64,000 nucleotides of DNA from Myxococcota bacterium. GTDB lineage: Bacteria > Myxococcota > Myxococcia > Myxococcales > Myxococcaceae. The stretch covers positions 1 to 64,000 of the forward strand of contig JBMORE010000133.1 of NCBI GenBank assembly GCA_049322255.1, given 5' to 3'. Within the stretch, counting starts at the first letter, position 1. The number at the start of each line of letters is the position of its first letter. The notes under the pieces were generated by a model that had not been told where the DNA came from, did not search any database, and worked only from the letters and a program-made list of their open reading frames with translations. A program made the translations under genes and the position numbers. Shown here piece by piece: positions 1 to 64,000 of this stretch.

Positions 1-74
1 GAGCGGCGGACCGGGTTCGAACCGGCGACCCCGAGCTTGGGAAGCTCGTGCTCTACCAGCTGAGCTACCACCGC
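1..74 (-). tRNA. tRNA-Gly(CCC); the 3' CCA end is cut by the window edge
   Basis: The reverse complement reads GCGGTGGTAGCTCAGCTGGTAGAGCACGAGCTTCCCAAGCTCGGGGTCGCCGGTTCGAACCCGGTCCGCCGCTC. It has a D-arm, anticodon stem CGAGC/GCTCG with CCC, and T-loop GGTTCGAA. Confidence 0.95.
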
Positions 75-163
75 AGGCGAAGAGGTTGATAACCCTCGTC
101 GTGACGCGGGTCAAGGCGTGCGGCCGGTCGGAGGGAGGACAGGCACGAAGTGTTCGGCATGGG

Positions 164-535
164 TCAACTCGCGACCTCGGCGCGCTCTCCCAAATAGTGG
201 CGAACGATCGCCAAGAGCAGCTCCACCTCGATGGGTTTGGGTATCACCCCCTGGCAACCTTTGGGAACGACCAGGCTGTCGGCCGCGGAGATGATCACGA
301 CCGGCACCTCCTTCAGCCGTGGGTCCTCCCGCATGGCGGCGTACAACTGCCACCCATTCATCACGGGCATGGTGAGGTCGAGCAACACCAGCTGCGGCGC
401 TTCGCTCTGGCGCATCTGCTCCAGCGCCACCTGGCCGTTCGGCGCGGTGCGCACGCCGTACCCGCGGCTCGTCAGGAGATCGGCGAGCAGCTCGCGGCTC
501 TCCTCGCTGTCCTCGACGATGAGGATGTGGCCCAT
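164..535 (-). CDS. Single-domain response regulator (CheY-like REC)
   Basis: Motifs ILIVEDS, LVLLDLTMPVMNG (phospho-Asp), VVIISA and KP. Confidence 0.9.
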   Translation of the reverse strand: MGHILIVEDSEESRELLADLLTSRGYGVRTAPNGQVALEQMRQSEAPQLVLLDLTMPVMNGWQLYAAMREDPRLKEVPVVIISAADSLVVPKGCQGVIPKPIEVELLLAIVRHYLGERAEVAS

Positions 536-537
536 CT

Positions 538-2277
538 CTACTCGCCTTCCTCGACGGTGAGCTGGTACGCGTCCTGGAAGTTCGCCTCCCGGCTCTTCGC
601 GTCGCGCACCTCGAACACGTACACCCCCGGCTCGGCGGAGTAGCGGATGACTTCCGGCTGCTCCCCCTTGGCGCGGTCGGCGGTCTCCACCAAGTGGAGC
701 TTCCCCTCCTCGTCCACCCGATGGAGGTACAGCCCCACGTCCACCTTCAAAATCCCGGTGAGCGTCGCGCGCAGGCTGGTCTTCACCGGCCGCCCCGACA
801 AATCGAGCCGGTAGTAGTCGACGTCCTTCTTCGGTTGAATCGTCCCCCGCACCGGTCGGCTCATGGTCAGCACCGTGGCGTCCTGCACCCTGTGGTTGGG
901 CTCCCGCTCTTGGCTTCCGTCATCGGGCGTGACGGCGACGGTGAGGCGGTAGGGCAGGTCGGGGTTCTCGAAGTCGCGCACCCACTTGCCGTCGACCTTG
1001 CGGGTGTTGCCATCGACCTTGAACCAGCACGCCTCGACGCACAGCACGTTGTTGGCGATCTCCGGCTCCTTCACCGCGCCATCGTTCACCTTGAGAAGAA
1101 CCTCCTCCGCACCTCCGGGCGTCTCCGCGGGCTTCACCACCGAGAGCACCAGGTCGAGCCGCTCGACGCCGGACAGCTGCACCTTGGCCAGCACTGGCTG
1201 CGCGGTGCGCAAGACGTAGTAGTCGACGTCGGACTTGGGAGAGAGGAAACCCTCCCGCCAACCGTCGCGAGGCAGGGCGGTGGCTTTGGCCAGCTCGTCG
1301 TTGGGCTCGTACTCCGCGTTGGCGCCGGCCTCTTCCTGACCCACGCTCAAGGTATACGGCTGGTCGGGCTGGTAGCCGCGCTTGGCGTCCTTCCCCGTGC
1401 CGCTCCACCCACTCTTCACCACCACGTACACCAGACGGTCGGTGGCCCGCACCCCTACGTTGCGCAAGGAGAGCGCCTCGTTCTCCTTGCCCTTCACCTG
1501 GAACAAGGCAGCCTCGGCTTCGGAGAGCACCGCCACCTCGAAGCGCACCCCGCTCACCGCGCCCAACTCGATCTTGAGCGCGACCTGGGGGGCTTCATCG
1601 AGCGGGGCTCCGGCATCGGTCAGGGGCAGGCCGGCGTCGGCGAAGCCCTCGCCGCCGTCGACTTGTGCCAACGCCGCTCCCTCGGGCTGTGGCAGCTCGA
1701 CGCGGTACCAGTCTTCATCGCCTGCATGCCCGAGGTAGCCGGTCACCGGCTCGCCCAGAGCGAGGGAATTACCATCCACCGCGCGGTCGTTGGGCTCGAC
1801 CTCTTCTCCGGGAACCATGGCCTTGAAGTGCGCGGTCAGCGTGTAGGCGCCTCCCAGGCCCCTCTTCGCCGCGAAGACCCGCACGAACGTCTTGCCCGAC
1901 ACCCCCAGGTTGGGGAGTCGCTCGGGCAGGCCCTCGCCCTCGCTGTTGACCAGCGCCAGGCGGTTTCGGTCGGCGTCCATCACCTCGAGCACCATGTCTC
2001 CGCCGGGAAAGCCGCTCACGGTGACGTCCACCGTGCGCGGGAGATTCGAGCTCAGCTGGTACCAGTCCTCGTCGGGCTTGGCAGGGTCGGCGGAGAGGTG
2101 GGCGCTCACCAGCGATGACCCGGTCAAAAGCAGCGCCTGATCGGGACGGTCGTTGGGCTCCTTTTCGGTGAGTGCGGCGGGCCCCGCGTCGACCGACCCT
2201 GCGTCGAGCTCGGTCTTGTTGCTTGGGCAAGCGAGTAGGCAGGCAGAAGCCACCGCTGCCCAAGCACGCCTTCGCAT
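538..2277 (-). CDS. Lipoprotein with four ExEPND / PPC-like (pre-peptidase C-terminal) repeats
   Basis: Start moved to MRRRAWAAVASACLLAC (lipobox, GGAGGG upstream). Repeats EKEPND, EVEPND, EYEPND and EREPNH are each followed by D-x-D-[WY]-Y. Confidence 0.75.
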   Translation of the reverse strand: MRRRAWAAVASACLLACPSNKTELDAGSVDAGPAALTEKEPNDRPDQALLLTGSSLVSAHLSADPAKPDEDWYQLSSNLPRTVDVTVSGFPGGDMVLEVMDADRNRLALVNSEGEGLPERLPNLGVSGKTFVRVFAAKRGLGGAYTLTAHFKAMVPGEEVEPNDRAVDGNSLALGEPVTGYLGHAGDEDWYRVELPQPEGAALAQVDGGEGFADAGLPLTDAGAPLDEAPQVALKIELGAVSGVRFEVAVLSEAEAALFQVKGKENEALSLRNVGVRATDRLVYVVVKSGWSGTGKDAKRGYQPDQPYTLSVGQEEAGANAEYEPNDELAKATALPRDGWREGFLSPKSDVDYYVLRTAQPVLAKVQLSGVERLDLVLSVVKPAETPGGAEEVLLKVNDGAVKEPEIANNVLCVEACWFKVDGNTRKVDGKWVRDFENPDLPYRLTVAVTPDDGSQEREPNHRVQDATVLTMSRPVRGTIQPKKDVDYYRLDLSGRPVKTSLRATLTGILKVDVGLYLHRVDEEGKLHLVETADRAKGEQPEVIRYSAEPGVYVFEVRDAKSREANFQDAYQLTVEEGE

Positions 2278-2414
2278 GGTGTTTCCCTCCCGGTGCATGG
2301 AAGCCGCCGGATATCGAACATGCCGCCCAACAGAGCAAGCGCCGAATTGTTCCTGCGGGCCAAGGCGCGAATACAAACTGGAGAAGGCCGTTCTTTCGCT
2401 GCATCATGCGGCCT

Positions 2415-3257
2415 ATGGCTCGTCTGGCGGTCTTTCTCGTGCTCGCTGCGCCGCTTTTGGCCCTGGGCGGGCAGATCGGCTATGCGCAGGCCACGGGCTA
2501 CTACAAAAAGGAAACGCGCCCCACGCTCTACCAGCCCCTCAACCTGCTCGACGGCCGCGAAATCACCGCCTGGTGCTCGCCCACCCCCGACCCGCTCAAC
2601 GACCAGCTCACCTTCGGCTTCAAGGGCCCGACGCACATCGACGAGATTCGCGTCTACACCGGCAACGGCTTCGACGAGAGCACCTGGAAAGAGCTCTCGC
2701 GGGCGAAGAAGTTCTCCATCAAGGGCCCCGCGGGCGCGCTCAGCTTCACCGTGGCCGACCAGCGCGGCCTGCAAGCGGTTGCGGTGAACCCTCCGCTGGC
2801 CGGCTCGCAGTTCACCGTGGAGGTCCTCGACCTCTACCCCGCGGAAGACCCCGACGTGCCGGTCTGCATCACCGACATCGTGTTCTTCAGCGAAGGCAAG
2901 GCGCTCAACGGTAACTGGCTCACCCCCAAGCTCAAATACGACAAGCGCCAAGCGCCCTATCTGGGCACGTGGTTTGCGGGCTACGAGGGCGCCCCCGACC
3001 GTTACCTGTCTTTCTATTTCGACGGCACCTACCGCTACGTCTACGACCCCTTCGACAAGGCGGCCAACAAGCCCAAGGTCCTTTCGGGCAGCTACGACGT
3101 TTCTGGCTCGCGGCTGGTGCTGGAAGTCCCGGGCAAGGGCAAGGTCTCGGCGCGCGCGCACCGCGACAAGGCCAAGGAGCGCGAACGCGGGCACACCCTC
3201 ACCCTCGAGGGAGACTTGCCCGAGGACTTGAAGCAGGCGTTCAGGGATTACCTTTGA
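2415..3257 (+). CDS. Secreted protein with a discoidin/F5-8-like (NADase-type glycan-binding) domain
   Basis: Signal peptide MARLAVFLVLAAPLLA. Motifs NLLDG..TAWC and EIRVYTGNG are typical of this beta-sandwich family. The start is inferred. Confidence 0.6.
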   Translation: MARLAVFLVLAAPLLALGGQIGYAQATGYYKKETRPTLYQPLNLLDGREITAWCSPTPDPLNDQLTFGFKGPTHIDEIRVYTGNGFDESTWKELSRAKKFSIKGPAGALSFTVADQRGLQAVAVNPPLAGSQFTVEVLDLYPAEDPDVPVCITDIVFFSEGKALNGNWLTPKLKYDKRQAPYLGTWFAGYEGAPDRYLSFYFDGTYRYVYDPFDKAANKPKVLSGSYDVSGSRLVLEVPGKGKVSARAHRDKAKERERGHTLTLEGDLPEDLKQAFRDYL

Positions 3258-3265
3258 GCTGATGT

Positions 3266-3297
3266 CCCTCACCCTGCCCTCTCCCACAGGGAGAGGG
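3266..3297 (+). repeat. BoxC/REP-like palindromic element, copy 1
   Basis: CCCTCACCCTGCCCTCTCCC-ACA-GGGAGAGGG lies between convergent genes. Confidence 0.85.
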
Positions 3298-3299
3298 GG

Positions 3300-3695
3300 C
3301 TAGCTGCCGGTGGCGCCGACCTTCTTCTTGCCGGAAAAGCGCTGGAAGAAGTCGATGATCTCGCCTTCCGCGGCCTTGAAGTCGGAGGCGTCTTTGAACT
3401 CCGACTCGAGGAAGATGCCGCCGCACGACTCGCAGGTGTCGTATTGGAGCGGATGGTGGCGCTCACCTCCCTCCACCCGCACCAAGTCGACCTGGCACTC
3501 GGCGCACTGGCCGGTCAACGCGTCGGCGTCGACCTTGCCCCCGATGGTCTCCAGGGTCGGCATGTTGTTGTGCAAAAGCAGCCGGTTGAGATCCGCGACG
3601 TCGATCCACAAACCGCCGCACTCGCCGCACTTGCGCAGCGTCTGTCCATCCCCTTCGAGATCGGCCATCTCGACGTCACAGGCGGGGCAATTCAT
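3300..3695 (-). CDS. zf-TFIIB-type double zinc-ribbon protein
   Basis: CPAC..CGECGGLWID and CAEC..CESCGGIFLE give two CxxC-CxxC ribbons. Confidence 0.85.
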   Translation of the reverse strand: MNCPACDVEMADLEGDGQTLRKCGECGGLWIDVADLNRLLLHNNMPTLETIGGKVDADALTGQCAECQVDLVRVEGGERHHPLQYDTCESCGGIFLESEFKDASDFKAAEGEIIDFFQRFSGKKKVGATGS

Positions 3696-3832
3696 CGTGG
3701 GTGCTTAGCTCCTGTCAGTTTGGAGAAATGATAGGTCTTCATTTTTCGAAGGTGCAACCCGGCAAGCAGGCGCTCCCTCACCAATCCCTACTGCTGAACG
3801 ATTGCGCTTCAGTATTTTGGTGTCTTCGCGCA

Positions 3833-5098
3833 TCACGACTTGACTCTGCGAATGTTTGCCCCCAACGCCCGTAGCTTCCGCTCCAGGCGCTCATACCCGC
3901 GGTCGAGGTGGTAGACGCGGCTGACCTCGGTGTGCCCTTCGGCGCGCAGGCCCGCGAGGATGAGCGACGCCGAGGCCCGTAAGTCGGTCGCCATCACCGG
4001 GGCGCCCGAGAGGCCCTCGACCCCCCGGACGATGGCGGTGGCGCCCTCCACGGAGATGTCGGCGCCCATTCGGCGAAGCTCGGCGACGTGCATGAAGCGG
4101 TTTTCGAAGATGCTCTCGGTGATGACCGAGGTGCCTTCCGCCACCGACATGAGGACCATCAGCTGCGCCTGCATGTCGGTGGGAAAGCCCGGGTGCTCGA
4201 GCGTCTTGATGTCCACCGAGCGCAAGGTCGAGGGGCCGGTGAGGCGAATGCCGCCGTCCTCGACGCGCACCTGGCAGCCAGTCTCGCGCAGCTTTTGAAT
4301 GACCGCCTCGAGGTGCTCGGGCACGGCGTTCTTCACCAGCACCTCTCCCCCGGTGACCGCCGCCGCCACCAGGAGCGTGCCGGCCTCGATGCGGTCGGGG
4401 AGGATGGCGTGGTCCACCGGCCTCAAGGCGTCGACGCCGTCGATGGTGATGACGTCCGAGCCGGCTCCGCTGATGCGGGCCCCCATCTTGTTGAGCACCT
4501 TGGCGAGCTCCTCCACTTCGGGCTCGCGGGCGGCGTTCTCCAAGGTGGTGCGGCCCTTGGCGAGCGATGCCGCCATCATCACGTTCTCGGTGCCGGTGAC
4601 GGTGATGAGGTCGAAGCTCACCACCCCGCCCTTGAGCCTCTTGGCCCGCGCCTCCACGTAGCCCTCGGTGAGCTCGACCTCCGCGCCCAGCGCCTTCAAG
4701 CCTTTCAAGTGCTGGTCGATGGGGCGAGCGCCGATGGCGCAGCCGCCGGGCATCGACACCCGGGCGCGGCCGAAGCGCGCCAAGAGCGGCCCCAAGACGA
4801 GCACCGAGGCACGCATGGTCTTCACCAACTCGTAGGGCGCCTCGGGGGTCACCTTGCCGTTCATTTCCACCTGGGCCACGTGCTTGTTCTTGCCGGTGAG
4901 CCGCTCGGCCTGGCACCCCATGGTGCGTAAGACTTTGAGCATGGTGCCCACGTCGACCAGGTCGGGGACGTTGCGAAAGGTGTGCTCGCCGTCGGCGAGC
5001 AGGGCGGAGGCCAAAATCGGCAGCGCCGCGTTCTTCGCGCCCGACGCGTAGGTCTCGCCTTTCAAGGGGCCGTCGCCTTTGACGATGATTTTGTCCAT
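3833..5098 (-). CDS. murA: UDP-N-acetylglucosamine 1-carboxyvinyltransferase
   Basis: Motifs [32 protein letters not shown] (catalytic Cys retained), GFPTDMQAQ and DLRA. Confidence 0.98.
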
Positions 5099-5114
5099 GC
5101 GTGGCTTTGAGGAC

Positions 5115-5972
5115 TTAGGGTTGCCTTCCGAAGGCGAGGCGGTCGAGCCGCGCGAGGTCTTTCTCTACATCGACGTCGGCGAAGCCAGCCTCCAAAAGGA
5201 GCGCGCGGACCGCCGGCCCTTGAGTCTCGCCGATCTCCAGTGCGAGGAGCCCACCGGGCTTCAAGTGCTCACGTGCGCCGCGAATGACCCGCCGCAGCAC
5301 CTCCAAGCCGTCGGGCCCGCCGTCGAGCGCCGAGCGTGGCTCCCGCCGCACCTCCCGCGACAGGTCGTCGATGTCGGCGCTCTTCACGTAAGGCGGGTTG
5401 GACACGACGGCGTCGAAGCGCGCGCCGGGGGGCAGGGGAGAAAAGAGGTCGCCCTGCAGCACGCTGACCCGGCCGCCCACCTGATGGGCTTCGGCGTTGG
5501 CGCGGGCCACCTCGCAGGCGTCGCTGGAGAGGTCGGTCGCCCACACCGAGGCCTTGGGAAGCTCGGCGGCGAGGGTCACCGCGATACACCCCGAACCGGT
5601 GCACAGGTCGAGCACCCGAACCGGGGAGTCTTGGGGGAGCGCCCGCAGCACCGCCTCCGCCAACAGCTCCGTCTCCGGCCGCGGCACCAGCACCCGGGGG
5701 TCGACTTGGAAGCGGCGGTTGTAGAACTCCTTGTGGCCGGTGAGGTACTGGGTCGGCTCGCCAGCGGCGCGGCGCTCGATGAGGGCGCGAAAGGAAGCCA
5801 GCTCCTCCTTGGCCAGCGGGCGGTCGAGGTCGACGTACAGGCGCACCCGGTCGCAGGAAAGCGCGTGGGCCAAGAGCACCTCGGCGGTGAGCCTGGGCGC
5901 GTCCACACCGTGCTTTTCGAAGTGCTGCGCCGTCCAGCCAAGCACCTTGCGGACGGTCCACGTCTCGCTCAT
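5115..5972 (-). CDS. prmC: Release factor glutamine methyltransferase
   Basis: Motifs [19 protein letters not shown] and SNPPY. The ATG overlaps the prfA stop (ATGA). Confidence 0.96.
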
Positions 5973-7054
5973 TCGGAAGGTTTGGGGGCGCCGGCCTGCT
6001 GCTTGAGCGCTTCGGCCTGAAAGTAGGTGCGGCACGCGGAGAGCACGTCTTCGATGTCGCCCCCCATCACCGCCGGCAGGTTGTGCCGGGTGAGCCCGAT
6101 GCGGTGGTCGGTGAGGCGGTCTTGGGGGAAATTATAGGTGCGGATTTTCTCCGAGCGGTCGCCGGTGCCCACCTGGCCTTTGCGCATCGTGTCGCGCTCG
6201 GAGCGGATGCGCTCCTGCTCCATCTCGTAGAGCTTGGCGCGCAGCATGCGTAAGGCTTGGGTGCGGTTCTTGGTCTGGCTTTTTTCCTGCTGGCACTTCA
6301 CCACGATGCCCGAGGGCTTGTGAATGAGGCGCACCGCCGAGTCGGTGGTGTTCACGCTCTGCCCGCCCGAGCCGGTGGAGCGCATCACCTGCATCTCGAT
6401 GTCCGCGTCGTTGACTTTGATGTCCACGTCCTCCGCCTCGGGCATCACCGCCACGGTGATGGTGGAGGTGTGGATGCGCCCTTGCGCCTCGGTGGCCGGC
6501 ACCCTTTGTACCCGGTGCACCCCCGACTCGTACTTCATCACCGAGTACACGTTCTCACCCGAGAGGGTGAGGGTGGCGTCCTTCACTCCGCCCACGTTGC
6601 CGCGCGAGAGGTCGACGATTTCCGCCTTCCACCCTCGGCGGTCGGCGTAGCGCAGGTACATCTGCATCACCTCTTCGGCGAAGAGCGCGGCTTCGTCGCC
6701 GCCGGCCCCGGCGCGAATCTCGAGGATGACGTTCTTCTCGTCGTTGGGGTCTTTGGGCAGAAGGAGAACTTTCAGCTGCGCCTCCAGCTCGTCGCGTTGC
6801 GCCTTGAGCGCGGGCAGCTCCTCCTTGGCCATCTCGCGCAAGTCGACGTCGCTGCCGGCAAGCAGCTCTTCGTTGCCTGTCAGGTGGGCGAGCACCTTCT
6901 TGTAGGTGCGGAAGGTCTCCACCAGCTTCTCGATCGAGGAGCGCTCCTTGGCCACCTTCTGCAGCCGGGCGGAGTCCTCCAGCACCTGAGGGCTGCTCAG
7001 GTCGGCGGTGAGGCGCTCATAGCGTCGCTCGACTTCTTCCAGCTTGTCGATCAT
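5969..7054 (-). CDS. prfA: Peptide chain release factor 1
   Basis: GGQ motif (GSGGQSVN), RF1-specific PxT (VPATE) and [16 protein letters not shown]. Confidence 0.98.
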
Positions 7055-7127
7055 CAGCGCGGGTTTCTTGCCGGTTTGTCCCTCGCAAGGCAAGCTCGGC
7101 TTGGACTCCATTCAAAGGGAAATTCTC

Positions 7128-7238
7128 ATGGCCAAGAAGGGCAACCGGTCGAAGAAGAAGCTTGCGAGCCGCGCCAAGTCGAAGAAGCAGGCACTCAAGC
7201 GCCGGCGCGTGCGGGCGCGGAAGTCGAAGGGGAGGTAG
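7128..7238 (+). CDS. Small, highly basic 36-aa protein
   Basis: MAKKGNRSKKKLASRAKSKKQALKRRRVRARKSKGR, with a purine-rich RBS (AAAGGGA) upstream, GC3-biased codons, and a position directly before the TPR gene. Confidence 0.65.
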   Translation: MAKKGNRSKKKLASRAKSKKQALKRRRVRARKSKGR

Positions 7239-7253
7239 ACTCCCGCAGTTTCC

Positions 7254-8069
7254 ATGGCGAGAGAGAAGGACACCATCGCCCTCTCGGATGAGCACAATTC
7301 GAGGGGGATCGAGCTGGCGGACCGGGGCTGGCTGGACGAGGCGATCAAGGAATTCAAGAAGGCGATCGACTTAGACCCCAACTCCGCCCACGCGCACGAC
7401 AACCTGGCCACCGTCTACGCGGAGAAGAAGCTCTTCCGCGAGGCGCTGGGAGAGTACCTGACCGCTCTTCGCCTGGAGCCAGAGAGCGCCACCGCGCACT
7501 ACAACCTCGCCTGCTTCCTCTCCACCCACGGGTCGGAGATGGCGATCGCCGAATATAAGGAGGCGATCGACTTGGACCCCGAGTATCCCGACGCGCACCT
7601 GAACTTGGGCCTCACCTACGCCGACCACGGCCGCGAGCAGGAGGCGATGGCCGAGCTCGCCGTGGCCATCGAGCTCGACCCGGCCGACGCCTTTCCTCGC
7701 CACGAGCTCGCCGCCTTGCACATGGACGGGGGCGACTACCGCTCGGCCATCGCTCAGCTCAAGGAGGTCGTCCGGCTGGAGCCGGAGAACTTCGAGGCCC
7801 AGCTCGACTTAGGCATCTGCTACGCGCAGAAAGGGTTTTATGCAGAGGCCGAGCGGGCGTACGAGAAGGCGCGCTCCCTCAACGGCGATGATTTGCTGCT
7901 CAACTACAACCTTGCTGCCCTCTACGCGCTGTGGGGGCGCCCCCGAGAAGCCCTGGCGCACCTCAAAAAGGCGGTGACCACCGACCGGCAGAAGGTGGCC
8001 GGCTGGCTGGCGAGCGACCCGATGTTCGACTCCCTCAAGGGCGAGCCCGACTTCGAGAGCCTCATCTGA
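7254..8069 (+). CDS. Tetratricopeptide repeat protein
   Basis: Serial TPR motifs (AHDNLATVY, AHYNLACFL, AHLNLGLTY) and a TPR-end-like C-terminus (ASDPMFDSL). Confidence 0.9.
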   Translation: MAREKDTIALSDEHNSRGIELADRGWLDEAIKEFKKAIDLDPNSAHAHDNLATVYAEKKLFREALGEYLTALRLEPESATAHYNLACFLSTHGSEMAIAEYKEAIDLDPEYPDAHLNLGLTYADHGREQEAMAELAVAIELDPADAFPRHELAALHMDGGDYRSAIAQLKEVVRLEPENFEAQLDLGICYAQKGFYAEAERAYEKARSLNGDDLLLNYNLAALYALWGRPREALAHLKKAVTTDRQKVAGWLASDPMFDSLKGEPDFESLI

Positions 8070-8079
8070 CCGGCCAGGT

Positions 8080-9411
8080 ATGGAGCAATACCTCTACCTC
8101 GCGCTGGCGCTGGCCTTGGTCTTCTTGAACGGCTTTTTCGTCGCCACCGAGTTCGCCATCGTCAAAATCCGCCCCACCCGGCTCAAGGCGCTGGTGGAGG
8201 AGGGCAAGCCGGGCGCCGCGGGAGCGCAGAAGATGGTCGAGCGCCTCGACTCGTACCTCTCGGCCACGCAGTTCGGCATCACCTTGGCCTCGCTGGGCTT
8301 GGGCTGGGTGGGAGAGCCGGCCTTCGCCCGCCTGCTCGAGCCGCTCATCGCGCGGTTGATTCCCGACCCGGCGGCCGCGGCGCAGGTGGCGCACTCGGCG
8401 GCGCTGGTGACTGCCTTTTCGGTCATCACCTTCTTGCACATCGTCGTCGGCGAGCTCGCCCCCAAGAGCCTCGCCATTCAGAAGGCCGAAGCCACCACGC
8501 TGGCGGTCGCTTGGCCGATGCGTCTGTTCCACTTCCTCTTCTTTCCCGGCGTGTGGCTGCTCAACGGCATGGCACGCTGGCTGCTCAAGCGGTTCGGCTT
8601 AGGCCCGGCCATGGAGGCGCACGAGGCGCACTCCGAGGAGGAGCTCAAGCTCATCCTCACCAGCTCGGCACAGGCCGGCGCCATCACCCACCAGCGAGCG
8701 GAGCTGCTCGAGCGCGCGCTGGAGATGGTGGAGAAGATTGCCCGCCAGGTGATGGTGCCGCGAAACCAGGTGCGCTTTCTCGATCTAGAGGAACCGCTGG
8801 AGCGCAACGTGGCCGACGCCCGTGCCGCGGGGCACACCTGGCTGCCGGTGGCGCGTGGCTCGCTCGACCGGGTCGAGGGCTTGGTGAACGTGAAGGACTT
8901 GTTCTTCCTCCTCTCGCGAGGCGAGCTGAAGACCCTCTCCCAGGTGCAGCGGCCGGTGCTCTTCGTGCCCGAGAACGTCACCTTGGAGCAGCTCATGTCC
9001 GAGTTTCGCCGCCGCCGGAAGCAGCTGGCGGTAGTGGTGGACGAGCACGGCGGCACCAGCGGCATCGTCACCATCGCCGACGTGGTGGCCGAGCTGGTGG
9101 GAGACGTGGCCGAGCTGGGCCGCAAGGTCGAACCGGTGCACGCGCTCCCCGGCGGGCGGCTGGAGCTGCCCGGCACCGCCCAGCTGGACGATTTGGAGCA
9201 CACCCTCGAGGTGGAGTTCGACGTGGACCACACCGAGGTGACCACCATCGCCGGCTACATGATGGCCAAGCTGGGGAGGGTGCCGGTGCCGGGGGACAAA
9301 TGGGTGCTGGAGGCCTACGAAATCCACGTGGTGGCCACTGAAGGCCCAAGGGTGCTCACCGTGCGCGTCGAGCCCAAGACTCCCGCTCCCCCCGGGAGAG
9401 GGGCGGGGTGA
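8080..9411 (+). CDS. Hemolysin-family / CNNM (DUF21-CBS-CorC) membrane protein
   Basis: Motifs NGFFVATEFA, QFGITLASLGLGWVGEP, GELAPK and VVDEHGGTSGIVT. Confidence 0.93.
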   Translation: MEQYLYLALALALVFLNGFFVATEFAIVKIRPTRLKALVEEGKPGAAGAQKMVERLDSYLSATQFGITLASLGLGWVGEPAFARLLEPLIARLIPDPAAAAQVAHSAALVTAFSVITFLHIVVGELAPKSLAIQKAEATTLAVAWPMRLFHFLFFPGVWLLNGMARWLLKRFGLGPAMEAHEAHSEEELKLILTSSAQAGAITHQRAELLERALEMVEKIARQVMVPRNQVRFLDLEEPLERNVADARAAGHTWLPVARGSLDRVEGLVNVKDLFFLLSRGELKTLSQVQRPVLFVPENVTLEQLMSEFRRRRKQLAVVVDEHGGTSGIVTIADVVAELVGDVAELGRKVEPVHALPGGRLELPGTAQLDDLEHTLEVEFDVDHTEVTTIAGYMMAKLGRVPVPGDKWVLEAYEIHVVATEGPRVLTVRVEPKTPAPPGRGAG

Positions 9412-9415
9412 GGGG
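9382..9415 (-). repeat. BoxC/REP-like element, copy 2 (overlaps the 3' end and stop of the CBS gene)
   Basis: CCCGCTCCCCCCGGGAGAGGGGCGGGGTGAGGGG; the TGA at 9409-9411 is the stop codon of the gene. Confidence 0.75.
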
Positions 9416-9543
9416 CGTCATTTCACGAGGTTGAACGACTCTCCATATCCACTCACATAGTGTCACGCCTTGCATCGTCTCTTGCTCCGCGAAGCGCCGA
9501 CATGCTATTCGCCGGCCTCCGTTTTTCGCCAAAGGTCCTCCCG

Positions 9544-12500
9544 ATGCGCATTCGCCGTCTGGACATCACCGGCTTCAAGTCGTTCATGGACCGGTCGGTC
9601 TTCACCTTCGACGACGGAGTGACGGGCATCGTCGGCCCCAACGGGTGCGGCAAGTCGAACGTGGTCGACGCCATTCGTTGGGTGATGGGCGAGCAGAGCG
9701 CGAAGAACCTGCGCGGCCGGGGCATGGAAGACGTCATCTTCAACGGCTCGGAGCTGCACGCGCCGCTGTCCATGTCCGAGGTGACGCTCACCTTCAAGGT
9801 GGACGAGGGAGATCTATTGGCGCCGCAGTACGTGGGGCTGCCCGAGGTGAGCGTGACGCGCCGGTTGTTCCGCAGCGGCGAGTCGGAATATCTGATCAAC
9901 AAGACCACGTGCCGGCTGCTCGACGTCACCGAGCTGTTTTTGGGCACTGGGGTCGGTACCCGGGCGTACTCGATCATCGAGCAGGGGCGGGTGGGAATGA
10001 TCGTCTCCGCCAAGCCCGAGGAGCGGCGCGCGTTCATCGAAGAGGCGGCGGGCGTCACCAAGTACAAGGCACGCCGCAAGGCCGCCGAGCGGAAGATGGA
10101 GTACACGCAGCAAAACCTGCTGCGGGTCACCGATCTGGTGGGGGAGCTGGAGCGGCGTTTGGACTCGCTCCAGCGTCAGGCGAAGAAGGCGGAGAAGTAC
10201 AAGAAGCTCAAAGCGGAGATGCGCGAAATCGAGCTGCACTCCGCCAGCCACCGCTTCCTCGAGCTGCACGCCGAGCGCAAGGTGCTGGAGGCCCGGCTTT
10301 CGAGCTTGGGCTCGGAGGAGAAAGAGGCTCTCGCCCACGTCCACGCGCTGGAAGACTCGATTGCCGCCCGCCGCGCCGCGCTCGAGGTCCACAGCGCCGA
10401 GTTGGAGTCTTTGGCCACCGAGGTGCACCTGGGCGAAAGCCAGGCGCAGCTCGACGAGCAGAACCTCGTTCACTGGAAGGCCGACGCCGAGGGTACGGCC
10501 CGGCGCATCGACGAGGCGGCGAACGAGGTGGGGCAGCTGGAGGAGCGCGCCCAGCAGCTGCGCTTTCAGATTTCCACCCGCGAAGAGGAGCAACGCGCGC
10601 TCGGTGCCTCTCAGAAGGAAGACGAGGTCGCGCTGCACGTCCTCCAGGAGGAGCTGCGGCGGGTCACTGCGTTGCAAGCGGAGCTTGCCCAGCACCTCGA
10701 CGAGGAGCGCGGCCTGTTGGTGGAGCTCGCCGGCAAGCTCGCCAACCACGAATCGAACTTGAGCAACCTCGCCCGCCGCAAGGGGGAGCTGGAGGCGCGA
10801 CGGTCGAAGCTTTCCGCAGAGGCCGAGGGGCTTGCGGAGGAGGAGCGGAGGCTGTCGCGCCTGCGCGATGAGGTGGTCGACCGGGTGGGGCAACTTCGGC
10901 AGAGCGCGCTCGACCTGGCGGCGAGGAAGGGGCAGGAGGAAGAGGCGCTGGTGAAGACCCGCGAGGCCTTCGCCGAGAACGAGATTCAAGTCATCTGTCT
11001 GCGCGAGGAGCTGGCCGACAAGCGCAGCCGCCTCACCTCGCTGTGGGAGATTCAGAAAAACTACGAGGGCTATGACCGCGGGGTGCGCGCGGTGATGCTC
11101 AAGGCCGGCGAGCAAATGCGCAAGAGCGGCATCTTCGGGTTGGTGGCCGACGTGCTGTCCGCGCCGCCCGAGTACGAGAAGGCGATCGAGGCCGCGCTGG
11201 GTGAGAAGCTGCAGCACGTGATCGTCGAGAGCCGCCACCAGGCACTCAAGTGGGTCGAAGAGCTGCGCTCGGTGTCCGAAGGGCGCTCGTCCTTCCTTCC
11301 TTTACCCGCGCCCAGGGAGGGTGGGCTCGCCGACGTCGACTTGAACGTGCCCGGGGCGATCGCTCCGGCTTGGCGCGAGGTGAAGTGCGAAGAGGCGCTC
11401 ACCCCGGTGGTGCAGGCGCTCTTGGGCGACGTGCTGATCGTGCGCGACTTGGAGGTCGCCCGCACCTACCCGCCGCAGGAACGCCCGGTGACCCTGGTCA
11501 CCTTGGAGGGCGAGGTCTTGCGTGCCGACGGCTCGGTGACCGGCGGGGTGCTCGAGGGGCCGGCGGTAGGAGCGCTGCAGAAGAAGCGGGAGATTTCCGA
11601 GCTCACCGAAGAGGTCGCCCGGGTCGAGGCGCGGTACAACGACATCGTTACCCGCCACTACTCGTTGCAGAAGCAGATGGGGCACAGCGAGGGCGTGCTC
11701 AAGGGGCTGGCCAAGCACCAGCACGCCGAAGAGCTGAGCTTGGCGACCCAGGAGAAGGACCTGCACAAGGCGGGAGAGGATCTCTCCAAGCTGCGCGAGC
11801 GCATCGCCGTGCTCGAGCTGGAAAAGGCGCAGATGGCCGAGGGGCTGGCCGCGCTGGCGGTCGAGGAGGAGGCGGCCCGGGGCGAGCTGGTGTTTGGGCA
11901 GACCGATCGGGACGGCCGCGAGGAGCGGGTGCGTCAGATGGCGCTCGAAGTGGAGACGCTCAAGGCGAAGGGAAGCTCGCTCACCGACGAGCTCACCGCG
12001 CTCCGGGTGAAGGTGGCCGCGGCGGGGGAGAAGGCGGAGGCTGCGAAAAAAGAGGTGGAGCAGCTCGTCACGCAAGGGGTGGAGGTCGACGAGCGGCTGG
12101 CCAAGTTGGGCGAGCTGGTGAGCGAAGGGAGCCACCACCTGGAAGAGCTCCACGCGCGCACGGCCCAGACGGAGCTTGCCCGGGAGGAGCGCGCCGGCCA
12201 GCTGGCCCAGCGAAAGGCCGAGCTCGAGGCCAAGCGTGCGGCCTACGCCGATGGACAGGCCCAGGTGCGCGAGGAGGACGGGGCTGTGCGTGAGCTGCGC
12301 GGCAAGCTCGATGGGCTCGCCCAGGGGCTGTCGCAGATTTCTTTGCGCGAAAGAGAGCTCACCTTGGAGCTCGAGCACCTGTTGACGCAGACTTTCGAGC
12401 GCCATCAGACCGAGCTTGCCCACGAGCTGCACCGGTTCCATCTCTTGCCCTCGCTCCCCAAGGAGACGGAGCTACGGCTCAAGGACTTGCGGGCGCAAGT

Positions 12501-13134
12501 GGAGCGGATGGGGGAGGTGAACCTCACCGCCATCGAGGAGCACCAGGAGATTTCCACCCGCTACGAGTTCCTCGCCACGCAAAAACGCGATCTCGAGTCG
12601 TCGCTGGCCCAGCTCAAGGCGGCAATCGTCAAGATCGACAAGACCAGCCGCGAGCGCTTCTCCCAGACCTTCGAAGTGGTGAACGAGAAGTTCCAACAGA
12701 TCTTCCCTCGTCTGTTCGGCGGCGGGCGCGCCGGGTTGGTGCTCACCGAGGACCCCGCGGGGGGCGAGCCGGGGGTGGAGATCGTCGCCCAGCCCCCGGG
12801 CAAGAAGCTGCAGAGCGTGACCTTACTTTCCGGCGGGGAGAAGGCGCTCACCGCGGTGGCGCTCATCTTCGCCATCTTCCTCATCAAGCCCACCCCGTTC
12901 TGCCTGCTCGACGAGGTGGACGCTCCGCTCGACGAGGCCAACGTTGGCCGCTACAACGAGATGGTGCGCGAGATGGCCAAGCAGTCGCAGTTCATCCTCA
13001 TCACCCACAACAAGCGGACGATGGAGGTCGTGGACACGCTCTACGGGGTGACGATGGAGGAGCCGGGCGTCTCCAAGCTGGTCTCGGTGAAGATGCACGA
13101 GGCGGTCGCCGCCAACACCGACCAGGTGGCTTAA
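9544..13134 (+). CDS. smc: Chromosome segregation protein SMC
   Basis: GFKSF, Walker A GPNGCGKSN, long coiled coils, hinge (GIFGLVADV...GSVTGG), LSGGEK signature and LLDEVDAPLD. Confidence 0.98.
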   Translation: MRIRRLDITGFKSFMDRSVFTFDDGVTGIVGPNGCGKSNVVDAIRWVMGEQSAKNLRGRGMEDVIFNGSELHAPLSMSEVTLTFKVDEGDLLAPQYVGLPEVSVTRRLFRSGESEYLINKTTCRLLDVTELFLGTGVGTRAYSIIEQGRVGMIVSAKPEERRAFIEEAAGVTKYKARRKAAERKMEYTQQNLLRVTDLVGELERRLDSLQRQAKKAEKYKKLKAEMREIELHSASHRFLELHAERKVLEARLSSLGSEEKEALAHVHALEDSIAARRAALEVHSAELESLATEVHLGESQAQLDEQNLVHWKADAEGTARRIDEAANEVGQLEERAQQLRFQISTREEEQRALGASQKEDEVALHVLQEELRRVTALQAELAQHLDEERGLLVELAGKLANHESNLSNLARRKGELEARRSKLSAEAEGLAEEERRLSRLRDEVVDRVGQLRQSALDLAARKGQEEEALVKTREAFAENEIQVICLREELADKRSRLTSLWEIQKNYEGYDRGVRAVMLKAGEQMRKSGIFGLVADVLSAPPEYEKAIEAALGEKLQHVIVESRHQALKWVEELRSVSEGRSSFLPLPAPREGGLADVDLNVPGAIAPAWREVKCEEALTPVVQALLGDVLIVRDLEVARTYPPQERPVTLVTLEGEVLRADGSVTGGVLEGPAVGALQKKREISELTEEVARVEARYNDIVTRHYSLQKQMGHSEGVLKGLAKHQHAEELSLATQEKDLHKAGEDLSKLRERIAVLELEKAQMAEGLAALAVEEEAARGELVFGQTDRDGREERVRQMALEVETLKAKGSSLTDELTALRVKVAAAGEKAEAAKKEVEQLVTQGVEVDERLAKLGELVSEGSHHLEELHARTAQTELAREERAGQLAQRKAELEAKRAAYADGQAQVREEDGAVRELRGKLDGLAQGLSQISLRERELTLELEHLLTQTFERHQTELAHELHRFHLLPSLPKETELRLKDLRAQVERMGEVNLTAIEEHQEISTRYEFLATQKRDLESSLAQLKAAIVKIDKTSRERFSQTFEVVNEKFQQIFPRLFGGGRAGLVLTEDPAGGEPGVEIVAQPPGKKLQSVTLLSGGEKALTAVALIFAIFLIKPTPFCLLDEVDAPLDEANVGRYNEMVREMAKQSQFILITHNKRTMEVVDTLYGVTMEEPGVSKLVSVKMHEAVAANTDQVA

Positions 13135-13144
13135 AGAGCTGGCT

Positions 13145-14371
13145 CTACCACGGGTGCCACGGCACCGCGCGCAATTGGGGGCGCAAGGCGAGCGGTCGAG
13201 AGACATTGCAAGCCAACGCTCCTTTCGCACTTGCGCCGGCGAGGTCCAACCAACGGGAAAGTCCATTCGCATGGTACGGGGTCGGTGTGGACGTCGCCTT
13301 GACCTCGAGGCCGTAGAGTTGGCCTCCTCGTTCGATGACGAGATCCACCTCGTCACCTGCGCTCGAGCGCCAGAAGGTCAGCGGGGGCTGCTCACCATTC
13401 TGGCGAAACAGTTTGACCCATTCGGCGACGACAGCCGTTTCGACGAGCGCGCCCGCTGAGGCACTCTGAAGCGCGGCCTCGGCCGAATGAATACCCGTGA
13501 GGTAGGTCACCAGCCCCGTGTCGAGGAGATATAGCTTCGGGCTTTTGACGAGGCGCTTGCCGAAACTGGCGTGATGTGGACGCAAAAGATAGACGAGCTG
13601 GCTGGCCTCGAGAACCGAAAGCCAGCTCTTAGCTGTTGGCCCCGTGACGCCGGCGTCCCGGCCGAGGTCGGCCATGTTGAGCAGGGTGCCGCTGCGCGCC
13701 GCTACCAACCCCAAGAAGCGCCCAAAGGAGCGCAGGTCTCCGACCCGTAAAAGGTCGCGCACGTCCCGTTCGAGGTACGTTTGCACGTAGCTCGAGAGCC
13801 AAAGGTGGCGGTCCGCTCTGGGATGGAGCCTGATCTCGGGAAACCCTCCGCGCAAGAGCCAGTCCGCGAGCGCCTTGCGGCCGGCGCGCACCTTGGTGGG
13901 AGCCGCTTTTCCACCGAAGATTCGGCTCAGGCACTCGTCAACGTCGAGCGCTCCTATGCCGAGAGTTTCGGAAACCGAAAACGGGTCGAGCGTGAGCACG
14001 GCAATTCGCCCTGCCAACGTCTGACTCACATCGCGCATGAGCGCCAGCGTCTGCGAACCGGTGAGAAGCCAGCGGCCGGGCCGGCGGTCTGAGTCGATCC
14101 AGTCCTTGAGGTAGTGGAGCAGCTCGGGGGCGCGCTGAATCTCGTCGAGGATGAGCGGGGGAGGGTTCTCTTCGAAAAACCCGAGCGGGTCAGCCAGTGC
14201 CCGCGCCCGGACGTCGGGGCGCTCGAGCGACAAGTAGCGGTGGGTGGACGAGAACCGCTCACGCAACAGGGTCGTCTTACCCGTCTGGCGCGCACCCGTC
14301 AGGAGCACCGCGGGGAAGGTGCGCACCGCACGGCGCAGTGTCGGCTCCAGCGATCGCGAAACGAACGCCAT
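13145..14371 (-). CDS. AAA_14 ATPase with C-terminal DUF4143
   Basis: Motifs GARQTGKTT, LDEIQRAP, LTGSQ, GGFPE, KSPKLYLLDTGL and EVDLVIE...LEVK (PD-(D/E)xK-like). Confidence 0.92.
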   Translation of the reverse strand: MAFVSRSLEPTLRRAVRTFPAVLLTGARQTGKTTLLRERFSSTHRYLSLERPDVRARALADPLGFFEENPPPLILDEIQRAPELLHYLKDWIDSDRRPGRWLLTGSQTLALMRDVSQTLAGRIAVLTLDPFSVSETLGIGALDVDECLSRIFGGKAAPTKVRAGRKALADWLLRGGFPEIRLHPRADRHLWLSSYVQTYLERDVRDLLRVGDLRSFGRFLGLVAARSGTLLNMADLGRDAGVTGPTAKSWLSVLEASQLVYLLRPHHASFGKRLVKSPKLYLLDTGLVTYLTGIHSAEAALQSASAGALVETAVVAEWVKLFRQNGEQPPLTFWRSSAGDEVDLVIERGGQLYGLEVKATSTPTPYHANGLSRWLDLAGASAKGALACNVSRPLALRPQLRAVPWHPW

Positions 14372-14438
14372 GTCCCAAAGTAGTCTTCATGCAAATCTAA
14401 AATCAAACTTTCATTTTACACCTACCAGGTGGCTTGAT

Positions 14439-14909
14439 TCACAGCGCCGGTGGGGTGGGGGTGGGCGCCGGCTCCGGACGGAGCAGCTGAGGCGGCATAT
14501 CCGGGGTGAAGCGAAGCCCGGAGGCGGCAGCGCGGTTCCCTAGCCGGACGAGGGTGGGCATTCCCCACACGGCAAGAACCCTGTTGAGCACGATGAAGAA
14601 TGCTCCCGTGAGGGCGTTGAACCGGGTCCACGAGACTTTCGCCTGCGCCAGAGCCGAGAAGCCTCCGGAAGAGACGAACAGCAAGACTCCTACAGCGTCG
14701 ATAGCCAGGTGGCTCGCCGCGACGAGCTTCCAGTCGACCGGGTGGTAGGGATTTGATGGCAGCGCGTACGCAGCGCTTACCGCTGGAAGCAGTGCGCCGA
14801 GAAGGCCTGCAACGAGGGCCGAGCGGGGGGTTCGCGGGCTCCGCCGTCGCCGCGGGCGCTGAGGGGTTGGGCGAGGCGGAGTTGTTACCATGGATGCCAT
14901 GGCACGCAC
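14439..14909 (-). CDS. Hypothetical membrane protein
   Basis: The ORF has about three hydrophobic segments. There is no recognisable motif and the start is uncertain. Confidence 0.4.
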   Translation of the reverse strand: MRAMASMVTTPPRPTPQRPRRRRSPRTPRSALVAGLLGALLPAVSAAYALPSNPYHPVDWKLVAASHLAIDAVGVLLFVSSGGFSALAQAKVSWTRFNALTGAFFIVLNRVLAVWGMPTLVRLGNRAAASGLRFTPDMPPQLLRPEPAPTPTPPAL

Positions 14910-14941
14910 CCGAGTAGATGCCTCCCGTAAGGGCCTCTCGG

Positions 14942-14989
14942 TTGCCTTCGACGCCGGGCGACCTTAAACTAGTCAGGTAACTAGTCAGG
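14942..14989 (+). promoter_or_regulatory. Sigma70-like promoter and tandem operator of the phd-vapC pair
   Basis: TTGCCT(14942-47)-17 nt-TAAACT(14965-70). Direct repeat AACTAGTCAGG at 14967 and 14979, each containing the palindrome ACTAGT. Confidence 0.65.
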
Positions 14990-14994
14990 AGAAG

Positions 14995-15264
14995 ATGATG
15001 CGCGAGCCCAAGCGTTGGCCAGTTCAAGATGCGAAGGCGCGATTCAGCGAGCTGCTAGAAGCCTCGACCGCTGAAGGCCCACAAATCGTCACCCGGCGCG
15101 GGGAAGAGACCGCTGTCGTCTTACCAATCGATGAATGGCGTCGCTTGGAGAGGGCGTCCCGGCCTGAGCTCAAGGAACTACTTCTTTCAGAGGAAGCGCG
15201 CGGTGACCTTCCCATTCCAAAGCGCGGCCGCCGACGACGCCGATTGCTCGCTCGCTTGGACTGA
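14995..15264 (+). CDS. Phd/YefM family antitoxin
   Basis: WPVQDAKARFSELL...GPQIVTRRGEETAVV. Confidence 0.92.
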   Translation: MMREPKRWPVQDAKARFSELLEASTAEGPQIVTRRGEETAVVLPIDEWRRLERASRPELKELLLSEEARGDLPIPKRGRRRRRLLARLD

Positions 15265-15276
15265 GGAGCTTCGGGC

Positions 15277-15690
15277 ATGTACTTGCTCGACACGTACGTC
15301 GTTTCTGAGCTGCGCCGCCTTCGACCTCATGGTGCGGTCGTCAGTTGGATAAAGAAGGTCCAGGAAGATCAGCTGTTTCTCTCGGCGGTTACGGTTGGCG
15401 AGATTCAGTCCGGAATTGAAATCACGCGCGGGCGGGATTCCACCCGAGCTGTAGAGCTGGAAAAGTGGCTCGAGCGGGTCGAGCGCACCTACGCCGTGTT
15501 ACCCATGGATGCCGCAGCATTCCGCGTTTGGGCCAAGCTGATGCACAACCGTTCGGATGACCATCTCGAGGACGGCATGATCGCCGCAACAGCCCTCGTC
15601 CACAGGTTGACCGTGGTGACCCGCAACGTGCGCGACTTTCAATCCTTTGAGGTACGGACCTTGGACCCGTTCAAGACCGGCCGCACTTAG
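15277..15690 (+). CDS. vapC: VapC/PIN-domain toxin
   Basis: Motifs YLLDTYVVSE, LSAVTVGEI, DGMIAATAL and VTRNVRDF. Confidence 0.92.
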   Translation: MYLLDTYVVSELRRLRPHGAVVSWIKKVQEDQLFLSAVTVGEIQSGIEITRGRDSTRAVELEKWLERVERTYAVLPMDAAAFRVWAKLMHNRSDDHLEDGMIAATALVHRLTVVTRNVRDFQSFEVRTLDPFKTGRT

Positions 15691-15778
15691 TTCGCATCCT
15701 ACATCTCGTATGCGCTCGTAGATCGAATCGGCGGGTCGTGCGTTTGGGTGCTTCGTTCTCGAACCTAAAGGAGCCTCC

Positions 15779-16677
15779 ATGAAGTCGACCCTTCGTTCGT
15801 TGCTCATCGGCGCCGCGCTTTTCACGCAGCCCGTTCTTGCTGGCGCGCCGGTGCCCTCCGCCGAGCGGGTAGCGCCGGTGGCCGCCGCGCCCAAGGTGCA
15901 GATCGCCCTCCTGCTCGACACCTCGGGCAGCATGGACGGCCTCCTTCACCAGGCGAAGGAGCAGCTGTGGCGCATCGTCAACACCTTCGCCACCGCCAAA
16001 CACGAGGAAAGGCGGCCGGTGCTGGAGATTGCACTCTACGAGTACGGCAAGTCCTCTCTGGCGCGCGAGGCGGGTTTCATCCGCCAGATTGTCCCGCTCA
16101 CCCAGGACCTCGACCGCGTCTCGGAGCAGCTGTTCGCCCTCACCACCAACGGCGGCGACGAGTACTGCGGCCAGGTGATTTCCAAGGCCGTGCAGCAGCT
16201 CTCCTGGAGCCGATCGGCCAAGGACCTAAAGCTCATCTACATCGCCGGCAACGAGCCCTTCACCCAAGGGCCGGTGGACTACCGCAAGGCGGTGAAGACG
16301 GCGGTGGAGAAGGGCATCACCGTGAATACCATTCACTGCGGGCCGGAGAGGGACGGGGTCCAGGGCGGCTGGCGGGACGGTGCGGTGCTGGCCGACGGCA
16401 GCTTCATGACCATCGACCAGAACGCGCGCATCGCCCACGTCGAGGCGCCCCAGGACAAGGAAATCGCTCGGCTGGGCATCGAGCTGAACAAAACCTACAT
16501 CGGGTATGGCGCCGCGGCCCCGGCGGCGGCGGAACGCCAGGCCCGGCAAGACGCGAACGCCCAGGGGCTCTCTTTGGGTAGCTCCACCCAGCGCGCGCTC
16601 TCCAAGTCCTCCGCCTTCTACGACAACTCAGGCTGGGACTTGGTCGACGGCACCAAGAAGGGGAAGGTGAAGCTGGA
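15779..16677 (+). CDS. Secreted vWA-domain protein (3' end lost in the gap)
   Basis: Signal peptide, MIDAS motif LLLDTSGSM and TNGGDEYCG. The ORF runs into the N-run. Confidence 0.85.
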
Positions 16678-16777
16678 NNNNNNNNNNNNNNNNNNNNNNN
16701 NNNNNNNNNNNNNNNNNNNNNNNNNNNNNNNNNNNNNNNNNNNNNNNNNNNNNNNNNNNNNNNNNNNNNNNNNNNNN
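16678..16777. other. Assembly gap (100 N)
   Basis: N-run in the sequence. Confidence 1.
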
Positions 16778-17640
16778 TCGGCGCGGAAGCGGTTGGCGCG
16801 CACCTCTTCGTCGAGGTTCCGGTGGGTGGAGGCGATGATGCGCACGTCGAGCCGGCGCGGCTGATTCTCCCCGGGCCGAACCAGCTCGTGTGTCTCGAGC
16901 ACGCGCAAAAGCTTGGGCTGGAGGGCCTGGGGCAGCTCTCCCACCTCGTCGAGGAACACCATGCCGCCCTGCGCCGCTTCGAACACCCCCGGGATGCCTT
17001 CCTTGGCGTCACCGAACAGCTCACGCTCGGCGGCCTCTTCGGTGATGAGGTTGCAATCCACCACCCGAAAGGGGCCACCGCGCCTGTCGGAGTGGGCGTG
17101 CACCGCGCGGGCGGCCAGCTCCTTCCCCGTGCCGGTCTCTCCTTCGATGAGCAGGCTCAACCCGCCCTTGGCGGCGCGGCGAAGCTCCGCGAACACCACC
17201 CGCATCGCCTCCGAGCCGCCCACCAGCTCGCCGAAAGACTCGCCGCCGTCGAGCTCGACCTGGGTGCCCTTGGTCTGTTGTTTCAAGGCCAACTTCGTCT
17301 TGCCCAGCGTCGCCTTGTCGCCGGGCTCGAGGTAGGCCTGTAGCACTTGCCGGCCGTCGACGAAGGTGCCGTTTCGGCTGCCGACGTCTCGCAGGAGCAG
17401 CCCGCCGGGAGTGCGTTCGATTTCCAGGTGGCGCCGGCTGACCGTCGAGTCGGTGAGCACCAGGTCGTTGGTGGGGTCGCTGCCGATGCGGATGAGGCTC
17501 CCCAGGGTGGTCACTTTGCGGCCCTGGTCGGGGCCCGCTTCCACCTCCACCGTCCATTCGCGCAGCTCGACGCGCGACGGTTTAGGCGCCGCGACCGATT
17601 CGGTCACTTCGGGGTCGTCGTAGTTCATGTAAGTTGCCAT
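16778..17640 (-). CDS. FHA-domain enhancer-binding-protein-like AAA+ regulator (3' end lost in the gap)
   Basis: FHA motifs IGSD..VSRRH..GSRNGT. AAA+ motifs GETGTGKE, FLDEVGEL and KLLRVLE. The GAFTGA loop is absent. Confidence 0.88.
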
Positions 17641-17695
17641 CGCCTTTTAGACCATGACCCACGAGAGTAGAACCCGAAGGAGCGTTCGCTAAGAC

Positions 17696-18109
17696 GTGGA
17701 GGAACTGGGCGGCTACCGCGAGCTCGACTGGGCGGCACGCGTGCTGGGAAACCTCGTCTTCTTGGGGGTGCTCTTTCTCACCGCCCTGTTGGAGCGGCTG
17801 CAGCTTCAGCTCAAAGCCACGGAGGCCTCGCGGTGGTGGGCGTCCAACGGCCGCGACGTGGTGAACGCCTTTGCCTTCGGGGCGATGTGGTTGGGGCTCA
17901 AGGTGATCGGCTTCACCGGCCCCATCGCCTTGGCGATCGCCGCGACTTTGGTGGTGGCGATGAGCGTGGTGCAGTCGTCGCTGGCCAAGTACCCGCGGCT
18001 GTCGACCGCGCTGGCGCTGGGGCTGACCCTGGCGGTGGGGCTGCCGGTCATCTTGGTGCCCAACTTCGTACATGGGGTGTTTCGGTGGGTGATCGAGGGG
18101 TTGTTTTGA
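17696..18109 (+). CDS. Hypothetical membrane protein (about four TM segments)
   Basis: Hydrophobic ORF with strong GC3 bias and a GTG start. Confidence 0.7.
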   Translation: MEELGGYRELDWAARVLGNLVFLGVLFLTALLERLQLQLKATEASRWWASNGRDVVNAFAFGAMWLGLKVIGFTGPIALAIAATLVVAMSVVQSSLAKYPRLSTALALGLTLAVGLPVILVPNFVHGVFRWVIEGLF

Positions 18110-18119
18110 GTGTGGGGGT

Positions 18120-18153
18120 CCCTCACCCTTGCCTTCTCCCATGGGGAGAGGGG
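18120..18153 (+). repeat. BoxC/REP-like element, copy 3
   Basis: CCCTCACCCTTGCCTTCTCCCATGGGGAGAGGGG between convergent genes. Confidence 0.85.
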
Positions 18154-18155
18154 AA

Positions 18156-19205
18156 TTAGGGGAGGACGACTTCTTCGATCGCCCCGCTGGCGCGCCGAAC
18201 CTTCACTTGCGCCGGCACGGGCAGGTAGCGCAGCCGATCGAGCGCGCAGGGCAGCGCGGGTTGGCCGTCCACGGTGAGGAGGATGTCTCCCACCTGCACA
18301 TTGGCCTCCTCGGAGGAGCGGGTGACCACCAGGCCCCCTGGCAAGCGAGACCATTGGGTCGTCTCCGCCTCGGAAACCTCCGGGTTGGCGAAACGGGCCC
18401 GGTTTTGGGTGAGTAGCTCGGACTCGACGGGGTCCATGGTGGCGATCTGCAGCTCGAGCGAAGGACGGCCATCTTCTGCGTAAGTGAAGGCCGCCTTGGG
18501 GTTGAAGGCCACCGTGAAGGGAAGCTCTTTGGGCTCGTTGAGGGGGGCGGCGTGGTCCTCCAGCGCTTGGATGGCGGTGGTGGTGAGTCGCTCCATCAGG
18601 GCGGTGAGCTCTGGCGCCGGGTCGAACTCGCGCTCGGGAACTTCCGAGAACGGATCGACCACGGCCTCGCCGGTCAGCTCCACCACCACCTTCTGGCTGG
18701 AGGGGTGAAGGACTTCGACATGCCCCAGATAAATCGTCTCCTGCACCGCGGCCATCCCCACCGCCCGGCCCTTTCCGTCGTAGAGCTCTTTTTGGGCTGT
18801 GTGCACCCGTTTCTCCGCCCAGGGCCGCAGAACCATCGCCCGCTCGGGCCGAACCCCGCACGCGGGCAGCCGCGACACCACGCTGCTCGACGCCCAGGCG
18901 TTGTCGTCCTGAGGGCGAAAAACTTTGAACTCCGAAGGGCCGAAGAAGAACAGCCGGTCGTTGGCCGCCGCTTTGGCCGACTCGATGAGCCGGTGCGACA
19001 GCTCGAAGGAACGGTATGCCGGTTCGTCCCACCGAAAGCCGAACGGGTAGACCGCCACGGCCAACACGAGCAGCTCTCCCGGAAGGTCGACCCGCTTGGC
19101 CACGCCCGACTTGCAGCCGACGGCGGCGAGGCTGAGCGCGAGGAGGAAAAAGTGAATGCCGGCCCGCTCAGCCCGCCCGCGCTCGCGCACGCCCCCGGGC
19201 GCCAT
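18156..19205 (-). CDS. Putative lipoprotein with a PDZ-like C-terminus
   Basis: Lipobox LAAVGC. The C-terminal GLVV...VQVGDILLTVDGQP...VKVRR resembles PDZ. The start is uncertain. Confidence 0.65.
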   Translation of the reverse strand: MAPGGVRERGRAERAGIHFFLLALSLAAVGCKSGVAKRVDLPGELLVLAVAVYPFGFRWDEPAYRSFELSHRLIESAKAAANDRLFFFGPSEFKVFRPQDDNAWASSSVVSRLPACGVRPERAMVLRPWAEKRVHTAQKELYDGKGRAVGMAAVQETIYLGHVEVLHPSSQKVVVELTGEAVVDPFSEVPEREFDPAPELTALMERLTTTAIQALEDHAAPLNEPKELPFTVAFNPKAAFTYAEDGRPSLELQIATMDPVESELLTQNRARFANPEVSEAETTQWSRLPGGLVVTRSSEEANVQVGDILLTVDGQPALPCALDRLRYLPVPAQVKVRRASGAIEEVVLP

Positions 19206-19385
19206 GACGCGTGTCCACGGATCTTGTGACGGGTGGACGGGCGAACGGGCCGGCACTCGAGAGGTATTTTTAATCCACCTCCCCCAGGTCTCCAAGTCTC
19301 GAACGTGCGCCAATCAGCGGTCCAACCACCTGTAACCACTTGATTGTGCGTTGCGTTAATCCACAGGTTTCAACAGGTTGACCAT

Positions 19386-19423
19386 AAAAAAAACAGCCTC
19401 CAGCCTGCTCGGGCTGGAGGCTG
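19386..19423 (-). terminator. Rho-independent terminator of groESL
   Basis: 12-bp stem CAGCCTCCAGCC / GGCTGGAGGCTG followed by T8 on the minus strand. Confidence 0.9.
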
Positions 19424-19427
19424 CCTT

Positions 19428-19450
19428 GCCCTCTCCCAGGGGGAGAGGGG
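19428..19450 (+). repeat. BoxC/REP-like element, partial copy 4
   Basis: GCCCTCTCCCAGGGGGAGAGGGG (hairpin half only) between the groEL stop and the terminator. Confidence 0.7.
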
Positions 19451-19454
19451 ATGA

Positions 19455-21116
<1,662 letters not shown>

Positions 21117-21404
21117 CTACTCGATGACCCCGAGAACGTCCTCCTCGCGGAGGATGAGGTGGTCTTCGCCTTCGATCTTGATGTCGGTGCCGGCGTACTT
21201 GGAGAAGAGAATGGTGTCGCCCGCCTTCACGTCGAGCGGACGGACCTTGCCGTCCTCCATCACCTTGCCGTTGCCCACCGCGATCACCTTGGCGCGCAAG
21301 GGCTTCTCCTTGGCGGTGTCGGGGATGATGATGCCCCCCTTGGTCTTGTTCTCCTCCTCCTCCCGCTTCACGAGCATCCGATCCTGCAGAGGCCGAAACT
21401 TCAT
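21117..21404 (-). CDS. groES: Co-chaperonin GroES
   Basis: [29 protein letters not shown]. Confidence 0.99.
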
Positions 21405-21447
21405 CGCGTCACTCCTTCGTTGGTTTTTGGTTCGAAACGGCCACGGG

Positions 21448-21474
21448 TTAGCACTCGAATTGACCGAGTGCTAA
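21448..21474. promoter_or_regulatory. CIRCE element (HrcA operator), perfect consensus
   Basis: TTAGCACTC-GAATTGACC-GAGTGCTAA in the groES leader. Confidence 0.97.
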
Positions 21475-21489
21475 GCGTGAGCGGCGCGG

Positions 21490-21517
21490 ATAATAACCAT
21501 CGGCCCTCGTGCGTCAA
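21490..21517 (-). promoter_or_regulatory. Putative sigma70 promoter of groESL
   Basis: Minus strand TTGACG-16 nt-TATTAT, immediately upstream of the CIRCE box. Confidence 0.65.
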
Positions 21518-21626
21518 GCCGTGTCTGCGCCTTGAATACATGATGTCAACATCATGAAAATTCTATTGAATTTGTCTTAAGCCACGCCGACGTCGGCGAG
21601 GCCTAAGACCGGACCGGCGGCCCTCC

Positions 21627-21653
21627 TTGGCACTCCCGGTGTTGGAGTGCCAG
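21627..21653. promoter_or_regulatory. CIRCE-like element 2
   Basis: TTGGCACTC-CCGGTGTTG-GAGTGCCAG, with a 9-nt spacer. Confidence 0.8.
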
Positions 21654-21671
21654 GTGTCGGTGCGCCCTCGC

Positions 21672-21698
21672 TTAGCACTCACAAGCCCCGATTGCCAG
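21672..21698. promoter_or_regulatory. CIRCE-like element 3
   Basis: TTAGCACTC-ACAAGCCCC-GATTGCCAG; the left arm is perfect and the right arm is degenerate. Confidence 0.7.
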
Positions 21699-21782
21699 TT
21701 AACCAGGCCAAATCTCAGGGCATTTTTTGGCCCGTCCCCCCAGAGGTTGCTACATTTTTGTTCCAGGAGGTGCTTGGGCGCG

Positions 21783-22379
21783 ATGAGCGATCTGGTGGTC
21801 GGCTCGACCTTGAAAGAATTCTTCAGGCTCCTGTTGGAGGACGCGATTTCGCGCCAGAAAGTGACGCTGGCGGAGGTCACCGAGCACTACCTGGTGAACC
21901 TCCTGGCCGAATTCGCAGCGGCGGAGAAGCTCTTCTCCGAGGAGTACGGCGGCAGGAAAGACCACGAGCCGCTGGCGATTCTCTACCATCGGGCGCTGCA
22001 GGCCGACCGGGCGCAGAAGATTCTCACCCTGCGCCGGCTGGGCGATGTCTCGCTCTACAAGGCGGGGTTCTTCTCCGACTCGCTGCGCGACAGCGTGGTG
22101 GGCCCGGATTACTACATCGAGATGGGCGGGGCGGCGTACGCGCAGGTGGCCAGCCTCTCCGCGCAGAGCGGCTTTGCCACCGCCTTCCACGAGCTGCACG
22201 AGAAGTTCCGCGCGCTGGTGGAGGTGCTGGAGGAGATCTCCGCCCGCGGGCTGGCGGCCTCGGGCCCCGCGGGCCAGATGCGCGTGTTCGAGAGCTGGGT
22301 CCGCAGCGGCAACGGGCGATTGGAGAAGGTGCTGGTCGATGCGGGCATGCTGGGGCCCAAGGGCCTTTTGCCCAACTAA
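21783..22379 (+). CDS. Conserved-looking hypothetical helical protein
   Basis: RBS AGGAGG, start MSDLVVGSTLKEFF, motif LRRLGDVSLYKAGFFSDSL and strong coding bias. Confidence 0.8.
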   Translation: MSDLVVGSTLKEFFRLLLEDAISRQKVTLAEVTEHYLVNLLAEFAAAEKLFSEEYGGRKDHEPLAILYHRALQADRAQKILTLRRLGDVSLYKAGFFSDSLRDSVVGPDYYIEMGGAAYAQVASLSAQSGFATAFHELHEKFRALVEVLEEISARGLAASGPAGQMRVFESWVRSGNGRLEKVLVDAGMLGPKGLLPN

Positions 22380-22388
22380 GGAGCGCGC

Positions 22389-23030
22389 GTGGTCGGCAGA
22401 GTGCAAGACCACCTCGAGGCCATCTACGGCTACCGCTGCGAGCTGCGAGCGGCGGAATACTTGGTGGACGAGGCGGCGGCGCGCGCGCTGGGAGGTACCG
22501 GCCGCGCCCGCGAGGAGCTCTTGGTTGCCGACGACGGCGAAGAGCTGGGCCTGGCCCTCTACCTCTCCAAAGACTTGCTCGAGCGGGTGCGCGCGTACGA
22601 GGAGGCGCCACCCGACGTGGTGGTCAGTCACGACCTGCCGGCGTACTGCGAGGTGGCCGAAGGGGTGTCTCACTTCCTCTACATCACCTTCGCCGCCCGC
22701 GAGGAGCGGCAGGTTTCGCTGCTCGAGCTGGAGGCGCAGGCCGAGGTGGACAAGTTCGTCTCCTGCGCGCTGGCGCGGTGGAACCAGAACGTCTCGGCGT
22801 GGGCGAAGGAGCTCTTGGCGCGCATGTTCGAGCACGTGGGGTATCTGCCTTCGCTCTCCGCCGACGAGCGGCACCGCTACGAAGAGGCCAACCGGCTGGC
22901 CGGGCAGTACTGCCGGCAGGTGACGCGGCTTCTCGCCTCCGGGCGGATGGACCGGCTCTTGGCCGAGCTGCGCAAGAGCTACCGGCTGGGTGCAAAGGCC
23001 AAGCTCGCTTACCTCGCCTCAGCGCGCTGA
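22389..23030 (+). CDS. Hypothetical protein with a zincin-like E-G-V-S-H...E motif
   Basis: AEGVSHFLY followed by SLLELEAQAEVDKF. RBS AAGGAG, coupled to the upstream gene. Confidence 0.75.
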   Translation: MVGRVQDHLEAIYGYRCELRAAEYLVDEAAARALGGTGRAREELLVADDGEELGLALYLSKDLLERVRAYEEAPPDVVVSHDLPAYCEVAEGVSHFLYITFAAREERQVSLLELEAQAEVDKFVSCALARWNQNVSAWAKELLARMFEHVGYLPSLSADERHRYEEANRLAGQYCRQVTRLLASGRMDRLLAELRKSYRLGAKAKLAYLASAR

Positions 23031-23843
23031 AGCGGTCTTAAGCGCCAGCGCTCGCAAGTGCTCGGCCTTGCGCGCCAGCTCCTTGCGCAGGACCTCGGCG
23101 TGCACCTCGTTGGCGAGTTTAAACTGCTTGGCCGCGAACTCCACCGGGTCGAGGTGGAAGGGCTCTGCCTGGTTGCGCAACTGGTCGAAGAGCTTGAGAA
23201 ACACGTTCCAGCTGTCGAACCAGCGGAAGAGGAGCGAGGTGAGTGAGCCGGGCTGGGTGTCGGCGCCGATCTTCTGCTCGACTTTCTGCGCCAGCTCCAC
23301 CCCGGCGCCTTGGTCGTTCGCGCGCTTCTTGGCGCGCTGGCAGACGGTGGCCATCTTGTTCTTCACCTTCGACAAGTCCTTACGTGAGTGGGCGTGGCCC
23401 TTTTCTTGTTCCAGCCGAGCCAACAGGCGCGCGTACCGCGCCATCGAGCGGCGCACCTTGGGGTCGAGCTTCTCGTCGTGGGCCAGGGCGTGAATCACCT
23501 CGGCCTGAAGCTCGGTCTGGCTGCCGTCGTAGATTTTCTCCAGGCGCGCTTTGACGCTTCCGATTTGGGCTTCGAGCTGCAAAAGCTCCTGGTGGGTGTG
23601 GTTCAGCCGGCGCTCCAGCCGTTCGACCTCGGGCGTCTTCGGCAACTCCCCCCACAGCGCGTCGGGGGCGACGGACGCCGTGAGGGCCTGGGCTTGTTCC
23701 GTGGACAGCGGCGTGCCGGCGGCCCCCACCACGCTGAAGAGAAGCTCGGCGCGCTGGGGCGTCGCCGCAGGTGCGGCCTCGACTTTGGCGGTTTTTGCCT
23801 GGGCGCGGGTGGCGCCGGGACGGCGGGGCGGCTTGATCTCCAT
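23019..23843 (-). CDS. Hypothetical coiled-coil protein
   Basis: Start MEIKPP, helical/charged composition, no recognisable family. Confidence 0.6.
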   Translation of the reverse strand: MEIKPPRRPGATRAQAKTAKVEAAPAATPQRAELLFSVVGAAGTPLSTEQAQALTASVAPDALWGELPKTPEVERLERRLNHTHQELLQLEAQIGSVKARLEKIYDGSQTELQAEVIHALAHDEKLDPKVRRSMARYARLLARLEQEKGHAHSRKDLSKVKNKMATVCQRAKKRANDQGAGVELAQKVEQKIGADTQPGSLTSLLFRWFDSWNVFLKLFDQLRNQAEPFHLDPVEFAAKQFKLANEVHAEVLRKELARKAEHLRALALKTASAR

Positions 23844-23901
23844 CGGAAACCCTCGACGCAAAGCTTGGCTCATCTTACCGTAAGCTGCCTTCAAAGGCCG
23901 G

Positions 23902-25422
23902 ATGGACGCTTCGGACAAATACGAAATCCTCTGCCCGCTCGTCCCCGGCGGTGCCGCCAAGAGCCAGCTGGCGATGCAAAAAGGCCTCGCCGGCTTTCGT
24001 AAGCTGGTGGTGCTCAGGCCCGTCCCCTCCGAGCACGTGTCGAAAGCGGGAGCGGACACCCGCTTCCTCAACCAGGTGAAGGTGGCGGTGGGGCTTTCGC
24101 ACCCCTCCATCGCCGCGCTGTACGAAATCGAGGTGGTGGGCCAACAGCTTTTCCTAGTGACCCAGTTCACCCCGGGGGCCACCTTCGACGAGATGCTCGA
24201 GAGCTGCGAAAAGCTTCGGCAACGGGTGCCGCTCGGCTTTTTGCTCAAGGCGGTGCGCGAGGCGGCGTACGCCCTGCACTATGCGCACACCTTCGCCGAC
24301 CCGCTCGGCCGTCCCCGCCCGCTCGTGCATGGGGCCTTGTCCCCTCACAGCCTGCTCGTCGCCTACGACGGGATGACCAAGCTGCTCGACTTCTGCGTGC
24401 CCTTCACCGGGCGAAACGACAAGGTGCGCGCGTCTTACGCGGCGCCCGAGGTGCTCAAGGGTGACGACGCGCAGGTGCGGTCCGACGTCTTCTCCCTGGG
24501 CGCGGTGCTGCACCGGTGCCTCACCGGGCGCTCCCCCTCCAAGGCCGAGCTGCCGCCCACGTCGGCCAAGCACCCCGAGGCGACGCCGCAGCTCGACGCA
24601 ATCTCGATGCGCGCGCTCCACCCCGCGCCGGAGAACCGCTACGCCAGCATGCTCGAATTCGCACGCGAGCTGGAGAAGCTGGGCGCGGGGTTTTTCTACA
24701 AGCCCGAGCAGAGCGCGGCGCTGGTACAGAAGGTGTTCAAGGCGCGCCTGGAGGAGCTGCGCACCATCGTCCTCACCGAGGAAGAGAAAGTCACCACTGC
24801 GGTGATGTCCTTGGGGGCGATTCTCCAGCGCGGCGGCGCGGTGCCAAGCGACGACATCGCGGCGCAGCCCACCGGGAAGGCGCTGTCTTTGCGTGAGATG
24901 CCGGCGGTGCGCGCCGGGGAGGAGCCGCTCGAGAGCGTCGCACCCACCGGAGAGGCCTTTCGCCCTGTCCTCGACGATTTGCCTCCCACGGGGAACGTCC
25001 AGCGCCTCTCCAAGGAGGAGTTGGCCGCGGTCGCCGCCGAGAAGGGGATGCCGATACGGCCCCGCAAGAAGGGTGGGGCGCTGCGCCGAATCGCCTTCAC
25101 CCTGTTCGTGCTGCTCCTCGCGGCAGGAGGCGGCCTGTACTACCTCGCTCCCGCTTTCGTGAAGGGCCGCATCGCTCAGATGCGGGCGCGGTTGGGACCG
25201 CTGCCTTGGCAAAAGCCCGCCCCGGAGCCACCGCTGGCCGAGGAGGTCTCAGACGCCGGGGTCATGCTCGCCCAGGCGCTCCTGACGGACGGGGGAGCTC
25301 CGACGGAGGAGGATGCCGGGGTGGCCGCGCTCGTGCCCGCTGAGGGGGCCCAGGCCGACGCCGGCACCCAGGTGTCGAACGTCAAGACGGCCTCGAAGAA
25401 AAAAAAGAAGCTGCGTCGTTAG
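23902..25422 (+). CDS. Membrane-anchored Ser/Thr kinase-like protein (probable pseudokinase)
   Basis: Hanks-fold remnants (HPSIAALYE, YAAPE, RSDVFSLG) with degenerate catalytic motifs, plus one TM helix. Confidence 0.85.
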   Translation: MDASDKYEILCPLVPGGAAKSQLAMQKGLAGFRKLVVLRPVPSEHVSKAGADTRFLNQVKVAVGLSHPSIAALYEIEVVGQQLFLVTQFTPGATFDEMLESCEKLRQRVPLGFLLKAVREAAYALHYAHTFADPLGRPRPLVHGALSPHSLLVAYDGMTKLLDFCVPFTGRNDKVRASYAAPEVLKGDDAQVRSDVFSLGAVLHRCLTGRSPSKAELPPTSAKHPEATPQLDAISMRALHPAPENRYASMLEFARELEKLGAGFFYKPEQSAALVQKVFKARLEELRTIVLTEEEKVTTAVMSLGAILQRGGAVPSDDIAAQPTGKALSLREMPAVRAGEEPLESVAPTGEAFRPVLDDLPPTGNVQRLSKEELAAVAAEKGMPIRPRKKGGALRRIAFTLFVLLLAAGGGLYYLAPAFVKGRIAQMRARLGPLPWQKPAPEPPLAEEVSDAGVMLAQALLTDGGAPTEEDAGVAALVPAEGAQADAGTQVSNVKTASKKKKKLRR

Positions 25423-26765
25423 GCAACCGCGGCGTCGGTGAGCTCCAGCGCTTTGTCGATGATCGCCAGCCCCTCGAGCAGCTCTTCCTCGGTGATGCAC
25501 AGCGGGGGGTTGATGAAGAAGTTGTTCCACCGCACGAAGGTGTAGATGCCGTGCTCGCGGAAAGCGGCGTTGAGCTTGTTCATCACGCCCATCTGGTCGG
25601 GCTTGGCGTTGTAGGGCGCCAGGGGCTCGCGGGTCTTGCGGTCCTTCACCAGCTCGACGATGGAGAACAGCCCGATCGAGCGCACGTCGCCGATGGAGAC
25701 GTGCTTCTCCTTGAGCCGGGCAAGCTCCCGGGCGAGCACCTTGCCCACCTTTTCGGCGTTTTCCACCAGCTGGTCTTCCTCGTAGACACGCAAGGTGGCG
25801 ATGGCCGCGGCGAGCGACATGGGGTGCGAGTTGTAGGTGAGCCCGCCGTAGAAGACGTTCTTCTCGAAGTGGGCGGCGATCTGGTCGCTCACCAAGAGCG
25901 CTCCCAGCGGCAGGTAGGCGCTGGTCAGGCCCTTCGCCACCGTCATCAGGTCGGGGACGACGTCCCAGTGCTGGCAGGCGAACATCTTCCCGGTGCGGCC
26001 GAAGCCGGCCATCACCTCATCGAGAATGAGAAGAATGCCGTGACGGTCGCACAGCTCCCGAAGGCCCTTCAGGTAGCCGTCAGGGGGAATGATGATGCCG
26101 TTGGTCCCGGTGACGGTCTCCATCATGATCGCCGCCACGTTGCGCGGGCCTTCGTACTCCACCACTTCCTCGATGTGGCGAAGACACAAGAGGTTGCAAG
26201 CGGGGCGATCGGCGCAGAAGCCGCAGCGGTAGCGGTAAGGGTCGAGCACCCGGCAGACCCCGGGAATGCCCGGCTCGGCGGCGAAGCGGCGGGGGTCGCC
26301 GGTGAGGGTGGCGGCGCCGGCGGTGCCTCCGTGGTAGCTGCGGTAGCGGACGATGATTTTGTGCCTTCCTGTGACCAGGCGGGCGACCTTGATGGCGTTC
26401 TCGTTGGCCTCGGCGCCCCCCAAGGTGAAGAAGGCCTTGTTCAGGTCTCCGGGGGCGATTTGGGCCAGCTTCTGGCCCAACAGCGCGCGCACTTCGGTGG
26501 CCATGTACGGGTTGGCGTAGACCAGCTTGTCGGCCTGCGCCTTGATCGCCGCAATCACCCGCTCGTCGCCGTGGCCGATGTTGGTGCACATCAGCTGGCT
26601 GTTGAAGTCGAAGTAGCGCTTGCCGTGGGCGTCCCAAAAGAAGATGCCCTTGGCGCGGGCCATGGGGATGGGGGCCACCGCCTCTTGGGCCGACCACTCG
26701 AAGAGGGTGTGCTTTTTCGAGAGCCGGACGATTTCCTCGGCCGACAGCGACGTGCCCTCGAACAT
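25419..26765 (-). CDS. Class III PLP-dependent aminotransferase
   Basis: Motifs GGAEANENA, SYHGGT, LILDEVMAGFGRTG and TVAKGLTS (PLP lysine). Confidence 0.95.
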   Translation of the reverse strand: MFEGTSLSAEEIVRLSKKHTLFEWSAQEAVAPIPMARAKGIFFWDAHGKRYFDFNSQLMCTNIGHGDERVIAAIKAQADKLVYANPYMATEVRALLGQKLAQIAPGDLNKAFFTLGGAEANENAIKVARLVTGRHKIIVRYRSYHGGTAGAATLTGDPRRFAAEPGIPGVCRVLDPYRYRCGFCADRPACNLLCLRHIEEVVEYEGPRNVAAIMMETVTGTNGIIIPPDGYLKGLRELCDRHGILLILDEVMAGFGRTGKMFACQHWDVVPDLMTVAKGLTSAYLPLGALLVSDQIAAHFEKNVFYGGLTYNSHPMSLAAAIATLRVYEEDQLVENAEKVGKVLARELARLKEKHVSIGDVRSIGLFSIVELVKDRKTREPLAPYNAKPDQMGVMNKLNAAFREHGIYTFVRWNNFFINPPLCITEEELLEGLAIIDKALELTDAAVA

Positions 26766-26780
26766 GGGAAGAACCCTGAC

Positions 26781-27017
26781 TTAAGCCTTGCTGGGAGGGT
26801 CGAACTTGCCGGAGAGCGCCTCGCGCACGTCGCGATCGAACTTCACCTTCCCGGTGGCGATCTCGCGCAGCGAAAGCACGGGGGGCTTGTTCTTGGAGAT
26901 CTCGAGAATGGGGCGTGCCCCGGCCATCAGCTGGCGGGCGCGCTTGGCGCCGAGCAGCACGAGGGCAAAGCGGTTGTCGACGAGGGGCAGGCAGTCTTCG
27001 ACGGTGACGCGGGCCAT
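26781..27017 (-). CDS. rpoZ: RNA polymerase omega subunit
   Basis: [38 protein letters not shown]. Confidence 0.97.
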
Positions 27018-27146
27018 GGAACGTCCTTCTGGTAAGGCGGTGTACGAAAACGGCGCACCTTACAAGGGCAGAAGGACGGGAGCAAGGCTGCGCACGCGTC
27101 TTTGACTTTGAAAGACGCGTGCGGCCCTCCCGACGAAGGCTTGCCT

Positions 27147-27848
27147 CTAGAACTGTCCGCCGATTTGCAGCCCCAGATCCCACGTCCCGCCGATTTCGTC
27201 CGCGCTGCTCAGCCGAGCGAACTCCTGATCGAAGAGGATGTTGTAGTTCCAGCGCAGGTCGGCGATGAAGTTGCCCCGTTCGGCTTTGACCCCCACCCCG
27301 AGCGGAACTCGGCCCGCGGTGTCGTCGCGGAAGGCAGCGTTGTCACCGCCGCGCCAGTTGTAGTCGTCGAAGCCGATTCCAGCCAGCGCGTACGGCTGCG
27401 CAATCTTCAGTGGCACGTTCGCGGTCACTGCGGCGTGCCCGCCGTTGCGAACGAAGTCGGCGCCCGAGGTCGCGCCCTCGTCTCCGACCGGAAGGAAGTC
27501 GGAATCGACTTCATGGACCGAGCCGGAGTACGCCAGCTCTCCGCCGAGCCACGAAAGCGGCTGCACACCCACGGCCGCGCTCCACAGCGGGCCGGTGGCC
27601 AGACGATCGTCGAGCGTCAGGCTCAGGCCCTCGATGCCGCCACCCACCCGCACGCTGAGCAGGTCCATGTCGGTTTTGCGTTCGCGGCCGCTCATCTTCT
27701 GCGGCGCCATGTACTCGGGCTCGGTAACCCCGGGCTCTTCGGGAACCGCCGGTTGCTCCATCGGTTCTTGGGCCCACGCCACACCGCCCCACAAGCCGGC
27801 CATCAGCGGGCCGGCCAGCAAAAGTCTCCTCGTCTTCTTTTTTGTCAT
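27147..27848 (-). CDS. Outer-membrane beta-barrel protein
   Basis: Signal peptide ending AWA, alternating beta-strand pattern (PYALAGIG) and C-terminal Phe. The start was moved to MTKKKTRR. Confidence 0.75.
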   Translation of the reverse strand: MTKKKTRRLLLAGPLMAGLWGGVAWAQEPMEQPAVPEEPGVTEPEYMAPQKMSGRERKTDMDLLSVRVGGGIEGLSLTLDDRLATGPLWSAAVGVQPLSWLGGELAYSGSVHEVDSDFLPVGDEGATSGADFVRNGGHAAVTANVPLKIAQPYALAGIGFDDYNWRGGDNAAFRDDTAGRVPLGVGVKAERGNFIADLRWNYNILFDQEFARLSSADEIGGTWDLGLQIGGQF

Positions 27849-28083
27849 TGTCGCCTCCTCTCGCGAGCAAACTGGGCCGCAGGATGGTTCGCGACAAGAC
27901 CATCGCCCGTAGGTCGACTTCTGATCGGGCGAACGAGCAGGGGCTTCATGCAGTGGAAACGCTTGAAGACAGTTGGGGGCGCAACTCCACACCATTCTTC
28001 CCAAGAGGGTCATCAACCGCTGGAAACAACGGCACCTTTTGACGGCCAAGGGCTTGCTTGTAGGTCGTTTTCTGGAGGTGCCG

Positions 28084-29682
28084 ATGCCGAGGCGACTTCT
28101 CATGATGGCTCTGGCGGCGACGGCAGCGGGCTGCGAGGCCACGGCAGAATTCCAGCTTCCCGAAAATGGTGGGCCGGTGACGCTGCCGGCCGACGCGCTG
28201 GCGGGGGTTTCCGGAGCGCGGCGGCTGACCCGCACCGAGTACGACGCCACCTTGCGCGACCTGCTCGGCGATGCAACCAACTCGGGCTTCGCGCTGTTAC
28301 CGGCCGACTCCAACGACCCGTTCGACAACGACTACAAGACGCAAATCGCCTCGGCGATGCTGGTGGAGGCGGTGGAGCGGCTGGCGATCGACGCGGTTCG
28401 CCGCGCGCTTGCCGACCCAGGCAAAAGAGACGCGCTGGTGCGGTGCGCGCCTTCCGGGCCCGGTGACGCGGAGTGTTTGCGCCGCTTCGTCACTGACTTC
28501 GGGCGTAAGGCACTGCGACGGCCGCTCTCCGAAGAGGAGGTGACGGGCTACCTGGCGTTGCAGAGCTACGCGGTGGAAGCCAACGACTTCTACGTGGGTG
28601 TCGAGCTGGTGATGCGCGCCTTGCTCCAGCAGGTCGAGTTCCTCTACCGGGTGGAGCTGGGTACCCCCGTGGCGGGCAAGGCGGGCACCTTCCGCCTCTC
28701 ACCGTTCGAGCTGGCCACCCGCATGTCTTACTTCCTGTGGGGGAGCACCCCGCCGGAGTGGCTCCTTGATTTGGCGCAGAACGACGAGCTCCGTTCCACC
28801 GCGCACATTCGCGCCGCCGCCCAGCGCCTCGTCGACGACCCGCGGGCGACCGAGCGCGTCGACCGCTTTCACGCATTGTGGCTGGGCTATCACCAGCTGC
28901 CGCACCCGGTCGACCTGACCAACGCCATGCGGGCCGAGAGCGGAGCGCTGGTGAAGCGGGTGGTGTTCGACGACCGGGGCGACTACCTCGACCTGTTTCG
29001 TGCCACCGAAACGTACGCCACCGACGCCTTGGCCAACCATTACGGCTTGCCCGGCGCAGGCGGCTCCACCGCTCAATGGGTGAGCTACGGAGCCTCCGGG
29101 CGCAAAGGGCTCTTGTCGCACGGCTCGGTGCTCTCGGCGGGCGCCAAGTTCAACGACACCTCGCCCACGCAGCGGGGCATCTTCGTGCGCACCCGCTTGC
29201 TCTGTCAGGAAGTGCCGCCCCCGCCCCCCAACGTCGACGTCGATCAGATTCCCCAAAGCCCCACCTCGAACTGCAAGAAAGACCGTTACTCGGCGCACGC
29301 CAGTGTGGGCAACTGCAAGAGCTGTCACCAGAACATCGATCCCGTCGGCTTCGGCCTGGAGAGCTACGACCGCGCCGGTCGCTACCGCACCCACGACGAC
29401 AACGAGCCCGCGTGCCTCATCGACGGCCAGGGGGTGATCTCCGAGCTGGGAGGGTTCAACGGGCCGGCGGGGCTGTCTGACCTGCTCGTCGCCTCGGGCG
29501 GGCTCGACCGCTGCGTGGTGACCCAGGTCTACCGCTTCGCCATGGGCCGCCGCGAAGCTCCCGCCGATGCCGCGCTGGTGGAGAAGCTCACCGAGAGTTT
29601 CCGTCAGAAGAACCGCCCCTTCGCCGAGCTGCTGCTCGACTTCGTGGCGGACGAAACCTTCGCCTTCCGGATGGAAGAATAG
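28084..29682 (+). CDS. DUF1587/1595/1592/1588/1585 lipoprotein with CxxCH
   Basis: Motifs RRLTRTEYD, ELATRMSYFLWGSTP, TSPTQRG and CKSCH..IDPVGFGLE, with lipobox AAGC. Confidence 0.9.
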   Translation: MPRRLLMMALAATAAGCEATAEFQLPENGGPVTLPADALAGVSGARRLTRTEYDATLRDLLGDATNSGFALLPADSNDPFDNDYKTQIASAMLVEAVERLAIDAVRRALADPGKRDALVRCAPSGPGDAECLRRFVTDFGRKALRRPLSEEEVTGYLALQSYAVEANDFYVGVELVMRALLQQVEFLYRVELGTPVAGKAGTFRLSPFELATRMSYFLWGSTPPEWLLDLAQNDELRSTAHIRAAAQRLVDDPRATERVDRFHALWLGYHQLPHPVDLTNAMRAESGALVKRVVFDDRGDYLDLFRATETYATDALANHYGLPGAGGSTAQWVSYGASGRKGLLSHGSVLSAGAKFNDTSPTQRGIFVRTRLLCQEVPPPPPNVDVDQIPQSPTSNCKKDRYSAHASVGNCKSCHQNIDPVGFGLESYDRAGRYRTHDDNEPACLIDGQGVISELGGFNGPAGLSDLLVASGGLDRCVVTQVYRFAMGRREAPADAALVEKLTESFRQKNRPFAELLLDFVADETFAFRMEE

Positions 29683-29692
29683 GAGCCATGCG

Positions 29693-31174
29693 ATGAAGAA
29701 GACGCTCAAGCTCCATCGCCGCGCGGTGCTCAAGGGCCTGGGAGGAGTGAGCATCGGCCTGCCCTTGCTCGAGGTGATGCTCGACTCCCAAAAAGCTTTC
29801 GGCCAGAGCGCCACGCCACCCAAACGCTACATGGTGTTCTTCGACGGTCAGTCGCTGGGGGCCGACCGAGACACCCGCCACAACGACCTGGTGCCCAACA
29901 CCATCGGTCGCGACTACGACCTCAAGAGCGCCACCGCGCCCCTGGCCAACCACAACAACATCAAGAACGAGGTGAGCATCGTCTCGGGTCTGAGCATCCC
30001 GGTGGCAAACGGCGGCCCGGTGCCCGCCGCGGGCCGGCGCGACGACTTTCACGTTTCATCGCTCTCCCCGCTGCTGTCGGGAGTGCGCTCGCCGAGCAAC
30101 ACGGCCTCGGCGGGAGTGACCTCCGACCAGGTGGTCGCGGGCTTCCTCGCCGGCAACACCCCGCACCGCTCGCTCGTCTACCGCGTGCAGGCCGACTGGT
30201 ACCTCTCGGTGTCGGCGCCCTACGGGCGGGACATGATTTCCTACCGGGCGAACACCTCCGGCGGAAACCCGGTGGCCATCCCTCCGCAGACCAGCCCTCA
30301 GCAGGCCTTCAACGCCCTGTTTGGCGGCTTCACCCCTCCGGGTGTCGACCCGGCGGCGGCCGCGCGCTTTGACTTCGACCAGCGCTCTCGGCGCAGCATT
30401 CTCGACTTGGTGCGCGGAAACACCGAGCGGCTTATTCCCAAGCTGGGAGCGGCCGACCGGGTGCGCCTGTCCTTGCACCTGGAGGAGATTCGCGAGCTGG
30501 AGCGGCGGGTGGCGGCGATTCCTCCTCCGCAGACCAGCACCTGCGTCGTTCCCCCCAGCCCGACCGACCCCGCGCTGGGTGGAAACCAGGGCGTCGACGG
30601 CTCCGGCAACACCACCTACGGACAGAACCTGGGCTACAGCGGGGAGGAAGAGCGCGCTCGTGCCTTCGCCGACCTCATCCACATGGCCTTCGCCTGCGAC
30701 CTGTCGCGCGTGGCCTCGCTGCAGATGACCATGTTCCAATCGCACCTGAACATGTACCAGCTCACCGGCCAGGCCACCGACTGCCACGAGCTGGGCCACG
30801 GTGGGGCGCCCGGGGGTACCCTGGCCATCTCCCGCGGCATCGCCTGGCACATGAAGCACTTCGCCTACTTGGTGTCGCGCTTTCGGGACACCCCCGAAGG
30901 CAACGGCTCGATGCTCGACAACATGGCCATCGTCTACCTCTTCGAGGGCGGGCACGGCTTCGACTCGGGCGCGGGGGCGCAGAACAGCTCGCACTCCACC
31001 GAGAACATGGCGTGCCTGGTCGCCGGACGCGCCGGGGGCCTTCAGCCGGGCCAGCACGTGGTGGCCAACGGCATGCACCCCGCCCAGGTGCTCGTCACCG
31101 CGATGAAGGCGGTGGGTTACACCGCGAACACGTTGGGCGAGGTGACCGGCGACATTCCCGCCTTGAGGGCGTAG
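29693..31174 (+). CDS. DUF1552 domain protein (Tat substrate)
   Basis: Twin-arginine motif HRRAVLKG, IGLPLLEVM, AFACDLSRVA and EGNGSMLDN. Confidence 0.9.
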   Translation: MKKTLKLHRRAVLKGLGGVSIGLPLLEVMLDSQKAFGQSATPPKRYMVFFDGQSLGADRDTRHNDLVPNTIGRDYDLKSATAPLANHNNIKNEVSIVSGLSIPVANGGPVPAAGRRDDFHVSSLSPLLSGVRSPSNTASAGVTSDQVVAGFLAGNTPHRSLVYRVQADWYLSVSAPYGRDMISYRANTSGGNPVAIPPQTSPQQAFNALFGGFTPPGVDPAAAARFDFDQRSRRSILDLVRGNTERLIPKLGAADRVRLSLHLEEIRELERRVAAIPPPQTSTCVVPPSPTDPALGGNQGVDGSGNTTYGQNLGYSGEEERARAFADLIHMAFACDLSRVASLQMTMFQSHLNMYQLTGQATDCHELGHGGAPGGTLAISRGIAWHMKHFAYLVSRFRDTPEGNGSMLDNMAIVYLFEGGHGFDSGAGAQNSSHSTENMACLVAGRAGGLQPGQHVVANGMHPAQVLVTAMKAVGYTANTLGEVTGDIPALRA

Positions 31175-31178
31175 CGCG

Positions 31179-32450
31179 CTACTTTCCAAAGCGGCGATAG
31201 CTGTGCACCACGCCCTTGAGCGCCGCGGGGCTGCCGGTACGCAGATATCCCGACAGCACCAGGCCGTCTTCGGTCGTTTTCACGCGCTCCCAGACGATGC
31301 TGGGGTTGGAGGCGCTGGAGGGCAGGACCACCAAGCCCCAGGTCCCTCCGTCGAAGTAGGCGGCCCGGCTTCCCTGGTGCCCGACCGCCCACACCTCGCT
31401 GACCGAGCGCGCGCTCACCGAACGCAGCCCGAAGCCGGCGTCGAAGACCTGCTCGAAGCCGCCGTCAGGGCGTAGCTGGGCGACCATCCCGCTGTGAGAG
31501 ACGACCCACGCCTCGTTGCCGACACCGTCGATCTCCATCCACCCGTCGCCAAAGCTGTCGACGTCGACAGGCCCGGAGACCGGAGCACCGTTGGACCGGT
31601 AGATTTTCCCCAGCGCGTCGTTGCCGTTGTAGTCGCCCCCCACGACGTACTCCACCCCCGAGGCGGTGCGGTGCGCGTCGTTGAGGTACACCGAAGGGCC
31701 AAGCTGCGGGTCGGCGAGCTCGACCAGGCCGCCGGTGGGCGTCCACCGGCAGATGGTGAAGGGGTAGCCGACGAACAGCACGTCGGTCGGCGAGAACACC
31801 TCCAGCCCGTAAAACCAGGAGTTGCTCTGGCCGCCGTCCGGCTTCTGGCAGTCGCCGAATCCCGCGACGGAGAAGTCTTGCACGTAGTGCCGAATGTAGC
31901 CGCGCGTGCCGGTCCAACGGTCGGCCAGCGTGCCCTTCGAAATTTTCGCCTCGTAGGCGTCGCCGAATTCGAAGGAGCGATTGACCTCGGTGAGCCCGCC
32001 GTCGACCTTGGTGTACTCGAAGAGGTCGTAGTCTGCGATCGCGGAGAGCGGGTCGATGTCGTAGCTGGTGTACACCTGGTAGCGGTCCACCGACTCGGCG
32101 ACGATGCCGGGCGCCACCGACCAGTAAGAGTACATGTACGAGGCGCGCGACAGCTCCACCGCGTCGACCGGGCAGAGGAAAGACGGACAGCCGGCATCGG
32201 ACGTTCCCGCGTCGGTGGCGCCTCCGTCTTCTCGAGGGCCGGCATCTTCAACCGAGCCGGCGTCGTTGCCCAAGTCTCCGCCGTCGCTTTTGCTGTCGCC
32301 TCCGCCGTCTCCACCTCCGCCGTCCGCCAGCGCGTCACAGCGCCCGCCACTGCAGTAGCCCTGGTACGCAGCGTCGAAATCGAAGCAGGCGGACAGCGCC
32401 ACGGCGCAAAGGCACAACACCGTGATGCGCGTCGTGACGACTCTGTTCAC
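31179..32450 (-). CDS. Hypothetical lipoprotein with a D/G-rich linker and a beta-propeller-like C-terminal region
   Basis: Lipobox LSAC, DGG/DAG linker and VWAVG-type repeats. Confidence 0.7.
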   Translation of the reverse strand: MNRVVTTRITVLCLCAVALSACFDFDAAYQGYCSGGRCDALADGGGGDGGGDSKSDGGDLGNDAGSVEDAGPREDGGATDAGTSDAGCPSFLCPVDAVELSRASYMYSYWSVAPGIVAESVDRYQVYTSYDIDPLSAIADYDLFEYTKVDGGLTEVNRSFEFGDAYEAKISKGTLADRWTGTRGYIRHYVQDFSVAGFGDCQKPDGGQSNSWFYGLEVFSPTDVLFVGYPFTICRWTPTGGLVELADPQLGPSVYLNDAHRTASGVEYVVGGDYNGNDALGKIYRSNGAPVSGPVDVDSFGDGWMEIDGVGNEAWVVSHSGMVAQLRPDGGFEQVFDAGFGLRSVSARSVSEVWAVGHQGSRAAYFDGGTWGLVVLPSSASNPSIVWERVKTTEDGLVLSGYLRTGSPAALKGVVHSYRRFGK

Positions 32451-32466
32451 GGAACGGACGCTAACC

Positions 32467-33369
32467 TCAAAGACCTGCCACCGTCACGCAATCGGAAGCC
32501 AGGCCGACCTCCACCCCACCGGGCCAGCTCTGATAAGCGTGGGTGACGTTGAACGCTGTGTCCCAGCACTCGACGGCGGTGGCCCCGGCGAAGTTGCCCT
32601 GGAGCACTTCGACGTCGGCGCGGCCCGCTCCCGAGGAGAGCCACTTGCTGGTGACGAGCATCTCCAGCACGTCGGGGTGGGTGCCCTTGCCCTGAAAGCG
32701 AATCGACCCGGAGCGGTCGGCGTTCTCGCGGTAGGTGTAGCCGACCGAGCTCAGGTTCTGTTCGTTGCCCGAGGCGAAGGTGAAGAGCATCTCCACGCGA
32801 AGGGGGTTCAAATCGGTGAGGTAATCAATCTCCAGGGTGTCGAGGGCGGCGCTCTGTGGGTCGTCGATGCCGATCGATCGCCCCGCCCGGAAAGAGAGCT
32901 CGATGTGCCCGCGGCCCTTGGTGAGCTGGGCGGCCGACCGGAGGTTGCCGGTGAGCAGCGCGGTCCACGCGCTTTGTGTCTGCGGTCTGGCCTCGATGAC
33001 GAAGAGAAAGGTCTCCTCGTCGATCTTGGTCATCACGATACGTGCCTCGACGCCGGGGTGCTTTTCGTCGGGGAAGGGGCCCCAGGTGCGCCGGTTCGCC
33101 TCCCGCCGGGTGGGAGGTACCTGGCGGACGAGCTCCGCCAGCCCGAGAATGCGGTCGAGCAGCCCGTTGAAGTCGTTCGAGGCTTTGCGGGTGTCGGTGT
33201 ACGCCTTGGACGGCTCACCTCCCAGGCCGCTCTGGCTGCCGTCCACCGGCAGCTTGGAGGCGAGGTCGGCCTTCGCCGGCAGGGCGTTGACGAACTCGAT
33301 GTCCTGGTTCGACCAGTTGCCCCCGCAGGCGGCGAGGAGGACGGCGCAGACGAAAGGGACGCGGCGCAT
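32467..33369 (-). CDS. Lipoprotein, paralogue of 36433-37410
   Basis: Lipobox LAAC. Shared motifs WGP, GAGRADV and ECWD. Confidence 0.8.
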   Translation of the reverse strand: MRRVPFVCAVLLAACGGNWSNQDIEFVNALPAKADLASKLPVDGSQSGLGGEPSKAYTDTRKASNDFNGLLDRILGLAELVRQVPPTRREANRRTWGPFPDEKHPGVEARIVMTKIDEETFLFVIEARPQTQSAWTALLTGNLRSAAQLTKGRGHIELSFRAGRSIGIDDPQSAALDTLEIDYLTDLNPLRVEMLFTFASGNEQNLSSVGYTYRENADRSGSIRFQGKGTHPDVLEMLVTSKWLSSGAGRADVEVLQGNFAGATAVECWDTAFNVTHAYQSWPGGVEVGLASDCVTVAGL

Positions 33370-33378
33370 GGAAGACTC

Positions 33379-35025
33379 CTAAAGCTCGTAGCTCAAGAGC
33401 GTGCCGAGCTCGAGGTAACCGAAGTTCCTCGTCTCGTCGATGTTGTACAGGAGATAGTGCAAGCGGGCGCGGCCGGTGAGGCCGAAGCGCTGGGTGAGGC
33501 GCCACTTCACCCCGGCCAAAAGGCCGGGGCTCAAGGTGTAGAAGACTTGGCGGGGGAGGCGAGCGCCAGGGAAGTCGCGCGACATCAAGTGAATACCCAG
33601 GCGGCCGCCGACGAAGGGCACCCAGGAGCCCTCCGGCCACTCGGCAAGGAGCGAGCCGCCCACCGAGAGTTGCGAGTAGCGGTAGGGCAACTCCTGCACG
33701 CTACCCACCGAAAGCCGCCCGCTACTCCCCCCCAGGAGCACGTCCCCCCCCAGCGACCAGCCGCGGCCGAAGAAGTTGTGTGACAGCGCCTCCAGGCCGA
33801 CGAGCGTCGCCGAGGGGAACAGCCCGCCGCTGCTCGACGGCGCATCGAAGACCGCCTGGAAGGTGCCGGTGACGCCCAAGCTCAAGTGCTGCGCGTAGAG
33901 AAGGCTGCGCTCCGGCCCTTTCATCGGGTCGTCGGCGAAGGCCACGTCTCGTAACGAGCCCTCGTCGACTCGCACCACCTTCCCGGCGCCGACCTCCACC
34001 TTGCCCACCCGCAGCCGGTCGGCGAGCCGGCGCTTGAGGAAGTAAGTGCCGGGGCTGAGCGCGATGCGTCGCTCGGCGCCCGCGGCCTTCACCACCTCGG
34101 CGCTCATGAAGCCCCGCTCGTCGACCACGTAGTAGGAGCCCGCGGGGGCCTCGGCGGGGAAGAGGAGCCCCTCGCGGCGCTCGGCCACGTCGGTGAGCAC
34201 CACGTCTCCGTTGCCTGCCAGGTCGTAGCTGAAGGTGGGGTGCTGCGCGCCCGCGGCGCTCTCGGCGGTGTCCGCCACGGTGCGGTCGTAGGCGTAGGCG
34301 TACGCTTCGGAGAGGCTCACCCGGCCATCGCCCGAACGGTCGGCGTCGCCGAGCATCGCGCTCGCCAGGTGGTGGGAAAAGTAACTGCCCCCGATGAGGT
34401 CGGACTCCTGCGAGTCCTCGTCGGCGGCGCTGGAAGTGAGAATGACCAGACCCTTGGCGGCGCGGGTGGCGTCCGACTCCACCTCGAACGCCGGTGCACG
34501 CCGTACCCCTTTGGTGCGGGTGAGACCGCCCGAGCGGCACGCATCGAACACGGCGATGCGAACGTCCGCCGGCGCTTGTGCCAGCCGGCCCTTGAGCGCT
34601 TCGAAGGGCAGCTTGCTCCTTCCCAACCGCAAGGCGCCGTCCTTGGCGTGGCCGGAGTAGTAGACGAGGAGCGCCGTGCGTTCACCGCGGCGGGCGGCGT
34701 CGCGCGCCTTTCGCTCCAGCTCCCCCAGCGCGAGGAGAAAGTCCTCCGCGGCGGCGTTGAGCAGGAGCGAGGCATCTTCGGGGCGCACCCCACCCAGCCG
34801 GGTGAGGATGTCGTGAATCTTCCGCGCGTCGTCACGAGCGTAGAGCAGGGGGCGGGTCCCTTCGCCGCCGTCGTCGTTGCCGGCGACCAGGGCGAAGCGG
34901 TGCAGGGGTCCCTGCGCGTGGGCGGGCGCACAGAGGAGCACCAGCCCAACGGCGAGAAAGAGGCCCCCTCTCTCTCTGGGAGAGGGTCGGGGTGAGGGGC
35001 AAATCTTCAAACTACCGCCCCTCAC
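33379..35025 (-). CDS. Exported caspase-family (peptidase C14) protein with a probable C-terminal beta-barrel
   Basis: RFALVAGN, His in YYSGHA, Cys in FDACRSG and QHPTF. Signal peptide ...LLCAPAHA, and an amphipathic beta-strand C-terminus ending SYEL. The exact start is uncertain because it lies in repeats. Confidence 0.9.
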   Translation of the reverse strand: MRGGSLKICPSPRPSPRERGGLFLAVGLVLLCAPAHAQGPLHRFALVAGNDDGGEGTRPLLYARDDARKIHDILTRLGGVRPEDASLLLNAAAEDFLLALGELERKARDAARRGERTALLVYYSGHAKDGALRLGRSKLPFEALKGRLAQAPADVRIAVFDACRSGGLTRTKGVRRAPAFEVESDATRAAKGLVILTSSAADEDSQESDLIGGSYFSHHLASAMLGDADRSGDGRVSLSEAYAYAYDRTVADTAESAAGAQHPTFSYDLAGNGDVVLTDVAERREGLLFPAEAPAGSYYVVDERGFMSAEVVKAAGAERRIALSPGTYFLKRRLADRLRVGKVEVGAGKVVRVDEGSLRDVAFADDPMKGPERSLLYAQHLSLGVTGTFQAVFDAPSSSGGLFPSATLVGLEALSHNFFGRGWSLGGDVLLGGSSGRLSVGSVQELPYRYSQLSVGGSLLAEWPEGSWVPFVGGRLGIHLMSRDFPGARLPRQVFYTLSPGLLAGVKWRLTQRFGLTGRARLHYLLYNIDETRNFGYLELGTLLSYEL

Positions 35026-35052
35026 CCTTTCCCTCTCCCAGAGGGAGAGGGG
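34965..35052. repeat. Inverted pair of BoxC/REP-like elements (copies 5 and 6)
   Basis: Copies at 34965-34999 (minus orientation) and 35018-35052 (plus orientation), at the anti-sigma/caspase junction. Confidence 0.85.
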
Positions 35053-35815
35053 ATTTGAGGAACATGCGGTGGAACTGCTCTCCCGGGACGTCGATGCGCT
35101 TCACCTTCGACAGGTCGCCTTTTGCCTGCTCGAAGGCCTTCCGGGTCGCGCGCAAGACCGCCTCGACCTCCAGTGGCTCGTCGCTCAAGACGACGATGAG
35201 CTGCTCGCTGCCTGGGCCGACGAATTCGAAGCTGCCCGGAAGGTACTGGGTGCCGCCGCCCAGGGCAGGAAGGCTTGGGCCCGCCTCGGGGTAGACGGGG
35301 CTGACCTCGCCGCGATCGTCGATCGCCACGGCCAAGACGAAGCGCCGCTCCCCGGCCTGGTACCCGATGCGCACCCGCTCCCCGGGCCCAAGCAGCTCCG
35401 CTGTCCCGGCGGCGGTGACCCGGGTGGGCGCACCTTCGGGCCCGCCCACGACCACGTCGATGCCCGCGCCGCCCTTGGTGCGGTTGGGCCTAAGCTGGTT
35501 GTTGTCGATGAGCGACTGCGCGGCCACGGTGAGCACCGCCGCGGCCGCCAGCCCCATCACCGGGTAGAGCCACCGCGCACGGGGGCCCTCCAGCCCGCGG
35601 GGAGCGCGCTGGGCCCGCTCGACGCCGGCGGCGAAGCGCTCGAAGGAAATCTCCTTCTCGAAGCGGCGCTGCTCGTCCTCGATGGCCTTGAGCTTGGAAC
35701 GGCAGACGCCGCACTCGTGGGCATGCGCCTGCGCGTGTGTGGCGTCGTCTCCCCCAAGCTCTCCGGCGAACAGGCGCCGCAGCTCGAGCTCTCCCAGGTG
35801 GGTTTGTGGTGTCAT
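35012..35815 (-). CDS. ZAS anti-sigma factor with a TM helix and a DUF4384-like periplasmic domain
   Basis: HAHECGVC matches HxxxCxxC. TM segment WLYPVMGLAAAAVLTVAA, then LGPGERVRIGY..AIDDRGEVSPVYP. The ATG overlaps the sigma stop. Confidence 0.85.
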   Translation of the reverse strand: MTPQTHLGELELRRLFAGELGGDDATHAQAHAHECGVCRSKLKAIEDEQRRFEKEISFERFAAGVERAQRAPRGLEGPRARWLYPVMGLAAAAVLTVAAQSLIDNNQLRPNRTKGGAGIDVVVGGPEGAPTRVTAAGTAELLGPGERVRIGYQAGERRFVLAVAIDDRGEVSPVYPEAGPSLPALGGGTQYLPGSFEFVGPGSEQLIVVLSDEPLEVEAVLRATRKAFEQAKGDLSKVKRIDVPGEQFHRMFLKSPLPLGEGKGEGR

Positions 35816-36339
35816 GGCAACAACTCCTGTCCGCTGGCGGCGGCGAACGCCAACAGTCGTTTGCGAATGGTCGGCACGCTGCGCTGCAGGAGTTGGGCGA
35901 CCTCCTCCAACGTCATCTCGTCGAGGTGGTAGTGAATCACCGCCGCTTGTGTTTCGCGGTCGAAGCGGGAGAGCAGCTTGCGCACCGCGTCTCGGGTCTC
36001 CAGCACCGCGGGACCGCCGTGGCTCGAAGGCATGCTCTTCTCCTGAGCCTCGAAGCGGTCTTTCCACCCGGCCTTCTGTGAGCGCAAAAGGTTCAGGCAG
36101 TGGTGGGTGGCGATTTTGGTCAACCAGGTGAGTGGCGAGGCCTCGGCGCGAAAGGCGCTCCAGTGGGTGAGCGCCTTGGCGAAGACGTCTTGCATCGCGT
36201 CCTCCGCCGCCGTCGGGTCCTTGAGCAGGTAGCAGCAACGGCCGTACACGCTGCCTCCGTACTTTCCGTACAGCTCGCGCAGGCTGGCGCGGACATCGGG
36301 TCTACCCCCTTCGAGGACCTCCAGCGCGGGGTGGCTCAT
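35812..36339 (-). CDS. ECF RNA polymerase sigma factor
   Basis: Region 2 AEDAMQDVF..TWLTKIATHHCLN. Region 4 MTLEEVAQLLQRSVPTIRKRL. Confidence 0.93.
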   Translation of the reverse strand: MSHPALEVLEGGRPDVRASLRELYGKYGGSVYGRCCYLLKDPTAAEDAMQDVFAKALTHWSAFRAEASPLTWLTKIATHHCLNLLRSQKAGWKDRFEAQEKSMPSSHGGPAVLETRDAVRKLLSRFDRETQAAVIHYHLDEMTLEEVAQLLQRSVPTIRKRLLAFAAASGQELLP

Positions 36340-36344
36340 CGGCT

Positions 36345-36400
36345 ACGCGCTCCCCTCACCCAAACCCTCTCCCAGCGGGAGAGGGGTAAAGGGAGCGCGT
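36345..36400 (+). repeat. BoxC/REP-like element, copy 7, with extended flanking arms
   Basis: Core at 36352-36386, enclosed by the inverted repeat ACGCGCTCCC / GGGAGCGCGT. Confidence 0.85.
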
Positions 36401-36432
36401 GGGCCAAAAGGGTGCATCGTCTCAATCGTCTC

Positions 36433-37410
36433 TTACAGGGACAGGGAAGAGTACTCCGCGGTGGCGAAGGCGCAGACGCTCTCCACCCCGTAGTTGAGGC
36501 TGGGGGCGAAGGAGGCGTTGACATAGCGGCTGGCGAAGTTCTCGTCCCAGCACTCGCTGGCGGTGGCGCCGCCCGAGGGAATGTCGCCACCCACCGCCTT
36601 CACGTCGGCGCGGCCCGCCCCCTGCTGGGTCCAGCGGCTGCGAATGGTAGCCACCTCGAGCGCCGGTTTGGCCGGGTCGTTGTCGAGGTTCTTGATGATC
36701 TTGAAGTCGAAGGAGCCGCCCGCGGCAGGGGTGGAGAGGTAGCGGTAGCTGGCGTCGACCCGGCTGCCGGTCTCCTCGTCCTTCACCTGCTTGAACTCCA
36801 CGTCGATGCGAATGTCCGCGCTGGCCGAGAGGCGCGAGTAGGTGAACTCCGCCGAGCCGATCTCCTTGCCGTGCTCCGGCAGGGTGGCCGCGGCGTCCCA
36901 GTCGAGCAGGAAGGTGCCGTTGCCGTAGTTTTCCTGCGGGTTCCCCGCGGCGTCGGCGGCGACTTTGTGCGCGCCCGAGAGAATGACCACGTACGCATCA
37001 TCACCCGCGTTCTTGCCCTTCCCCTCCAGGGTGTAGCTGTAGTCGTTCTCGGCGTTCTTGATCACCGTGAACTTGTAGGTGTTGGGCGAAAGCGCGTCGG
37101 TGTGCGGGCCCCACACCGCGGTGTTTTCGCGCACCGAGGTCGGGGGGTTGTTGACGATCGCCTTCACCAGCCCCAGCACCGCCACCGTGCCGGCGTTGAT
37201 CACCACCGTGACGCCCCGGGTGAGGGTGTAGAAGCCGGCGCGCTCTCCCTCCAGCCCGTCCTGTCGCGACGAGAGTGCCTGTCCGCTCGATGAGGGAACG
37301 TTCACCGCCACGTCCTTCGCCTGGGGAACTCCCTTGCGGAAGGTGTCGGCCCTGTCCACACCGCAGGCGGTCATCAGCACCGCGGTGGCTACTGCGAGAA
37401 TGCGCGTCAT
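36433..37410 (-). CDS. Lipoprotein, first gene of the ECF/caspase operon
   Basis: RBS AAGGAGA, MTRILAVATAVLMTAC lipobox, and motifs WGP, GAGRADV and ECWD. Confidence 0.85.
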   Translation of the reverse strand: MTRILAVATAVLMTACGVDRADTFRKGVPQAKDVAVNVPSSSGQALSSRQDGLEGERAGFYTLTRGVTVVINAGTVAVLGLVKAIVNNPPTSVRENTAVWGPHTDALSPNTYKFTVIKNAENDYSYTLEGKGKNAGDDAYVVILSGAHKVAADAAGNPQENYGNGTFLLDWDAAATLPEHGKEIGSAEFTYSRLSASADIRIDVEFKQVKDEETGSRVDASYRYLSTPAAGGSFDFKIIKNLDNDPAKPALEVATIRSRWTQQGAGRADVKAVGGDIPSGGATASECWDENFASRYVNASFAPSLNYGVESVCAFATAEYSSLSL

Positions 37411-37536
37411 GGTCTCTCCTTGAAGAAACGGCTTTGCCGGCCTCGTGCCGAAGGTTTCGCTGCAATGGACCCAGCGGCGGCCCAAAGTTGAAAGGGCGGG
37501 GAAAACCCGAGTCAAGCCCAGCGTTTGGAGATACTT

Positions 37537-39675
37537 CTACCGCCCCAACGTCCAGCGCTGGGCGTTGAGGCCGTCGGAGAGGCCCACCTCGAAGTGGCCT
37601 CCTTCGGGCAACCCGGCCGTCGGCAGCTCCAGCCGCCCGCCCTGCGCGTAGAGGGTGAGGGTGGTGCGGAATTCTCCCACATGGGCCACCATCGCATAGG
37701 GGAGCACCGCCGCATCCCACTGCACGCGAAGGCGGTCGCCCAGATGGCGCACCGAAGGCGAAGCCGCCGAGCGAAGCGGCACCGCCTCACGGCGCAAGAG
37801 CCGCCGGCCCGCACGGTGGATTTCCAGGGCGCGCACGTCCCCCACATCCGGCACCACCAAGCTGAAGAAAGCCTCGTCGACGTCGGCGACGCGCTGGGTG
37901 GCGAAGCCGTGCTCGGTGACACCGTGCGCGGTGAACAGGCGCAGCACGTACGGCCCTTCCTCGAAGGGGAACGGCGCCCCGGTGAAGCGTTGCAAAGGCT
38001 TCAAGGAGACGCCTTTGGCGTCGATGCGGCCGGCGATGAGCAACTGGGGCTGCGAGCCGCCGATGACATAGGCCTGCGGCGGCCGCTGCTCCAGGCGGGC
38101 CTGCGCGCCCTGATAGCTGTAGTCGGACACCCAGACGGGGTCGCAGTACGACATCACGTCATAGACGGAGCGGCTGGGGTCGATGAGCTGCTGGGTGGCG
38201 GGGTTGAAGCCCCAGGAGCCGATGCGGGCCCCGGGGTAAGGGTAGGCCGGGTCGCCCTGGGTGTTGCAGGGGGCATGGTCGCGGTCGAAGTTGTGACCCA
38301 GCTCGTGAACCATGGTGTCGATGGAGTCGTCACGGCCGGTGGCGACGGGAAAGCCGAGCATGCCGATGCCGGCGACACCGCTGAAGAAATTCACCTGCAC
38401 GAAGCCGTAGTAGTGGCGGCGGCTGCCGTCGGCCTGGCGCACCGAGGCGAGCTCGGTCAACAAGTCGCTCCAGCCCTGCGCGGAGAAGGCGGTGATTTGC
38501 CCCGAGAAGGTATACGGGGCGCGGGTGGTGGACTGGGTGCTGTGCAGCGGCCAGAACTGCCACAGCCGCGGGGCGAAGTTGGAGGGCACCCGGCCGGTGA
38601 GCCCCTGCTGAACGACGGGCACCGCGGTCAGATGGAGCACCGTGGCCGCGCCCACCAGCACCGGCTGGGTGCGCACGTTGTTCGCCTCGTCGGTCTCCGC
38701 CAGCGCGTTGGCCGGGTCGACGGTGACGGTGACGCTCGCGTTGGGTACCAGCCAAGCGTCGGGCACCTGGGCGGCGAAGGCCTGGGTCATGTCCTCGGTG
38801 GTGGGAAAGCTCGCCGGCCCGGCGAGGTCGAGCACGCCCAGGGAGGTCGTACCCAGGGTGGCCTCGGCGCGCACCGTGGTGACCGGCACGTTCGGCTGGT
38901 CGGAGACCACCAGCACGCGCAGCTGCGCCGGCTTGCCGGGGATGAGCTTCAAGTCCGGCTTCACCACCGTCTGTGCCCAATCGACGCGGGCCAGCCGCAG
39001 GTCGACTCGGAATTGCGGCTCGGCCGTCACCACCGTGGCCTTCTGCGCGGTGCCCCCGAAGGCGTCGCGCACCACCAGCGACACGTCGTAGGTGCCCACG
39101 GTGTCGAAAGTCACCTGGGCAGGGGTGCTCGAGGAGCAGCCATTCACCGTCAGGTCGATTTTTCCATCGGTGTTGGTGTCCACCAGGCAGGTGAGGGGGT
39201 GGCTCTCCGGGTCGGAGATCGACCAACGCAAGGTGGTGGTGAAGGGAACCTGCCCGCGCTCCGGCTCGGCGACGAACACCGCGATGGCCGGAGCCTCGTT
39301 GTGGGCCAACACGGTGACGGTGGTGGCCTTCTCGCGGTAGGCGCCGTCGCTGTTGGTGGCGGTCAGCTTGACGGGAAAGGTGCCCGCGCTGCCGAAGGTG
39401 TGCGTCTGCAAAGAGAAGAGGCCACAGTTGGGCAGCGTGTACTCGGCCGCCCCGTCGCCGTTCACGTCCAGCGAGCAGGTCACCGGCTTGTTGGCGGCCT
39501 CACGCACAAAAAAGGTGCAGGTGGAGAGCATCGGTACCGCGCCCGCCGCGGGCGTGCAGGAGAAGGCCTCGATGCGCGGGCCCGCGGGGTCGTCGTCGGC
39601 GAGAGGGCGCCCCGAGCCCGAGCCGCAACCCCACGAAAGGAGGGTGAGCAAGACGACGGGCAGGTTGAACCGCAT
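37537..39675 (-). CDS. Lipoprotein zinc metalloprotease (M66-like) with PKD-like and CARDB-like domains
   Basis: HELGHNFDRDHAPC (HExxHxxxxxH), Met-turn DVMSYC, two PKD-like repeats and VDPANALAETDEANN. Confidence 0.82.
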   Translation of the reverse strand: MRFNLPVVLLTLLSWGCGSGSGRPLADDDPAGPRIEAFSCTPAAGAVPMLSTCTFFVREAANKPVTCSLDVNGDGAAEYTLPNCGLFSLQTHTFGSAGTFPVKLTATNSDGAYREKATTVTVLAHNEAPAIAVFVAEPERGQVPFTTTLRWSISDPESHPLTCLVDTNTDGKIDLTVNGCSSSTPAQVTFDTVGTYDVSLVVRDAFGGTAQKATVVTAEPQFRVDLRLARVDWAQTVVKPDLKLIPGKPAQLRVLVVSDQPNVPVTTVRAEATLGTTSLGVLDLAGPASFPTTEDMTQAFAAQVPDAWLVPNASVTVTVDPANALAETDEANNVRTQPVLVGAATVLHLTAVPVVQQGLTGRVPSNFAPRLWQFWPLHSTQSTTRAPYTFSGQITAFSAQGWSDLLTELASVRQADGSRRHYYGFVQVNFFSGVAGIGMLGFPVATGRDDSIDTMVHELGHNFDRDHAPCNTQGDPAYPYPGARIGSWGFNPATQQLIDPSRSVYDVMSYCDPVWVSDYSYQGAQARLEQRPPQAYVIGGSQPQLLIAGRIDAKGVSLKPLQRFTGAPFPFEEGPYVLRLFTAHGVTEHGFATQRVADVDEAFFSLVVPDVGDVRALEIHRAGRRLLRREAVPLRSAASPSVRHLGDRLRVQWDAAVLPYAMVAHVGEFRTTLTLYAQGGRLELPTAGLPEGGHFEVGLSDGLNAQRWTLGR

Positions 39676-39760
39676 CAGACACCCCTACGAAGGCCGGCCG
39701 GGAAGCTCTCCTAACAAGGAGGCGCAACGGGGAGCAAGCCGTCCCGGCTCGCCTTTTCGG

Positions 39761-40795
39761 CTACTGCTGGGTGTACCGCTTGGCCAGCCGAACCAAATCG
39801 GGCATCGGCACCGGCTTGGTGAGGTAGTCGGTCGCGCCGGAGTGGTCGGCCATCTGGTGAAGCTTTTCGTCTTGGACCGCCGAGAGCAGGACGATGGGCA
39901 GGGCGATGGTGGCCGCGTCGCTGCGCAAGCGGGAGCAGACCTCCAGCCCGTCCAACCCCGGCAGTAAGACATCGATGAACGCCACGTCGGGGCGCAGCCG
40001 AAGCACGAGCTCGAGCGCCTCGTCGCCTCGGGAGGCCTGCTGCACCTCGAAGCCGTGCTTCTGCAGCTCTCCCGACACCGCGAGGAGCAGGCTGGGGTCG
40101 GCGGCGGCCACCACCGCTCGAATGCGGCGAGAAGGGGCTTGATTGCGACGGCGCAGCTCCTCCTCCTCGGCCCGACGCAACCCTTCGATGCAGTCGGCGA
40201 GCCTTTCTGCGGTCTCTTCGCGAAGCTCGACGAACTGGAGGGCGGCCATGGCGAGCTCGTTGCGGGCGCGCAGCACCTCGGCCACCAAAGGGAGCTGCTC
40301 CCCGCTGGGGAGCATGAGCTCCAGCTCGAGCCGCTGTCCCACTTTCAGCTGCGCCGGGCAGGTCAAGAGCATGCCCGAGATCGACAGGTTCTTCGTCACG
40401 CACCGAGCAGCGAGAAAGTCGTGGAGGCGGACCGGGAGCGCGCAGTCGATGCGAAGGTGGCGTCGGGCGGCACGCTCCTGGGCGTCTTTGGCGTGGGCCA
40501 GCCCGATGAGCGCGCGGCACCGTTCGAGCTCTCCTTTGGCGAAAGAGACGAAGACTCCCGCCGCGAAGCGGTCGCTCTTTTCCCGCCGGCCCAACACCTC
40601 GGCGCGCAGCTGAATCTGCACCGCCACGTCCGGGGAGGTCACCTCGATCTCCACCTGTGACCCAAGGTCGAGCTGCGCGTCGCTGGGAATGAAGAAGCGC
40701 TCTCCTCCCGTTCGCACCAAGTTTGCCCAGAGCTGAAATTTGTCAGTGAAATCCAGTCTTAACGTCTTTCTCATGCTCGCCCTTTGGAGCTTCAT
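39761..40795 (-). CDS. PilZ-like / PilZ / REC signalling protein
   Basis: RRHLR (RxxxR) and NLSISG PilZ motifs. C-terminal REC (FIDVLLPGLDG, YLTKP). The start is 40795 or 40774. Confidence 0.85.
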   Translation of the reverse strand: MKLQRASMRKTLRLDFTDKFQLWANLVRTGGERFFIPSDAQLDLGSQVEIEVTSPDVAVQIQLRAEVLGRREKSDRFAAGVFVSFAKGELERCRALIGLAHAKDAQERAARRHLRIDCALPVRLHDFLAARCVTKNLSISGMLLTCPAQLKVGQRLELELMLPSGEQLPLVAEVLRARNELAMAALQFVELREETAERLADCIEGLRRAEEEELRRRNQAPSRRIRAVVAAADPSLLLAVSGELQKHGFEVQQASRGDEALELVLRLRPDVAFIDVLLPGLDGLEVCSRLRSDAATIALPIVLLSAVQDEKLHQMADHSGATDYLTKPVPMPDLVRLAKRYTQQ

Positions 40796-40886
40796 TTTAC
40801 CACGGCCCGCTGGAGGGTCTGTTCGGCCTCCCGCTCGCCACACGGGCAGGCTGGTTTCATCGCACTGCCATTCCTAGCTTTGGTTG

Positions 40887-41750
40887 ATGAAAGAGCGGCG
40901 TCACCCCAACTATCCGGGCACGCTGTCCACCAGCCCTTCCGTCGTGGAAGCGGCGCGGCCCAGCGGAGAAATCAACGCGCGCGCGCGGGCGCTCGAGGTG
41001 TTGCTGGAGGCGGGGGTGCCCTTCGTGGTGGGTGGGGCGTATGCGTTCTGCCAGTACACCGGCATCTTTCGCGACACCAAGGATCTCGATCTCTTCCCCC
41101 GCCGCGGCGACGCCTTGCGAGCCCTCGAGGTGCTCGCCCACGACGGCTGGGTCACTGAACGCACCGACGAGGTGTGGCTGTACAAGGCCTTCAAGGGAGA
41201 ATGGTTCGTCGACCTCATCTTCTCCTCGGGCAATGGCGTCGCCGACGTCGACGACGAATGGTTTCTCCACGCCCGGCGCAGGAAGGTGATGGGCCAGCGG
41301 GTGCTCATCGCCCCCCCCGAAGAGCTCATCTGGTCCAAGGCCTTCGTGCTGGAGCGCGAACGCTACGACGGCGCCGACGTGATTCACCTCATCAAGTCCG
41401 CCGGGCGCGCCTTCGACTGGCCGCGCCTGTTGCGCCGCTTCGAGCGGCACTGGGAGGTGCTCTTGTCGCATCTGCTCTTGTTCCGCTTCTCCTTTCCCAG
41501 CGAGCGAACCGTCGTTCCCCAGTGGGTGATGGAGGAGCTCCTCGAGCGCACCCGGGGCACGGTGCGTGAGGGCAACTGGGAGCGACGCGTGTGCCGGGGG
41601 AGCCTGATCTCCAAGGTCAACTTCAGCCTGGACATCGGGGAGTGGGGTTACGAGGACGGGCGGCGCTGGGAAGAGGAAGAGCGCTCCCGCGAGGCGCAAC
41701 GACATGGATCGACAACCGGGATCGAAGCTGCGAATAGCGGCGGCCGGTGA
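40887..41750 (+). CDS. Nucleotidyltransferase-fold protein
   Basis: VVGGAYA..RDTKDLDLF (G-G/DxD), a third acidic residue in VDLIF, and PEELIWSK. Confidence 0.82.
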   Translation: MKERRHPNYPGTLSTSPSVVEAARPSGEINARARALEVLLEAGVPFVVGGAYAFCQYTGIFRDTKDLDLFPRRGDALRALEVLAHDGWVTERTDEVWLYKAFKGEWFVDLIFSSGNGVADVDDEWFLHARRRKVMGQRVLIAPPEELIWSKAFVLERERYDGADVIHLIKSAGRAFDWPRLLRRFERHWEVLLSHLLLFRFSFPSERTVVPQWVMEELLERTRGTVREGNWERRVCRGSLISKVNFSLDIGEWGYEDGRRWEEEERSREAQRHGSTTGIEAANSGGR

Positions 41751-42438
41751 CCTGCATTGCCGAGACGATCAGCAGGGCCGCTTCCGCCACTTCGTCCGTT
41801 TGGTGAACGCCAACGCCGACGTGCTCCTCTTGTGCGGCGACCTCACCGACCGGGGAATGCTCGACGAGGCGAAGGTGCTGGCCGGAGAGCTGGCCGAGCT
41901 GCGCATTCCCTGCGCGGCGGTGCTGGGCAACCACGACTACGAGCAGGGGCTGGTGCGGGAGATTCGCGCCGAGCTGGGCAAGGCCGGAGTGCGCGTGCTC
42001 GACGGCGACTATTACGTGTTCGAGAAGACGCTGGGGGTGGCCGGGGTGAAGGGTTTCGGAGGAGGGTACGGCAACGCCACGTTACAGGCCTTCGGCGAGC
42101 CGCAGACCAAGAGCTTCGTGCAAGAGCTGGTCTCCGAGTCGCTCAAGCTCGAGGCTGCGCTCGGCCAGCTGGACACGCCCAAGCGGGTGGTGCTCTTGCA
42201 CTACTCGCCCATCCCCGGCACCACCGAGGGGGAGAACCCGGAGATCCGCCCCTTCTTGGGCTCCAGCCGCCTGATGGGGCCGATCGATCGCTACGGTGCC
42301 GACGCGGTGTTCCACGGCCACTGTCATCACGGCGCACTGCGCGGGAAGACCGACAAGGGAGTGCCCGTATACAACGTCGCCATGCACGCGCTGCGCCGGC
42401 ACGACCCCGAGCAACGTTTCCTGGTCGTCGAGCTGTGA
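41704..42438 (+). CDS. Calcineurin-like metallophosphoesterase
   Basis: Motifs GDLH, GDLT, GNHD, LLHY and HGHCH. Confidence 0.92.
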   Translation: MDRQPGSKLRIAAAGDLHCRDDQQGRFRHFVRLVNANADVLLLCGDLTDRGMLDEAKVLAGELAELRIPCAAVLGNHDYEQGLVREIRAELGKAGVRVLDGDYYVFEKTLGVAGVKGFGGGYGNATLQAFGEPQTKSFVQELVSESLKLEAALGQLDTPKRVVLLHYSPIPGTTEGENPEIRPFLGSSRLMGPIDRYGADAVFHGHCHHGALRGKTDKGVPVYNVAMHALRRHDPEQRFLVVEL

Positions 42439-42493
42439 GGGGAAAACCAGGTCGATGTGTTACCGTCGATCTCAGCTGCACTTGGGGTTGTTG

Positions 42494-44671
42494 ATGAGAG
42501 AACAGATTCGCCGCCTTGCGAAGTTCGCCGTTCTGGCCGTGGCTTTCGCCTCGGCCGCCGCGCTCGGTTCGAAGCTGGACGGAGCGACGGGATATGGCGT
42601 GGCGCTTTGGCTGGCGGTCGGCCTGACGCTCGCTGTGCTCGTGTGGTGGGGCTACCGCTCCCTCAAGGCCTCGAACGCGACCCTTCAGCGGCGAGAAAGC
42701 CAGCTTGCCGAGGCGCAGGCCCTGACCCACGTGGGCAGCTTCGAGTGGGAAGTGGCGACCAACGTCGTCACCTGGACCGACGAGCTCTACCGAATCTACG
42801 GGCTGACCCCCGAGTCGTTCCGTGCCAGCTACGAAGGTTTCTTGGAGCGGATTCACCCCGACGATCGAGCCTCCGTTTCCGCAAAGCTTCAGGAGGCGTT
42901 CCAAAGCCCCAAGCCCATCTCCTTCGAGGAGCGCATCATTCGACCCGACGGCGAGATTCGCAGGCTCTACAGCAGGGCGCAGGTGCTCTTCGATAAGCAC
43001 GGCAAGCCTGTGCTTCTCCGTGGCTCCTGCCAAGACGTGACCGAGCAAAAGAAAGCCCAGGAGGCACTGGAAAAAGCCTACGAAGAGCTGGAAGGGCGCA
43101 TTCAGGAACGCACCGCCCAACTGGTGCAGGCGAACGAAAAGCTGCGCATGAGCCAGGCGCGCCTTTCGGGGATTCTCCACACCGCTCCCGACTGCATCAT
43201 CTCCATGGACCACGAGGGCAAGCTGGTCGACATCAACCCAGCAGGGGAGAAGACCTTTGGCGTTCGGCGCGACGAGGTCGTGGGCAAGGTGCTGTCCGCG
43301 CTGTTCATTCCCCCGCAGCTGCGTGAGGCCCATCGAAAAGGGCTCGAACGCTTCCTGGCCACCAAAGAAAGCTCGATCATCGGCAAACGGGTCGAATTCC
43401 CCGCGCTGCGAGCCGATGGCTCCGAGTTTCCGGCGGAGATCGTGGTCACCTGTGTGTCCGACTCCCAGCCGCCCTTGTTCACCGCTCACCTTCGCGACAT
43501 TTCCGAGCGTCGCCGGATCGACGAGGAACGATCGCGCCTGATCAAGCAGTGGGAAGAGGCGGCGCACGCGCGCGATGCGTTCATCTCCATCGCCGCCCAT
43601 GAGTTGAGAACGCCTCTTTCGGCCCTTCAGCTGCAGGTCGACCTCATGAAGCGGAGCTCGACCCCGATTCTGGAGTCGGCAGGCTTGACCCCCAAGCTGG
43701 ACACCATCGGCCGCCAGGTCGAACGTTTGAGCAAGCTGGTCGACAACCTGCTCGACGTCTCGCGGGTCGCCGCCGGCCGCTTGCAGCTCGAGATGGAGGA
43801 GCTCGATCTCGCGTCGGTCGTGCGGGAAGTGCTGGAGAGGTTCGCCACCCAAGCCCATCAGGTGCAGAGCAGACTGAACGTCGAGGTCCCCGAATCGCTA
43901 CGCGGTTTTTGGGATCGCCTTCGGCTCGAACAGGTGGTGACCAATCTATTGGGTAACGCCCTCAAGTACGGCGCGGGAAGACCCGTCGACGTCGTCCTCG
44001 AGAGCTCGGACGGTATGGCTTGCCTGTCCGTTCGCGATCAGGGCATCGGCATCTCGCCTGAAGATCAGCTGCGAATCTTCGAACGTTTCGAGCGGGTCGT
44101 CTCCTCCAGGCACTACGGCGGGCTGGGGTTGGGGCTGTGGATCACCCGCCAGATCGTCGAAGCGATGGGAGGAACCATTCGGGTCACCAGCGCGCCGGGA
44201 GCCGGCTCGACCTTCCGGGTGGAGCTGCCGAAACGGCCGGCTGCCTTGACGCTCGCCCCAAGGAGCGTGCTGGTCGTCGAAGACGACTCCGACGTCCTGG
44301 AGTCGATTTGTGAGACCTTGCGCCTGGCGGGCTTTTCGGTGGTCGCCGCGATCAACGGGCAGGAGGCCCTCACCAACCTTCGCCGCCACGCGGAGCAAAC
44401 GAGCATCGTCCTTCTCGATTTGATGATGCCGGTGATGAACGGCTGGCAATTTCTCGAGGAGAAGAAGCGAGACCCTCGGCTGGCCTCCATTCCGGTGGTG
44501 GTCTTGTCCGCCGACGCAAGCTTGGCTCATTCGTCGTACGAGCTGGGCCCGGTCGAGTACCTTCGAAAGCCGGTGGACGTGGAGACGTTGGTCTCGGTCG
44601 TCGAGCGTCACCGCGAAGCGTCGGCCGCCGGGACGTCGAGCACGTCGGCGAGGCCGGCAGGCAGGTCTTGA
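42494..44671 (+). CDS. Hybrid sensor histidine kinase (TM-PAS-PAS-HisKA-HATPase-REC)
   Basis: Two PAS domains, H-box AHELRTPL, NLLGNALKY, DQGIGI, GLGLGL and a C-terminal REC. The start is inferred. Confidence 0.93.
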   Translation: MREQIRRLAKFAVLAVAFASAAALGSKLDGATGYGVALWLAVGLTLAVLVWWGYRSLKASNATLQRRESQLAEAQALTHVGSFEWEVATNVVTWTDELYRIYGLTPESFRASYEGFLERIHPDDRASVSAKLQEAFQSPKPISFEERIIRPDGEIRRLYSRAQVLFDKHGKPVLLRGSCQDVTEQKKAQEALEKAYEELEGRIQERTAQLVQANEKLRMSQARLSGILHTAPDCIISMDHEGKLVDINPAGEKTFGVRRDEVVGKVLSALFIPPQLREAHRKGLERFLATKESSIIGKRVEFPALRADGSEFPAEIVVTCVSDSQPPLFTAHLRDISERRRIDEERSRLIKQWEEAAHARDAFISIAAHELRTPLSALQLQVDLMKRSSTPILESAGLTPKLDTIGRQVERLSKLVDNLLDVSRVAAGRLQLEMEELDLASVVREVLERFATQAHQVQSRLNVEVPESLRGFWDRLRLEQVVTNLLGNALKYGAGRPVDVVLESSDGMACLSVRDQGIGISPEDQLRIFERFERVVSSRHYGGLGLGLWITRQIVEAMGGTIRVTSAPGAGSTFRVELPKRPAALTLAPRSVLVVEDDSDVLESICETLRLAGFSVVAAINGQEALTNLRRHAEQTSIVLLDLMMPVMNGWQFLEEKKRDPRLASIPVVVLSADASLAHSSYELGPVEYLRKPVDVETLVSVVERHREASAAGTSSTSARPAGRS

Positions 44672-46068
44672 ATCCGGCTGGCGTCGGTCTCCAGCACCAC
44701 CTCGCGCGAGCCGCGCACGTAGACCGTCTCAGAGGTGGCAGACGCCTTGTCGCCGATGGTCAGGGTGGCGAGCTCCTTGCCCGCGCGGTCGAAGAGCGCG
44801 ACGGAGCGCGACTTGGGGCCGATGCCGTACTTGGCCCAGGACTTGGGGTGCTCTTCGACTACCCGCGCGGCCTTGAGCGCTCCTAGGTTCCACAGCACGG
44901 AAGAAAGCTTGAAGGTCTTGGCTTTTCCTTGCGTGGGAGCGACCACCCGCCAGGTTTCGGAGCTGCCGCCGTCGGTCAGCTCCTTTTCGACGGTGAGCTC
45001 GCCGCCGTCGGAGAGCGCAAAGCGCATCTTCACCACGGCGTCTTTGGAGAACTTCAAGACCGAGCGGTCGCGCAGCTCGAGCGGGTCTTTCTCCAGAATC
45101 GCCGTCGCCGGGCCGCTCACCTCGGCGAGCGTCGTGCCTTGGCTGTCTTTGCGAAGCACGTAGGCTTTGCCTGGCCCGTCGGTGGTCTCCAACGCCAGCC
45201 GCAGGCGCACCGTTTCACCGGAGTCGAGGGTGACGGTGGCGTCCACCGCTGGCTTGTCGAGGATGGCGGGCGGGGTGGATGGAAATGCCAGCGCGCGCTC
45301 GGAGCGCAGCTGCGCGAGCATGCCGGAAACGGTGGAAGCGTCGGCCTCCATCGCCTGCGGCTGGGTGAGCTTCCAGGTCTTTTCGTCGACGCGCTCGAGG
45401 ACGTAGGCGCTGCGTTGGGCCTGCACCTCGATCGTTTTCACCTTCGCCTCGTCGACGGCGAGCACTTCCTTGTCCCGCAGCTCGTAGGAGGACTTCTCCA
45501 GCGCCCAGCGCACGCCTCCTTCGGCTGAATAGATCGCCGGGTCGCCTTCCTTACGTAGGTAGATGGAGCCGTCGAAGGTGTTCTCGATGCCTCCGTGGAG
45601 CGTCACTTCGCGCCGCTCGTTCGTTCCCGGGACGGTGGCTGCCGCGGTGACCGAGAAACGGGGGGAGTCGAGCCCGTACTTCTTCAGCGCCGACGCGTCG
45701 GCCGTGGTCTCGATCGTGTGCTTGAGCTTGGCGGTCTGCAGCTGGCTCACCAGTTGATCGACGGTGAGCTTGTCGACCTTTCCCTTCACCGGAGCGACGA
45801 GGCGCCACTCGCCGCCGTCTTCTCGCTCGAGCACGCTGGTCTCGCCCTTCGCCGTCACCTTCACGTGAACGAATTCCGGCTGGAGCGCGCCTGCGTCGAC
45901 GGTGCGCTCGTCCACCTTCTCGACGGCGAAGAGCTTTTCTTCGACGGCCTTCTTTTTCTCCGCGCGCTCGTCACCTTGGAGAACGCCGAAGTACGCGTAG
46001 AGCCCCAGGCCGCCGGCGATGGCGAAGAGGGCGAGGAGAGAGAGGAGAGTTTTCGTTGTTTGTTTCAA
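44608..46068 (-). CDS. DUF4340 domain protein
   Basis: N-terminal TM anchor and repeated W-x-L-x-x-P...KYGL/KYGI...LRD modules. The start is uncertain. Confidence 0.82.
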   Translation of the reverse strand: MKQTTKTLLSLLALFAIAGGLGLYAYFGVLQGDERAEKKKAVEEKLFAVEKVDERTVDAGALQPEFVHVKVTAKGETSVLEREDGGEWRLVAPVKGKVDKLTVDQLVSQLQTAKLKHTIETTADASALKKYGLDSPRFSVTAAATVPGTNERREVTLHGGIENTFDGSIYLRKEGDPAIYSAEGGVRWALEKSSYELRDKEVLAVDEAKVKTIEVQAQRSAYVLERVDEKTWKLTQPQAMEADASTVSGMLAQLRSERALAFPSTPPAILDKPAVDATVTLDSGETVRLRLALETTDGPGKAYVLRKDSQGTTLAEVSGPATAILEKDPLELRDRSVLKFSKDAVVKMRFALSDGGELTVEKELTDGGSSETWRVVAPTQGKAKTFKLSSVLWNLGALKAARVVEEHPKSWAKYGIGPKSRSVALFDRAGKELATLTIGDKASATSETVYVRGSREVVLETDASRIQDLPAGLADVLDVPAADASR

Positions 46069-46073
46069 GGGAT

Positions 46074-47696
46074 TTACTTGCTGCGCCTCGCCAGCCAAAT
46101 CGCCAGCCCGAAGCCGACGAGCGAGATGGGCAACAGGTCCATGGAGATGAAGCGAATGCGAGAGAGCATCGCGTCATCCACGTCGAGGGTGGAGATGTCT
46201 CTGTCCGGTGGGCGGATGGTGATTTTCTGCACCTGCGAGCTCGCCCAGGCGAGCGAGTTCAAGACCAGGTTGCGGTCGGCTTCGTGGCCCCACATCGCGT
46301 CGACCAGCACCTCGGAGTCGCCGAACACCAACACCCGCGCCTCGTCGAAGCGCTTGTCTTTCGCGCTCGCGGTGGGCCGGGTGCTGGCGAGCACCAGCGG
46401 AATCGCTCCGGCCTTCTCGCCGGGCGACAGCCGCGGCTGGTCGTCGAGCGTCGTCTCCACCCAAGCGAAAGGAGAGCTGACCACCACCGGCGTCACCACC
46501 ACGCCGTCGGCGAGGCCCTCGTGCAGCACCGAGAGCCCGCGCACCGTGGGCAGCTCGACGTTCGCCTTCACCTGCTTGAGGATGCGGGTGATGTCGTGGT
46601 CGCCCATGGCGGCGGTGACCACCACGTAGGGGTTCGTCGGGTTGACGCGGTCGTCGGCGACCAACCCCTCGTCGACCTGCACTCCATACTTCGCGAGCAG
46701 CGCATCCAGCCCGGGGTCGGCTTTGGCCTCGGCGAAGTACACCAGCCGGCCACCTTCCTCGAGATACTTTTCCAAGAGCGCCTTTTCGCCGTCGGAAAAA
46801 CGCGAGCGCGCCCCGGCGATCACCAAGAGGGCGGCGTCGCGGGGGATTTCGTTCTTCTCCACCAGGTTCAAAGTCTGTGGGGAGTAACCTTCCTGCAGAA
46901 GGCTCTTCGCGAGCTCCCCGGCGCTGGTGACGCTGGGGCCTTCTGCCGTGGGCTCCACCTCCTCGAGCGGCCACTCGCCGTGTCCCACCAGGTAGTAGAC
47001 CTTCTGCTCGCCGACCTTCTCCAGCTTGATGAGCGCGTTGGTGAGCTCCTGCTCGGAGAGGACGTTGATCGCGGTGTGCGCGGCTTGGGTTCCTTCCCCC
47101 TTGGTCAGCACCACCGTGGTCTGCCCCTCCCGCAGCTGGTACTTCGCCGCGAGGTCGGGGTTTTTCAGCGGGTCTTTGAGGGCGTAGACGAAGCGCTCCG
47201 ACTCGGCAGCGTAGCGGCGGAAGAGCTCGTCGAGCGTGTCGTAGGCGGGGTGGTCGGCAGGCAGAAAGCCGATCGCCTTCACTGGATCTTTTAGCGCCCG
47301 CAAGGTCGAGGTGGTCTGTGGCGCCAGGGAGTAGATTTTCTTGCTGGTGAGATCCCAGGTCTTGTTTCGCCGGGCGACGATGAAGTTCGCCGCCGCCAGA
47401 GCGCCCACTGTCACCAGTGCGAGAAGCCCAGTGGAGACCCAGAAAAAGCCCGCCCGCGTTCCGGCGCCCATCGGCCGCTCGCCCTCGGTGGCGCTCCCCG
47501 GTTTCGGAGCGGGTGCGTCGGCACCAAAGAGCTGCTTGGAGTGGGTGGCAAACCATGCGCCAATGAGCACCACTCCGATGGTGGCCTTGACGATGGTGAC
47601 GGTGGTCGACCCGGAGGTGAACACCAAGGTGATGGGGCTGGAGAGCACCAGCACCAGCCCGAGCCCGCCAAAGATTTTTCCGAGCGTCTTCATCAC
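46074..47696 (-). CDS. GldG-family ABC transporter auxiliary protein
   Basis: WDLTSKKIYSLAPQT, EQELTNAL, YYLVGHGE, YLEEGGR and FGDSE, with TM helices at both ends. Confidence 0.88.
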   Translation of the reverse strand: MMKTLGKIFGGLGLVLVLSSPITLVFTSGSTTVTIVKATIGVVLIGAWFATHSKQLFGADAPAPKPGSATEGERPMGAGTRAGFFWVSTGLLALVTVGALAAANFIVARRNKTWDLTSKKIYSLAPQTTSTLRALKDPVKAIGFLPADHPAYDTLDELFRRYAAESERFVYALKDPLKNPDLAAKYQLREGQTTVVLTKGEGTQAAHTAINVLSEQELTNALIKLEKVGEQKVYYLVGHGEWPLEEVEPTAEGPSVTSAGELAKSLLQEGYSPQTLNLVEKNEIPRDAALLVIAGARSRFSDGEKALLEKYLEEGGRLVYFAEAKADPGLDALLAKYGVQVDEGLVADDRVNPTNPYVVVTAAMGDHDITRILKQVKANVELPTVRGLSVLHEGLADGVVVTPVVVSSPFAWVETTLDDQPRLSPGEKAGAIPLVLASTRPTASAKDKRFDEARVLVFGDSEVLVDAMWGHEADRNLVLNSLAWASSQVQKITIRPPDRDISTLDVDDAMLSRIRFISMDLLPISLVGFGLAIWLARRSK

Positions 47697-47706
47697 GTTC
47701 GCTCCT

Positions 47707-48510
47707 TTACGTCCAGCGGCGCGCTTCCACCGAGCGATGGGTGAGAAAGAGCGCGAGAAGGATGATGGAGAGGAAGAAGACGATCGCCTTCAAGTCGAGC
47801 ACGCCTTTCATCAGGTTGTGCAGCTGCTCATCGAAGGAGAGGTGCTTGGCGATCGAGCGCCACGGTTCCCCGGCGGTCTGCGCGAGCCCCTTCACCAGCA
47901 TCCACGGCAGCAGCACCGAGAAGGTGAGGAAGGCAGCCAGCATCTGCGACTCGGTGAGCGAGGAGATGAACATCCCGATCGCCATGCACGCTGCGCCCCA
48001 CAAAAGAAGCCCGCCGTAGCCCAAGCCCACCGTCGACCACTCCAGGGCGGTGCCCGACTCGGAGGCGCCGAAGGCGGAGAGGATGAGCGGGTAGACGATG
48101 TTCAGTCCCAGGGTGGCGCCGATGACGCCCAGCCCTCCCAGGTACTTTCCCACGACGATCTCCAGCGGCCGCACCGGCGCGGTCATGAGCAGCTCGAAGG
48201 TCTTTTGCCGCTTCTCTTCCGCGAACAGGCGCATGGAAAGGAACGGCGCGACGAAGAGGGTGATGATCATCACCACGCCCCACAGCTGCACCACCACCCC
48301 GTCGGTGAGGTTCTTGTAGAGCGCGTAGTCCCCCGGCAGCTGCGCCCAGGTATAGGCGCGCGCCATCTCCTGCACCTGCCGGAAGGTGGTCAGCATGGCG
48401 ATGAAGAAGAACGAGGAGATGAACGCCATCGCGGTGAAGACGAGGTAGGCCCACGGGGTGGTGAAGTAGACCGTCAGCTCCCGGCGGGCGATGGTGATCG
48501 CGTTGCGCAT
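47707..48510 (-). CDS. GldF-like ABC-2 permease
   Basis: IARRELTVYF, MRLFAEEKRQKTFELLMTAP..IVVGKY and SSLTESQ. Confidence 0.92.
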   Translation of the reverse strand: MRNAITIARRELTVYFTTPWAYLVFTAMAFISSFFFIAMLTTFRQVQEMARAYTWAQLPGDYALYKNLTDGVVVQLWGVVMIITLFVAPFLSMRLFAEEKRQKTFELLMTAPVRPLEIVVGKYLGGLGVIGATLGLNIVYPLILSAFGASESGTALEWSTVGLGYGGLLLWGAACMAIGMFISSLTESQMLAAFLTFSVLLPWMLVKGLAQTAGEPWRSIAKHLSFDEQLHNLMKGVLDLKAIVFFLSIILLALFLTHRSVEARRWT

Positions 48511-48519
48511 GGTGCTCCC

Positions 48520-49233
48520 TTAGGCGGCGGTGAGCTTGATGAAGACGTCCTCGAGGCCGGCTTCGGCGCCGGCGACTTTCTCGATCGCGTCGTGGGCGAC
48601 CCTCTTCCCCCGGTGAATGATGAGCACCTTCTGACAGGTGGCCTTCACCTCGGGGAGGATGTGGGTGGAGAGGATGACCGTGTGCTTGCCGGCCAGGCTT
48701 TTGATGAGCCCCAAAACCTCGGCGCGCTGGCGCGGGTCGAGCCCTTCGGTCGGTTCGTCCAAGATGAGCAACGGCGGCGAAGCCAAAAGCGCCTGCGCCA
48801 GCCCCACCCGCTGACGAAAGCCCTTGGAGAGATTCAAGATGAGCCGGTCGATCACCTCGGTGATGCCGGTTTGGCCGCACACCCGCTCGATGTCCTCCTT
48901 GAGCGCCTTGCCTTTGAGCCCTTTGAGCCGTCCGACGAATTTCAGGTACCCGCGTACCGACATCTCCGGGTAGAGCGGCGGGTGCTCCGGCAGGTAGCCG
49001 ATGCGCCGCTTCACCTCCAGCGGCTCTTCGAAGACGTCGAAGCCGGCGACCTTGGCGGTCCCTTGCGACGGCGGGAGAAAGCCGGTGAGGATTTTCATCG
49101 TCGTCGACTTGCCGGCGCCGTTGGGGCCGAGGAAGCCGAGAATTTCCCCTTCCTCCACGGTGAACTCGAGCGCGTCGATCGCCACCCGGTCGCGGTAACG
49201 CTTGGTAAGGCCCTTGACCTCGATCATTGCCAT
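48520..49233 (-). CDS. GldA-like ABC transporter ATP-binding protein
   Basis: Motifs [23 protein letters not shown] and STH. Confidence 0.95.
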
Positions 49234-49344
49234 CGTGGGGTCCTCCAAACTCAGCGGGGCGCGGTTGTACACCCACAGGCGGTCAAGGCAAGCGCGGGGA
49301 AAGGCACCCACCCCTTGGGTGTCTCGTTGCGGGGCCCGCCTAAT

Positions 49345-49432
49345 CGTCAACCCCACCGTCAACCGAATCGTCAACTGGCTCAGAGGAGAAATTCAAAACG
49401 TCAACCTATTCGTCAACCTTTCGCGGTTGACG
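49345..49432. repeat. Array of CGTCAAC heptamers (five direct, one inverted)
   Basis: Copies at 49345, 49357, 49369, 49399 and 49411, plus GTTGACG at 49426. Confidence 0.85.
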
Positions 49433-49531
49433 TTTACGGGGTGGCCGCGAGAGGAGGGGCCCGGGGTGGCGCTGGCGGAGTCCCTGCAAGACGAGTATGG
49501 CTCGAGGCCCAAAAGCCACAGGAGCGCATCG

Positions 49532-50722
49532 ATGATCGTGGTGCAAAAGTACGGGGGCTCGTCGGTGGCCGGGGCGGAGAAGCTTCGTCTGGTCGCGCGC
49601 AAGGTGAAGGCCCGGCGCGATGAAGGAGCGCAGCTGGTGGTGGTGGTTTCGGCGATGGGCGACACCACCGATGAGCTGCTCGCGCTGGCCAAAGAGGTTT
49701 CGCCCGACCCCCCGCGGCGTGAGCTGGACATGCTGCTCACCTGCGGCGAGCGCATCTCCATGGCGCTCTTGTCGATGGCGCTGCAAGAGCTGGGGGTGCC
49801 GGCGATCAGCTTCACCGGCAGCCAAAGCGGCATCATCACCAACGACGCCCACGCGCAGGCGCGCATCGTCGAAGTGCGCCCGTACCGGATTAGCGACGAG
49901 CTCGCGGCGGGGAAAGTCGTGATCGTCGCCGGGTACCAAGGCGTCTCCTACAAGCGCGAGGTGACCACCTTGGGCCGCGGCGGGTCGGACACCACGGCGG
50001 TGGCGCTGGCGGCGGCGCTGGGGGCGGATTGTGAAATCTATTCCGACGTCGACGGCATCTTCTCCGCCGACCCCCGGGTGGTGCCCGACGCGAAGAAGCT
50101 CGCCGCGCTTTCTTACGACGAGATGCAGGAGCTCGCCTCCGCCGGAGCAAAAGTTCTCAACGCCACCGCGGTGGAGTTCGCCAAACAAAAAGGCATCGTC
50201 ATTCTCGCCAAGAGCGCGCACGGGGGTGGCAGCGGCACCTCGGTGAGCGAGCTGCCCGCGGGCGCCACCTCGCGCGTGAAGGGAGTGACCTCCGACGCAG
50301 ACCTCGCCGTCTTGTGCGTACAGGGCGAGGGGCAGCGGCTGAGCGAGCTGCTCGACTTTCTCGACGCGCGCAGCGTGCGGGGCAGGGTGCTCTCTTTCGA
50401 CGCCTTGGGCGCCGGCATGGCCAAATCGTTCGTGGTGGTGCCACTCGCCGACGTTCATGGGCCCGAGGCGCTCGCACGAGACCTCTCCGCCCGCTTTTCC
50501 GGTCAGGTGACGTCGCGCGAGGGCCTGGGGACAGTGACCTGCGTGGGCGCGGGCATCAACGCTGATTGGAGCCACCTGCGCCGGGCGCTGTCCCTTGCCG
50601 AAGGCTTGGGGGCGAGCGTGTTCGCGGTGCACACCTCGCCGCTGCAGCTGTCGCTCTTGGTGGAAAAGGCGCACTTGCCCGAGCTGACCCGCCGGTTGCA
50701 CGCCGAGCTGGTCGCGAGCTGA
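49532..50722 (+). CDS. lysC: Aspartate kinase
   Basis: [29 protein letters not shown] and [10 protein letters not shown], with ACT-like C-terminal region. Confidence 0.95.
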
Positions 50723-50744
50723 TCCGTCGTTTGCGCGAAGACTC

Positions 50745-51494
50745 TCACCAGCCAAGCCGCTCCGGAATGACCACGTTGAGCATCCGGTGCCAGGTGGGCC
50801 AGTCATGGGACATCTCGTGTCCCCACAGGTCGAGGTGGTGGGGAATGCCCTTGCTCCGCAGGGTGCCCGCGAAGCGCTCGGTGAGCTCGGGGTGCTCCCA
50901 CATGCCGCGGGTGGCGAGCAGGTGAATGTGCGTGTCCTGCCGCAATCGGTTGAGCTGCGGCCCCTCGGGGAGGTTGGGCACGAACCAGTTGGGGGAATTG
51001 AAGTAGACGGTTTCGTCGCTGTAGCCGTGGAGAAACCAATCGAGCTCGTACAGCCCGCTCATGCCGACGAGGGCGAAGAAGAGGTCGGGGCGACGAAAGA
51101 CGGCGTTGGCGGCGTGGAAGGCGCCGAAGCTGGCTCCGAAGGCGGCGATGCGGGCGTGGTCGTTCTGCACCACGCGACGGATGTGCGGTACCACCTCCTC
51201 CTCAATGTAACGTGAGTAGGCCGCCTGGCGACGCGCCTTCTCCGGGAAGTCGACGTGCGGGTTGAGCCAGGCATGCGGGTTGATGCTGTCGATGCCAAAG
51301 ACGGTGAGCCGCCCGGCGACAATCAGGTGCTGAATGGCGCCGATGAGCCCCATGCGCTCCGCCTCGAGGAAGTCGCCCCCCGCGGTGGGGAAGAGCAAGA
51401 CCGCCGGCCCCCAGTGCCCGTAGCGCACGAGGGGCATGTGCATGTGGAGGTGGGGGCTGTGCCAGCCGAAGACGTCTCGGTGGAGGTCGCTCAT
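50745..51494 (-). CDS. Putative esterase (alpha/beta hydrolase)
   Basis: GASFG nucleophile elbow, YFNSP and HDWPTW. Confidence 0.9.
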   Translation of the reverse strand: MSDLHRDVFGWHSPHLHMHMPLVRYGHWGPAVLLFPTAGGDFLEAERMGLIGAIQHLIVAGRLTVFGIDSINPHAWLNPHVDFPEKARRQAAYSRYIEEEVVPHIRRVVQNDHARIAAFGASFGAFHAANAVFRRPDLFFALVGMSGLYELDWFLHGYSDETVYFNSPNWFVPNLPEGPQLNRLRQDTHIHLLATRGMWEHPELTERFAGTLRSKGIPHHLDLWGHEMSHDWPTWHRMLNVVIPERLGW

Positions 51495-51605
51495 CACGCC
51501 CCATTCAACAGCCGAAACGGCCCGGTTGCACGAGACTGGCTGGCTTCTTTACCCCAGCGGGCTTTTGCGCGGCCGCTGGCGCGCGCCGCCTGAAGCCGGC
51601 CACGG

Positions 51606-51651
51606 TTGCCACTGAAATGTTGAAGTAATACTATTCAGACAAAGGTATTAC
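51606..51651 (+). promoter_or_regulatory. Sigma70-like promoter with an inverted-repeat operator for the AbrB-vapC pair
   Basis: TTGCCA(51606-11)-17 nt-TACTAT(51629-34). GTAATAC-N13-GTATTAC (51625-51651) overlaps the -10 box. Confidence 0.72.
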
Positions 51652-51663
51652 CAAGGAGGAGAC

Positions 51664-51954
51664 ATGGGGACGACGGTCACCATCAAAGGCCAGGTCACCA
51701 TACCCAAGAAGGTGCGCGACTACTTGGGGCTTCGGCCGGGCAGTGAATTGGATTTCGACTACACAGCCGACGGACAGGTCGTGCTCAGGCCGGTCAAGGT
51801 CTCGGGCAAGAAGCGGAGGCCCTCGAGCAGATTCGCAGCGCTGCGCGGTACGGGCAAGCGTCTGGGAATGAGCACAGACGACTACATGAATCTCCTCCGC
51901 GGCTACGACGAGGACATCGAGGACCCTGGCTTCGGGTCGAAGCGCTCGAAATGA
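51664..51954 (+). CDS. AbrB/MazE/SpoVT-family antitoxin
   Basis: TIKGQVTIPKKVRDYLGLRPG, with RBS AAGGAGG. Confidence 0.92.
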   Translation: MGTTVTIKGQVTIPKKVRDYLGLRPGSELDFDYTADGQVVLRPVKVSGKKRRPSSRFAALRGTGKRLGMSTDDYMNLLRGYDEDIEDPGFGSKRSK

Positions 51955-52349
51955 TCCTCGTGGACACTTGTATTCTCATTGACGTCATCAATGAGGACGC
52001 CGAATGGTGCGAACCGTCCTGTGCGGCTTTGGACGAATGGGGGAGGCGTGGCCCGGTGCTCGTCAACCCGATCATCTACGCCGAGGTTTCCCCCGGCTTC
52101 GAGCACCCCGCCGCCTTGGACGAGGTTCTGGAAACAGTCGGCGTCGAATTCCGGGAGTTGCCGCGAGAAGCTCTCTTCCTTGCGGCGAGAGCCCATCGCG
52201 CCTACCGACACCGGGGCGGATTGCGGATTGCCGTCTTGCCTGACTTCTTCATCGGTGCCCATGCGCTGACCCTTGGCGTGCCCGTGCTCACCCGAGATCC
52301 CACCCGGTATCGAGCCTACTTCCCAACACTCAGGGTGGCCGCGCCATAG
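51951..52349 (+). CDS. vapC: VapC/PIN-domain toxin
   Basis: ILVDTCILID, IIYAE, LPDFFIGAHA and LTRD, with an ATGA overlap. Confidence 0.92.
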   Translation: MILVDTCILIDVINEDAEWCEPSCAALDEWGRRGPVLVNPIIYAEVSPGFEHPAALDEVLETVGVEFRELPREALFLAARAHRAYRHRGGLRIAVLPDFFIGAHALTLGVPVLTRDPTRYRAYFPTLRVAAP

Positions 52350-52409
52350 CAAGGGGTTGCTCGTTGCTTGGACTCGGACCAGCGATCTCGTGTCTGCATG
52401 CGACCGAAT

Positions 52410-53318
52410 CTACTTGCGCGGCCGCCGCGCGTGGGTGCTGGCGGTTTCGTGGCGCATGCGGCGCATGTCCGGCGTGCCTGGGGGGAGCTCGACGAACTGG
52501 CACATCTCCGAGAGCCGGCTGAAGATGCGCTCTCCCACGCGATCGCTGAGTTGGTGCGATTCCTTGGCCGCGCTCTTCAAGTCTTCGGTCGACCGGTAGC
52601 CGCCGCGCCGGGCTTCGGGGGGCGCCAAGGAGAAGTTGGTGGCAAAGAGGGTGGCGCGGCCGGCGTTGTAGCGACGGGCGATCAGCTCGTCGAGGGTCTC
52701 CATCTCGAACGGGCTGCCGCGCCCTTTGCCCAGCTCGTCGATGGCGAGCAGCTCGACCTCCGAGAGCGGGCCGATGATTTCTCCTCCGCTCTTGCCCTCC
52801 TGAAAGCCGCGGCGAATGGTGGCGTAGAGGAGGCTTACCTCCACGTACTGGGCGCGCGCACCCTTCTCGACGATCGCGTGCGCCAAGGCGGCCACCAAGA
52901 GGTGAGTTTTGCCGGTGCCCACCGAGCCCGAGAGCACGAAGCCGCGACCGTCGGGGTAGCGGAAGGCGAACTCCATCACCGTTTCCTTGGCGCGCGCCTG
53001 CTCGGAGTTGTGCGGCCGGTAGCTCTCGAAGTCGGCGCCGGCGAGCACCGCGGGGATGTCGGCCTCGTTGAAGCGCGCCAGGCGCTTGTCGAGCAGCCGG
53101 CAGGAGCACGGGCTCAAGACGTCGTAGGTCTTGGGGCCGACTTTTTGGCTGAAGGTCTCCTCGCGCGAGCCGTAGACATAGCCGCGCCCTTCGCAGCGAG
53201 GGCACTGGGCGATGCACGTGCAGGGCACCGCCGCCGCGTGCTCGCCACGGCGCTCGTAGAGGTACATGCGTCCGTGGCACTGGGTGCAGCTCTTGGACGA
53301 GGGTTGCCTGGCTTCCAC
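52410..53318 (-). CDS. DnaC/IstB-like AAA+ ATPase with a Cys-rich N-terminus
   Basis: CTQC, CTC, CPRC and CSC, then GSVGTGKTHL, LAIDELG, RYN..TLFATN and RIFSRL. Confidence 0.88.
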   Translation of the reverse strand: MEARQPSSKSCTQCHGRMYLYERRGEHAAAVPCTCIAQCPRCEGRGYVYGSREETFSQKVGPKTYDVLSPCSCRLLDKRLARFNEADIPAVLAGADFESYRPHNSEQARAKETVMEFAFRYPDGRGFVLSGSVGTGKTHLLVAALAHAIVEKGARAQYVEVSLLYATIRRGFQEGKSGGEIIGPLSEVELLAIDELGKGRGSPFEMETLDELIARRYNAGRATLFATNFSLAPPEARRGGYRSTEDLKSAAKESHQLSDRVGERIFSRLSEMCQFVELPPGTPDMRRMRHETASTHARRPRK

Positions 53319-53330
53319 GACAAAGCTCCT

Positions 53331-53972
53331 TCACCAAAAAGGCGGCAACGACAGCCGCCGCCTCACCACCGCCGCGCGGTGGAAGCGCCGGGACAGCACC
53401 TTCGCCCGGGCCGAGAGGGAAGCGCCGTTTTGCGCCAGCGCCGCCGCCTCGCGCAAGAGGACCAGCCGTTCAGCGAAGGGCAGCGCCCGCAAAAGCCCCA
53501 GGTAGACGAGCTCTTCTTGGCGCGATGAGCGCTCGAGGTCGGCGGGCGGTTCTGCCAGGGGCCCTGCCAAGAGTCGCGCGATGCCGGAGGCCACCTGGGG
53601 CTTTTCCCGCGAAAGTTTCTTCAGCACCGCTGTGAGCTTCTTGTGCCGCCTCAGGTGCGTGGGCACGTCGACGGCGGCGAGCTCGCCCTCCTTGCCCACG
53701 GTGGCGCCCAGGTGCTTCTTGATTTCCGCTTCCACCTGACGCTTGCAGGCGCGCAAAGAACGCAAGGTTTCACCCGGTCGAGCGTCCCACAGCGCGCCCT
53801 CCGCCGCTTTGCGGATGCCGCGCGCCACCACCTCGAAGGGCACCTGTAAGAGCGCCCACCGCTCGAGGAGCTCGACGTCCAGCGCGCTGAGCATCACTCC
53901 AAAGCCGCGGTAGGCGAGGAAGCAGTCCTGCACGCGCTCCTCGAACGTCGCACTGGAGGGAAGCAGGCTCAC
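53331..53972 (-). CDS. Hypothetical protein with a possible DnaD-like helical domain
   Basis: LSALDVELLERW..VPFEVVARGI..LRSLRAC pattern. It lies directly upstream of the DnaC-like gene. The GTG start is inferred. Confidence 0.6.
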   Translation of the reverse strand: MSLLPSSATFEERVQDCFLAYRGFGVMLSALDVELLERWALLQVPFEVVARGIRKAAEGALWDARPGETLRSLRACKRQVEAEIKKHLGATVGKEGELAAVDVPTHLRRHKKLTAVLKKLSREKPQVASGIARLLAGPLAEPPADLERSSRQEELVYLGLLRALPFAERLVLLREAAALAQNGASLSARAKVLSRRFHRAAVVRRRLSLPPFW

Positions 53973-54019
53973 GGCGCTTTCCTTCCATACCACGCGCTGG
54001 CGACGGCGCATCGTGCCGG

Positions 54020-54048
54020 TTGACCTGCCGAGGTTTTGCGCACATGAT
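54020..54048 (+). promoter_or_regulatory. Possible sigma70 promoter of the glt cluster
   Basis: TTGACC-17 nt-CATGAT, about 85 nt upstream of gltD. Confidence 0.4.
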
Positions 54049-54132
54049 CGAGCCCTTCTTCAAAGGGAATTCCCGAGGAGTGCCGCCTACTTGCTCCCAA
54101 AAGCGAGAGGGAAAGGCCTCGACAGGTAAACC

Positions 54133-57100
54133 ATGCGCCGACTCTTCCTCATCGCCACGTTGGTCGCTTCCGTTCATTCCTTCGCCCAGCGCAAGGAGGT
54201 CAAAGAGACCGAGCTGAAGAAGGAGAGCTCGGCCGCCCCGGACAAATCGCTCGCCGGCGACCTCACCCGCAAGAAAGAGGACAAGGGCCAGGCCGCGCCC
54301 GCGCTGCAGTACGACCAGTTCCGCCTCGGAGTCGAGGTGCAAGTGGCGAGCAAGCGCGCCCAGCAGATCGAGGATCTGCAGAAGATCATCTCCCTCGTCG
54401 ACGAGAGCACCCCCGACGGCAAGAAGGAGATGCCCAAGCTGCGCTTTCGCTTGGGCGAGCTGTTCTGGGAGGAATCGAAGTACCTCTTCTTCGAAGCCAA
54501 CCGCAAAGACGACGATCTCATCCGGGCGATGAACGCCAAGGACAAGGCGGGGCAGGAGCGCGCCAAGGCGGAAAAGGAAGACCTGATCGCCAAGAGCAAG
54601 GCGTACGCGAAGAAGGCCACCGCGGAGTACTCGGAGATCGTCCAGAAGTTTCGCAACTTCGAACGCACCGACGAGGTGCTCTACTTCTTGGGCCACAACC
54701 TGATGGAGATGGGCGATGAGCGCAAGGCGCTGGTCGCTTTCCGCCGGCTCATCGAGAAATTCCCCAAGAGCAAGTTCATTCCTGACGCACACCTGGCTTT
54801 CGGCGAGTACTACTTCAACACCTCGAAGGGAAAGCGGGAGATGCTCGAGAAGGCCCTCGAGTCGTACAAGAAGGCCGCCGACTTCCCCGACAACCAAGTC
54901 TACGGCTTCGCCCTCTACAAACAGGGCTGGTGCCACTTCAACCTCGCCGACTACCCGCAGGCGATGGACAAGTTCAAAGCGGTGATTCTCTATGGCGAGC
55001 TGGACAAGGCGGGTGCCGAAGGGAACAAGAAGGGGCTGATCAAGGAAGCGCGCAACGACTTCGTGCGCTCCTTTGGCCGCGGCGGAGGCTCGCCCACCGA
55101 GGCCCGCGCCGAGTTCGCCCGCATCGCCAAAGAGCCCGAAGACCGCTTCATCATGATGAAGCAGCTGGCCAACCTCTATTACGAAGATGGCAAGGACAAA
55201 GAGGCGGCCCTTTCCTTCAACATGCTGATCAAGGAAAAGCCTCTCTCCCCCGAGGCTCCCGGCTTTCAAGGGAAGATCGTCGACTGCGTGCTGCGGGCGG
55301 GGAACAAGAAGATGACCGTCGACCAGGTGCGCCGCCTGGTGAAGGTGATGGACGACGTCCTCAAGAACAACAAGACGCTCGACGAGAAGGCGAAGAAGGC
55401 GCTGGAGGAGGCGCGCGAGCTGTCCGAGCGCACCATCTCCAACCTGGCGGTGAACTGGCACAACGAGGCGAAGAAGACCCGCGACGACGAGACCTTCGGC
55501 TTCGCCAACGAGGTGTACGCCGACTACCTCACTCTCTTCCCCGAGAACAAGAAAGCCTACGACTTGCGCTTCTTCTGGGCGGAGCTGCTCAACGACAACT
55601 TGAGCAAGTACGAGAAGGCCGCCGAGGAGTACACCAAGGTCTTCGCCCACGACATCAAACGCTTCGAGCAAGAGCAAAAGGGCGAGAAGGACGAAGAGGG
55701 CAGGCCGGTCAAGCCCGGGAAGTGGATGGTGAACGCCGCCTACAACTCCATTCTCGCGTGGGACCAGGTGGTGAAGGAGGCCGAGTCGAGCGGCAAAGAA
55801 AAGCCGCCGGTGGTCTCCGACCCCAACAAGAAGCTGGAGATGGCGCCCAAGCGCAAAGAGCTGCTCGAGGCCTGCGAGCGCTACGTGAAGTACGTGCCTA
55901 ACGGGGAGAAGAAGATCGAGATCTCCTTCAAGGCGGCGAAGATCTACTACGACCACAACCACCTGGACGAGGCGGTGGGCCGCTTCGCCGACATCGCTCT
56001 CAACCACTCCGACTACAAGTTCGAGAACGGCGACAAGGCGGGGGAGGTCGCCGCCAACCTGGTGCTCGACTCCTACAACCTGCTCTCCGACTGGGCGAAG
56101 GTGAACGAGTGGGCGCGCAAGTTCTACGCCAGCGAGAAGCTCGCCACCGGAAAGTTCCGCGAGGATCTCAAGAAGATCATCGTGGAGTCGGCCTTCAAGC
56201 TGGTGAACCAGCTCGAGGCGAAGCAGCAGTACGCCAAGGCCGCCGAGGCCTACCTGGGCTTCGTCGCCGAGTTCCCCAAGGAGGAGCTCGCCGACCAGGC
56301 GCTCTTCAACGCGGCGATCGACTTCTTCAACGCCAAGCAGCTCGACCGAGCGATCGAGACGCGCAAGCGTTTGATCAAGGGCTACCCGCGCTCGAAGTTC
56401 GTGCCCCAGACCCTCTACGCGCTGTGCGAGGGCCATGAGGCGATCGCCGACTTCGAAGCTGCCGCCGACTGCTACGAGGACTACGCGGCGGCGTACGAGA
56501 AGAGCCAGGGCGGCAAGAGCGCGCCCAAGGCGAAGAGGGGGAAGAAGGGCAAAGCGGCGCCCGAGCCCAAGGCAGGCGACCAACAGGTGTGGGAGGAGGC
56601 CAAGGCCCAGGTGGCGGTCTTCAACGCCGGTGTCTTCCGCGACGGGTTGGGACAGTACAAGGCAGCGCTACGGAACCGCGAGCGCTACCTCGAGCTGTGG
56701 CCCACCGCCAAGGACGCGGAGGCGGTGTTCCTCTCCATCGTCGATCTGCACGAGAAGTACGGTGTGTACGGCAAGGCGCTCAAGCAGCTCGAGGACTACG
56801 AAAAAAAATACGGCGTCAAAGACGCCAACAAGATGCTCACCTCCGAGGGGCGCATGGCCACCATCTACGAAGAGAAGATGAAATCGGCCAAGAATGCCCA
56901 GCGCCTCTACGACCGCATCTGGAGCTACTACGAGAAGCTCCCCAAGCGGCAAAAGGACAAGCTGGAGATCACCGCCCTCGACCCGGTGGCCCGCTCCCAC
57001 TTCCTCTCCAATGAAGCGGAGTTCAAGAAGTACACCGCGATTCGCCTCAAGTGGACCAAGCTCACCAACGTCGCCGAGTTCAAGAACAGCGTGAAGGAGA

Positions 57101-57690
57101 AGGCCAAGGCCCTCGAGGGCATTCAGAAGCTCTACACCGCCACGGTGGGCCTCAAGAGCGCCGACCCGGCGATCTGCGCGCTGCACAAGATCGGCTTGGC
57201 GTACGACCACTTCGCCCACGCGTTGCTCAACCCTCCCGTGCCCAAGGGCATGCCCGAGGAGCTGCTCTTCGAGTTCAAGGCGCAGCTCGACCAGCAGGCC
57301 GCTCCGGTGAAGGACAAGGCGGCCGAAGCCTTCGCCGCCGCGGTCGCCAAGAGCCAGGAGCTGGACATCTTCAACGTCTGCACCACCAAAGCGCTCGACA
57401 TGCTGCGCGACAAGTACCGCCCCGAGCAGTTTCCCCCCATGCGGGAGGACGTGCTCGAGCTCAAAGTCGACTTGAAGGAGCAGTCGATCGGCGGCGACTT
57501 GCTCACCTCGATTCAGCCCATCCCCATCGTCTCCACCGAGCGCGCCGCCGCGCTGCAACAGAAGGCGAAGACGGTCGCGCAGGACTTGGGCGACCTGCCG
57601 CCGCCTCCCGAAAAAGAGACCGAGGTCGCTCCAGTGAGGACGGTGGCACCTGCCCCCAAAGACGAGGAGCCCTCCGATGAGCCGCTCTAG
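54133..57690 (+). CDS. gltD: Gliding motility TPR protein GltD (AgmU)
   Basis: 1185-aa exported multi-TPR protein heading a TPR-lipoprotein / small protein / FHA-TonB_C / beta-barrel cluster, as in the M. xanthus glt G2 locus. Confidence 0.88.
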   Translation: MRRLFLIATLVASVHSFAQRKEVKETELKKESSAAPDKSLAGDLTRKKEDKGQAAPALQYDQFRLGVEVQVASKRAQQIEDLQKIISLVDESTPDGKKEMPKLRFRLGELFWEESKYLFFEANRKDDDLIRAMNAKDKAGQERAKAEKEDLIAKSKAYAKKATAEYSEIVQKFRNFERTDEVLYFLGHNLMEMGDERKALVAFRRLIEKFPKSKFIPDAHLAFGEYYFNTSKGKREMLEKALESYKKAADFPDNQVYGFALYKQGWCHFNLADYPQAMDKFKAVILYGELDKAGAEGNKKGLIKEARNDFVRSFGRGGGSPTEARAEFARIAKEPEDRFIMMKQLANLYYEDGKDKEAALSFNMLIKEKPLSPEAPGFQGKIVDCVLRAGNKKMTVDQVRRLVKVMDDVLKNNKTLDEKAKKALEEARELSERTISNLAVNWHNEAKKTRDDETFGFANEVYADYLTLFPENKKAYDLRFFWAELLNDNLSKYEKAAEEYTKVFAHDIKRFEQEQKGEKDEEGRPVKPGKWMVNAAYNSILAWDQVVKEAESSGKEKPPVVSDPNKKLEMAPKRKELLEACERYVKYVPNGEKKIEISFKAAKIYYDHNHLDEAVGRFADIALNHSDYKFENGDKAGEVAANLVLDSYNLLSDWAKVNEWARKFYASEKLATGKFREDLKKIIVESAFKLVNQLEAKQQYAKAAEAYLGFVAEFPKEELADQALFNAAIDFFNAKQLDRAIETRKRLIKGYPRSKFVPQTLYALCEGHEAIADFEAAADCYEDYAAAYEKSQGGKSAPKAKRGKKGKAAPEPKAGDQQVWEEAKAQVAVFNAGVFRDGLGQYKAALRNRERYLELWPTAKDAEAVFLSIVDLHEKYGVYGKALKQLEDYEKKYGVKDANKMLTSEGRMATIYEEKMKSAKNAQRLYDRIWSYYEKLPKRQKDKLEITALDPVARSHFLSNEAEFKKYTAIRLKWTKLTNVAEFKNSVKEKAKALEGIQKLYTATVGLKSADPAICALHKIGLAYDHFAHALLNPPVPKGMPEELLFEFKAQLDQQAAPVKDKAAEAFAAAVAKSQELDIFNVCTTKALDMLRDKYRPEQFPPMREDVLELKVDLKEQSIGGDLLTSIQPIPIVSTERAAALQQKAKTVAQDLGDLPPPPEKETEVAPVRTVAPAPKDEEPSDEPL

Positions 57691-57700
57691 AGAGGACATC

Positions 57701-59206
57701 ATGAGACACGCGCCGCGCTCTTTGCTCGTCCTCGTGCTCGCCCTGGCCGGCTGCAAGACCACCCAGTCCGCCGGCGATGTGCAGCTCTCCGGCCCCAAGG
57801 TGAAGGAGTCGGCCCAAGGCTCCGAAAAGGCCGAGGTGCAAATCTCCACCAAGGCCAAGCTCCTCTTCGAGGACGCGCTCAAGGCCTTGGAGGAGCAGAA
57901 GAAGAAGGGAGCCCTCGACTACGCCGGTCTGGAGCGGAGGTTCCAGGCGGCCGCCGACGCCGACCCTCGCTTCGCCGAGCCGGTCTACAACCTGGGTGTG
58001 CTCGCCGAGCGCCAGGGCAAGAGCCAGCAGGCCTTCGCCCACTACAAAGAGGCGCTGCGCAAAAAGCCCACCTTACGCCAGGCGGCGGAGAACATGGCGG
58101 TCATCCTCCAGAACGCGGGCAAGGAAGAGGAGGCGGTGCAGGTCTACAAGGACATTCTGGAGAACTTTCCCGACGATGCGAGCGGCCGCGCCCGGCTGGC
58201 GGAAATCTACCGCCGCCGCAAAGACAACGCCCGCGCGCTCGAGCTTGCCCGCGAGGCGCTCTTCCGCGAGCCCAAGACGCTCACCGCCTACAAAGTGATG
58301 ATGCGTGTCTACTACGAGCAAAAGCAGCTCTCGATGGCCAAGCTGGTGGCCTTGCGCGCGCTCAAGCTCGACGAGAACGACGCCGAGCTGTACCACACCC
58401 TGGGCCTCATCCTCCTCGCCGAGAAGGAGCCCGCCAAGGCGCGCGTGCAGTTCAAGAAGGCGGTGGCCGTCCGCGCCGATTTCTTGCCCGCGCACCTCGA
58501 GCTGGCCAAAATGGCGCTCGCTCAGGAGGACTACGGCGGCGCCGAGGAGAGCATTCGTTCGCTCTTGCGTGCCAACGGGAGCTCCGCCGAGCTGCACCTG
58601 AACTTGGGAGTGGCCTACAAGGGCCAAGGCCAGCTGGACAAGGCGCTGGCCGAGTATGACGCCGCCCATAAGCTCAACTCCAACCTCCCGGCCATCTACT
58701 TGAATCGCGGCATCGTCATCTTGGCCAAGGGTGACCCGCACAAGGCGATCGAGTATTTCGACCAGTACCTCCAGATGCACGGCGGCCGGGTCGAAACCGA
58801 TCACTCCGTCTTCGCGCTCAAGAAGGAAGCGGAAGGCATTCTCCAGCAGCGCGAGGAGGAGAAGCGCGCACTCGAAGAAGCGAAGAAGATGGAGGAGGAG
58901 ATGAAGCGCCAGCAGGAGGCGCTCGAGGCGGAGGAGAAGAAGAAGAAGGAAGCGGAGCTCAAGAAGGCGCAAGAGGACGCGAAGAAGGGCGTGGCCGCCG
59001 AGGCGCTCAAGGGCGCCGACGTGGGCGGCGCTGACCTCCAGAAGTGCCTGGAGGGCGCCAAGTCCGCCGCCGAGAAGAAGGAGTGCGAGAAAATCGCTTC
59101 CCCGCCGGCCAAACCGGAGCCGGCGCCCAAGCCCAAGGTGGAGCCTCCCAAACCGGCTCCGCCCACCGCCCGGAGCGATGAGCCGTCAGAGGAACCCTCG
59201 CTGTAG
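57701..59206 (+). CDS. gltE: Gliding motility TPR lipoprotein GltE (AglT)
   Basis: Lipobox LAGC, TPR repeats, coiled coil and Pro-rich tail; synteny with gltD. Confidence 0.88.
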   Translation: MRHAPRSLLVLVLALAGCKTTQSAGDVQLSGPKVKESAQGSEKAEVQISTKAKLLFEDALKALEEQKKKGALDYAGLERRFQAAADADPRFAEPVYNLGVLAERQGKSQQAFAHYKEALRKKPTLRQAAENMAVILQNAGKEEEAVQVYKDILENFPDDASGRARLAEIYRRRKDNARALELAREALFREPKTLTAYKVMMRVYYEQKQLSMAKLVALRALKLDENDAELYHTLGLILLAEKEPAKARVQFKKAVAVRADFLPAHLELAKMALAQEDYGGAEESIRSLLRANGSSAELHLNLGVAYKGQGQLDKALAEYDAAHKLNSNLPAIYLNRGIVILAKGDPHKAIEYFDQYLQMHGGRVETDHSVFALKKEAEGILQQREEEKRALEEAKKMEEEMKRQQEALEAEEKKKKEAELKKAQEDAKKGVAAEALKGADVGGADLQKCLEGAKSAAEKKECEKIASPPAKPEPAPKPKVEPPKPAPPTARSDEPSEEPSL

Positions 59207-59235
59207 GAGGAGGTGGGGCGCCCTGCCACCTCTTC
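59207..59235 (+). terminator. Intra-operon stem-loop after gltE
   Basis: GAGGAGGTGG-N9-CCACCTCTTC, with only a weak T tail. Confidence 0.4.
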
Positions 59236-59329
59236 GTTCTAGGTGTGAGAATTTCCTCACCGCGGGCTTGGCGCCATTCTTCCGGGTGCTAGCATCGCCC
59301 ACGTCGAAGGGGAGAAGGAGCAGGCGGTC

Positions 59330-59578
59330 ATGAGGAAGCTTTTTTTGGCAGGCGTCTTGACGCTTTCGGCGGCGGCCTGGGCCCAGGACAAGGGCGAAGA
59401 GAACGTTCGGTACAACAAGGTGCAGAACATCAACTTCGAAGACGACACCATCGAGGGCGACCTCACCAAGCCCGACGGTGAGTACGTCGAAGCGCGCAAG
59501 AAGGTGAAGCATTCGAACCTCATTCGCGTTCGCGAGGAGTTCAAGGACAAGGTGATGCAGTCGGTCGGGGAGTTGTAG
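59330..59578 (+). CDS. gltF: Gliding motility protein GltF (CglF)
   Basis: Signal peptide, then INFEDDTIEGDLTKPDGEY..HSNLIRVREEF. Confidence 0.9.
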   Translation: MRKLFLAGVLTLSAAAWAQDKGEENVRYNKVQNINFEDDTIEGDLTKPDGEYVEARKKVKHSNLIRVREEFKDKVMQSVGEL

Positions 59579-59665
59579 CGCCGGCCGAGAGGGGGGCGGC
59601 CGGAACCTGGTGTCGGGTCCGGTGTCATTAGGCAGCAGCCAGCGCATCTTTTTCAGGAGGCTCTC

Positions 59666-61449
59666 GTGGCCGTCCCACTCACGTTGAAGGTCTTCAAGGG
59701 CGACGAGCTCATCGCCACCAAGGAATACGACCGGGACATCATCAAGATCGGCCGACTCTCCTCGGCGCACCTGTGTCTCGACGACGAGAAGGTGTCGCGT
59801 ATCCACTCGGTGATCGAAGTTGCCGCCGACGGCACCCTGTCGATCATCGACATGGGGAGCGTCGAGGGCACCTATCTCAACGGCAAGCGCATCAACAAAG
59901 GCAGCATCGCCTTCGGTGACGAAATCAAGGTGGGCAACACCACCATCAAAATCGAGAGCGGGGCGGCGGCCGAGAACCTTTCTGCGGCGGCGAGCGACTC
60001 CTACCATGACGCCCCGACCACGATCGTCGTGAGCCCGGAGCAATCGCCCAACTCGACGGCGTCATTGCAGCAGGCCGCCAATGTCGTCACCCCGCTGGTT
60101 CCGCCTCCGGGTGTGGTGGCGCCCGCGCCGGACGCGAGCTCGTCGGTGGCCACCGAGAAAAACGTGGTGGCCCCGGTGCGAGACGAGCAGACGGGAGAGA
60201 AAGTTCGCGGGCGGCCTCGGCGGCGCAAGGGCAGCGGCCCCTTGGGCTTGGAGCTGCGCTTTCTGTGGGGCGACCAGATGGTGGGCGAGTACTTCATCGC
60301 TCCCCATGCGCCCAAGGGGCGGGCCTTCACCGTGGGCACCGCCGCGGGTGTGAACTTCATCATGGGCGACGCCAAGCTCGGCGGTCCGCGCTTCGAGGTG
60401 GTGCGCTTCGACGGGCAGAGCTTCACCTTGCGCTTCACCAAGAAGATGAAGGGAGAGCTGCACCGCAAAATGGGCGACGAGGTGCTGACACTGGAAGAGG
60501 CGCGAGAGAAGCGCGTCGCCTCCTCCGACGGCGACGCCTACGCCATCAGCCTGCAGAACGACGACTTCGCCCACGTCGATTTGGGCGGCGTCACCCTCGA
60601 GGTGTTTTTCCAGCCGGTGCCCAAGCCGGTGCTGGTGCCCTTCGGAGAGAGCGTGGACTTCACCGCGCTCAACATCTTCCTGGTGATGTTCTTCTTGGGG
60701 GCGCTGTTCGTCATCACCGCGATGAACCGCGAGCTCGAGGGCGACGAGTACGCCGACGAGCTGTCGGCGACCCAGGCGCGTATCGCCAAGCTGATCATCA
60801 AGCCCCCGGAGATTCAGAAGAACCCCTTTCTGGAGAAGCTCAACAAGCAGAAGCAGGACCAGGGAGAGATGGCCGCCAAGCACCGCGGCGACGAAGGCCA
60901 GATGGGCAAGAAGGACGCGCCCAAGCGCTCGGCGCACGCGGCGCCCAAGGGAGACCCGAACAACAAAGATCAGGCACGCATGCTGGCGCAGAAGATTTTC
61001 GGCTCGGGGGGCGGCGGCATCTCCACAATCTTCGGGCACAACGGTCTGGGCGGTGAGCTCAAGAGCGCGATGGGCAACATGTTCGGCGCGGCGCCGGGTG
61101 ACGCTCACGGCTTCGGGGGCCTGGGCCTGCGCGGCTCGGGCTCGGGCGGCGGCGGAGTGGGTGACACCATCGGCATCGGCGGTATCGGCACCAAGGGTCG
61201 CGGAGGCGGCACCGGCAGCTACGGCTCCGGGGTAGGCGTCTTGGGCGGCAAGAAGGGCGTGGACATCGGCATCACTTCGGCCGAACCGATGGTGATGGGC
61301 TCGTTGGACAAGGAGCTCATCCGCCAGGTGATTCGCCGCAACATCGGCCAAATTCGTTTCTGCTACGAGAGCCAGCTGACCCGGTACCCCAAGCTCTCGG
61401 GCAAGGTGGCGGTGAAGTTCGTCATCTCCGGCAACGGCTCGGTGGCCTC
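59666..61449 (+). CDS. gltG: Gliding motility protein GltG (PglI), 3' end in the gap
   Basis: N-terminal FHA (KIGRLSSAHL..VSRIH..GTYLNG), TM helix, Gly-rich linker and TonB_C-like LDKELIRQVIRR..CYE. Confidence 0.9.
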
Positions 61450-61549
61450 NNNNNNNNNNNNNNNNNNNNNNNNNNNNNNNNNNNNNNNNNNNNNNNNNNN
61501 NNNNNNNNNNNNNNNNNNNNNNNNNNNNNNNNNNNNNNNNNNNNNNNNN
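61450..61549. other. Assembly gap (100 N)
   Basis: N-run in the sequence. Confidence 1.
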
Positions 61550-62713
61550 GTCCTCTCCTTCACTCGAAGAATGCAGGGTGAGCTCTGCCGTGGGGGCGAG
61601 GTGCTGACGCTGGCCGAGGTCATCGCCCGTCAGCTCGCCGAGGAGGAAGAGGAGGGTGTGTGGGTGCTGCCGCTGCTCCCAGGAGACGTAGCCCGCGTCG
61701 AGGTGGGCGGGCTTTCTGCCGAGGCGTTTTTCCACCGCGCGCCGGTGCGAGCGTCCGTCGACTGGATGGAGCGCATCGACTACACGGGGATGAACGCTTT
61801 ACTCCTCGTTTTCTTTTTCGCTGCGCTGTTCGTCATCTCGGCGGTCAACCGCGCCGAGGCCGCCGGTGGGTGGGGCGATGACGGGGAGCGCCTCGGTGTG
61901 GTGGTGAAGAAGCTCCAGGTGCGTTTGGCGCAACCGGCTCAGGGCGACTCCCCCGCGCCCCGGAGGCGCTCCACCCCGCTGGAAAGGCGCAAGCCAGGAC
62001 GTGCGCACCCGGGCGCGGTGGGGCGGGCAGGCAGGGAAAATGCCCCGGACCAAGAGCGGCGGCTGGCGAACCGGGGCACCAGGTTGCTCGAGGGCCTCTT
62101 CGGCGGCGGAGTGGTGAACGCGGTGGTGTCCGGAAATGGGCTGGGGACCGATCTTCTCGAAGCCGTGGGCCGTCTGACCGGAAACGTGGTGGGAGATTCG
62201 GCGGGAACCGGGGGGGTGGGAATGGGAGGAACGGGCGTTGGGGGAGGTGGGCTCGACCCCGTCGGTATCGGGAGCCTTCCTCTCCCTGGTCGCGGCTCCG
62301 GATACGGAAGAGGCGAGGTGCCGCTGCGGAAGGAGAAGGGCCCCAGGCCGTCCATCGATTCCGGCCCGGTCTACTCCTGCGGGGGTGGTGGTGAAGGCTG
62401 TCTCGACAAGGAGCTGGTGCGCCAGGTCATTCGCCGCAACGTGGGTCAGATTCGCTACTGCTACGAGGCGCAGCTCAACCAAAAGCCCGAGCTTTCGGGC
62501 AAGGTGGCGGTGCGCTTCGTCATCTCCGCACAAGGAGTGGTCAGCCAGGCGGAGATCGCCGAGTCGTCGGCCGACCATGCGGGGCTCGAGGCCTGTGTCA
62601 CCTCGCGGGTGAAAAGCTGGCGGTTTCCCAAACCGCGCGCGAACGGGCAGGTGGTGGTGACCTACCCCTTCCTCTTCCGCCAAGCCCCTCTCCCCGTGGG
62701 GGAGGCAGGGTGA
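61550..62713 (+). CDS. Second, diverged GltG-like protein (5' end in the gap)
   Basis: Colinear similarity to GltG: FTRRMQGEL vs FTKKMKGEL, ALFVISAVNR vs ALFVITAMNR, LDKELVRQVIRRNVGQIRYCYE, and a complete WRFPKP..VTYPFLF end. Confidence 0.82.
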   Translation, partial: VLSFTRRMQGELCRGGEVLTLAEVIARQLAEEEEEGVWVLPLLPGDVARVEVGGLSAEAFFHRAPVRASVDWMERIDYTGMNALLLVFFFAALFVISAVNRAEAAGGWGDDGERLGVVVKKLQVRLAQPAQGDSPAPRRRSTPLERRKPGRAHPGAVGRAGRENAPDQERRLANRGTRLLEGLFGGGVVNAVVSGNGLGTDLLEAVGRLTGNVVGDSAGTGGVGMGGTGVGGGGLDPVGIGSLPLPGRGSGYGRGEVPLRKEKGPRPSIDSGPVYSCGGGGEGCLDKELVRQVIRRNVGQIRYCYEAQLNQKPELSGKVAVRFVISAQGVVSQAEIAESSADHAGLEACVTSRVKSWRFPKPRANGQVVVTYPFLFRQAPLPVGEAG

Positions 62714-62757
62714 GGGAACCGTACCCCTCACCCCTACCCTCTCCCAGAGGAAGAGGG
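62685..62757. repeat. Inverted pair of BoxC/REP-like elements (copies 8 and 9)
   Basis: Copy at 62685-62716 (minus orientation, contains the gene's TGA) and copy at 62724-62757. Confidence 0.8.
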
Positions 62758-62779
62758 AGTTGGGGTAGGTTCACGATTC

Positions 62780-63406
62780 ATGACACGCACCTCGGTTCTT
62801 CTGTCGCTGGCGCTGTGGGGTCCGGGCACTGCGATGGCGCAGGGCTCGACCGCCCAGACCCAGGACAAGCCCGTCGAGACCTTCAATGAGATTGAGCGAG
62901 GGTTCTACCTGGGGGTGACCGCGGGCCCCTGGTTCGTGTTGAACCCTCCCGCCGGCCCCGGCTCGAGCTCTCCTTTCTCGCCCGGGCAGATGGCTCAGGT
63001 CGAGGCGGGCCTGGACATCGGCGAGCGCCTCTCGTTCGCCCTCTTCCTCATGGGCTCGGCCAACCGCGCCGGCTCGGAGTACACCGGCAAGTCGAACGGC
63101 CTGGCGTCGGGAGACTTCTCGGCAATCGCTCCCGGAGCGGTGGTGCGCGCCAACCTCGTCGGCTTCAACGACGCGCAAGACGTCAAGCGCACCTGGGTCT
63201 ACCTGCGTGCCGGAGCCGGCTACATGATGTTCTCTCCCAAACCGCTCTTGCTCGACCCCGAGCTGCTCGTCTTCGGCGGCTCGGGGGTGGAGTACTACAC
63301 GCGGCTACGTCACTTCTCGGTCGGCCTGGAGGTGAGCGGAGCATTCCTCCTGCCTTCGGCCACCGTCGGCTTTGCCGTCACGCCAAGCTTGCGTTACGCG
63401 TTCTAA
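62780..63406 (+). CDS. gltH: Gliding motility outer-membrane beta-barrel GltH (CglE)
   Basis: Signal peptide, FNEIERGFY, GVEYYTRLRHFSVGLE and C-terminal YAF; synteny. Confidence 0.82.
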   Translation: MTRTSVLLSLALWGPGTAMAQGSTAQTQDKPVETFNEIERGFYLGVTAGPWFVLNPPAGPGSSSPFSPGQMAQVEAGLDIGERLSFALFLMGSANRAGSEYTGKSNGLASGDFSAIAPGAVVRANLVGFNDAQDVKRTWVYLRAGAGYMMFSPKPLLLDPELLVFGGSGVEYYTRLRHFSVGLEVSGAFLLPSATVGFAVTPSLRYAF

Positions 63407-63445
63407 GTCCGGTAGCTAGCCACCCTAAAAAAGAGGTTACTTTCG

Positions 63446-64000
63446 GTGGCGAACGAGCAAAGCAAGGGACCGGGCCGTGGGCCCGGCGGTGGAAAGGGCC
63501 GTCCCCCTCGGGGCGGCGAGCGCGAAAAACGGCGCGGTAAGGGCCGGGGCGAGCGGGGCGGGCGGGGACGCGACGAGCGACGCGAGGGCCCAGGTGCCGC
63601 TTCCTTCCGCGTCGTCACCGAGCTTTCCACGCTGGAGAAGGCGCTCACCAAAAACGACCTTGCCGCCCAGAAAGCACCGCTGGAGTCGATTCTCAAGGCG
63701 CTCAAGCCGTTGCGCCTTCAGTCGATCGAAAACCTCGACCTCAACACCCGTGGCCGGCTCATCACCAGCCTTTCCCGCGTCAGCCGCCAGCCCAAACCGC
63801 CCGGCTTCGACGAAGCCATCGCGGCAGAGTCGAAGCCCGAGGGCGTCAAAGTGGAGGCCGGGCCCTCCGAAGCGCCGCCGGTAGATGCGGCTCCAGCCGG
63901 AGAAAGGCCCTCCGAGGAGGCAGCTGCGCCCGGCGCCACGCCGGTACCGACAGAGGCTCGAGCGGAGGAGACGCCAGCCGAAGAGGCGGCGGCTGCGCCC
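63446..64000 (+). CDS. Hypothetical protein (possibly AgmV-like by position), runs off the window
   Basis: GTG start after AAGAGG. The frame is open to the window end: RG-rich N-terminus, helical segment (ELSTLEKAL..LDLNTRGRLITSL) and A/E/P linker. It is absent from the ORF track because it has no stop. Confidence 0.7.
   Translation, partial: MANEQSKGPGRGPGGGKGRPPRGGEREKRRGKGRGERGGRGRDERREGPGAASFRVVTELSTLEKALTKNDLAAQKAPLESILKALKPLRLQSIENLDLNTRGRLITSLSRVSRQPKPPGFDEAIAAESKPEGVKVEAGPSEAPPVDAAPAGERPSEEAAAPGATPVPTEARAEETPAEEAAAAP

Follow-up and report, generated by a model that had tools for sequence, protein, structure and literature searches.

The RseA-DegS-RseP system is the standard example of regulated intramembrane proteolysis, with DegS being activated by the C-termini of outer-membrane proteins. 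In this sigma-E pathway a one-helix anti-sigma factor receives a membrane-near periplasmic site-1 cut and an M50 site-2 cut, a sequence of events that our proposal for the present locus resembles (PMC11506125). Like the locus described here, the DdvS-DdvA pair of Myxococcus xanthus combines an ECF sigma factor with a zinc-binding, one-helix anti-sigma factor, and a periplasmic caspase-family (CHAT) His-Cys domain of DdvA has been proposed, though not proven, as the site-1 protease acting before RseP (PMC11506125). Craspase (Cas7-11-Csx29), a caspase-like protease, cuts Csx30, which is anti-sigma-like and binds the ECF sigma factor RpoE, and some Csx30 C-terminal domains are DUF4384 (bioRxiv 10.1101/2022.08.17.504292). 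Four of the five metacaspases of M. xanthus DK1622 were reported to share operons with sigma factors, and sigma/metacaspase operons recur in Anaeromyxobacter, Haliangium, Sorangium, Ralstonia, and Fibrobacter (Asplund-Samuelsson et al., 2012, PMC3501461).

We analyzed a five-gene cassette within a 64,000-nucleotide stretch of a Myxococcota genome (the window). Its features, in the direction of transcription, are as follows:

37465..37493, minus strand: two-part ECF-type promoter-like motif TTTCAACTT-N12-GGGTCCAT, located 54 nt upstream of the start of the lipoprotein A gene
36433..37410, minus strand: lipoprotein A, 325 aa, leading gene of the cassette, lipobox LMTAC
36350..36390, no strand: palindromic REP-like repeat in the lipoprotein A/sigma gap, core 36365-36385, 220 copies in the genome
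35812..36339, minus strand: ECF (group 4) sigma factor, 175 aa, Sigma70_r2 8.8e-15, r4_2 1.7e-6
35012..35815, minus strand: anti-sigma factor, 267 aa, start overlapping the stop of the sigma gene as ATGA, seen directly in the sequence
35702..35725, minus strand: HxxxCxxC zinc motif HAHECGVC of the anti-sigma factor, residues 31-38
35471..35482, minus strand: R-T-K-G of the anti-sigma factor, residues 112-115, lying 6 residues past the membrane helix, candidate for site-1 cleavage
34960..35055, no strand: two inverted REP-like palindromic elements at the anti-sigma/caspase junction, cores 34966-34986 and 35031-35051
33379..35010, minus strand: exported caspase homologue, 543 aa, TTG start at 35010, alternative GTG start up to 35025
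34537..34650, minus strand: catalytic dyad His121 (SGH) to Cys158 (DAC), invariant in 21/21 orthologues
34507..34518, minus strand: R-T-K-G of the caspase, residues 165-168, candidate self-processing site in a disordered loop (161-186) past the catalytic Cys
34306..34341, minus strand: EF-hand-type loop DRSGDGRVSLSE flanked by two helices, residues 224-235, within DADRSGDGRVSLSE (222-235)
33916..33921, minus strand: K364-G365 in the DDPxKG linker from the Ig-like domain to the barrel, candidate release site, invariant in 21/21 orthologues
32467..33369, minus strand: lipoprotein B, 300 aa, last conserved gene, lipobox LAAC

All five genes are located on the minus strand, each being the frame with a GC3 of 0.84-0.88, in the order lipoprotein A, ECF sigma, anti-sigma, caspase, and lipoprotein B, the last starting 9 nt past the caspase stop. 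A sequence-only reading of the window had described five co-oriented, closely spaced genes with an ATGA overlap, an ECF sigma factor, an anti-sigma factor with HxxxCxxC, one transmembrane helix and a periplasmic domain, and a caspase homologue with its dyad, a signal peptide, an EF-hand-like loop and a beta-strand C-terminus; all of these are seen here. It had also made co-conservation a test of its proposal, and the genes do travel together. Within a set of 80 related loci, which overlaps an earlier set of 20, the anti-sigma gene lies upstream of the caspase gene in 70/70 and the sigma gene in 69/69, lipoprotein B follows the caspase in 72/72, and lipoprotein A precedes the sigma gene in 61/65. 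Given that the full five-gene order is present in 56 of the 60 loci having enough flank, the arrangement is not due to chance. The median spacing, with start codons picked by a heuristic, is -4 nt for both sigma/anti-sigma and anti-sigma/caspase, and start/stop overlaps are frequent across the loci.

The caspase homologue matches Peptidase_C14 (1.4e-10; 41.7 bits, cut-off 21.4), as do 21/21 of its orthologues. Its AF2 model (pLDDT 80) comprises a signal peptide, a C14 domain (36-262), an Ig-like sandwich (271-356), and an 8-stranded barrel (375-542). Foldseek matched this model to OmpA, NspA, Ail, and OmpX at about 1e-8 and to caspase-3/-6/-7, Yca1, and MALT1 caspase-Ig3 at about 1e-6 to 1e-7, and the family profile aligns to metacaspase-1 (7QP0, 7.7e-6), the D-x-C motif included. 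The N-terminus of the window's protein is a signal-like hydrophobic segment, and its orthologues carry classical signal peptides. A signal peptide together with a C14 domain that precedes an OmpA-like barrel leads to the prediction of a periplasmic caspase domain, hung from an outer-membrane barrel of the OmpA/NspA/Ail type; a cytoplasmic domain would have counted against the sequence-only reading. In a wider set of 76 caspases, DxCxSG is found in 76/76 and SGH[AS][KR] in 75/76. Positions 1, 5, 8, and 12 of the EF-hand loop are invariant in 21/21 orthologues and the pattern occurs in 73/76 caspases, and a paralogue on contig C28 matches Pfam EF-hand_5 (1.3e-4). Metacaspases and orthocaspases cleave after Arg or Lys (PMC6426788, PMC3501461), and from homology we infer a Lys/Arg preference for this enzyme as well. 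Of its eight [KR]G dipeptides, K167-G and K364-G, both in flexible parts of the protein, are the only two shared by all 21 orthologues.

The anti-sigma factor is modeled (AF2, pLDDT 87) as ZAS helices (9-70), a predicted membrane helix (81-106), a linker, and a DUF4384-like periplasmic beta-sandwich (118-254) followed by a 12-residue tail; the inserted palindromic repeats encode this tail together with the first ~20 residues of the caspase. Its N-terminal helices align to RslA (Z 6.0), and across 19 orthologues C35 and C38 never vary, with H31 retained in at least 90%. DUF4384 matches were obtained in 13/19 orthologues and zf-HC2 in 8/19; the window's own DUF4384 match (E 8.9e-4, 19.7 bits) is below the Pfam cut-off of 27. 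The periplasmic domain is also matched (TM 0.94 over 116-255) by an Atlas cluster named 'ActD-like protein', 22% of whose members carry zf-HC2. ActD belongs to the act operon of Myxococcus xanthus, reported by Gronewold and Kaiser in 2001 and 2002; this operon is driven by a sigma-54 activator and not by an ECF promoter. Lipoprotein A, with the N-terminus MTRILAVATAVLMTAC, gave no Pfam or NCBIfam match and has only unnamed Myxococcota lipoproteins as Atlas neighbors; in correction to an earlier note, lipoproteins A and B are mutual paralogues at 26-27% identity.

Since the DUF4384 fold is an Ig-like sandwich, commonly an interaction fold, the caspase may be a binding partner instead of a cutter, its periplasmic domains docking across the periplasm on the DUF4384-like domain. 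Docking would either shield the anti-sigma factor from a general protease until a signal disrupts the contact, or allow the anti-sigma domain to keep the caspase inactive. An outer-membrane barrel with periplasmic domains opposite a one-helix anti-sigma factor resembles cell-surface signaling, where TonB-dependent transducers protect CSS anti-sigma factors from proteolysis (PMC11637429), but the dyad is intact in 76/76 caspases, which speaks against a purely non-catalytic role, and we hold this explanation to be distinctly unlikely.

The two proteins have an R-x-K-G motif in common, positioned just outside the membrane helix of the anti-sigma factor and in the flexible loop past the catalytic Cys of the caspase. 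In the anti-sigma factor it is a single copy in 18/19 orthologues, where shuffled sequences would give 0.01-0.14 per protein, within a linker of low pLDDT; a wider set has it in 46/54, the remaining eight having [IV]-K-[GS]. The caspases carry RxKG in 21/21 orthologues (as a single copy, against an expectation of 0.05-0.19 per protein) and in 76/76 of the wider set, 7 residues past the Cys in 71/76 measured, and the loop at 161-186 has a pLDDT below 50. Background occurrence of RxKG is 5/63 for lipoprotein A, 6/75 for lipoprotein B, and 6/68 for the sigma factor. Two further sigma/caspase modules are found in the window's own genome. Among 40 paralogous caspases sampled from related genomes, an ECF sigma gene sits ~1 kb upstream on the same strand in 31 cases, and in 31/31 of these a one-helix ORF bearing x-x-K-[GS] past the helix separates sigma from caspase. 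The P3 residues of caspase and anti-sigma across paralogues are R/R in 17 pairs, non-R in both proteins in 8, and mixed in 4, an agreement that the Fisher p of 3e-4 overstates, because the tree offers only 3 independent contrasts, on average 2.7 pointing the same way and 0 the opposite (sign test p 0.25).

Based on this shared Lys-Gly motif, we propose that the caspase is the site-1 protease, which would cut the anti-sigma factor at the Lys-Gly just outside the inner membrane; we give this an even chance. The sequence-only reading had likewise inferred an envelope-anchored caspase as the dedicated site-1 protease, with the lipoproteins as sensors or outputs, an idea that co-conservation, the predicted periplasmic location, and the shared R-x-K-G support in part; the cutting itself we infer. 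The conserved K-G sites could also be structural, or be read by another protease. A motif alone does not name the enzyme reading it, and the known site-1 enzymes are Prc and DegS-type proteases (PMC11506125), so that some other trypsin-like or tail-specific periplasmic protease might cut all three K-G sites, with the caspase and the anti-sigma factor as fellow substrates. Caspases, though, typically self-process in the loop past the catalytic Cys, and the cassette has no conserved gene for a protease of that type, an M66-like neighboring gene and a third lipoprotein having 0 matches in 100 related loci; we regard a shared activator of this kind as highly improbable.

If the caspase is the site-1 protease, it would be synthesized as an outer-membrane-tethered zymogen, until a trigger, possibly Ca2+ via the EF-hand loop or a signal relayed by the lipoproteins, permits self-cleavage at R165-x-K167|G168 in the loop past the catalytic Cys. 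Geometry counts against this model, since the tethered protease would need to reach a site ~6 residues from the inner membrane; the model needs the candidate release site, where cleavage at K364|G365 in the barrel linker would free the enzyme. Cutting of the anti-sigma factor at R112-x-K114|G115 would then remove the DUF4384-like domain and leave a stub of ~8 residues, after which an RseP-type site-2 protease would cleave the membrane helix and the sigma factor would be released; M50 site-2 proteases are encoded in the genome. The released sigma factor would read the promoter of its own operon and yield more of all five proteins.

The sigma factor also matches TIGR02937 (67.8 bits, cut-off 42.9). 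Ahead of lipoprotein A, the promoter-like pattern TTTCTGTTT-N12-GTGTCCAT, which was drawn up after the data were seen, occurs with fixed spacing in 56/62 loci. A PWM whose training set did not include the window's own site found only 5 sites of at least 14 bits in the 4.8-Mb genome, the operon's own being joint top at 26.3 bits and the only well-placed copy. The five-gene operon is conserved and probably self-activated. That the only well-placed site is the operon's own fits equally well with the caspase and the two lipoproteins being the output of the sigma factor and not its switch, another protease or signal inactivating the anti-sigma factor. The operon may then be its own regulon, targets of ECF sigma factors being often among the conserved neighbor genes, and it could serve as a stress-induced envelope protease module for periplasmic turnover, developmental death or lysis, or defense. 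Myxococcus metacaspases in sigma operons have indeed been proposed as possible autolytic enzymes (Asplund-Samuelsson et al., 2012, PMC3501461). Such an output does not, however, explain why the anti-sigma RxKG just outside the helix equals the caspase loop motif, why DUF4384 domains are linked with proteases, or why the triad recurs in 31/40 paralogues with an anti-sigma factor of its own each time. We consider this reading unlikely; output and switch are compatible and not exclusive.

The operon is a variant of known things. The sequence-only reading knew of no experimental description, and none of this five-gene arrangement was found in the literature searched, but the operon type was already in print in 2012: the sigma-70/metacaspase operons reported then are of the same kind, with co-occurrence and a suggested role in cell death given, and the passages on operons in that paper mention no anti-sigma factor, DUF4384, outer-membrane barrel, shared motifs, lipoproteins, or site-1 role (PMC3501461). 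ECF25, which spans Deltaproteobacteria, Spirochaetes, and Fibrobacteres (Casas-Pastor et al., 2021, PMC7826278), serves here as a comparison group and not as the class assigned to the window's sigma factor; its listed conserved neighbors are without a caspase, a word with 0 occurrences in the main text and likewise 0 in the part of the supplement covered (PMC7826278). In DdvA, which controls a CBASS/CRISPR island, the protease-like TPR-CHAT part (~900 residues) is fused to the anti-sigma factor and has an incomplete active site (PMC11506125), whereas here a separate C14 protein carries an outer-membrane barrel, the anti-sigma factor bears a small Ig-like domain, and no CRISPR genes lie within the cassette. 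Craspase differs in being cytoplasmic and RNA-guided, in having TPR-CHAT and not C14, and in acting without a membrane step (bioRxiv 10.1101/2022.08.17.504292). DegS is an inner-membrane serine protease, while the enzyme proposed here would be a cysteine protease anchored in the outer membrane and encoded within the operon itself; if the proposal is true, a caspase-like protease would likely act as a sigma-factor switch by cutting a membrane inhibitor.

The region has a G+C content of 66-71%, so that every reading frame is open, and the real genes were therefore chosen by their third-position G+C (0.84-0.91). Five of them form the cassette considered here, and they are listed together with the neighboring gene on either side:

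37537-39675, minus strand, M66/PKD lipoprotein, outside the cassette
36433-37410, minus strand, lipoprotein A, first cassette gene
35812-36339, minus strand, ECF sigma factor, 175 aa
35012-35815, minus strand, anti-sigma factor, 267 aa
33379-35010 (alternatively up to 35025), minus strand, caspase homologue
32467-33369, minus strand, lipoprotein B, last cassette gene
31179-32450, minus strand, third lipoprotein, outside the cassette

The stop codon of the sigma gene and the start codon of the anti-sigma gene overlap in an ATGA, as read in the sequence, and 9 nt separate the caspase stop from the start of lipoprotein B. The sequence-only reading had pointed to HxxxCxxC in the anti-sigma factor (HAHECGVC) and to SGH, DAC and DADRSGDGRVS in the caspase, and its description is correct, all of these motifs being found.

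The operon is real and strongly conserved. A caspase search of 41 related genomes gave matches in 37; of the 40 genomes besides the window's own, 24 gave full-length matches at E 1e-100 or better. In a first survey of 20 loci, sigma, anti-sigma and caspase genes were present at all 20, with lipoprotein B downstream at 19 and lipoprotein A upstream at 17. A second survey, which started from the caspase as query and overlaps the first set, covered 80 named records from Corallococcus, Myxococcus, Archangium, Cystobacter, Hyalangium, Pyxidicoccus and many MAGs; counted over loci with enough flank only, it recovered the anti-sigma gene in 70/70, the sigma gene in 69/69, lipoprotein A in 61/65 and lipoprotein B in 72/72. 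All five genes stood together in 56 of the 60 loci with enough flank, and the co-conservation on which the sequence-only reading had made its proposal depend thus holds. With start codons set by heuristic, neighboring genes lie at a median of 24 nt (lipoprotein A to sigma), -4 nt (sigma to anti-sigma, and again anti-sigma to caspase) and 8 nt (caspase to lipoprotein B). Neither the M66-like gene nor the third lipoprotein gene beside the cassette had a match across 100 related loci, and the unit is therefore taken to be five genes.

The M66-like neighbor (37537-39675, minus; 712 aa) is a lipoprotein that combines PKD domains with a Peptidase_M66-like HExxH region and lies directly upstream of the putative cassette promoter. 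The third lipoprotein (31179-32450, minus; 423 aa, no family match) has a Gly/Asp-rich linker and starts 16 nt past lipoprotein B, with which it may be co-transcribed. A DUF1552 (HXXSHH) protein (29567-31174, plus) and a PilZ-receiver response regulator (39761-40843, minus) also flank the region, with no cassette link seen for either. One relative (genome G020, contig C4) carries a second, divergent caspase paralogue just upstream of the orthologous lipoprotein A (locus L031, 925-1947; locus L175).

The sigma factor belongs to the ECF (group 4) proteins, its 175 residues comprising regions 2 and 4 only and scoring above cut-off with the family models (Sigma70_r2 54.7 bits, 8.8e-15; r4_2 28 bits; TIGR02937 67.8 bits against a cut-off of 42.9). 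Its partner is a class I zinc-binding (ZAS) anti-sigma factor by its sigma-adjacent gene, its single membrane helix and its HxxxCxxC motif (residues 31-38, with C35 and C38 invariant). The Pfam zf-HC2 model matches 8 of 19 anti-sigma orthologues and does not match the window protein, and the fold match to RslA reaches only Z 6.0. In the anti-sigma structure model (pLDDT 87), helices at 9-70 precede the membrane helix (81-106), and a linker of low confidence then leads to a beta-sandwich with one helix (118-254). DUF4384 (PF14326) scores 19.7 bits in the window protein (E 8.9e-4), below the cut-off of 27, and is found in 13/19 orthologues at E up to 0.1 (best 1.3e-5); several homologues carry a precomputed PF14326 match or have DUF4384 as their NCBI/JGI name. 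DUF4384 clusters are also among the Atlas structural neighbors, which include clusters from Fibrobacterota, Spirochaetota and Acidobacteriota and one named 'ActD-like protein'. The fold search with the periplasmic domain gave generic Ig-like matches only (best Z 8.3) and no specific relative. Among 1.84 billion sequences, the family profile retrieved 11425 representatives (50% identity clusters) with E no higher than 1e-3, and 4282 with E no higher than 1e-10. Several close homologues (proteins P0008, P0016 and P0027) are named 'ACP synthase' by NCBI, a name without sequence support that looks like a propagated misannotation.

The caspase homologue matches Peptidase C14 (PF00656) at 41.7 bits versus a cut-off of 21.4 (1.4e-10), as do all 21 orthologues; the catalytic dyad His121 and Cys158 (numbered from the TTG at 35010) is invariant in 21/21, and its motifs occur in 75-76 of 76 proteins of a wider set. 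An AF2 model built from the 21 orthologues (pLDDT 80) shows an N-terminal helix corresponding to the signal peptide, a caspase domain (36-262), a beta-sandwich (271-356), a short linker and eight long strands (375-542), with a disordered loop (161-186) directly following Cys158. In Foldseek searches, the modeled protease domain matches the caspase-haemoglobinase fold of caspase-3/-6/-7, Yca1 and MALT1 caspase-Ig3 (~1e-6 to 1e-7), and the C-terminal strands match the 8-stranded barrels of OmpA, NspA, Ail and OmpX (E ~1e-8 to 1e-6); Pfam detects Opacity in 6/21 orthologue barrels and OMP_b-brl in 3/21. OmpA/OmpX-like barrels have both ends on the periplasmic side, and hence the protease domain, which lies N-terminal to the barrel behind a signal peptide (plain in the orthologues), is predicted to be periplasmic, in line with the envelope location that the sequence-only reading had assumed.

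Many metacaspases and orthocaspases depend on Ca2+, and an EF-hand loop has 12 residues with ligands at positions 1, 3, 5 and 12, Gly at 6, a hydrophobic residue at 8 and two flanking helices. The loop DRSGDGRVSLSE of the window caspase fits this pattern and sits between helices 210-222 and 233-248, and positions 1, 5, 8 and 12 are invariant in the orthologues; Pfam reports no EF-hand for the window protein, and only a paralogue matches EF-hand_5 (1.3e-4). The caspase family profile aligns with metacaspase-1 (7QP0, 7.7e-6; 4F6O, 0.004), including YSGH and D-x-C-x-SG, and an Arg/Lys preference is described for the metacaspase side of the family in two reports (PMC6426788; PMC3501461). The idea that the Ig-like domain of the caspase is a DUF4384-like relative was dropped (hhalign probability 0.2%). 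Lipoproteins A and B are paralogues that have invariant Cys, WGP and ECWD positions in common; neither matches Pfam or NCBIfam, and their sole relatives in the Atlas are unnamed Myxococcota lipoproteins.

A REP-like palindrome, CCCCTCACCC-N3-CCCTCTCCC-N3-GGGAGAGGG, occurs in 220 copies in the genome and six in the window (3277-3297, 18132-18152 and 19429-19449, and three in the cassette interior at 34966-34986, 35031-35051 and 36365-36385). Copies of it encode the 12 C-terminal residues of the anti-sigma factor, whose orthologues finish at ...LKP, as well as ~20 residues at the N-terminus of the caspase. Comparable inserts are seen at the anti-sigma/caspase junction in some relatives (loci L032, L038 and L039).

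ECF promoters consist of two blocks, the second of which contains GTC, with a spacer of ~16 nt. A pattern composed after viewing the sequences, TTTCTGTTT-N12-GTGTCCAT, lies with fixed spacing upstream of lipoprotein A in 56 of 62 loci, with near-matches in four of the six misses, and is represented in the window by the following site:

37465-37493, promoter-like site, TTTCAACTT-N12-GGGTCCAT

A weight matrix trained on 43 other sites found only five sites of at least 14 bits in the 4.8-Mb genome, of which the window site is joint top (26.3 bits) and the remaining four have no sensibly placed gene. From these sequence patterns, we infer that the motif at 37465-37493 is probably the operon's own ECF promoter. 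A sigma-70 promoter scan of 32000-37800 gave no sites, and terminator-like sites numbered six versus 3.8 +/- 2.3 in shuffles, none of them at gene ends. The single well-placed promoter-like site at 37465-37493 fits equally well with the main rival explanation, namely that the caspase and lipoproteins are a mere output of the sigma factor, which we consider unlikely.

The caspase and the anti-sigma factor share an R-x-K-G motif. It is present exactly once in each of the 21 caspases (residues 165-168, inside the disordered loop) and once in 18/19 anti-sigmas (residues 112-115, six residues past the helix and two ahead of the first strand), where shuffled sequences predict 0.05-0.19 per caspase and 0.01-0.14 per anti-sigma. 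In the wider set, R-x-K-G was found in 76/76 caspases, seven residues past the Cys in 71 of the 76 measured, and in 46/54 anti-sigmas, from which 21 ORF calls were left out as unreliable; the remaining eight retain [IV]-K-[GS]. Background occurrence in the other products is 5/63 for lipoprotein A, 6/75 for lipoprotein B and 6/68 for sigma, and no conserved [KR]-G was found in the lipoproteins. The window caspase contains eight [KR]-G dipeptides, of which only K167-G and K364-G are retained in 21/21 orthologues; K186-G at the loop end is retained in 17/21, and K364-G is part of a DDPxKG linker from beta-sandwich to barrel.

The most likely model, to which we give an even chance, is that the caspase, as the sequence-only reading had plausibly proposed, acts as the site-1 protease, making the first, periplasmic cut of the anti-sigma factor. 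This model is favored by the tight, repeated gene linkage and the matching motifs in flexible segments, as well as by the predicted periplasmic placement, the Arg/Lys preference on the metacaspase side and the presence of M50 (RseP-type) site-2 proteases in the genome. The geometric objection that an outer-membrane enzyme would have to reach a bond beside the inner membrane could be answered by release at K364-G365. Two further rivals are a caspase that docks and does not cut, which appears improbable, and a third protease that reads all the Lys-Gly sites, which we regard as more improbable still.

The arrangement is not confined to the cassette, as the window's own genome (G000) holds two further sigma/anti-sigma/caspase modules:

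contig C127 (locus L052), 5058-8140, sigma factor, one-helix anti-sigma and barrel caspase with overlapping ends
contig C28 (locus L053), 3580-6254, sigma factor and ZAS anti-sigma with an ATGA-type overlap, and a divergent caspase-like gene

The caspase-like protein on C28 has a Pfam EF-hand_5 match and no Peptidase_C14 match, and a fourth caspase, on contig C98, carries TPR repeats and is not accompanied by a sigma gene. A sample of 40 paralogous caspases was drawn in list order from the related-genome search, with contig-edge cases left out; for 31 of them, an ECF sigma gene lies ~1 kb upstream in the same orientation. In all 31 cases, the ORF between sigma and caspase encodes a membrane helix with x-x-K-[GS] no more than 36 residues behind it, and x-x-K-G follows the Cys motif in 29/31 of the caspases. 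The residue at P3, three before the Gly, tends to agree between partners (R/R 17, non-R/non-R 8, mixed 4; Fisher p 3e-4, kinship ignored). On the caspase-domain tree, this reduces to three independent contrasts, a mean of 2.7 running the same way and none opposite (p 0.25); the suggested covariation thus has the right direction in a test without power and is not significant with kinship allowed for.

Taken further, the site-1 model would describe a caspase zymogen that is held at the outer membrane and gated by Ca2+. It would free itself by cuts at two Lys-Gly sites, traverse the periplasm and cleave the DUF4384-like anti-sigma at this motif too, whereupon the released sigma factor would produce more of the whole five-protein set. 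We put forward only tentatively, and with less confidence than the site-1 assignment itself, that such a Ca2+-gated, self-releasing and self-amplifying proteolytic cascade across the envelope is reused many times in myxobacteria, possibly including the ActD timing step of Myxococcus development. The role of bacterial caspase homologues has long been debated, with proposals mostly concerning cell death, and to our knowledge few of their substrates are known. The cassette points to a single candidate substrate and a single candidate bond (K114-G115) and offers its own promoter as a read-out, which makes the model sharply and cheaply testable, and cultivable carriers are available in Corallococcus, Archangium and Cystobacter. 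If the site-1 reading is true, DUF4384 would gain a function, and the cascade, if true, would be the first defined signaling job for a bacterial C14 caspase. Given the 4282 anti-sigma representatives and the presence of several triads per genome, a positive result would define a widespread form of trans-envelope signaling.

A literature search found no experimental description of such an operon. Sigma-factor/metacaspase operons of M. xanthus and further genera were listed by Asplund-Samuelsson et al., 2012, who suggested a role in cell death (PMC3501461). DdvA of M. xanthus, in which a periplasmic TPR-CHAT domain is fused to a ZAS anti-sigma, has been proposed to act as its own site-1 protease (PMC11506125); the window anti-sigma, of 267 aa, carries just an Ig-like domain and no fused TPR-CHAT, and is not of this type. 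Craspase, according to a preprint, cleaves the ECF-sigma binder Csx30, and DUF4384 ends some Csx30 proteins (bioRxiv 10.1101/2022.08.17.504292). The type III-E system comprises Cas7-11, the TPR-CHAT protein Csx29 and cytoplasmic Csx30/Csx31; a search with nine cassette and adjoining proteins matched no such family, and a signal peptide and a barrel are present in the window caspase. Cell-surface signaling of the FecA-FecR-FecI type was likewise rejected, there being no TonB-dependent receptor or FecR domain in the cassette proteins and the barrel being 8-stranded. The ECF classification notes DUF4384 in ECF25 anti-sigmas, and no caspase is among the neighbors listed in the sections covered (PMC7826278). 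Regulated proteolysis of anti-sigmas, and caspase-like proteases tied to anti-sigmas, are thus already known; beyond the plain triad, the window adds a flanking pair of paralogous lipoproteins under the same putative promoter.

Follow-up and report, generated by a model that had tools for sequence, protein, structure and literature searches.

Does a caspase-fold protease encoded next to an anti-sigma factor cut that neighbour, and does it recognise the same signal in its own chain? The question was raised by a stretch of Myxococcota DNA 64,000 nucleotides long (the window), where the initial annotation had noticed R-T-K-G in both proteins. We confirmed that positions 34507-34518 and 35471-35482 (minus strand) both translate to RTKG. 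In the caspase the motif follows the catalytic cysteine (DAC163RSGGLTRTKG, with R170 at Cys+7 and K172 at Cys+9), and in the anti-sigma factor K114 lies 8 residues past the predicted transmembrane (TM) helix (residues 81-106). The annotation had cautioned that a four-mer can match by chance, and this was borne out: the two proteins had 5 four-mers in common, where 2000 shuffles gave 4.6 on average and a probability of 0.985 for at least one. It is the conservation of the [K/R]-G part in homologs that places the match above chance.

The operon and its gene products

The two genes belong to a conserved operon with the order lipoprotein, ECF sigma, zinc anti-sigma, caspase, lipoprotein (Table 1). 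The stop codon of the ECF sigma gene overlaps the ATG of the anti-sigma gene, and the two lipoproteins are 27% identical. We compared gene context across Myxococcota genomes, and the nearest relatives of the window were found in Myxococcota, mostly Myxococcales. At the orthologous loci (70-86% identity), the caspase carried R-x-K-G in 80/80 and an anti-sigma match was directly upstream in 80/80; the lipoprotein 1 family was matched in 79/80 and the ECF sigma in 76/80. Genes of the window beyond the operon were matched in 0/80. A family profile scan of the five core operon genes revealed no second protease family, and no SAVED-CHAT or kinase genes were seen among the 9 neighbouring proteins scanned, the core neighbours being lipoproteins. 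No paper linking the act operon of M. xanthus to this operon was found in the literature searched.

A bipartite motif with fixed spacing (family consensus TTTCtgTTtt-N9-ccGTGTC) was present ahead of the first lipoprotein gene in most of the upstream regions inspected. The pattern was found on the coding strand in 62 of the 80 orthologous loci and on the other strand once, and the window's copy was the fourth-best weight-matrix match in the genome. The promoter-like element is probably read by the operon's own ECF sigma.

The caspase matched PF00656 with 41.7 bits (cut-off 21.4), and its start is probably the TTG at 35010. It is made up of a signal peptide (a basic start, a hydrophobic core and A-H-A, by inspection), a catalytic domain (~43-280), an Ig-like domain (~286-361) and an 8-stranded beta-barrel (~380-547). 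The AF2 model (pLDDT 91) has eight long strands in addition to the catalytic domain and a small beta domain. In fold comparison the barrel matched OmpA and NspA, and the rest matched MALT1, caspases and metacaspases including Yca1. This architecture suggests that the caspase is exported and sits on the periplasmic side, held by its C-terminal 8-stranded barrel in the outer membrane.

The catalytic dyad, H126 and C163, was invariant in family I, the homolog set described below (His 189/189, Cys 188/188). Two acidic residues, D66 and D161, were each kept in 138/140 caspases of both families. The specificity-pocket Cys of metacaspases is replaced by Ala63 in the caspase, with Ala in 137/140; the loss of this Cys lowers activity in the plant and trypanosome enzymes described in PMC5756287. 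From these alignments we predict an acidic S1 pocket that recognises [K/R]-G. We also looked for a pocket residue tracking K or R, and no alignment column was convincing.

The anti-sigma factor has the features of zinc anti-sigmas (ZAS), namely H-x3-C-x2-C, one TM helix and coupling to an ECF sigma gene. In its zinc motif (H31-x3-C35-x2-C38), H31, C35 and C38 were kept in 76, 77 and 77 of 77 sequences, and the fold matched RslA (Z 6.0). The ectodomain (~115-255) is a 140-residue beta-sandwich with Ig-like sandwich matches at Z 6-8.7; none of these was a distinct match to a solved fold, the best (Z 8.7) being generic Ig-like. The match to DUF4384 (PF14326; E-value 0.0009) scored 19.7 bits, short of the 27-bit cut-off. 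In the model, the TM helix is followed by the least confident residues (110-112) and the Ig-like domain starts at ~115-118, so that a cut after K114 would remove this domain whole.

Table 1. Positions of the operon's genes, promoter-like element, predicted pocket residues and [K/R]-G sites in the window
Feature	Position	Strand	Remark
Promoter-like element, TTTCAACTTT then GGGTCCAT	37465..37493	-	upstream of operon
Lipoprotein 1, first gene of the operon	36433..37410	-	lipobox seen by eye; no family match in Pfam or NCBIfam
ECF sigma factor	35812..36339	-	Sigma70_r2, r4_2 and TIGR02937 above cut-off
Anti-sigma: zinc domain, one TM helix, periplasmic Ig-like DUF4384-type domain	35012..35815	-	
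C14 caspase-fold protease	33379..35025	-	PF00656 above cut-off
Lipoprotein 2, paralog of lipoprotein 1	32467..33369	-	
D66, predicted acidic S1 pocket partner of D161	34828-34830	-	aligns with metacaspase LRGCINDA Asp
D161, predicted acidic S1 pocket	34543..34545	-	aligns with metacaspase DSC Asp
Site 1: caspase K172-G173 (Cys+9), flexible post-Cys loop	34507..34512	-	
Site 2: caspase K369-G370, linker between Ig-like domain and barrel	33916..33921	-	predicted anchor release
Site 3: anti-sigma K114-G115, N-terminal edge of ectodomain	35471..35476	-	predicted site-1 cut

Conservation of the [K/R]-G sites

Of the 78 anti-sigma ortholog rows covering the position, all had K114, 76 had G115 and 68 had R112; the post-TM linker was otherwise variable in length and sequence. 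We then assembled family I from the orthologs, loci from 15 chosen genomes and one phylum search. Its 191 loci gave 189 distinct caspases, the most distant at ~37-40% identity; 30 further loci, largely repeats of nearest-relative loci, were left out as a set. Site 1 had K in 184, R in 4 and the following G in 188 of 188 caspases. Site 2 had K in 158 and R in 24 (K/R 182/184), with G in 183 of 184. At site 3, in 173 anti-sigmas, we observed K in 144, R in 25, M in 3 and G in 1 (K/R 169/173), the next residue being G in 171/173. G115 was the sole invariant anti-sigma column among 61 representatives below 70% identity. The aligned parts of the two proteins contain 11 K-G/R-G dipeptides, of which sites 1-3 alone were kept in at least 95% of 102 homologs (102, 97 and 98 of 102); none of the others exceeded 53/102.

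The literal RTKG proposed as the signal had to be given up: Thr was found in 22/173 anti-sigmas and 73/188 caspases, and four-mer sharing is at chance level. The signal is instead [K/R]-G, with the basic residue the likely P1. For the suggested check of R-x-K-G in homologous pairs, this means that [K/R]-G is kept at both sites, but Thr is not, and Arg at P3 is optional.

An anti-sigma profile search with a threshold of E 1e-30 matched 4,820 clusters. Among the best 150 of these matches, leaving out P0003, site 3 had K in 147/149 and G in 146/149, counts that lean towards the motif because the search profile contains it. The P0003 anti-sigma has tandem DUF4384-type ectodomain repeats and no K-G. 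Three anti-sigmas had Met at P1 beside an intact caspase. Motif loss in orphan anti-sigmas (no caspase in the flanking DNA fetched) gave a mixed picture: K-G was kept in 4/6 and absent in 2/6. The source genome itself holds one orphan anti-sigma (C194, near a contig end) and one orphan caspase with both K-G sites (C98). Homologs with a dead catalytic dyad were sought as a control, and neither family's set contained an intact one; one broken locus (L310) had lost site 1.

All three sites fall in low-confidence coil in the AF2 models. The site 1 loop had a pLDDT of 53-58, site 2 is in the pre-barrel linker, and site 3 is in the lowest-confidence loop of the anti-sigma model. An R-K-G in lipoprotein 1 was considered as a fourth site and rejected, as it was not conserved. 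Complex prediction with caspase 39-360 and anti-sigma 102-255 scored 0.26 against a mark of 0.32 and is given no weight in either direction.

Lysine and arginine across two caspase families

Weak matches (~30-40% identity) formed another family, in which the gene order is the same (family II; 140 loci, giving 122 distinct caspases and 101 anti-sigmas). Here site 1 had R in 106, K in 15 and C in 1, with Gly next in 106 and 16/122 caspases without it. Site 2 had R in 103, K in 17 and a gap in 2 (K/R 120/122), with Gly next in 113, and site 3 had R in 84 and K in 17, followed by Gly in 89 and by Ser in 11. Over both families, site 1 was K or R in 139/140 caspases.

This distant family thus mostly has Arg at sites 1, 2 and 3, and a clade nested within it mostly has Lys at each of them. 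Sites 1 and 3 in 76 family II representatives were R/R in 64, K/K in 9, R/K in 3 and K/R in 0. The K/K rows belong to a single clade of 13 rows; among its other members are one R/R/R row and rows of mixed state. In families I and II together, sites 1 and 3 agreed in 128/136 pairs below 70% identity. Raw Fisher values overstate this association, since kin share states. Independent pairs on the trees (starred branches) numbered only 2-6; sites 1 and 3 changed in the same direction 1.3-3.0 times and in opposite directions 0.0 times; family II sites 2 and 3 gave 1.0 and 0.1 on the same two counts. With kinship allowed for, no covariation reached p 0.05 (median p 0.25-1). The co-variation anticipated between caspase and anti-sigma is thus seen in the agreement of representative pairs, but is not significant in tree-aware tests.

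In family I the choice between K and R was loose, at site 2 especially (R at site 2 with K at site 3 in 13/61). The enzymes therefore probably accept both residues, with a clade-specific bias. We also asked whether Arg at P3 co-evolves between the two proteins. Caspase and anti-sigma were concordant in 26/23 and discordant in 10/2 of 61 representatives (Fisher p 4e-7); this remains unproven, since tree-independent pairs gave a median p of 0.5-1. The source genome has four caspases of this kind, with K-type and R-type operons among them (the window's own, C133, and C28).

A proposed site-1 protease, its alternatives and its relatives

We consider it fairly likely, from sequences and models, that a periplasmic, barrel-anchored caspase cuts after K or R for its own maturation, for release from its anchor and for the site-1 cut of the anti-sigma. 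We infer each cleavage, the order of cleavage, the signal and the RseP step as follows. The signal would be sensed by candidate sensors, either the two lipoproteins or the barrel. A cut after K172 would then mature the post-Cys loop, and a cut after K369 would let the catalytic unit leave the barrel. The freed unit would cut the anti-sigma after K114, the Ig-like ectodomain would be lost and a short periplasmic stub would stay, to be processed by an RseP-type site-2 protease. The freed sigma would finally transcribe the operon from the upstream promoter. Full-length M50 proteases are encoded in the genome (two matches over the cut-off); this is weak support, since M50 was also found in 14/14 control genomes. 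A basic P1 is preferred by the characterised non-animal C14 members covered in PMC5756287, with one putative Asp site as an exception (bioRxiv 2025.11.14.688446). Several observations count against this reading: the lack of significant covariation in the tree-aware tests, the free mixing of K and R in family I, the Met at P1 in three anti-sigmas, the K-G retained by four of six orphan anti-sigmas, the absence of Gly after site 1 in 16/122 family II caspases, the Ala in place of the pocket Cys, and a T-K-G in the C. glabrata metacaspase loop that is not a mapped cut.

The initial annotation, which read one recognition signal in the caspase post-Cys loop and outside the anti-sigma TM helix, is therefore partly supported. 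Conservation, the joint K/R switch and the predicted acidic S1 pocket agree with its substance, but the exact motif was wrong, and the reading was incomplete in lacking the third site, K369-G370, which would release the enzyme from the barrel.

Other explanations of the conserved dipeptides have to be weighed. The K/R-G segments might dock in the S1 pocket mainly as latches, with site 1 auto-inhibiting the enzyme, the anti-sigma linker holding or inhibiting it as a pseudo-substrate in the manner of PCi towards PCaspase, and the sigma being freed in some other way. This would account just as well for the conservation and for the K/R switch, and would suit the Met at P1 in three anti-sigmas; in Haliangium, a gene adjoining the sigma is reported to encode a PCaspase substrate and inhibitor (bioRxiv 2023.06.23.546230). 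We nevertheless find it unlikely, as it leaves site 2 at the barrel boundary unexplained, and a standing complex would be improbable in our models between an enzyme tethered to the outer membrane and an inner-membrane linker so close to its TM helix. The dipeptides might also be structural, a basic residue and a Gly turn at a domain edge or near the membrane, with their recurrence in three linkers inherited or coincidental. Common four-mers are indeed expected by chance, kinship inflates the raw association, and a K-G is conserved in a fungal metacaspase loop at a position that is not a mapped cut. This seems to us a still poorer prospect, as the three sites, all in coil, occupy structurally unrelated contexts in two unrelated proteins, and a structural role would not lead one to expect a joint K/R switch in two proteins. 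The tandem anti-sigma of P0003 also argues against it, since, lacking K-G, it indicates that a DUF4384-type domain does not need one.

Least probable in our estimate, and only slightly so, is cleavage by another periplasmic trypsin-like protease acting upstream of both proteins, in the way SAVED-CHAT acts on PCaspase. The activation of PCaspase does need a second protease (bioRxiv 2023.06.23.546230), and the K-G of the orphan anti-sigmas that keep it would fit. However, the choice of K or R tracks the caspase clade even in the C133 and C28 operons within one genome, and the five core genes include no such protease family. Orphan caspases with both K-G sites, of which C98 is one, could moreover serve the orphan anti-sigmas. 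We thus return to self-release and site-1 cleavage by the caspase as the preferred reading. A more tentative possibility is that the operon forms a trans-envelope relay without a TonB step, in which a barrel-moored caspase would make two [K/R]-G self-cuts, leave its mooring, traverse the periplasm and cut the anti-sigma at the same signal, with Lys and Arg dialects partly insulating the paralogous operons of one cell.

Among known systems, DdvS-DdvA of Myxococcus xanthus is similar in having an ECF sigma and a zinc-binding single-pass anti-sigma, with a caspase-fold protease proposed to cut the periplasmic linker before RseP acts (PMC11506125). RseP processing of DdvA after loss of the ectodomain is reported there as demonstrated; the site-1 cut is given as still a hypothesis, and the protease, of the TPR-CHAT type, is fused to the anti-sigma (PMC11506125). 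Here, unlike in DdvA, the protease is a separate C14 gene product with a barrel, the ectodomain is small and Ig-like, and the signal occurs three times.

PCaspase/PCc-sigma/PCi of Haliangium ochraceum also has a C14 protease that is encoded with a sigma, activated by cleavage and able to cut its neighbours' products (bioRxiv 2023.06.23.546230). It differs, as described in the same preprint, in activation by SAVED-CHAT and cA3, broad specificity, cell killing and a link to CRISPR/CBASS and a kinase; the caspase here, unlike PCaspase, combines a signal peptide with a barrel. In the Craspase system (Csx29-Csx30-RpoE) a caspase-fold protease cuts the interdomain linker of an anti-sigma-like protein, and in one group of Csx30 proteins the C-terminal domain is DUF4384; however, the protease is of the CHAT family and is activated by RNA inside the CRISPR complex (bioRxiv 2022.08.17.504292).

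The site-1 candidate of this operon would be an outer-membrane cysteine protease apparently releasing itself, unlike DegS. DegS is located in the inner membrane, and in DegS-RseA-RseP the RseP step follows the site-1 cut. The likeness is that a site-1 cut of the periplasmic anti-sigma domain starts sigma release; DegS differs in being a serine protease of the HtrA type that senses through a PDZ domain (PMC8103513).

Metacaspases, the orthocaspase MaOC1 and the paracaspase MALT1 resemble the caspase here in the His-Cys dyad and in its predicted acidic S1 pocket, basic P1 and autoprocessing (PMC5756287, PMC9622860), and in MALT1 the caspase is likewise followed by an Ig-like domain. Unlike metacaspases, the caspase here has Ala for the pocket Cys and appears to be exported, anchored by a barrel and provided with a dedicated predicted substrate. 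The post-Cys loop of the C. glabrata metacaspase has an aligned T-K-G (K ~253). We rejected this as a precedent, because the mapped cuts reported in PMC9622860 lie elsewhere (R307, K263 and R54), basic residues being described there as not mandatory.

We found no description of the operon or of its [K/R]-G signal in the literature searched, which was mostly open-access and included PMC8999054 and PMC8283722. Among the earlier ECF groups listed in the PMC7826278 supplement, DUF4384 is named only for ECF25 and no caspase is named; later groups may bear on the point.

The caspase family was present in 322/368 genomes of the class, many with several copies (the tally includes the unpublished genome G257, which enters no other result). 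To our knowledge, myxobacterial caspase homologs are mostly without known substrates. For this one, the predictions reach single-residue detail: they name a substrate, its P1 residue, three positions of cleavage and a promoter that could drive a reporter, which makes a role in signalling, rather than in cell death, directly testable. Together, the evidence suggests that the operon is a variant of regulated anti-sigma proteolysis, with a proposed self-releasing caspase as the site-1 protease. If true, this would supply the caspase-as-site-1-protease step proposed for DdvA.

Anti-sigma homologs lacking the K/R-G signal

We observed that the predicted [K/R]-G cut signal after the anti-sigma TM helix is not universal. 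P0003, an anti-sigma homolog of 758 residues from the profile search, carries four ectodomain repeats in tandem and lacks the K-G after its TM helix. At three homologous loci (L204, L206 and L207), the anti-sigmas read R-A-M-G in place of K/R-G, and the adjoining caspases are intact. These anti-sigmas are perhaps either cut at the upstream Arg or uncut.

A REP-like repeat at the anti-sigma/caspase junction

The anti-sigma/caspase gene junction is occupied by a REP-like palindromic repeat, of which a pattern search returned 187 matches in the genome. The repeat lengthens the anti-sigma C-terminus by ~13 residues. It also seems to supply the signal-peptide start of the caspase, with both genes left unbroken.

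Genes around the operon and a candidate regulon

Features of the window and of its source genome (G000; C numbers are contigs)
Feature	Position	Strand	Remark
REP-like repeat	window 35019-35051, 36353-36385, 3266-3297
REP-like repeat, further copy	window 34967-34999		spotted by eye
Paralogous lipoproteins (two), around module	window 36433-37410, 32467-33369	-	no known family
PKD + M66 metallopeptidase gene	window 37537-39675	-	immediately upstream of operon
DUF1592/PSD1-5 + DUF1552 gene pair	window 27973-31174	+	convergent toward operon
Promoter-like motif	window 37465-37493	-	upstream of operon
Promoter-like motif, other copies	G000 C35:18150, C79:13118, C26:26047
R-type (Arg at [K/R]-G sites) caspase/anti-sigma pair	G000 C28:21982-24650		genes on opposite strands
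Orphan caspase	G000 C98:12362-14251
Distant caspase/anti-sigma pair	G000 C127:57260-60301		anti-sigma reads K-A
Orphan sigma/anti-sigma pair	G000 C194:42915-44239

The neighboring metallopeptidase gene was not conserved beside the operon among the 80 relatives compared. In almost every close relative, the two paralogous lipoproteins lie on either side of the module; these proteins are candidate sensors or outputs. Among the top genome matches to the promoter-like motif, three precede other apparently exported proteins or lipoproteins; the genes behind the motif copies are candidates for a small regulon.
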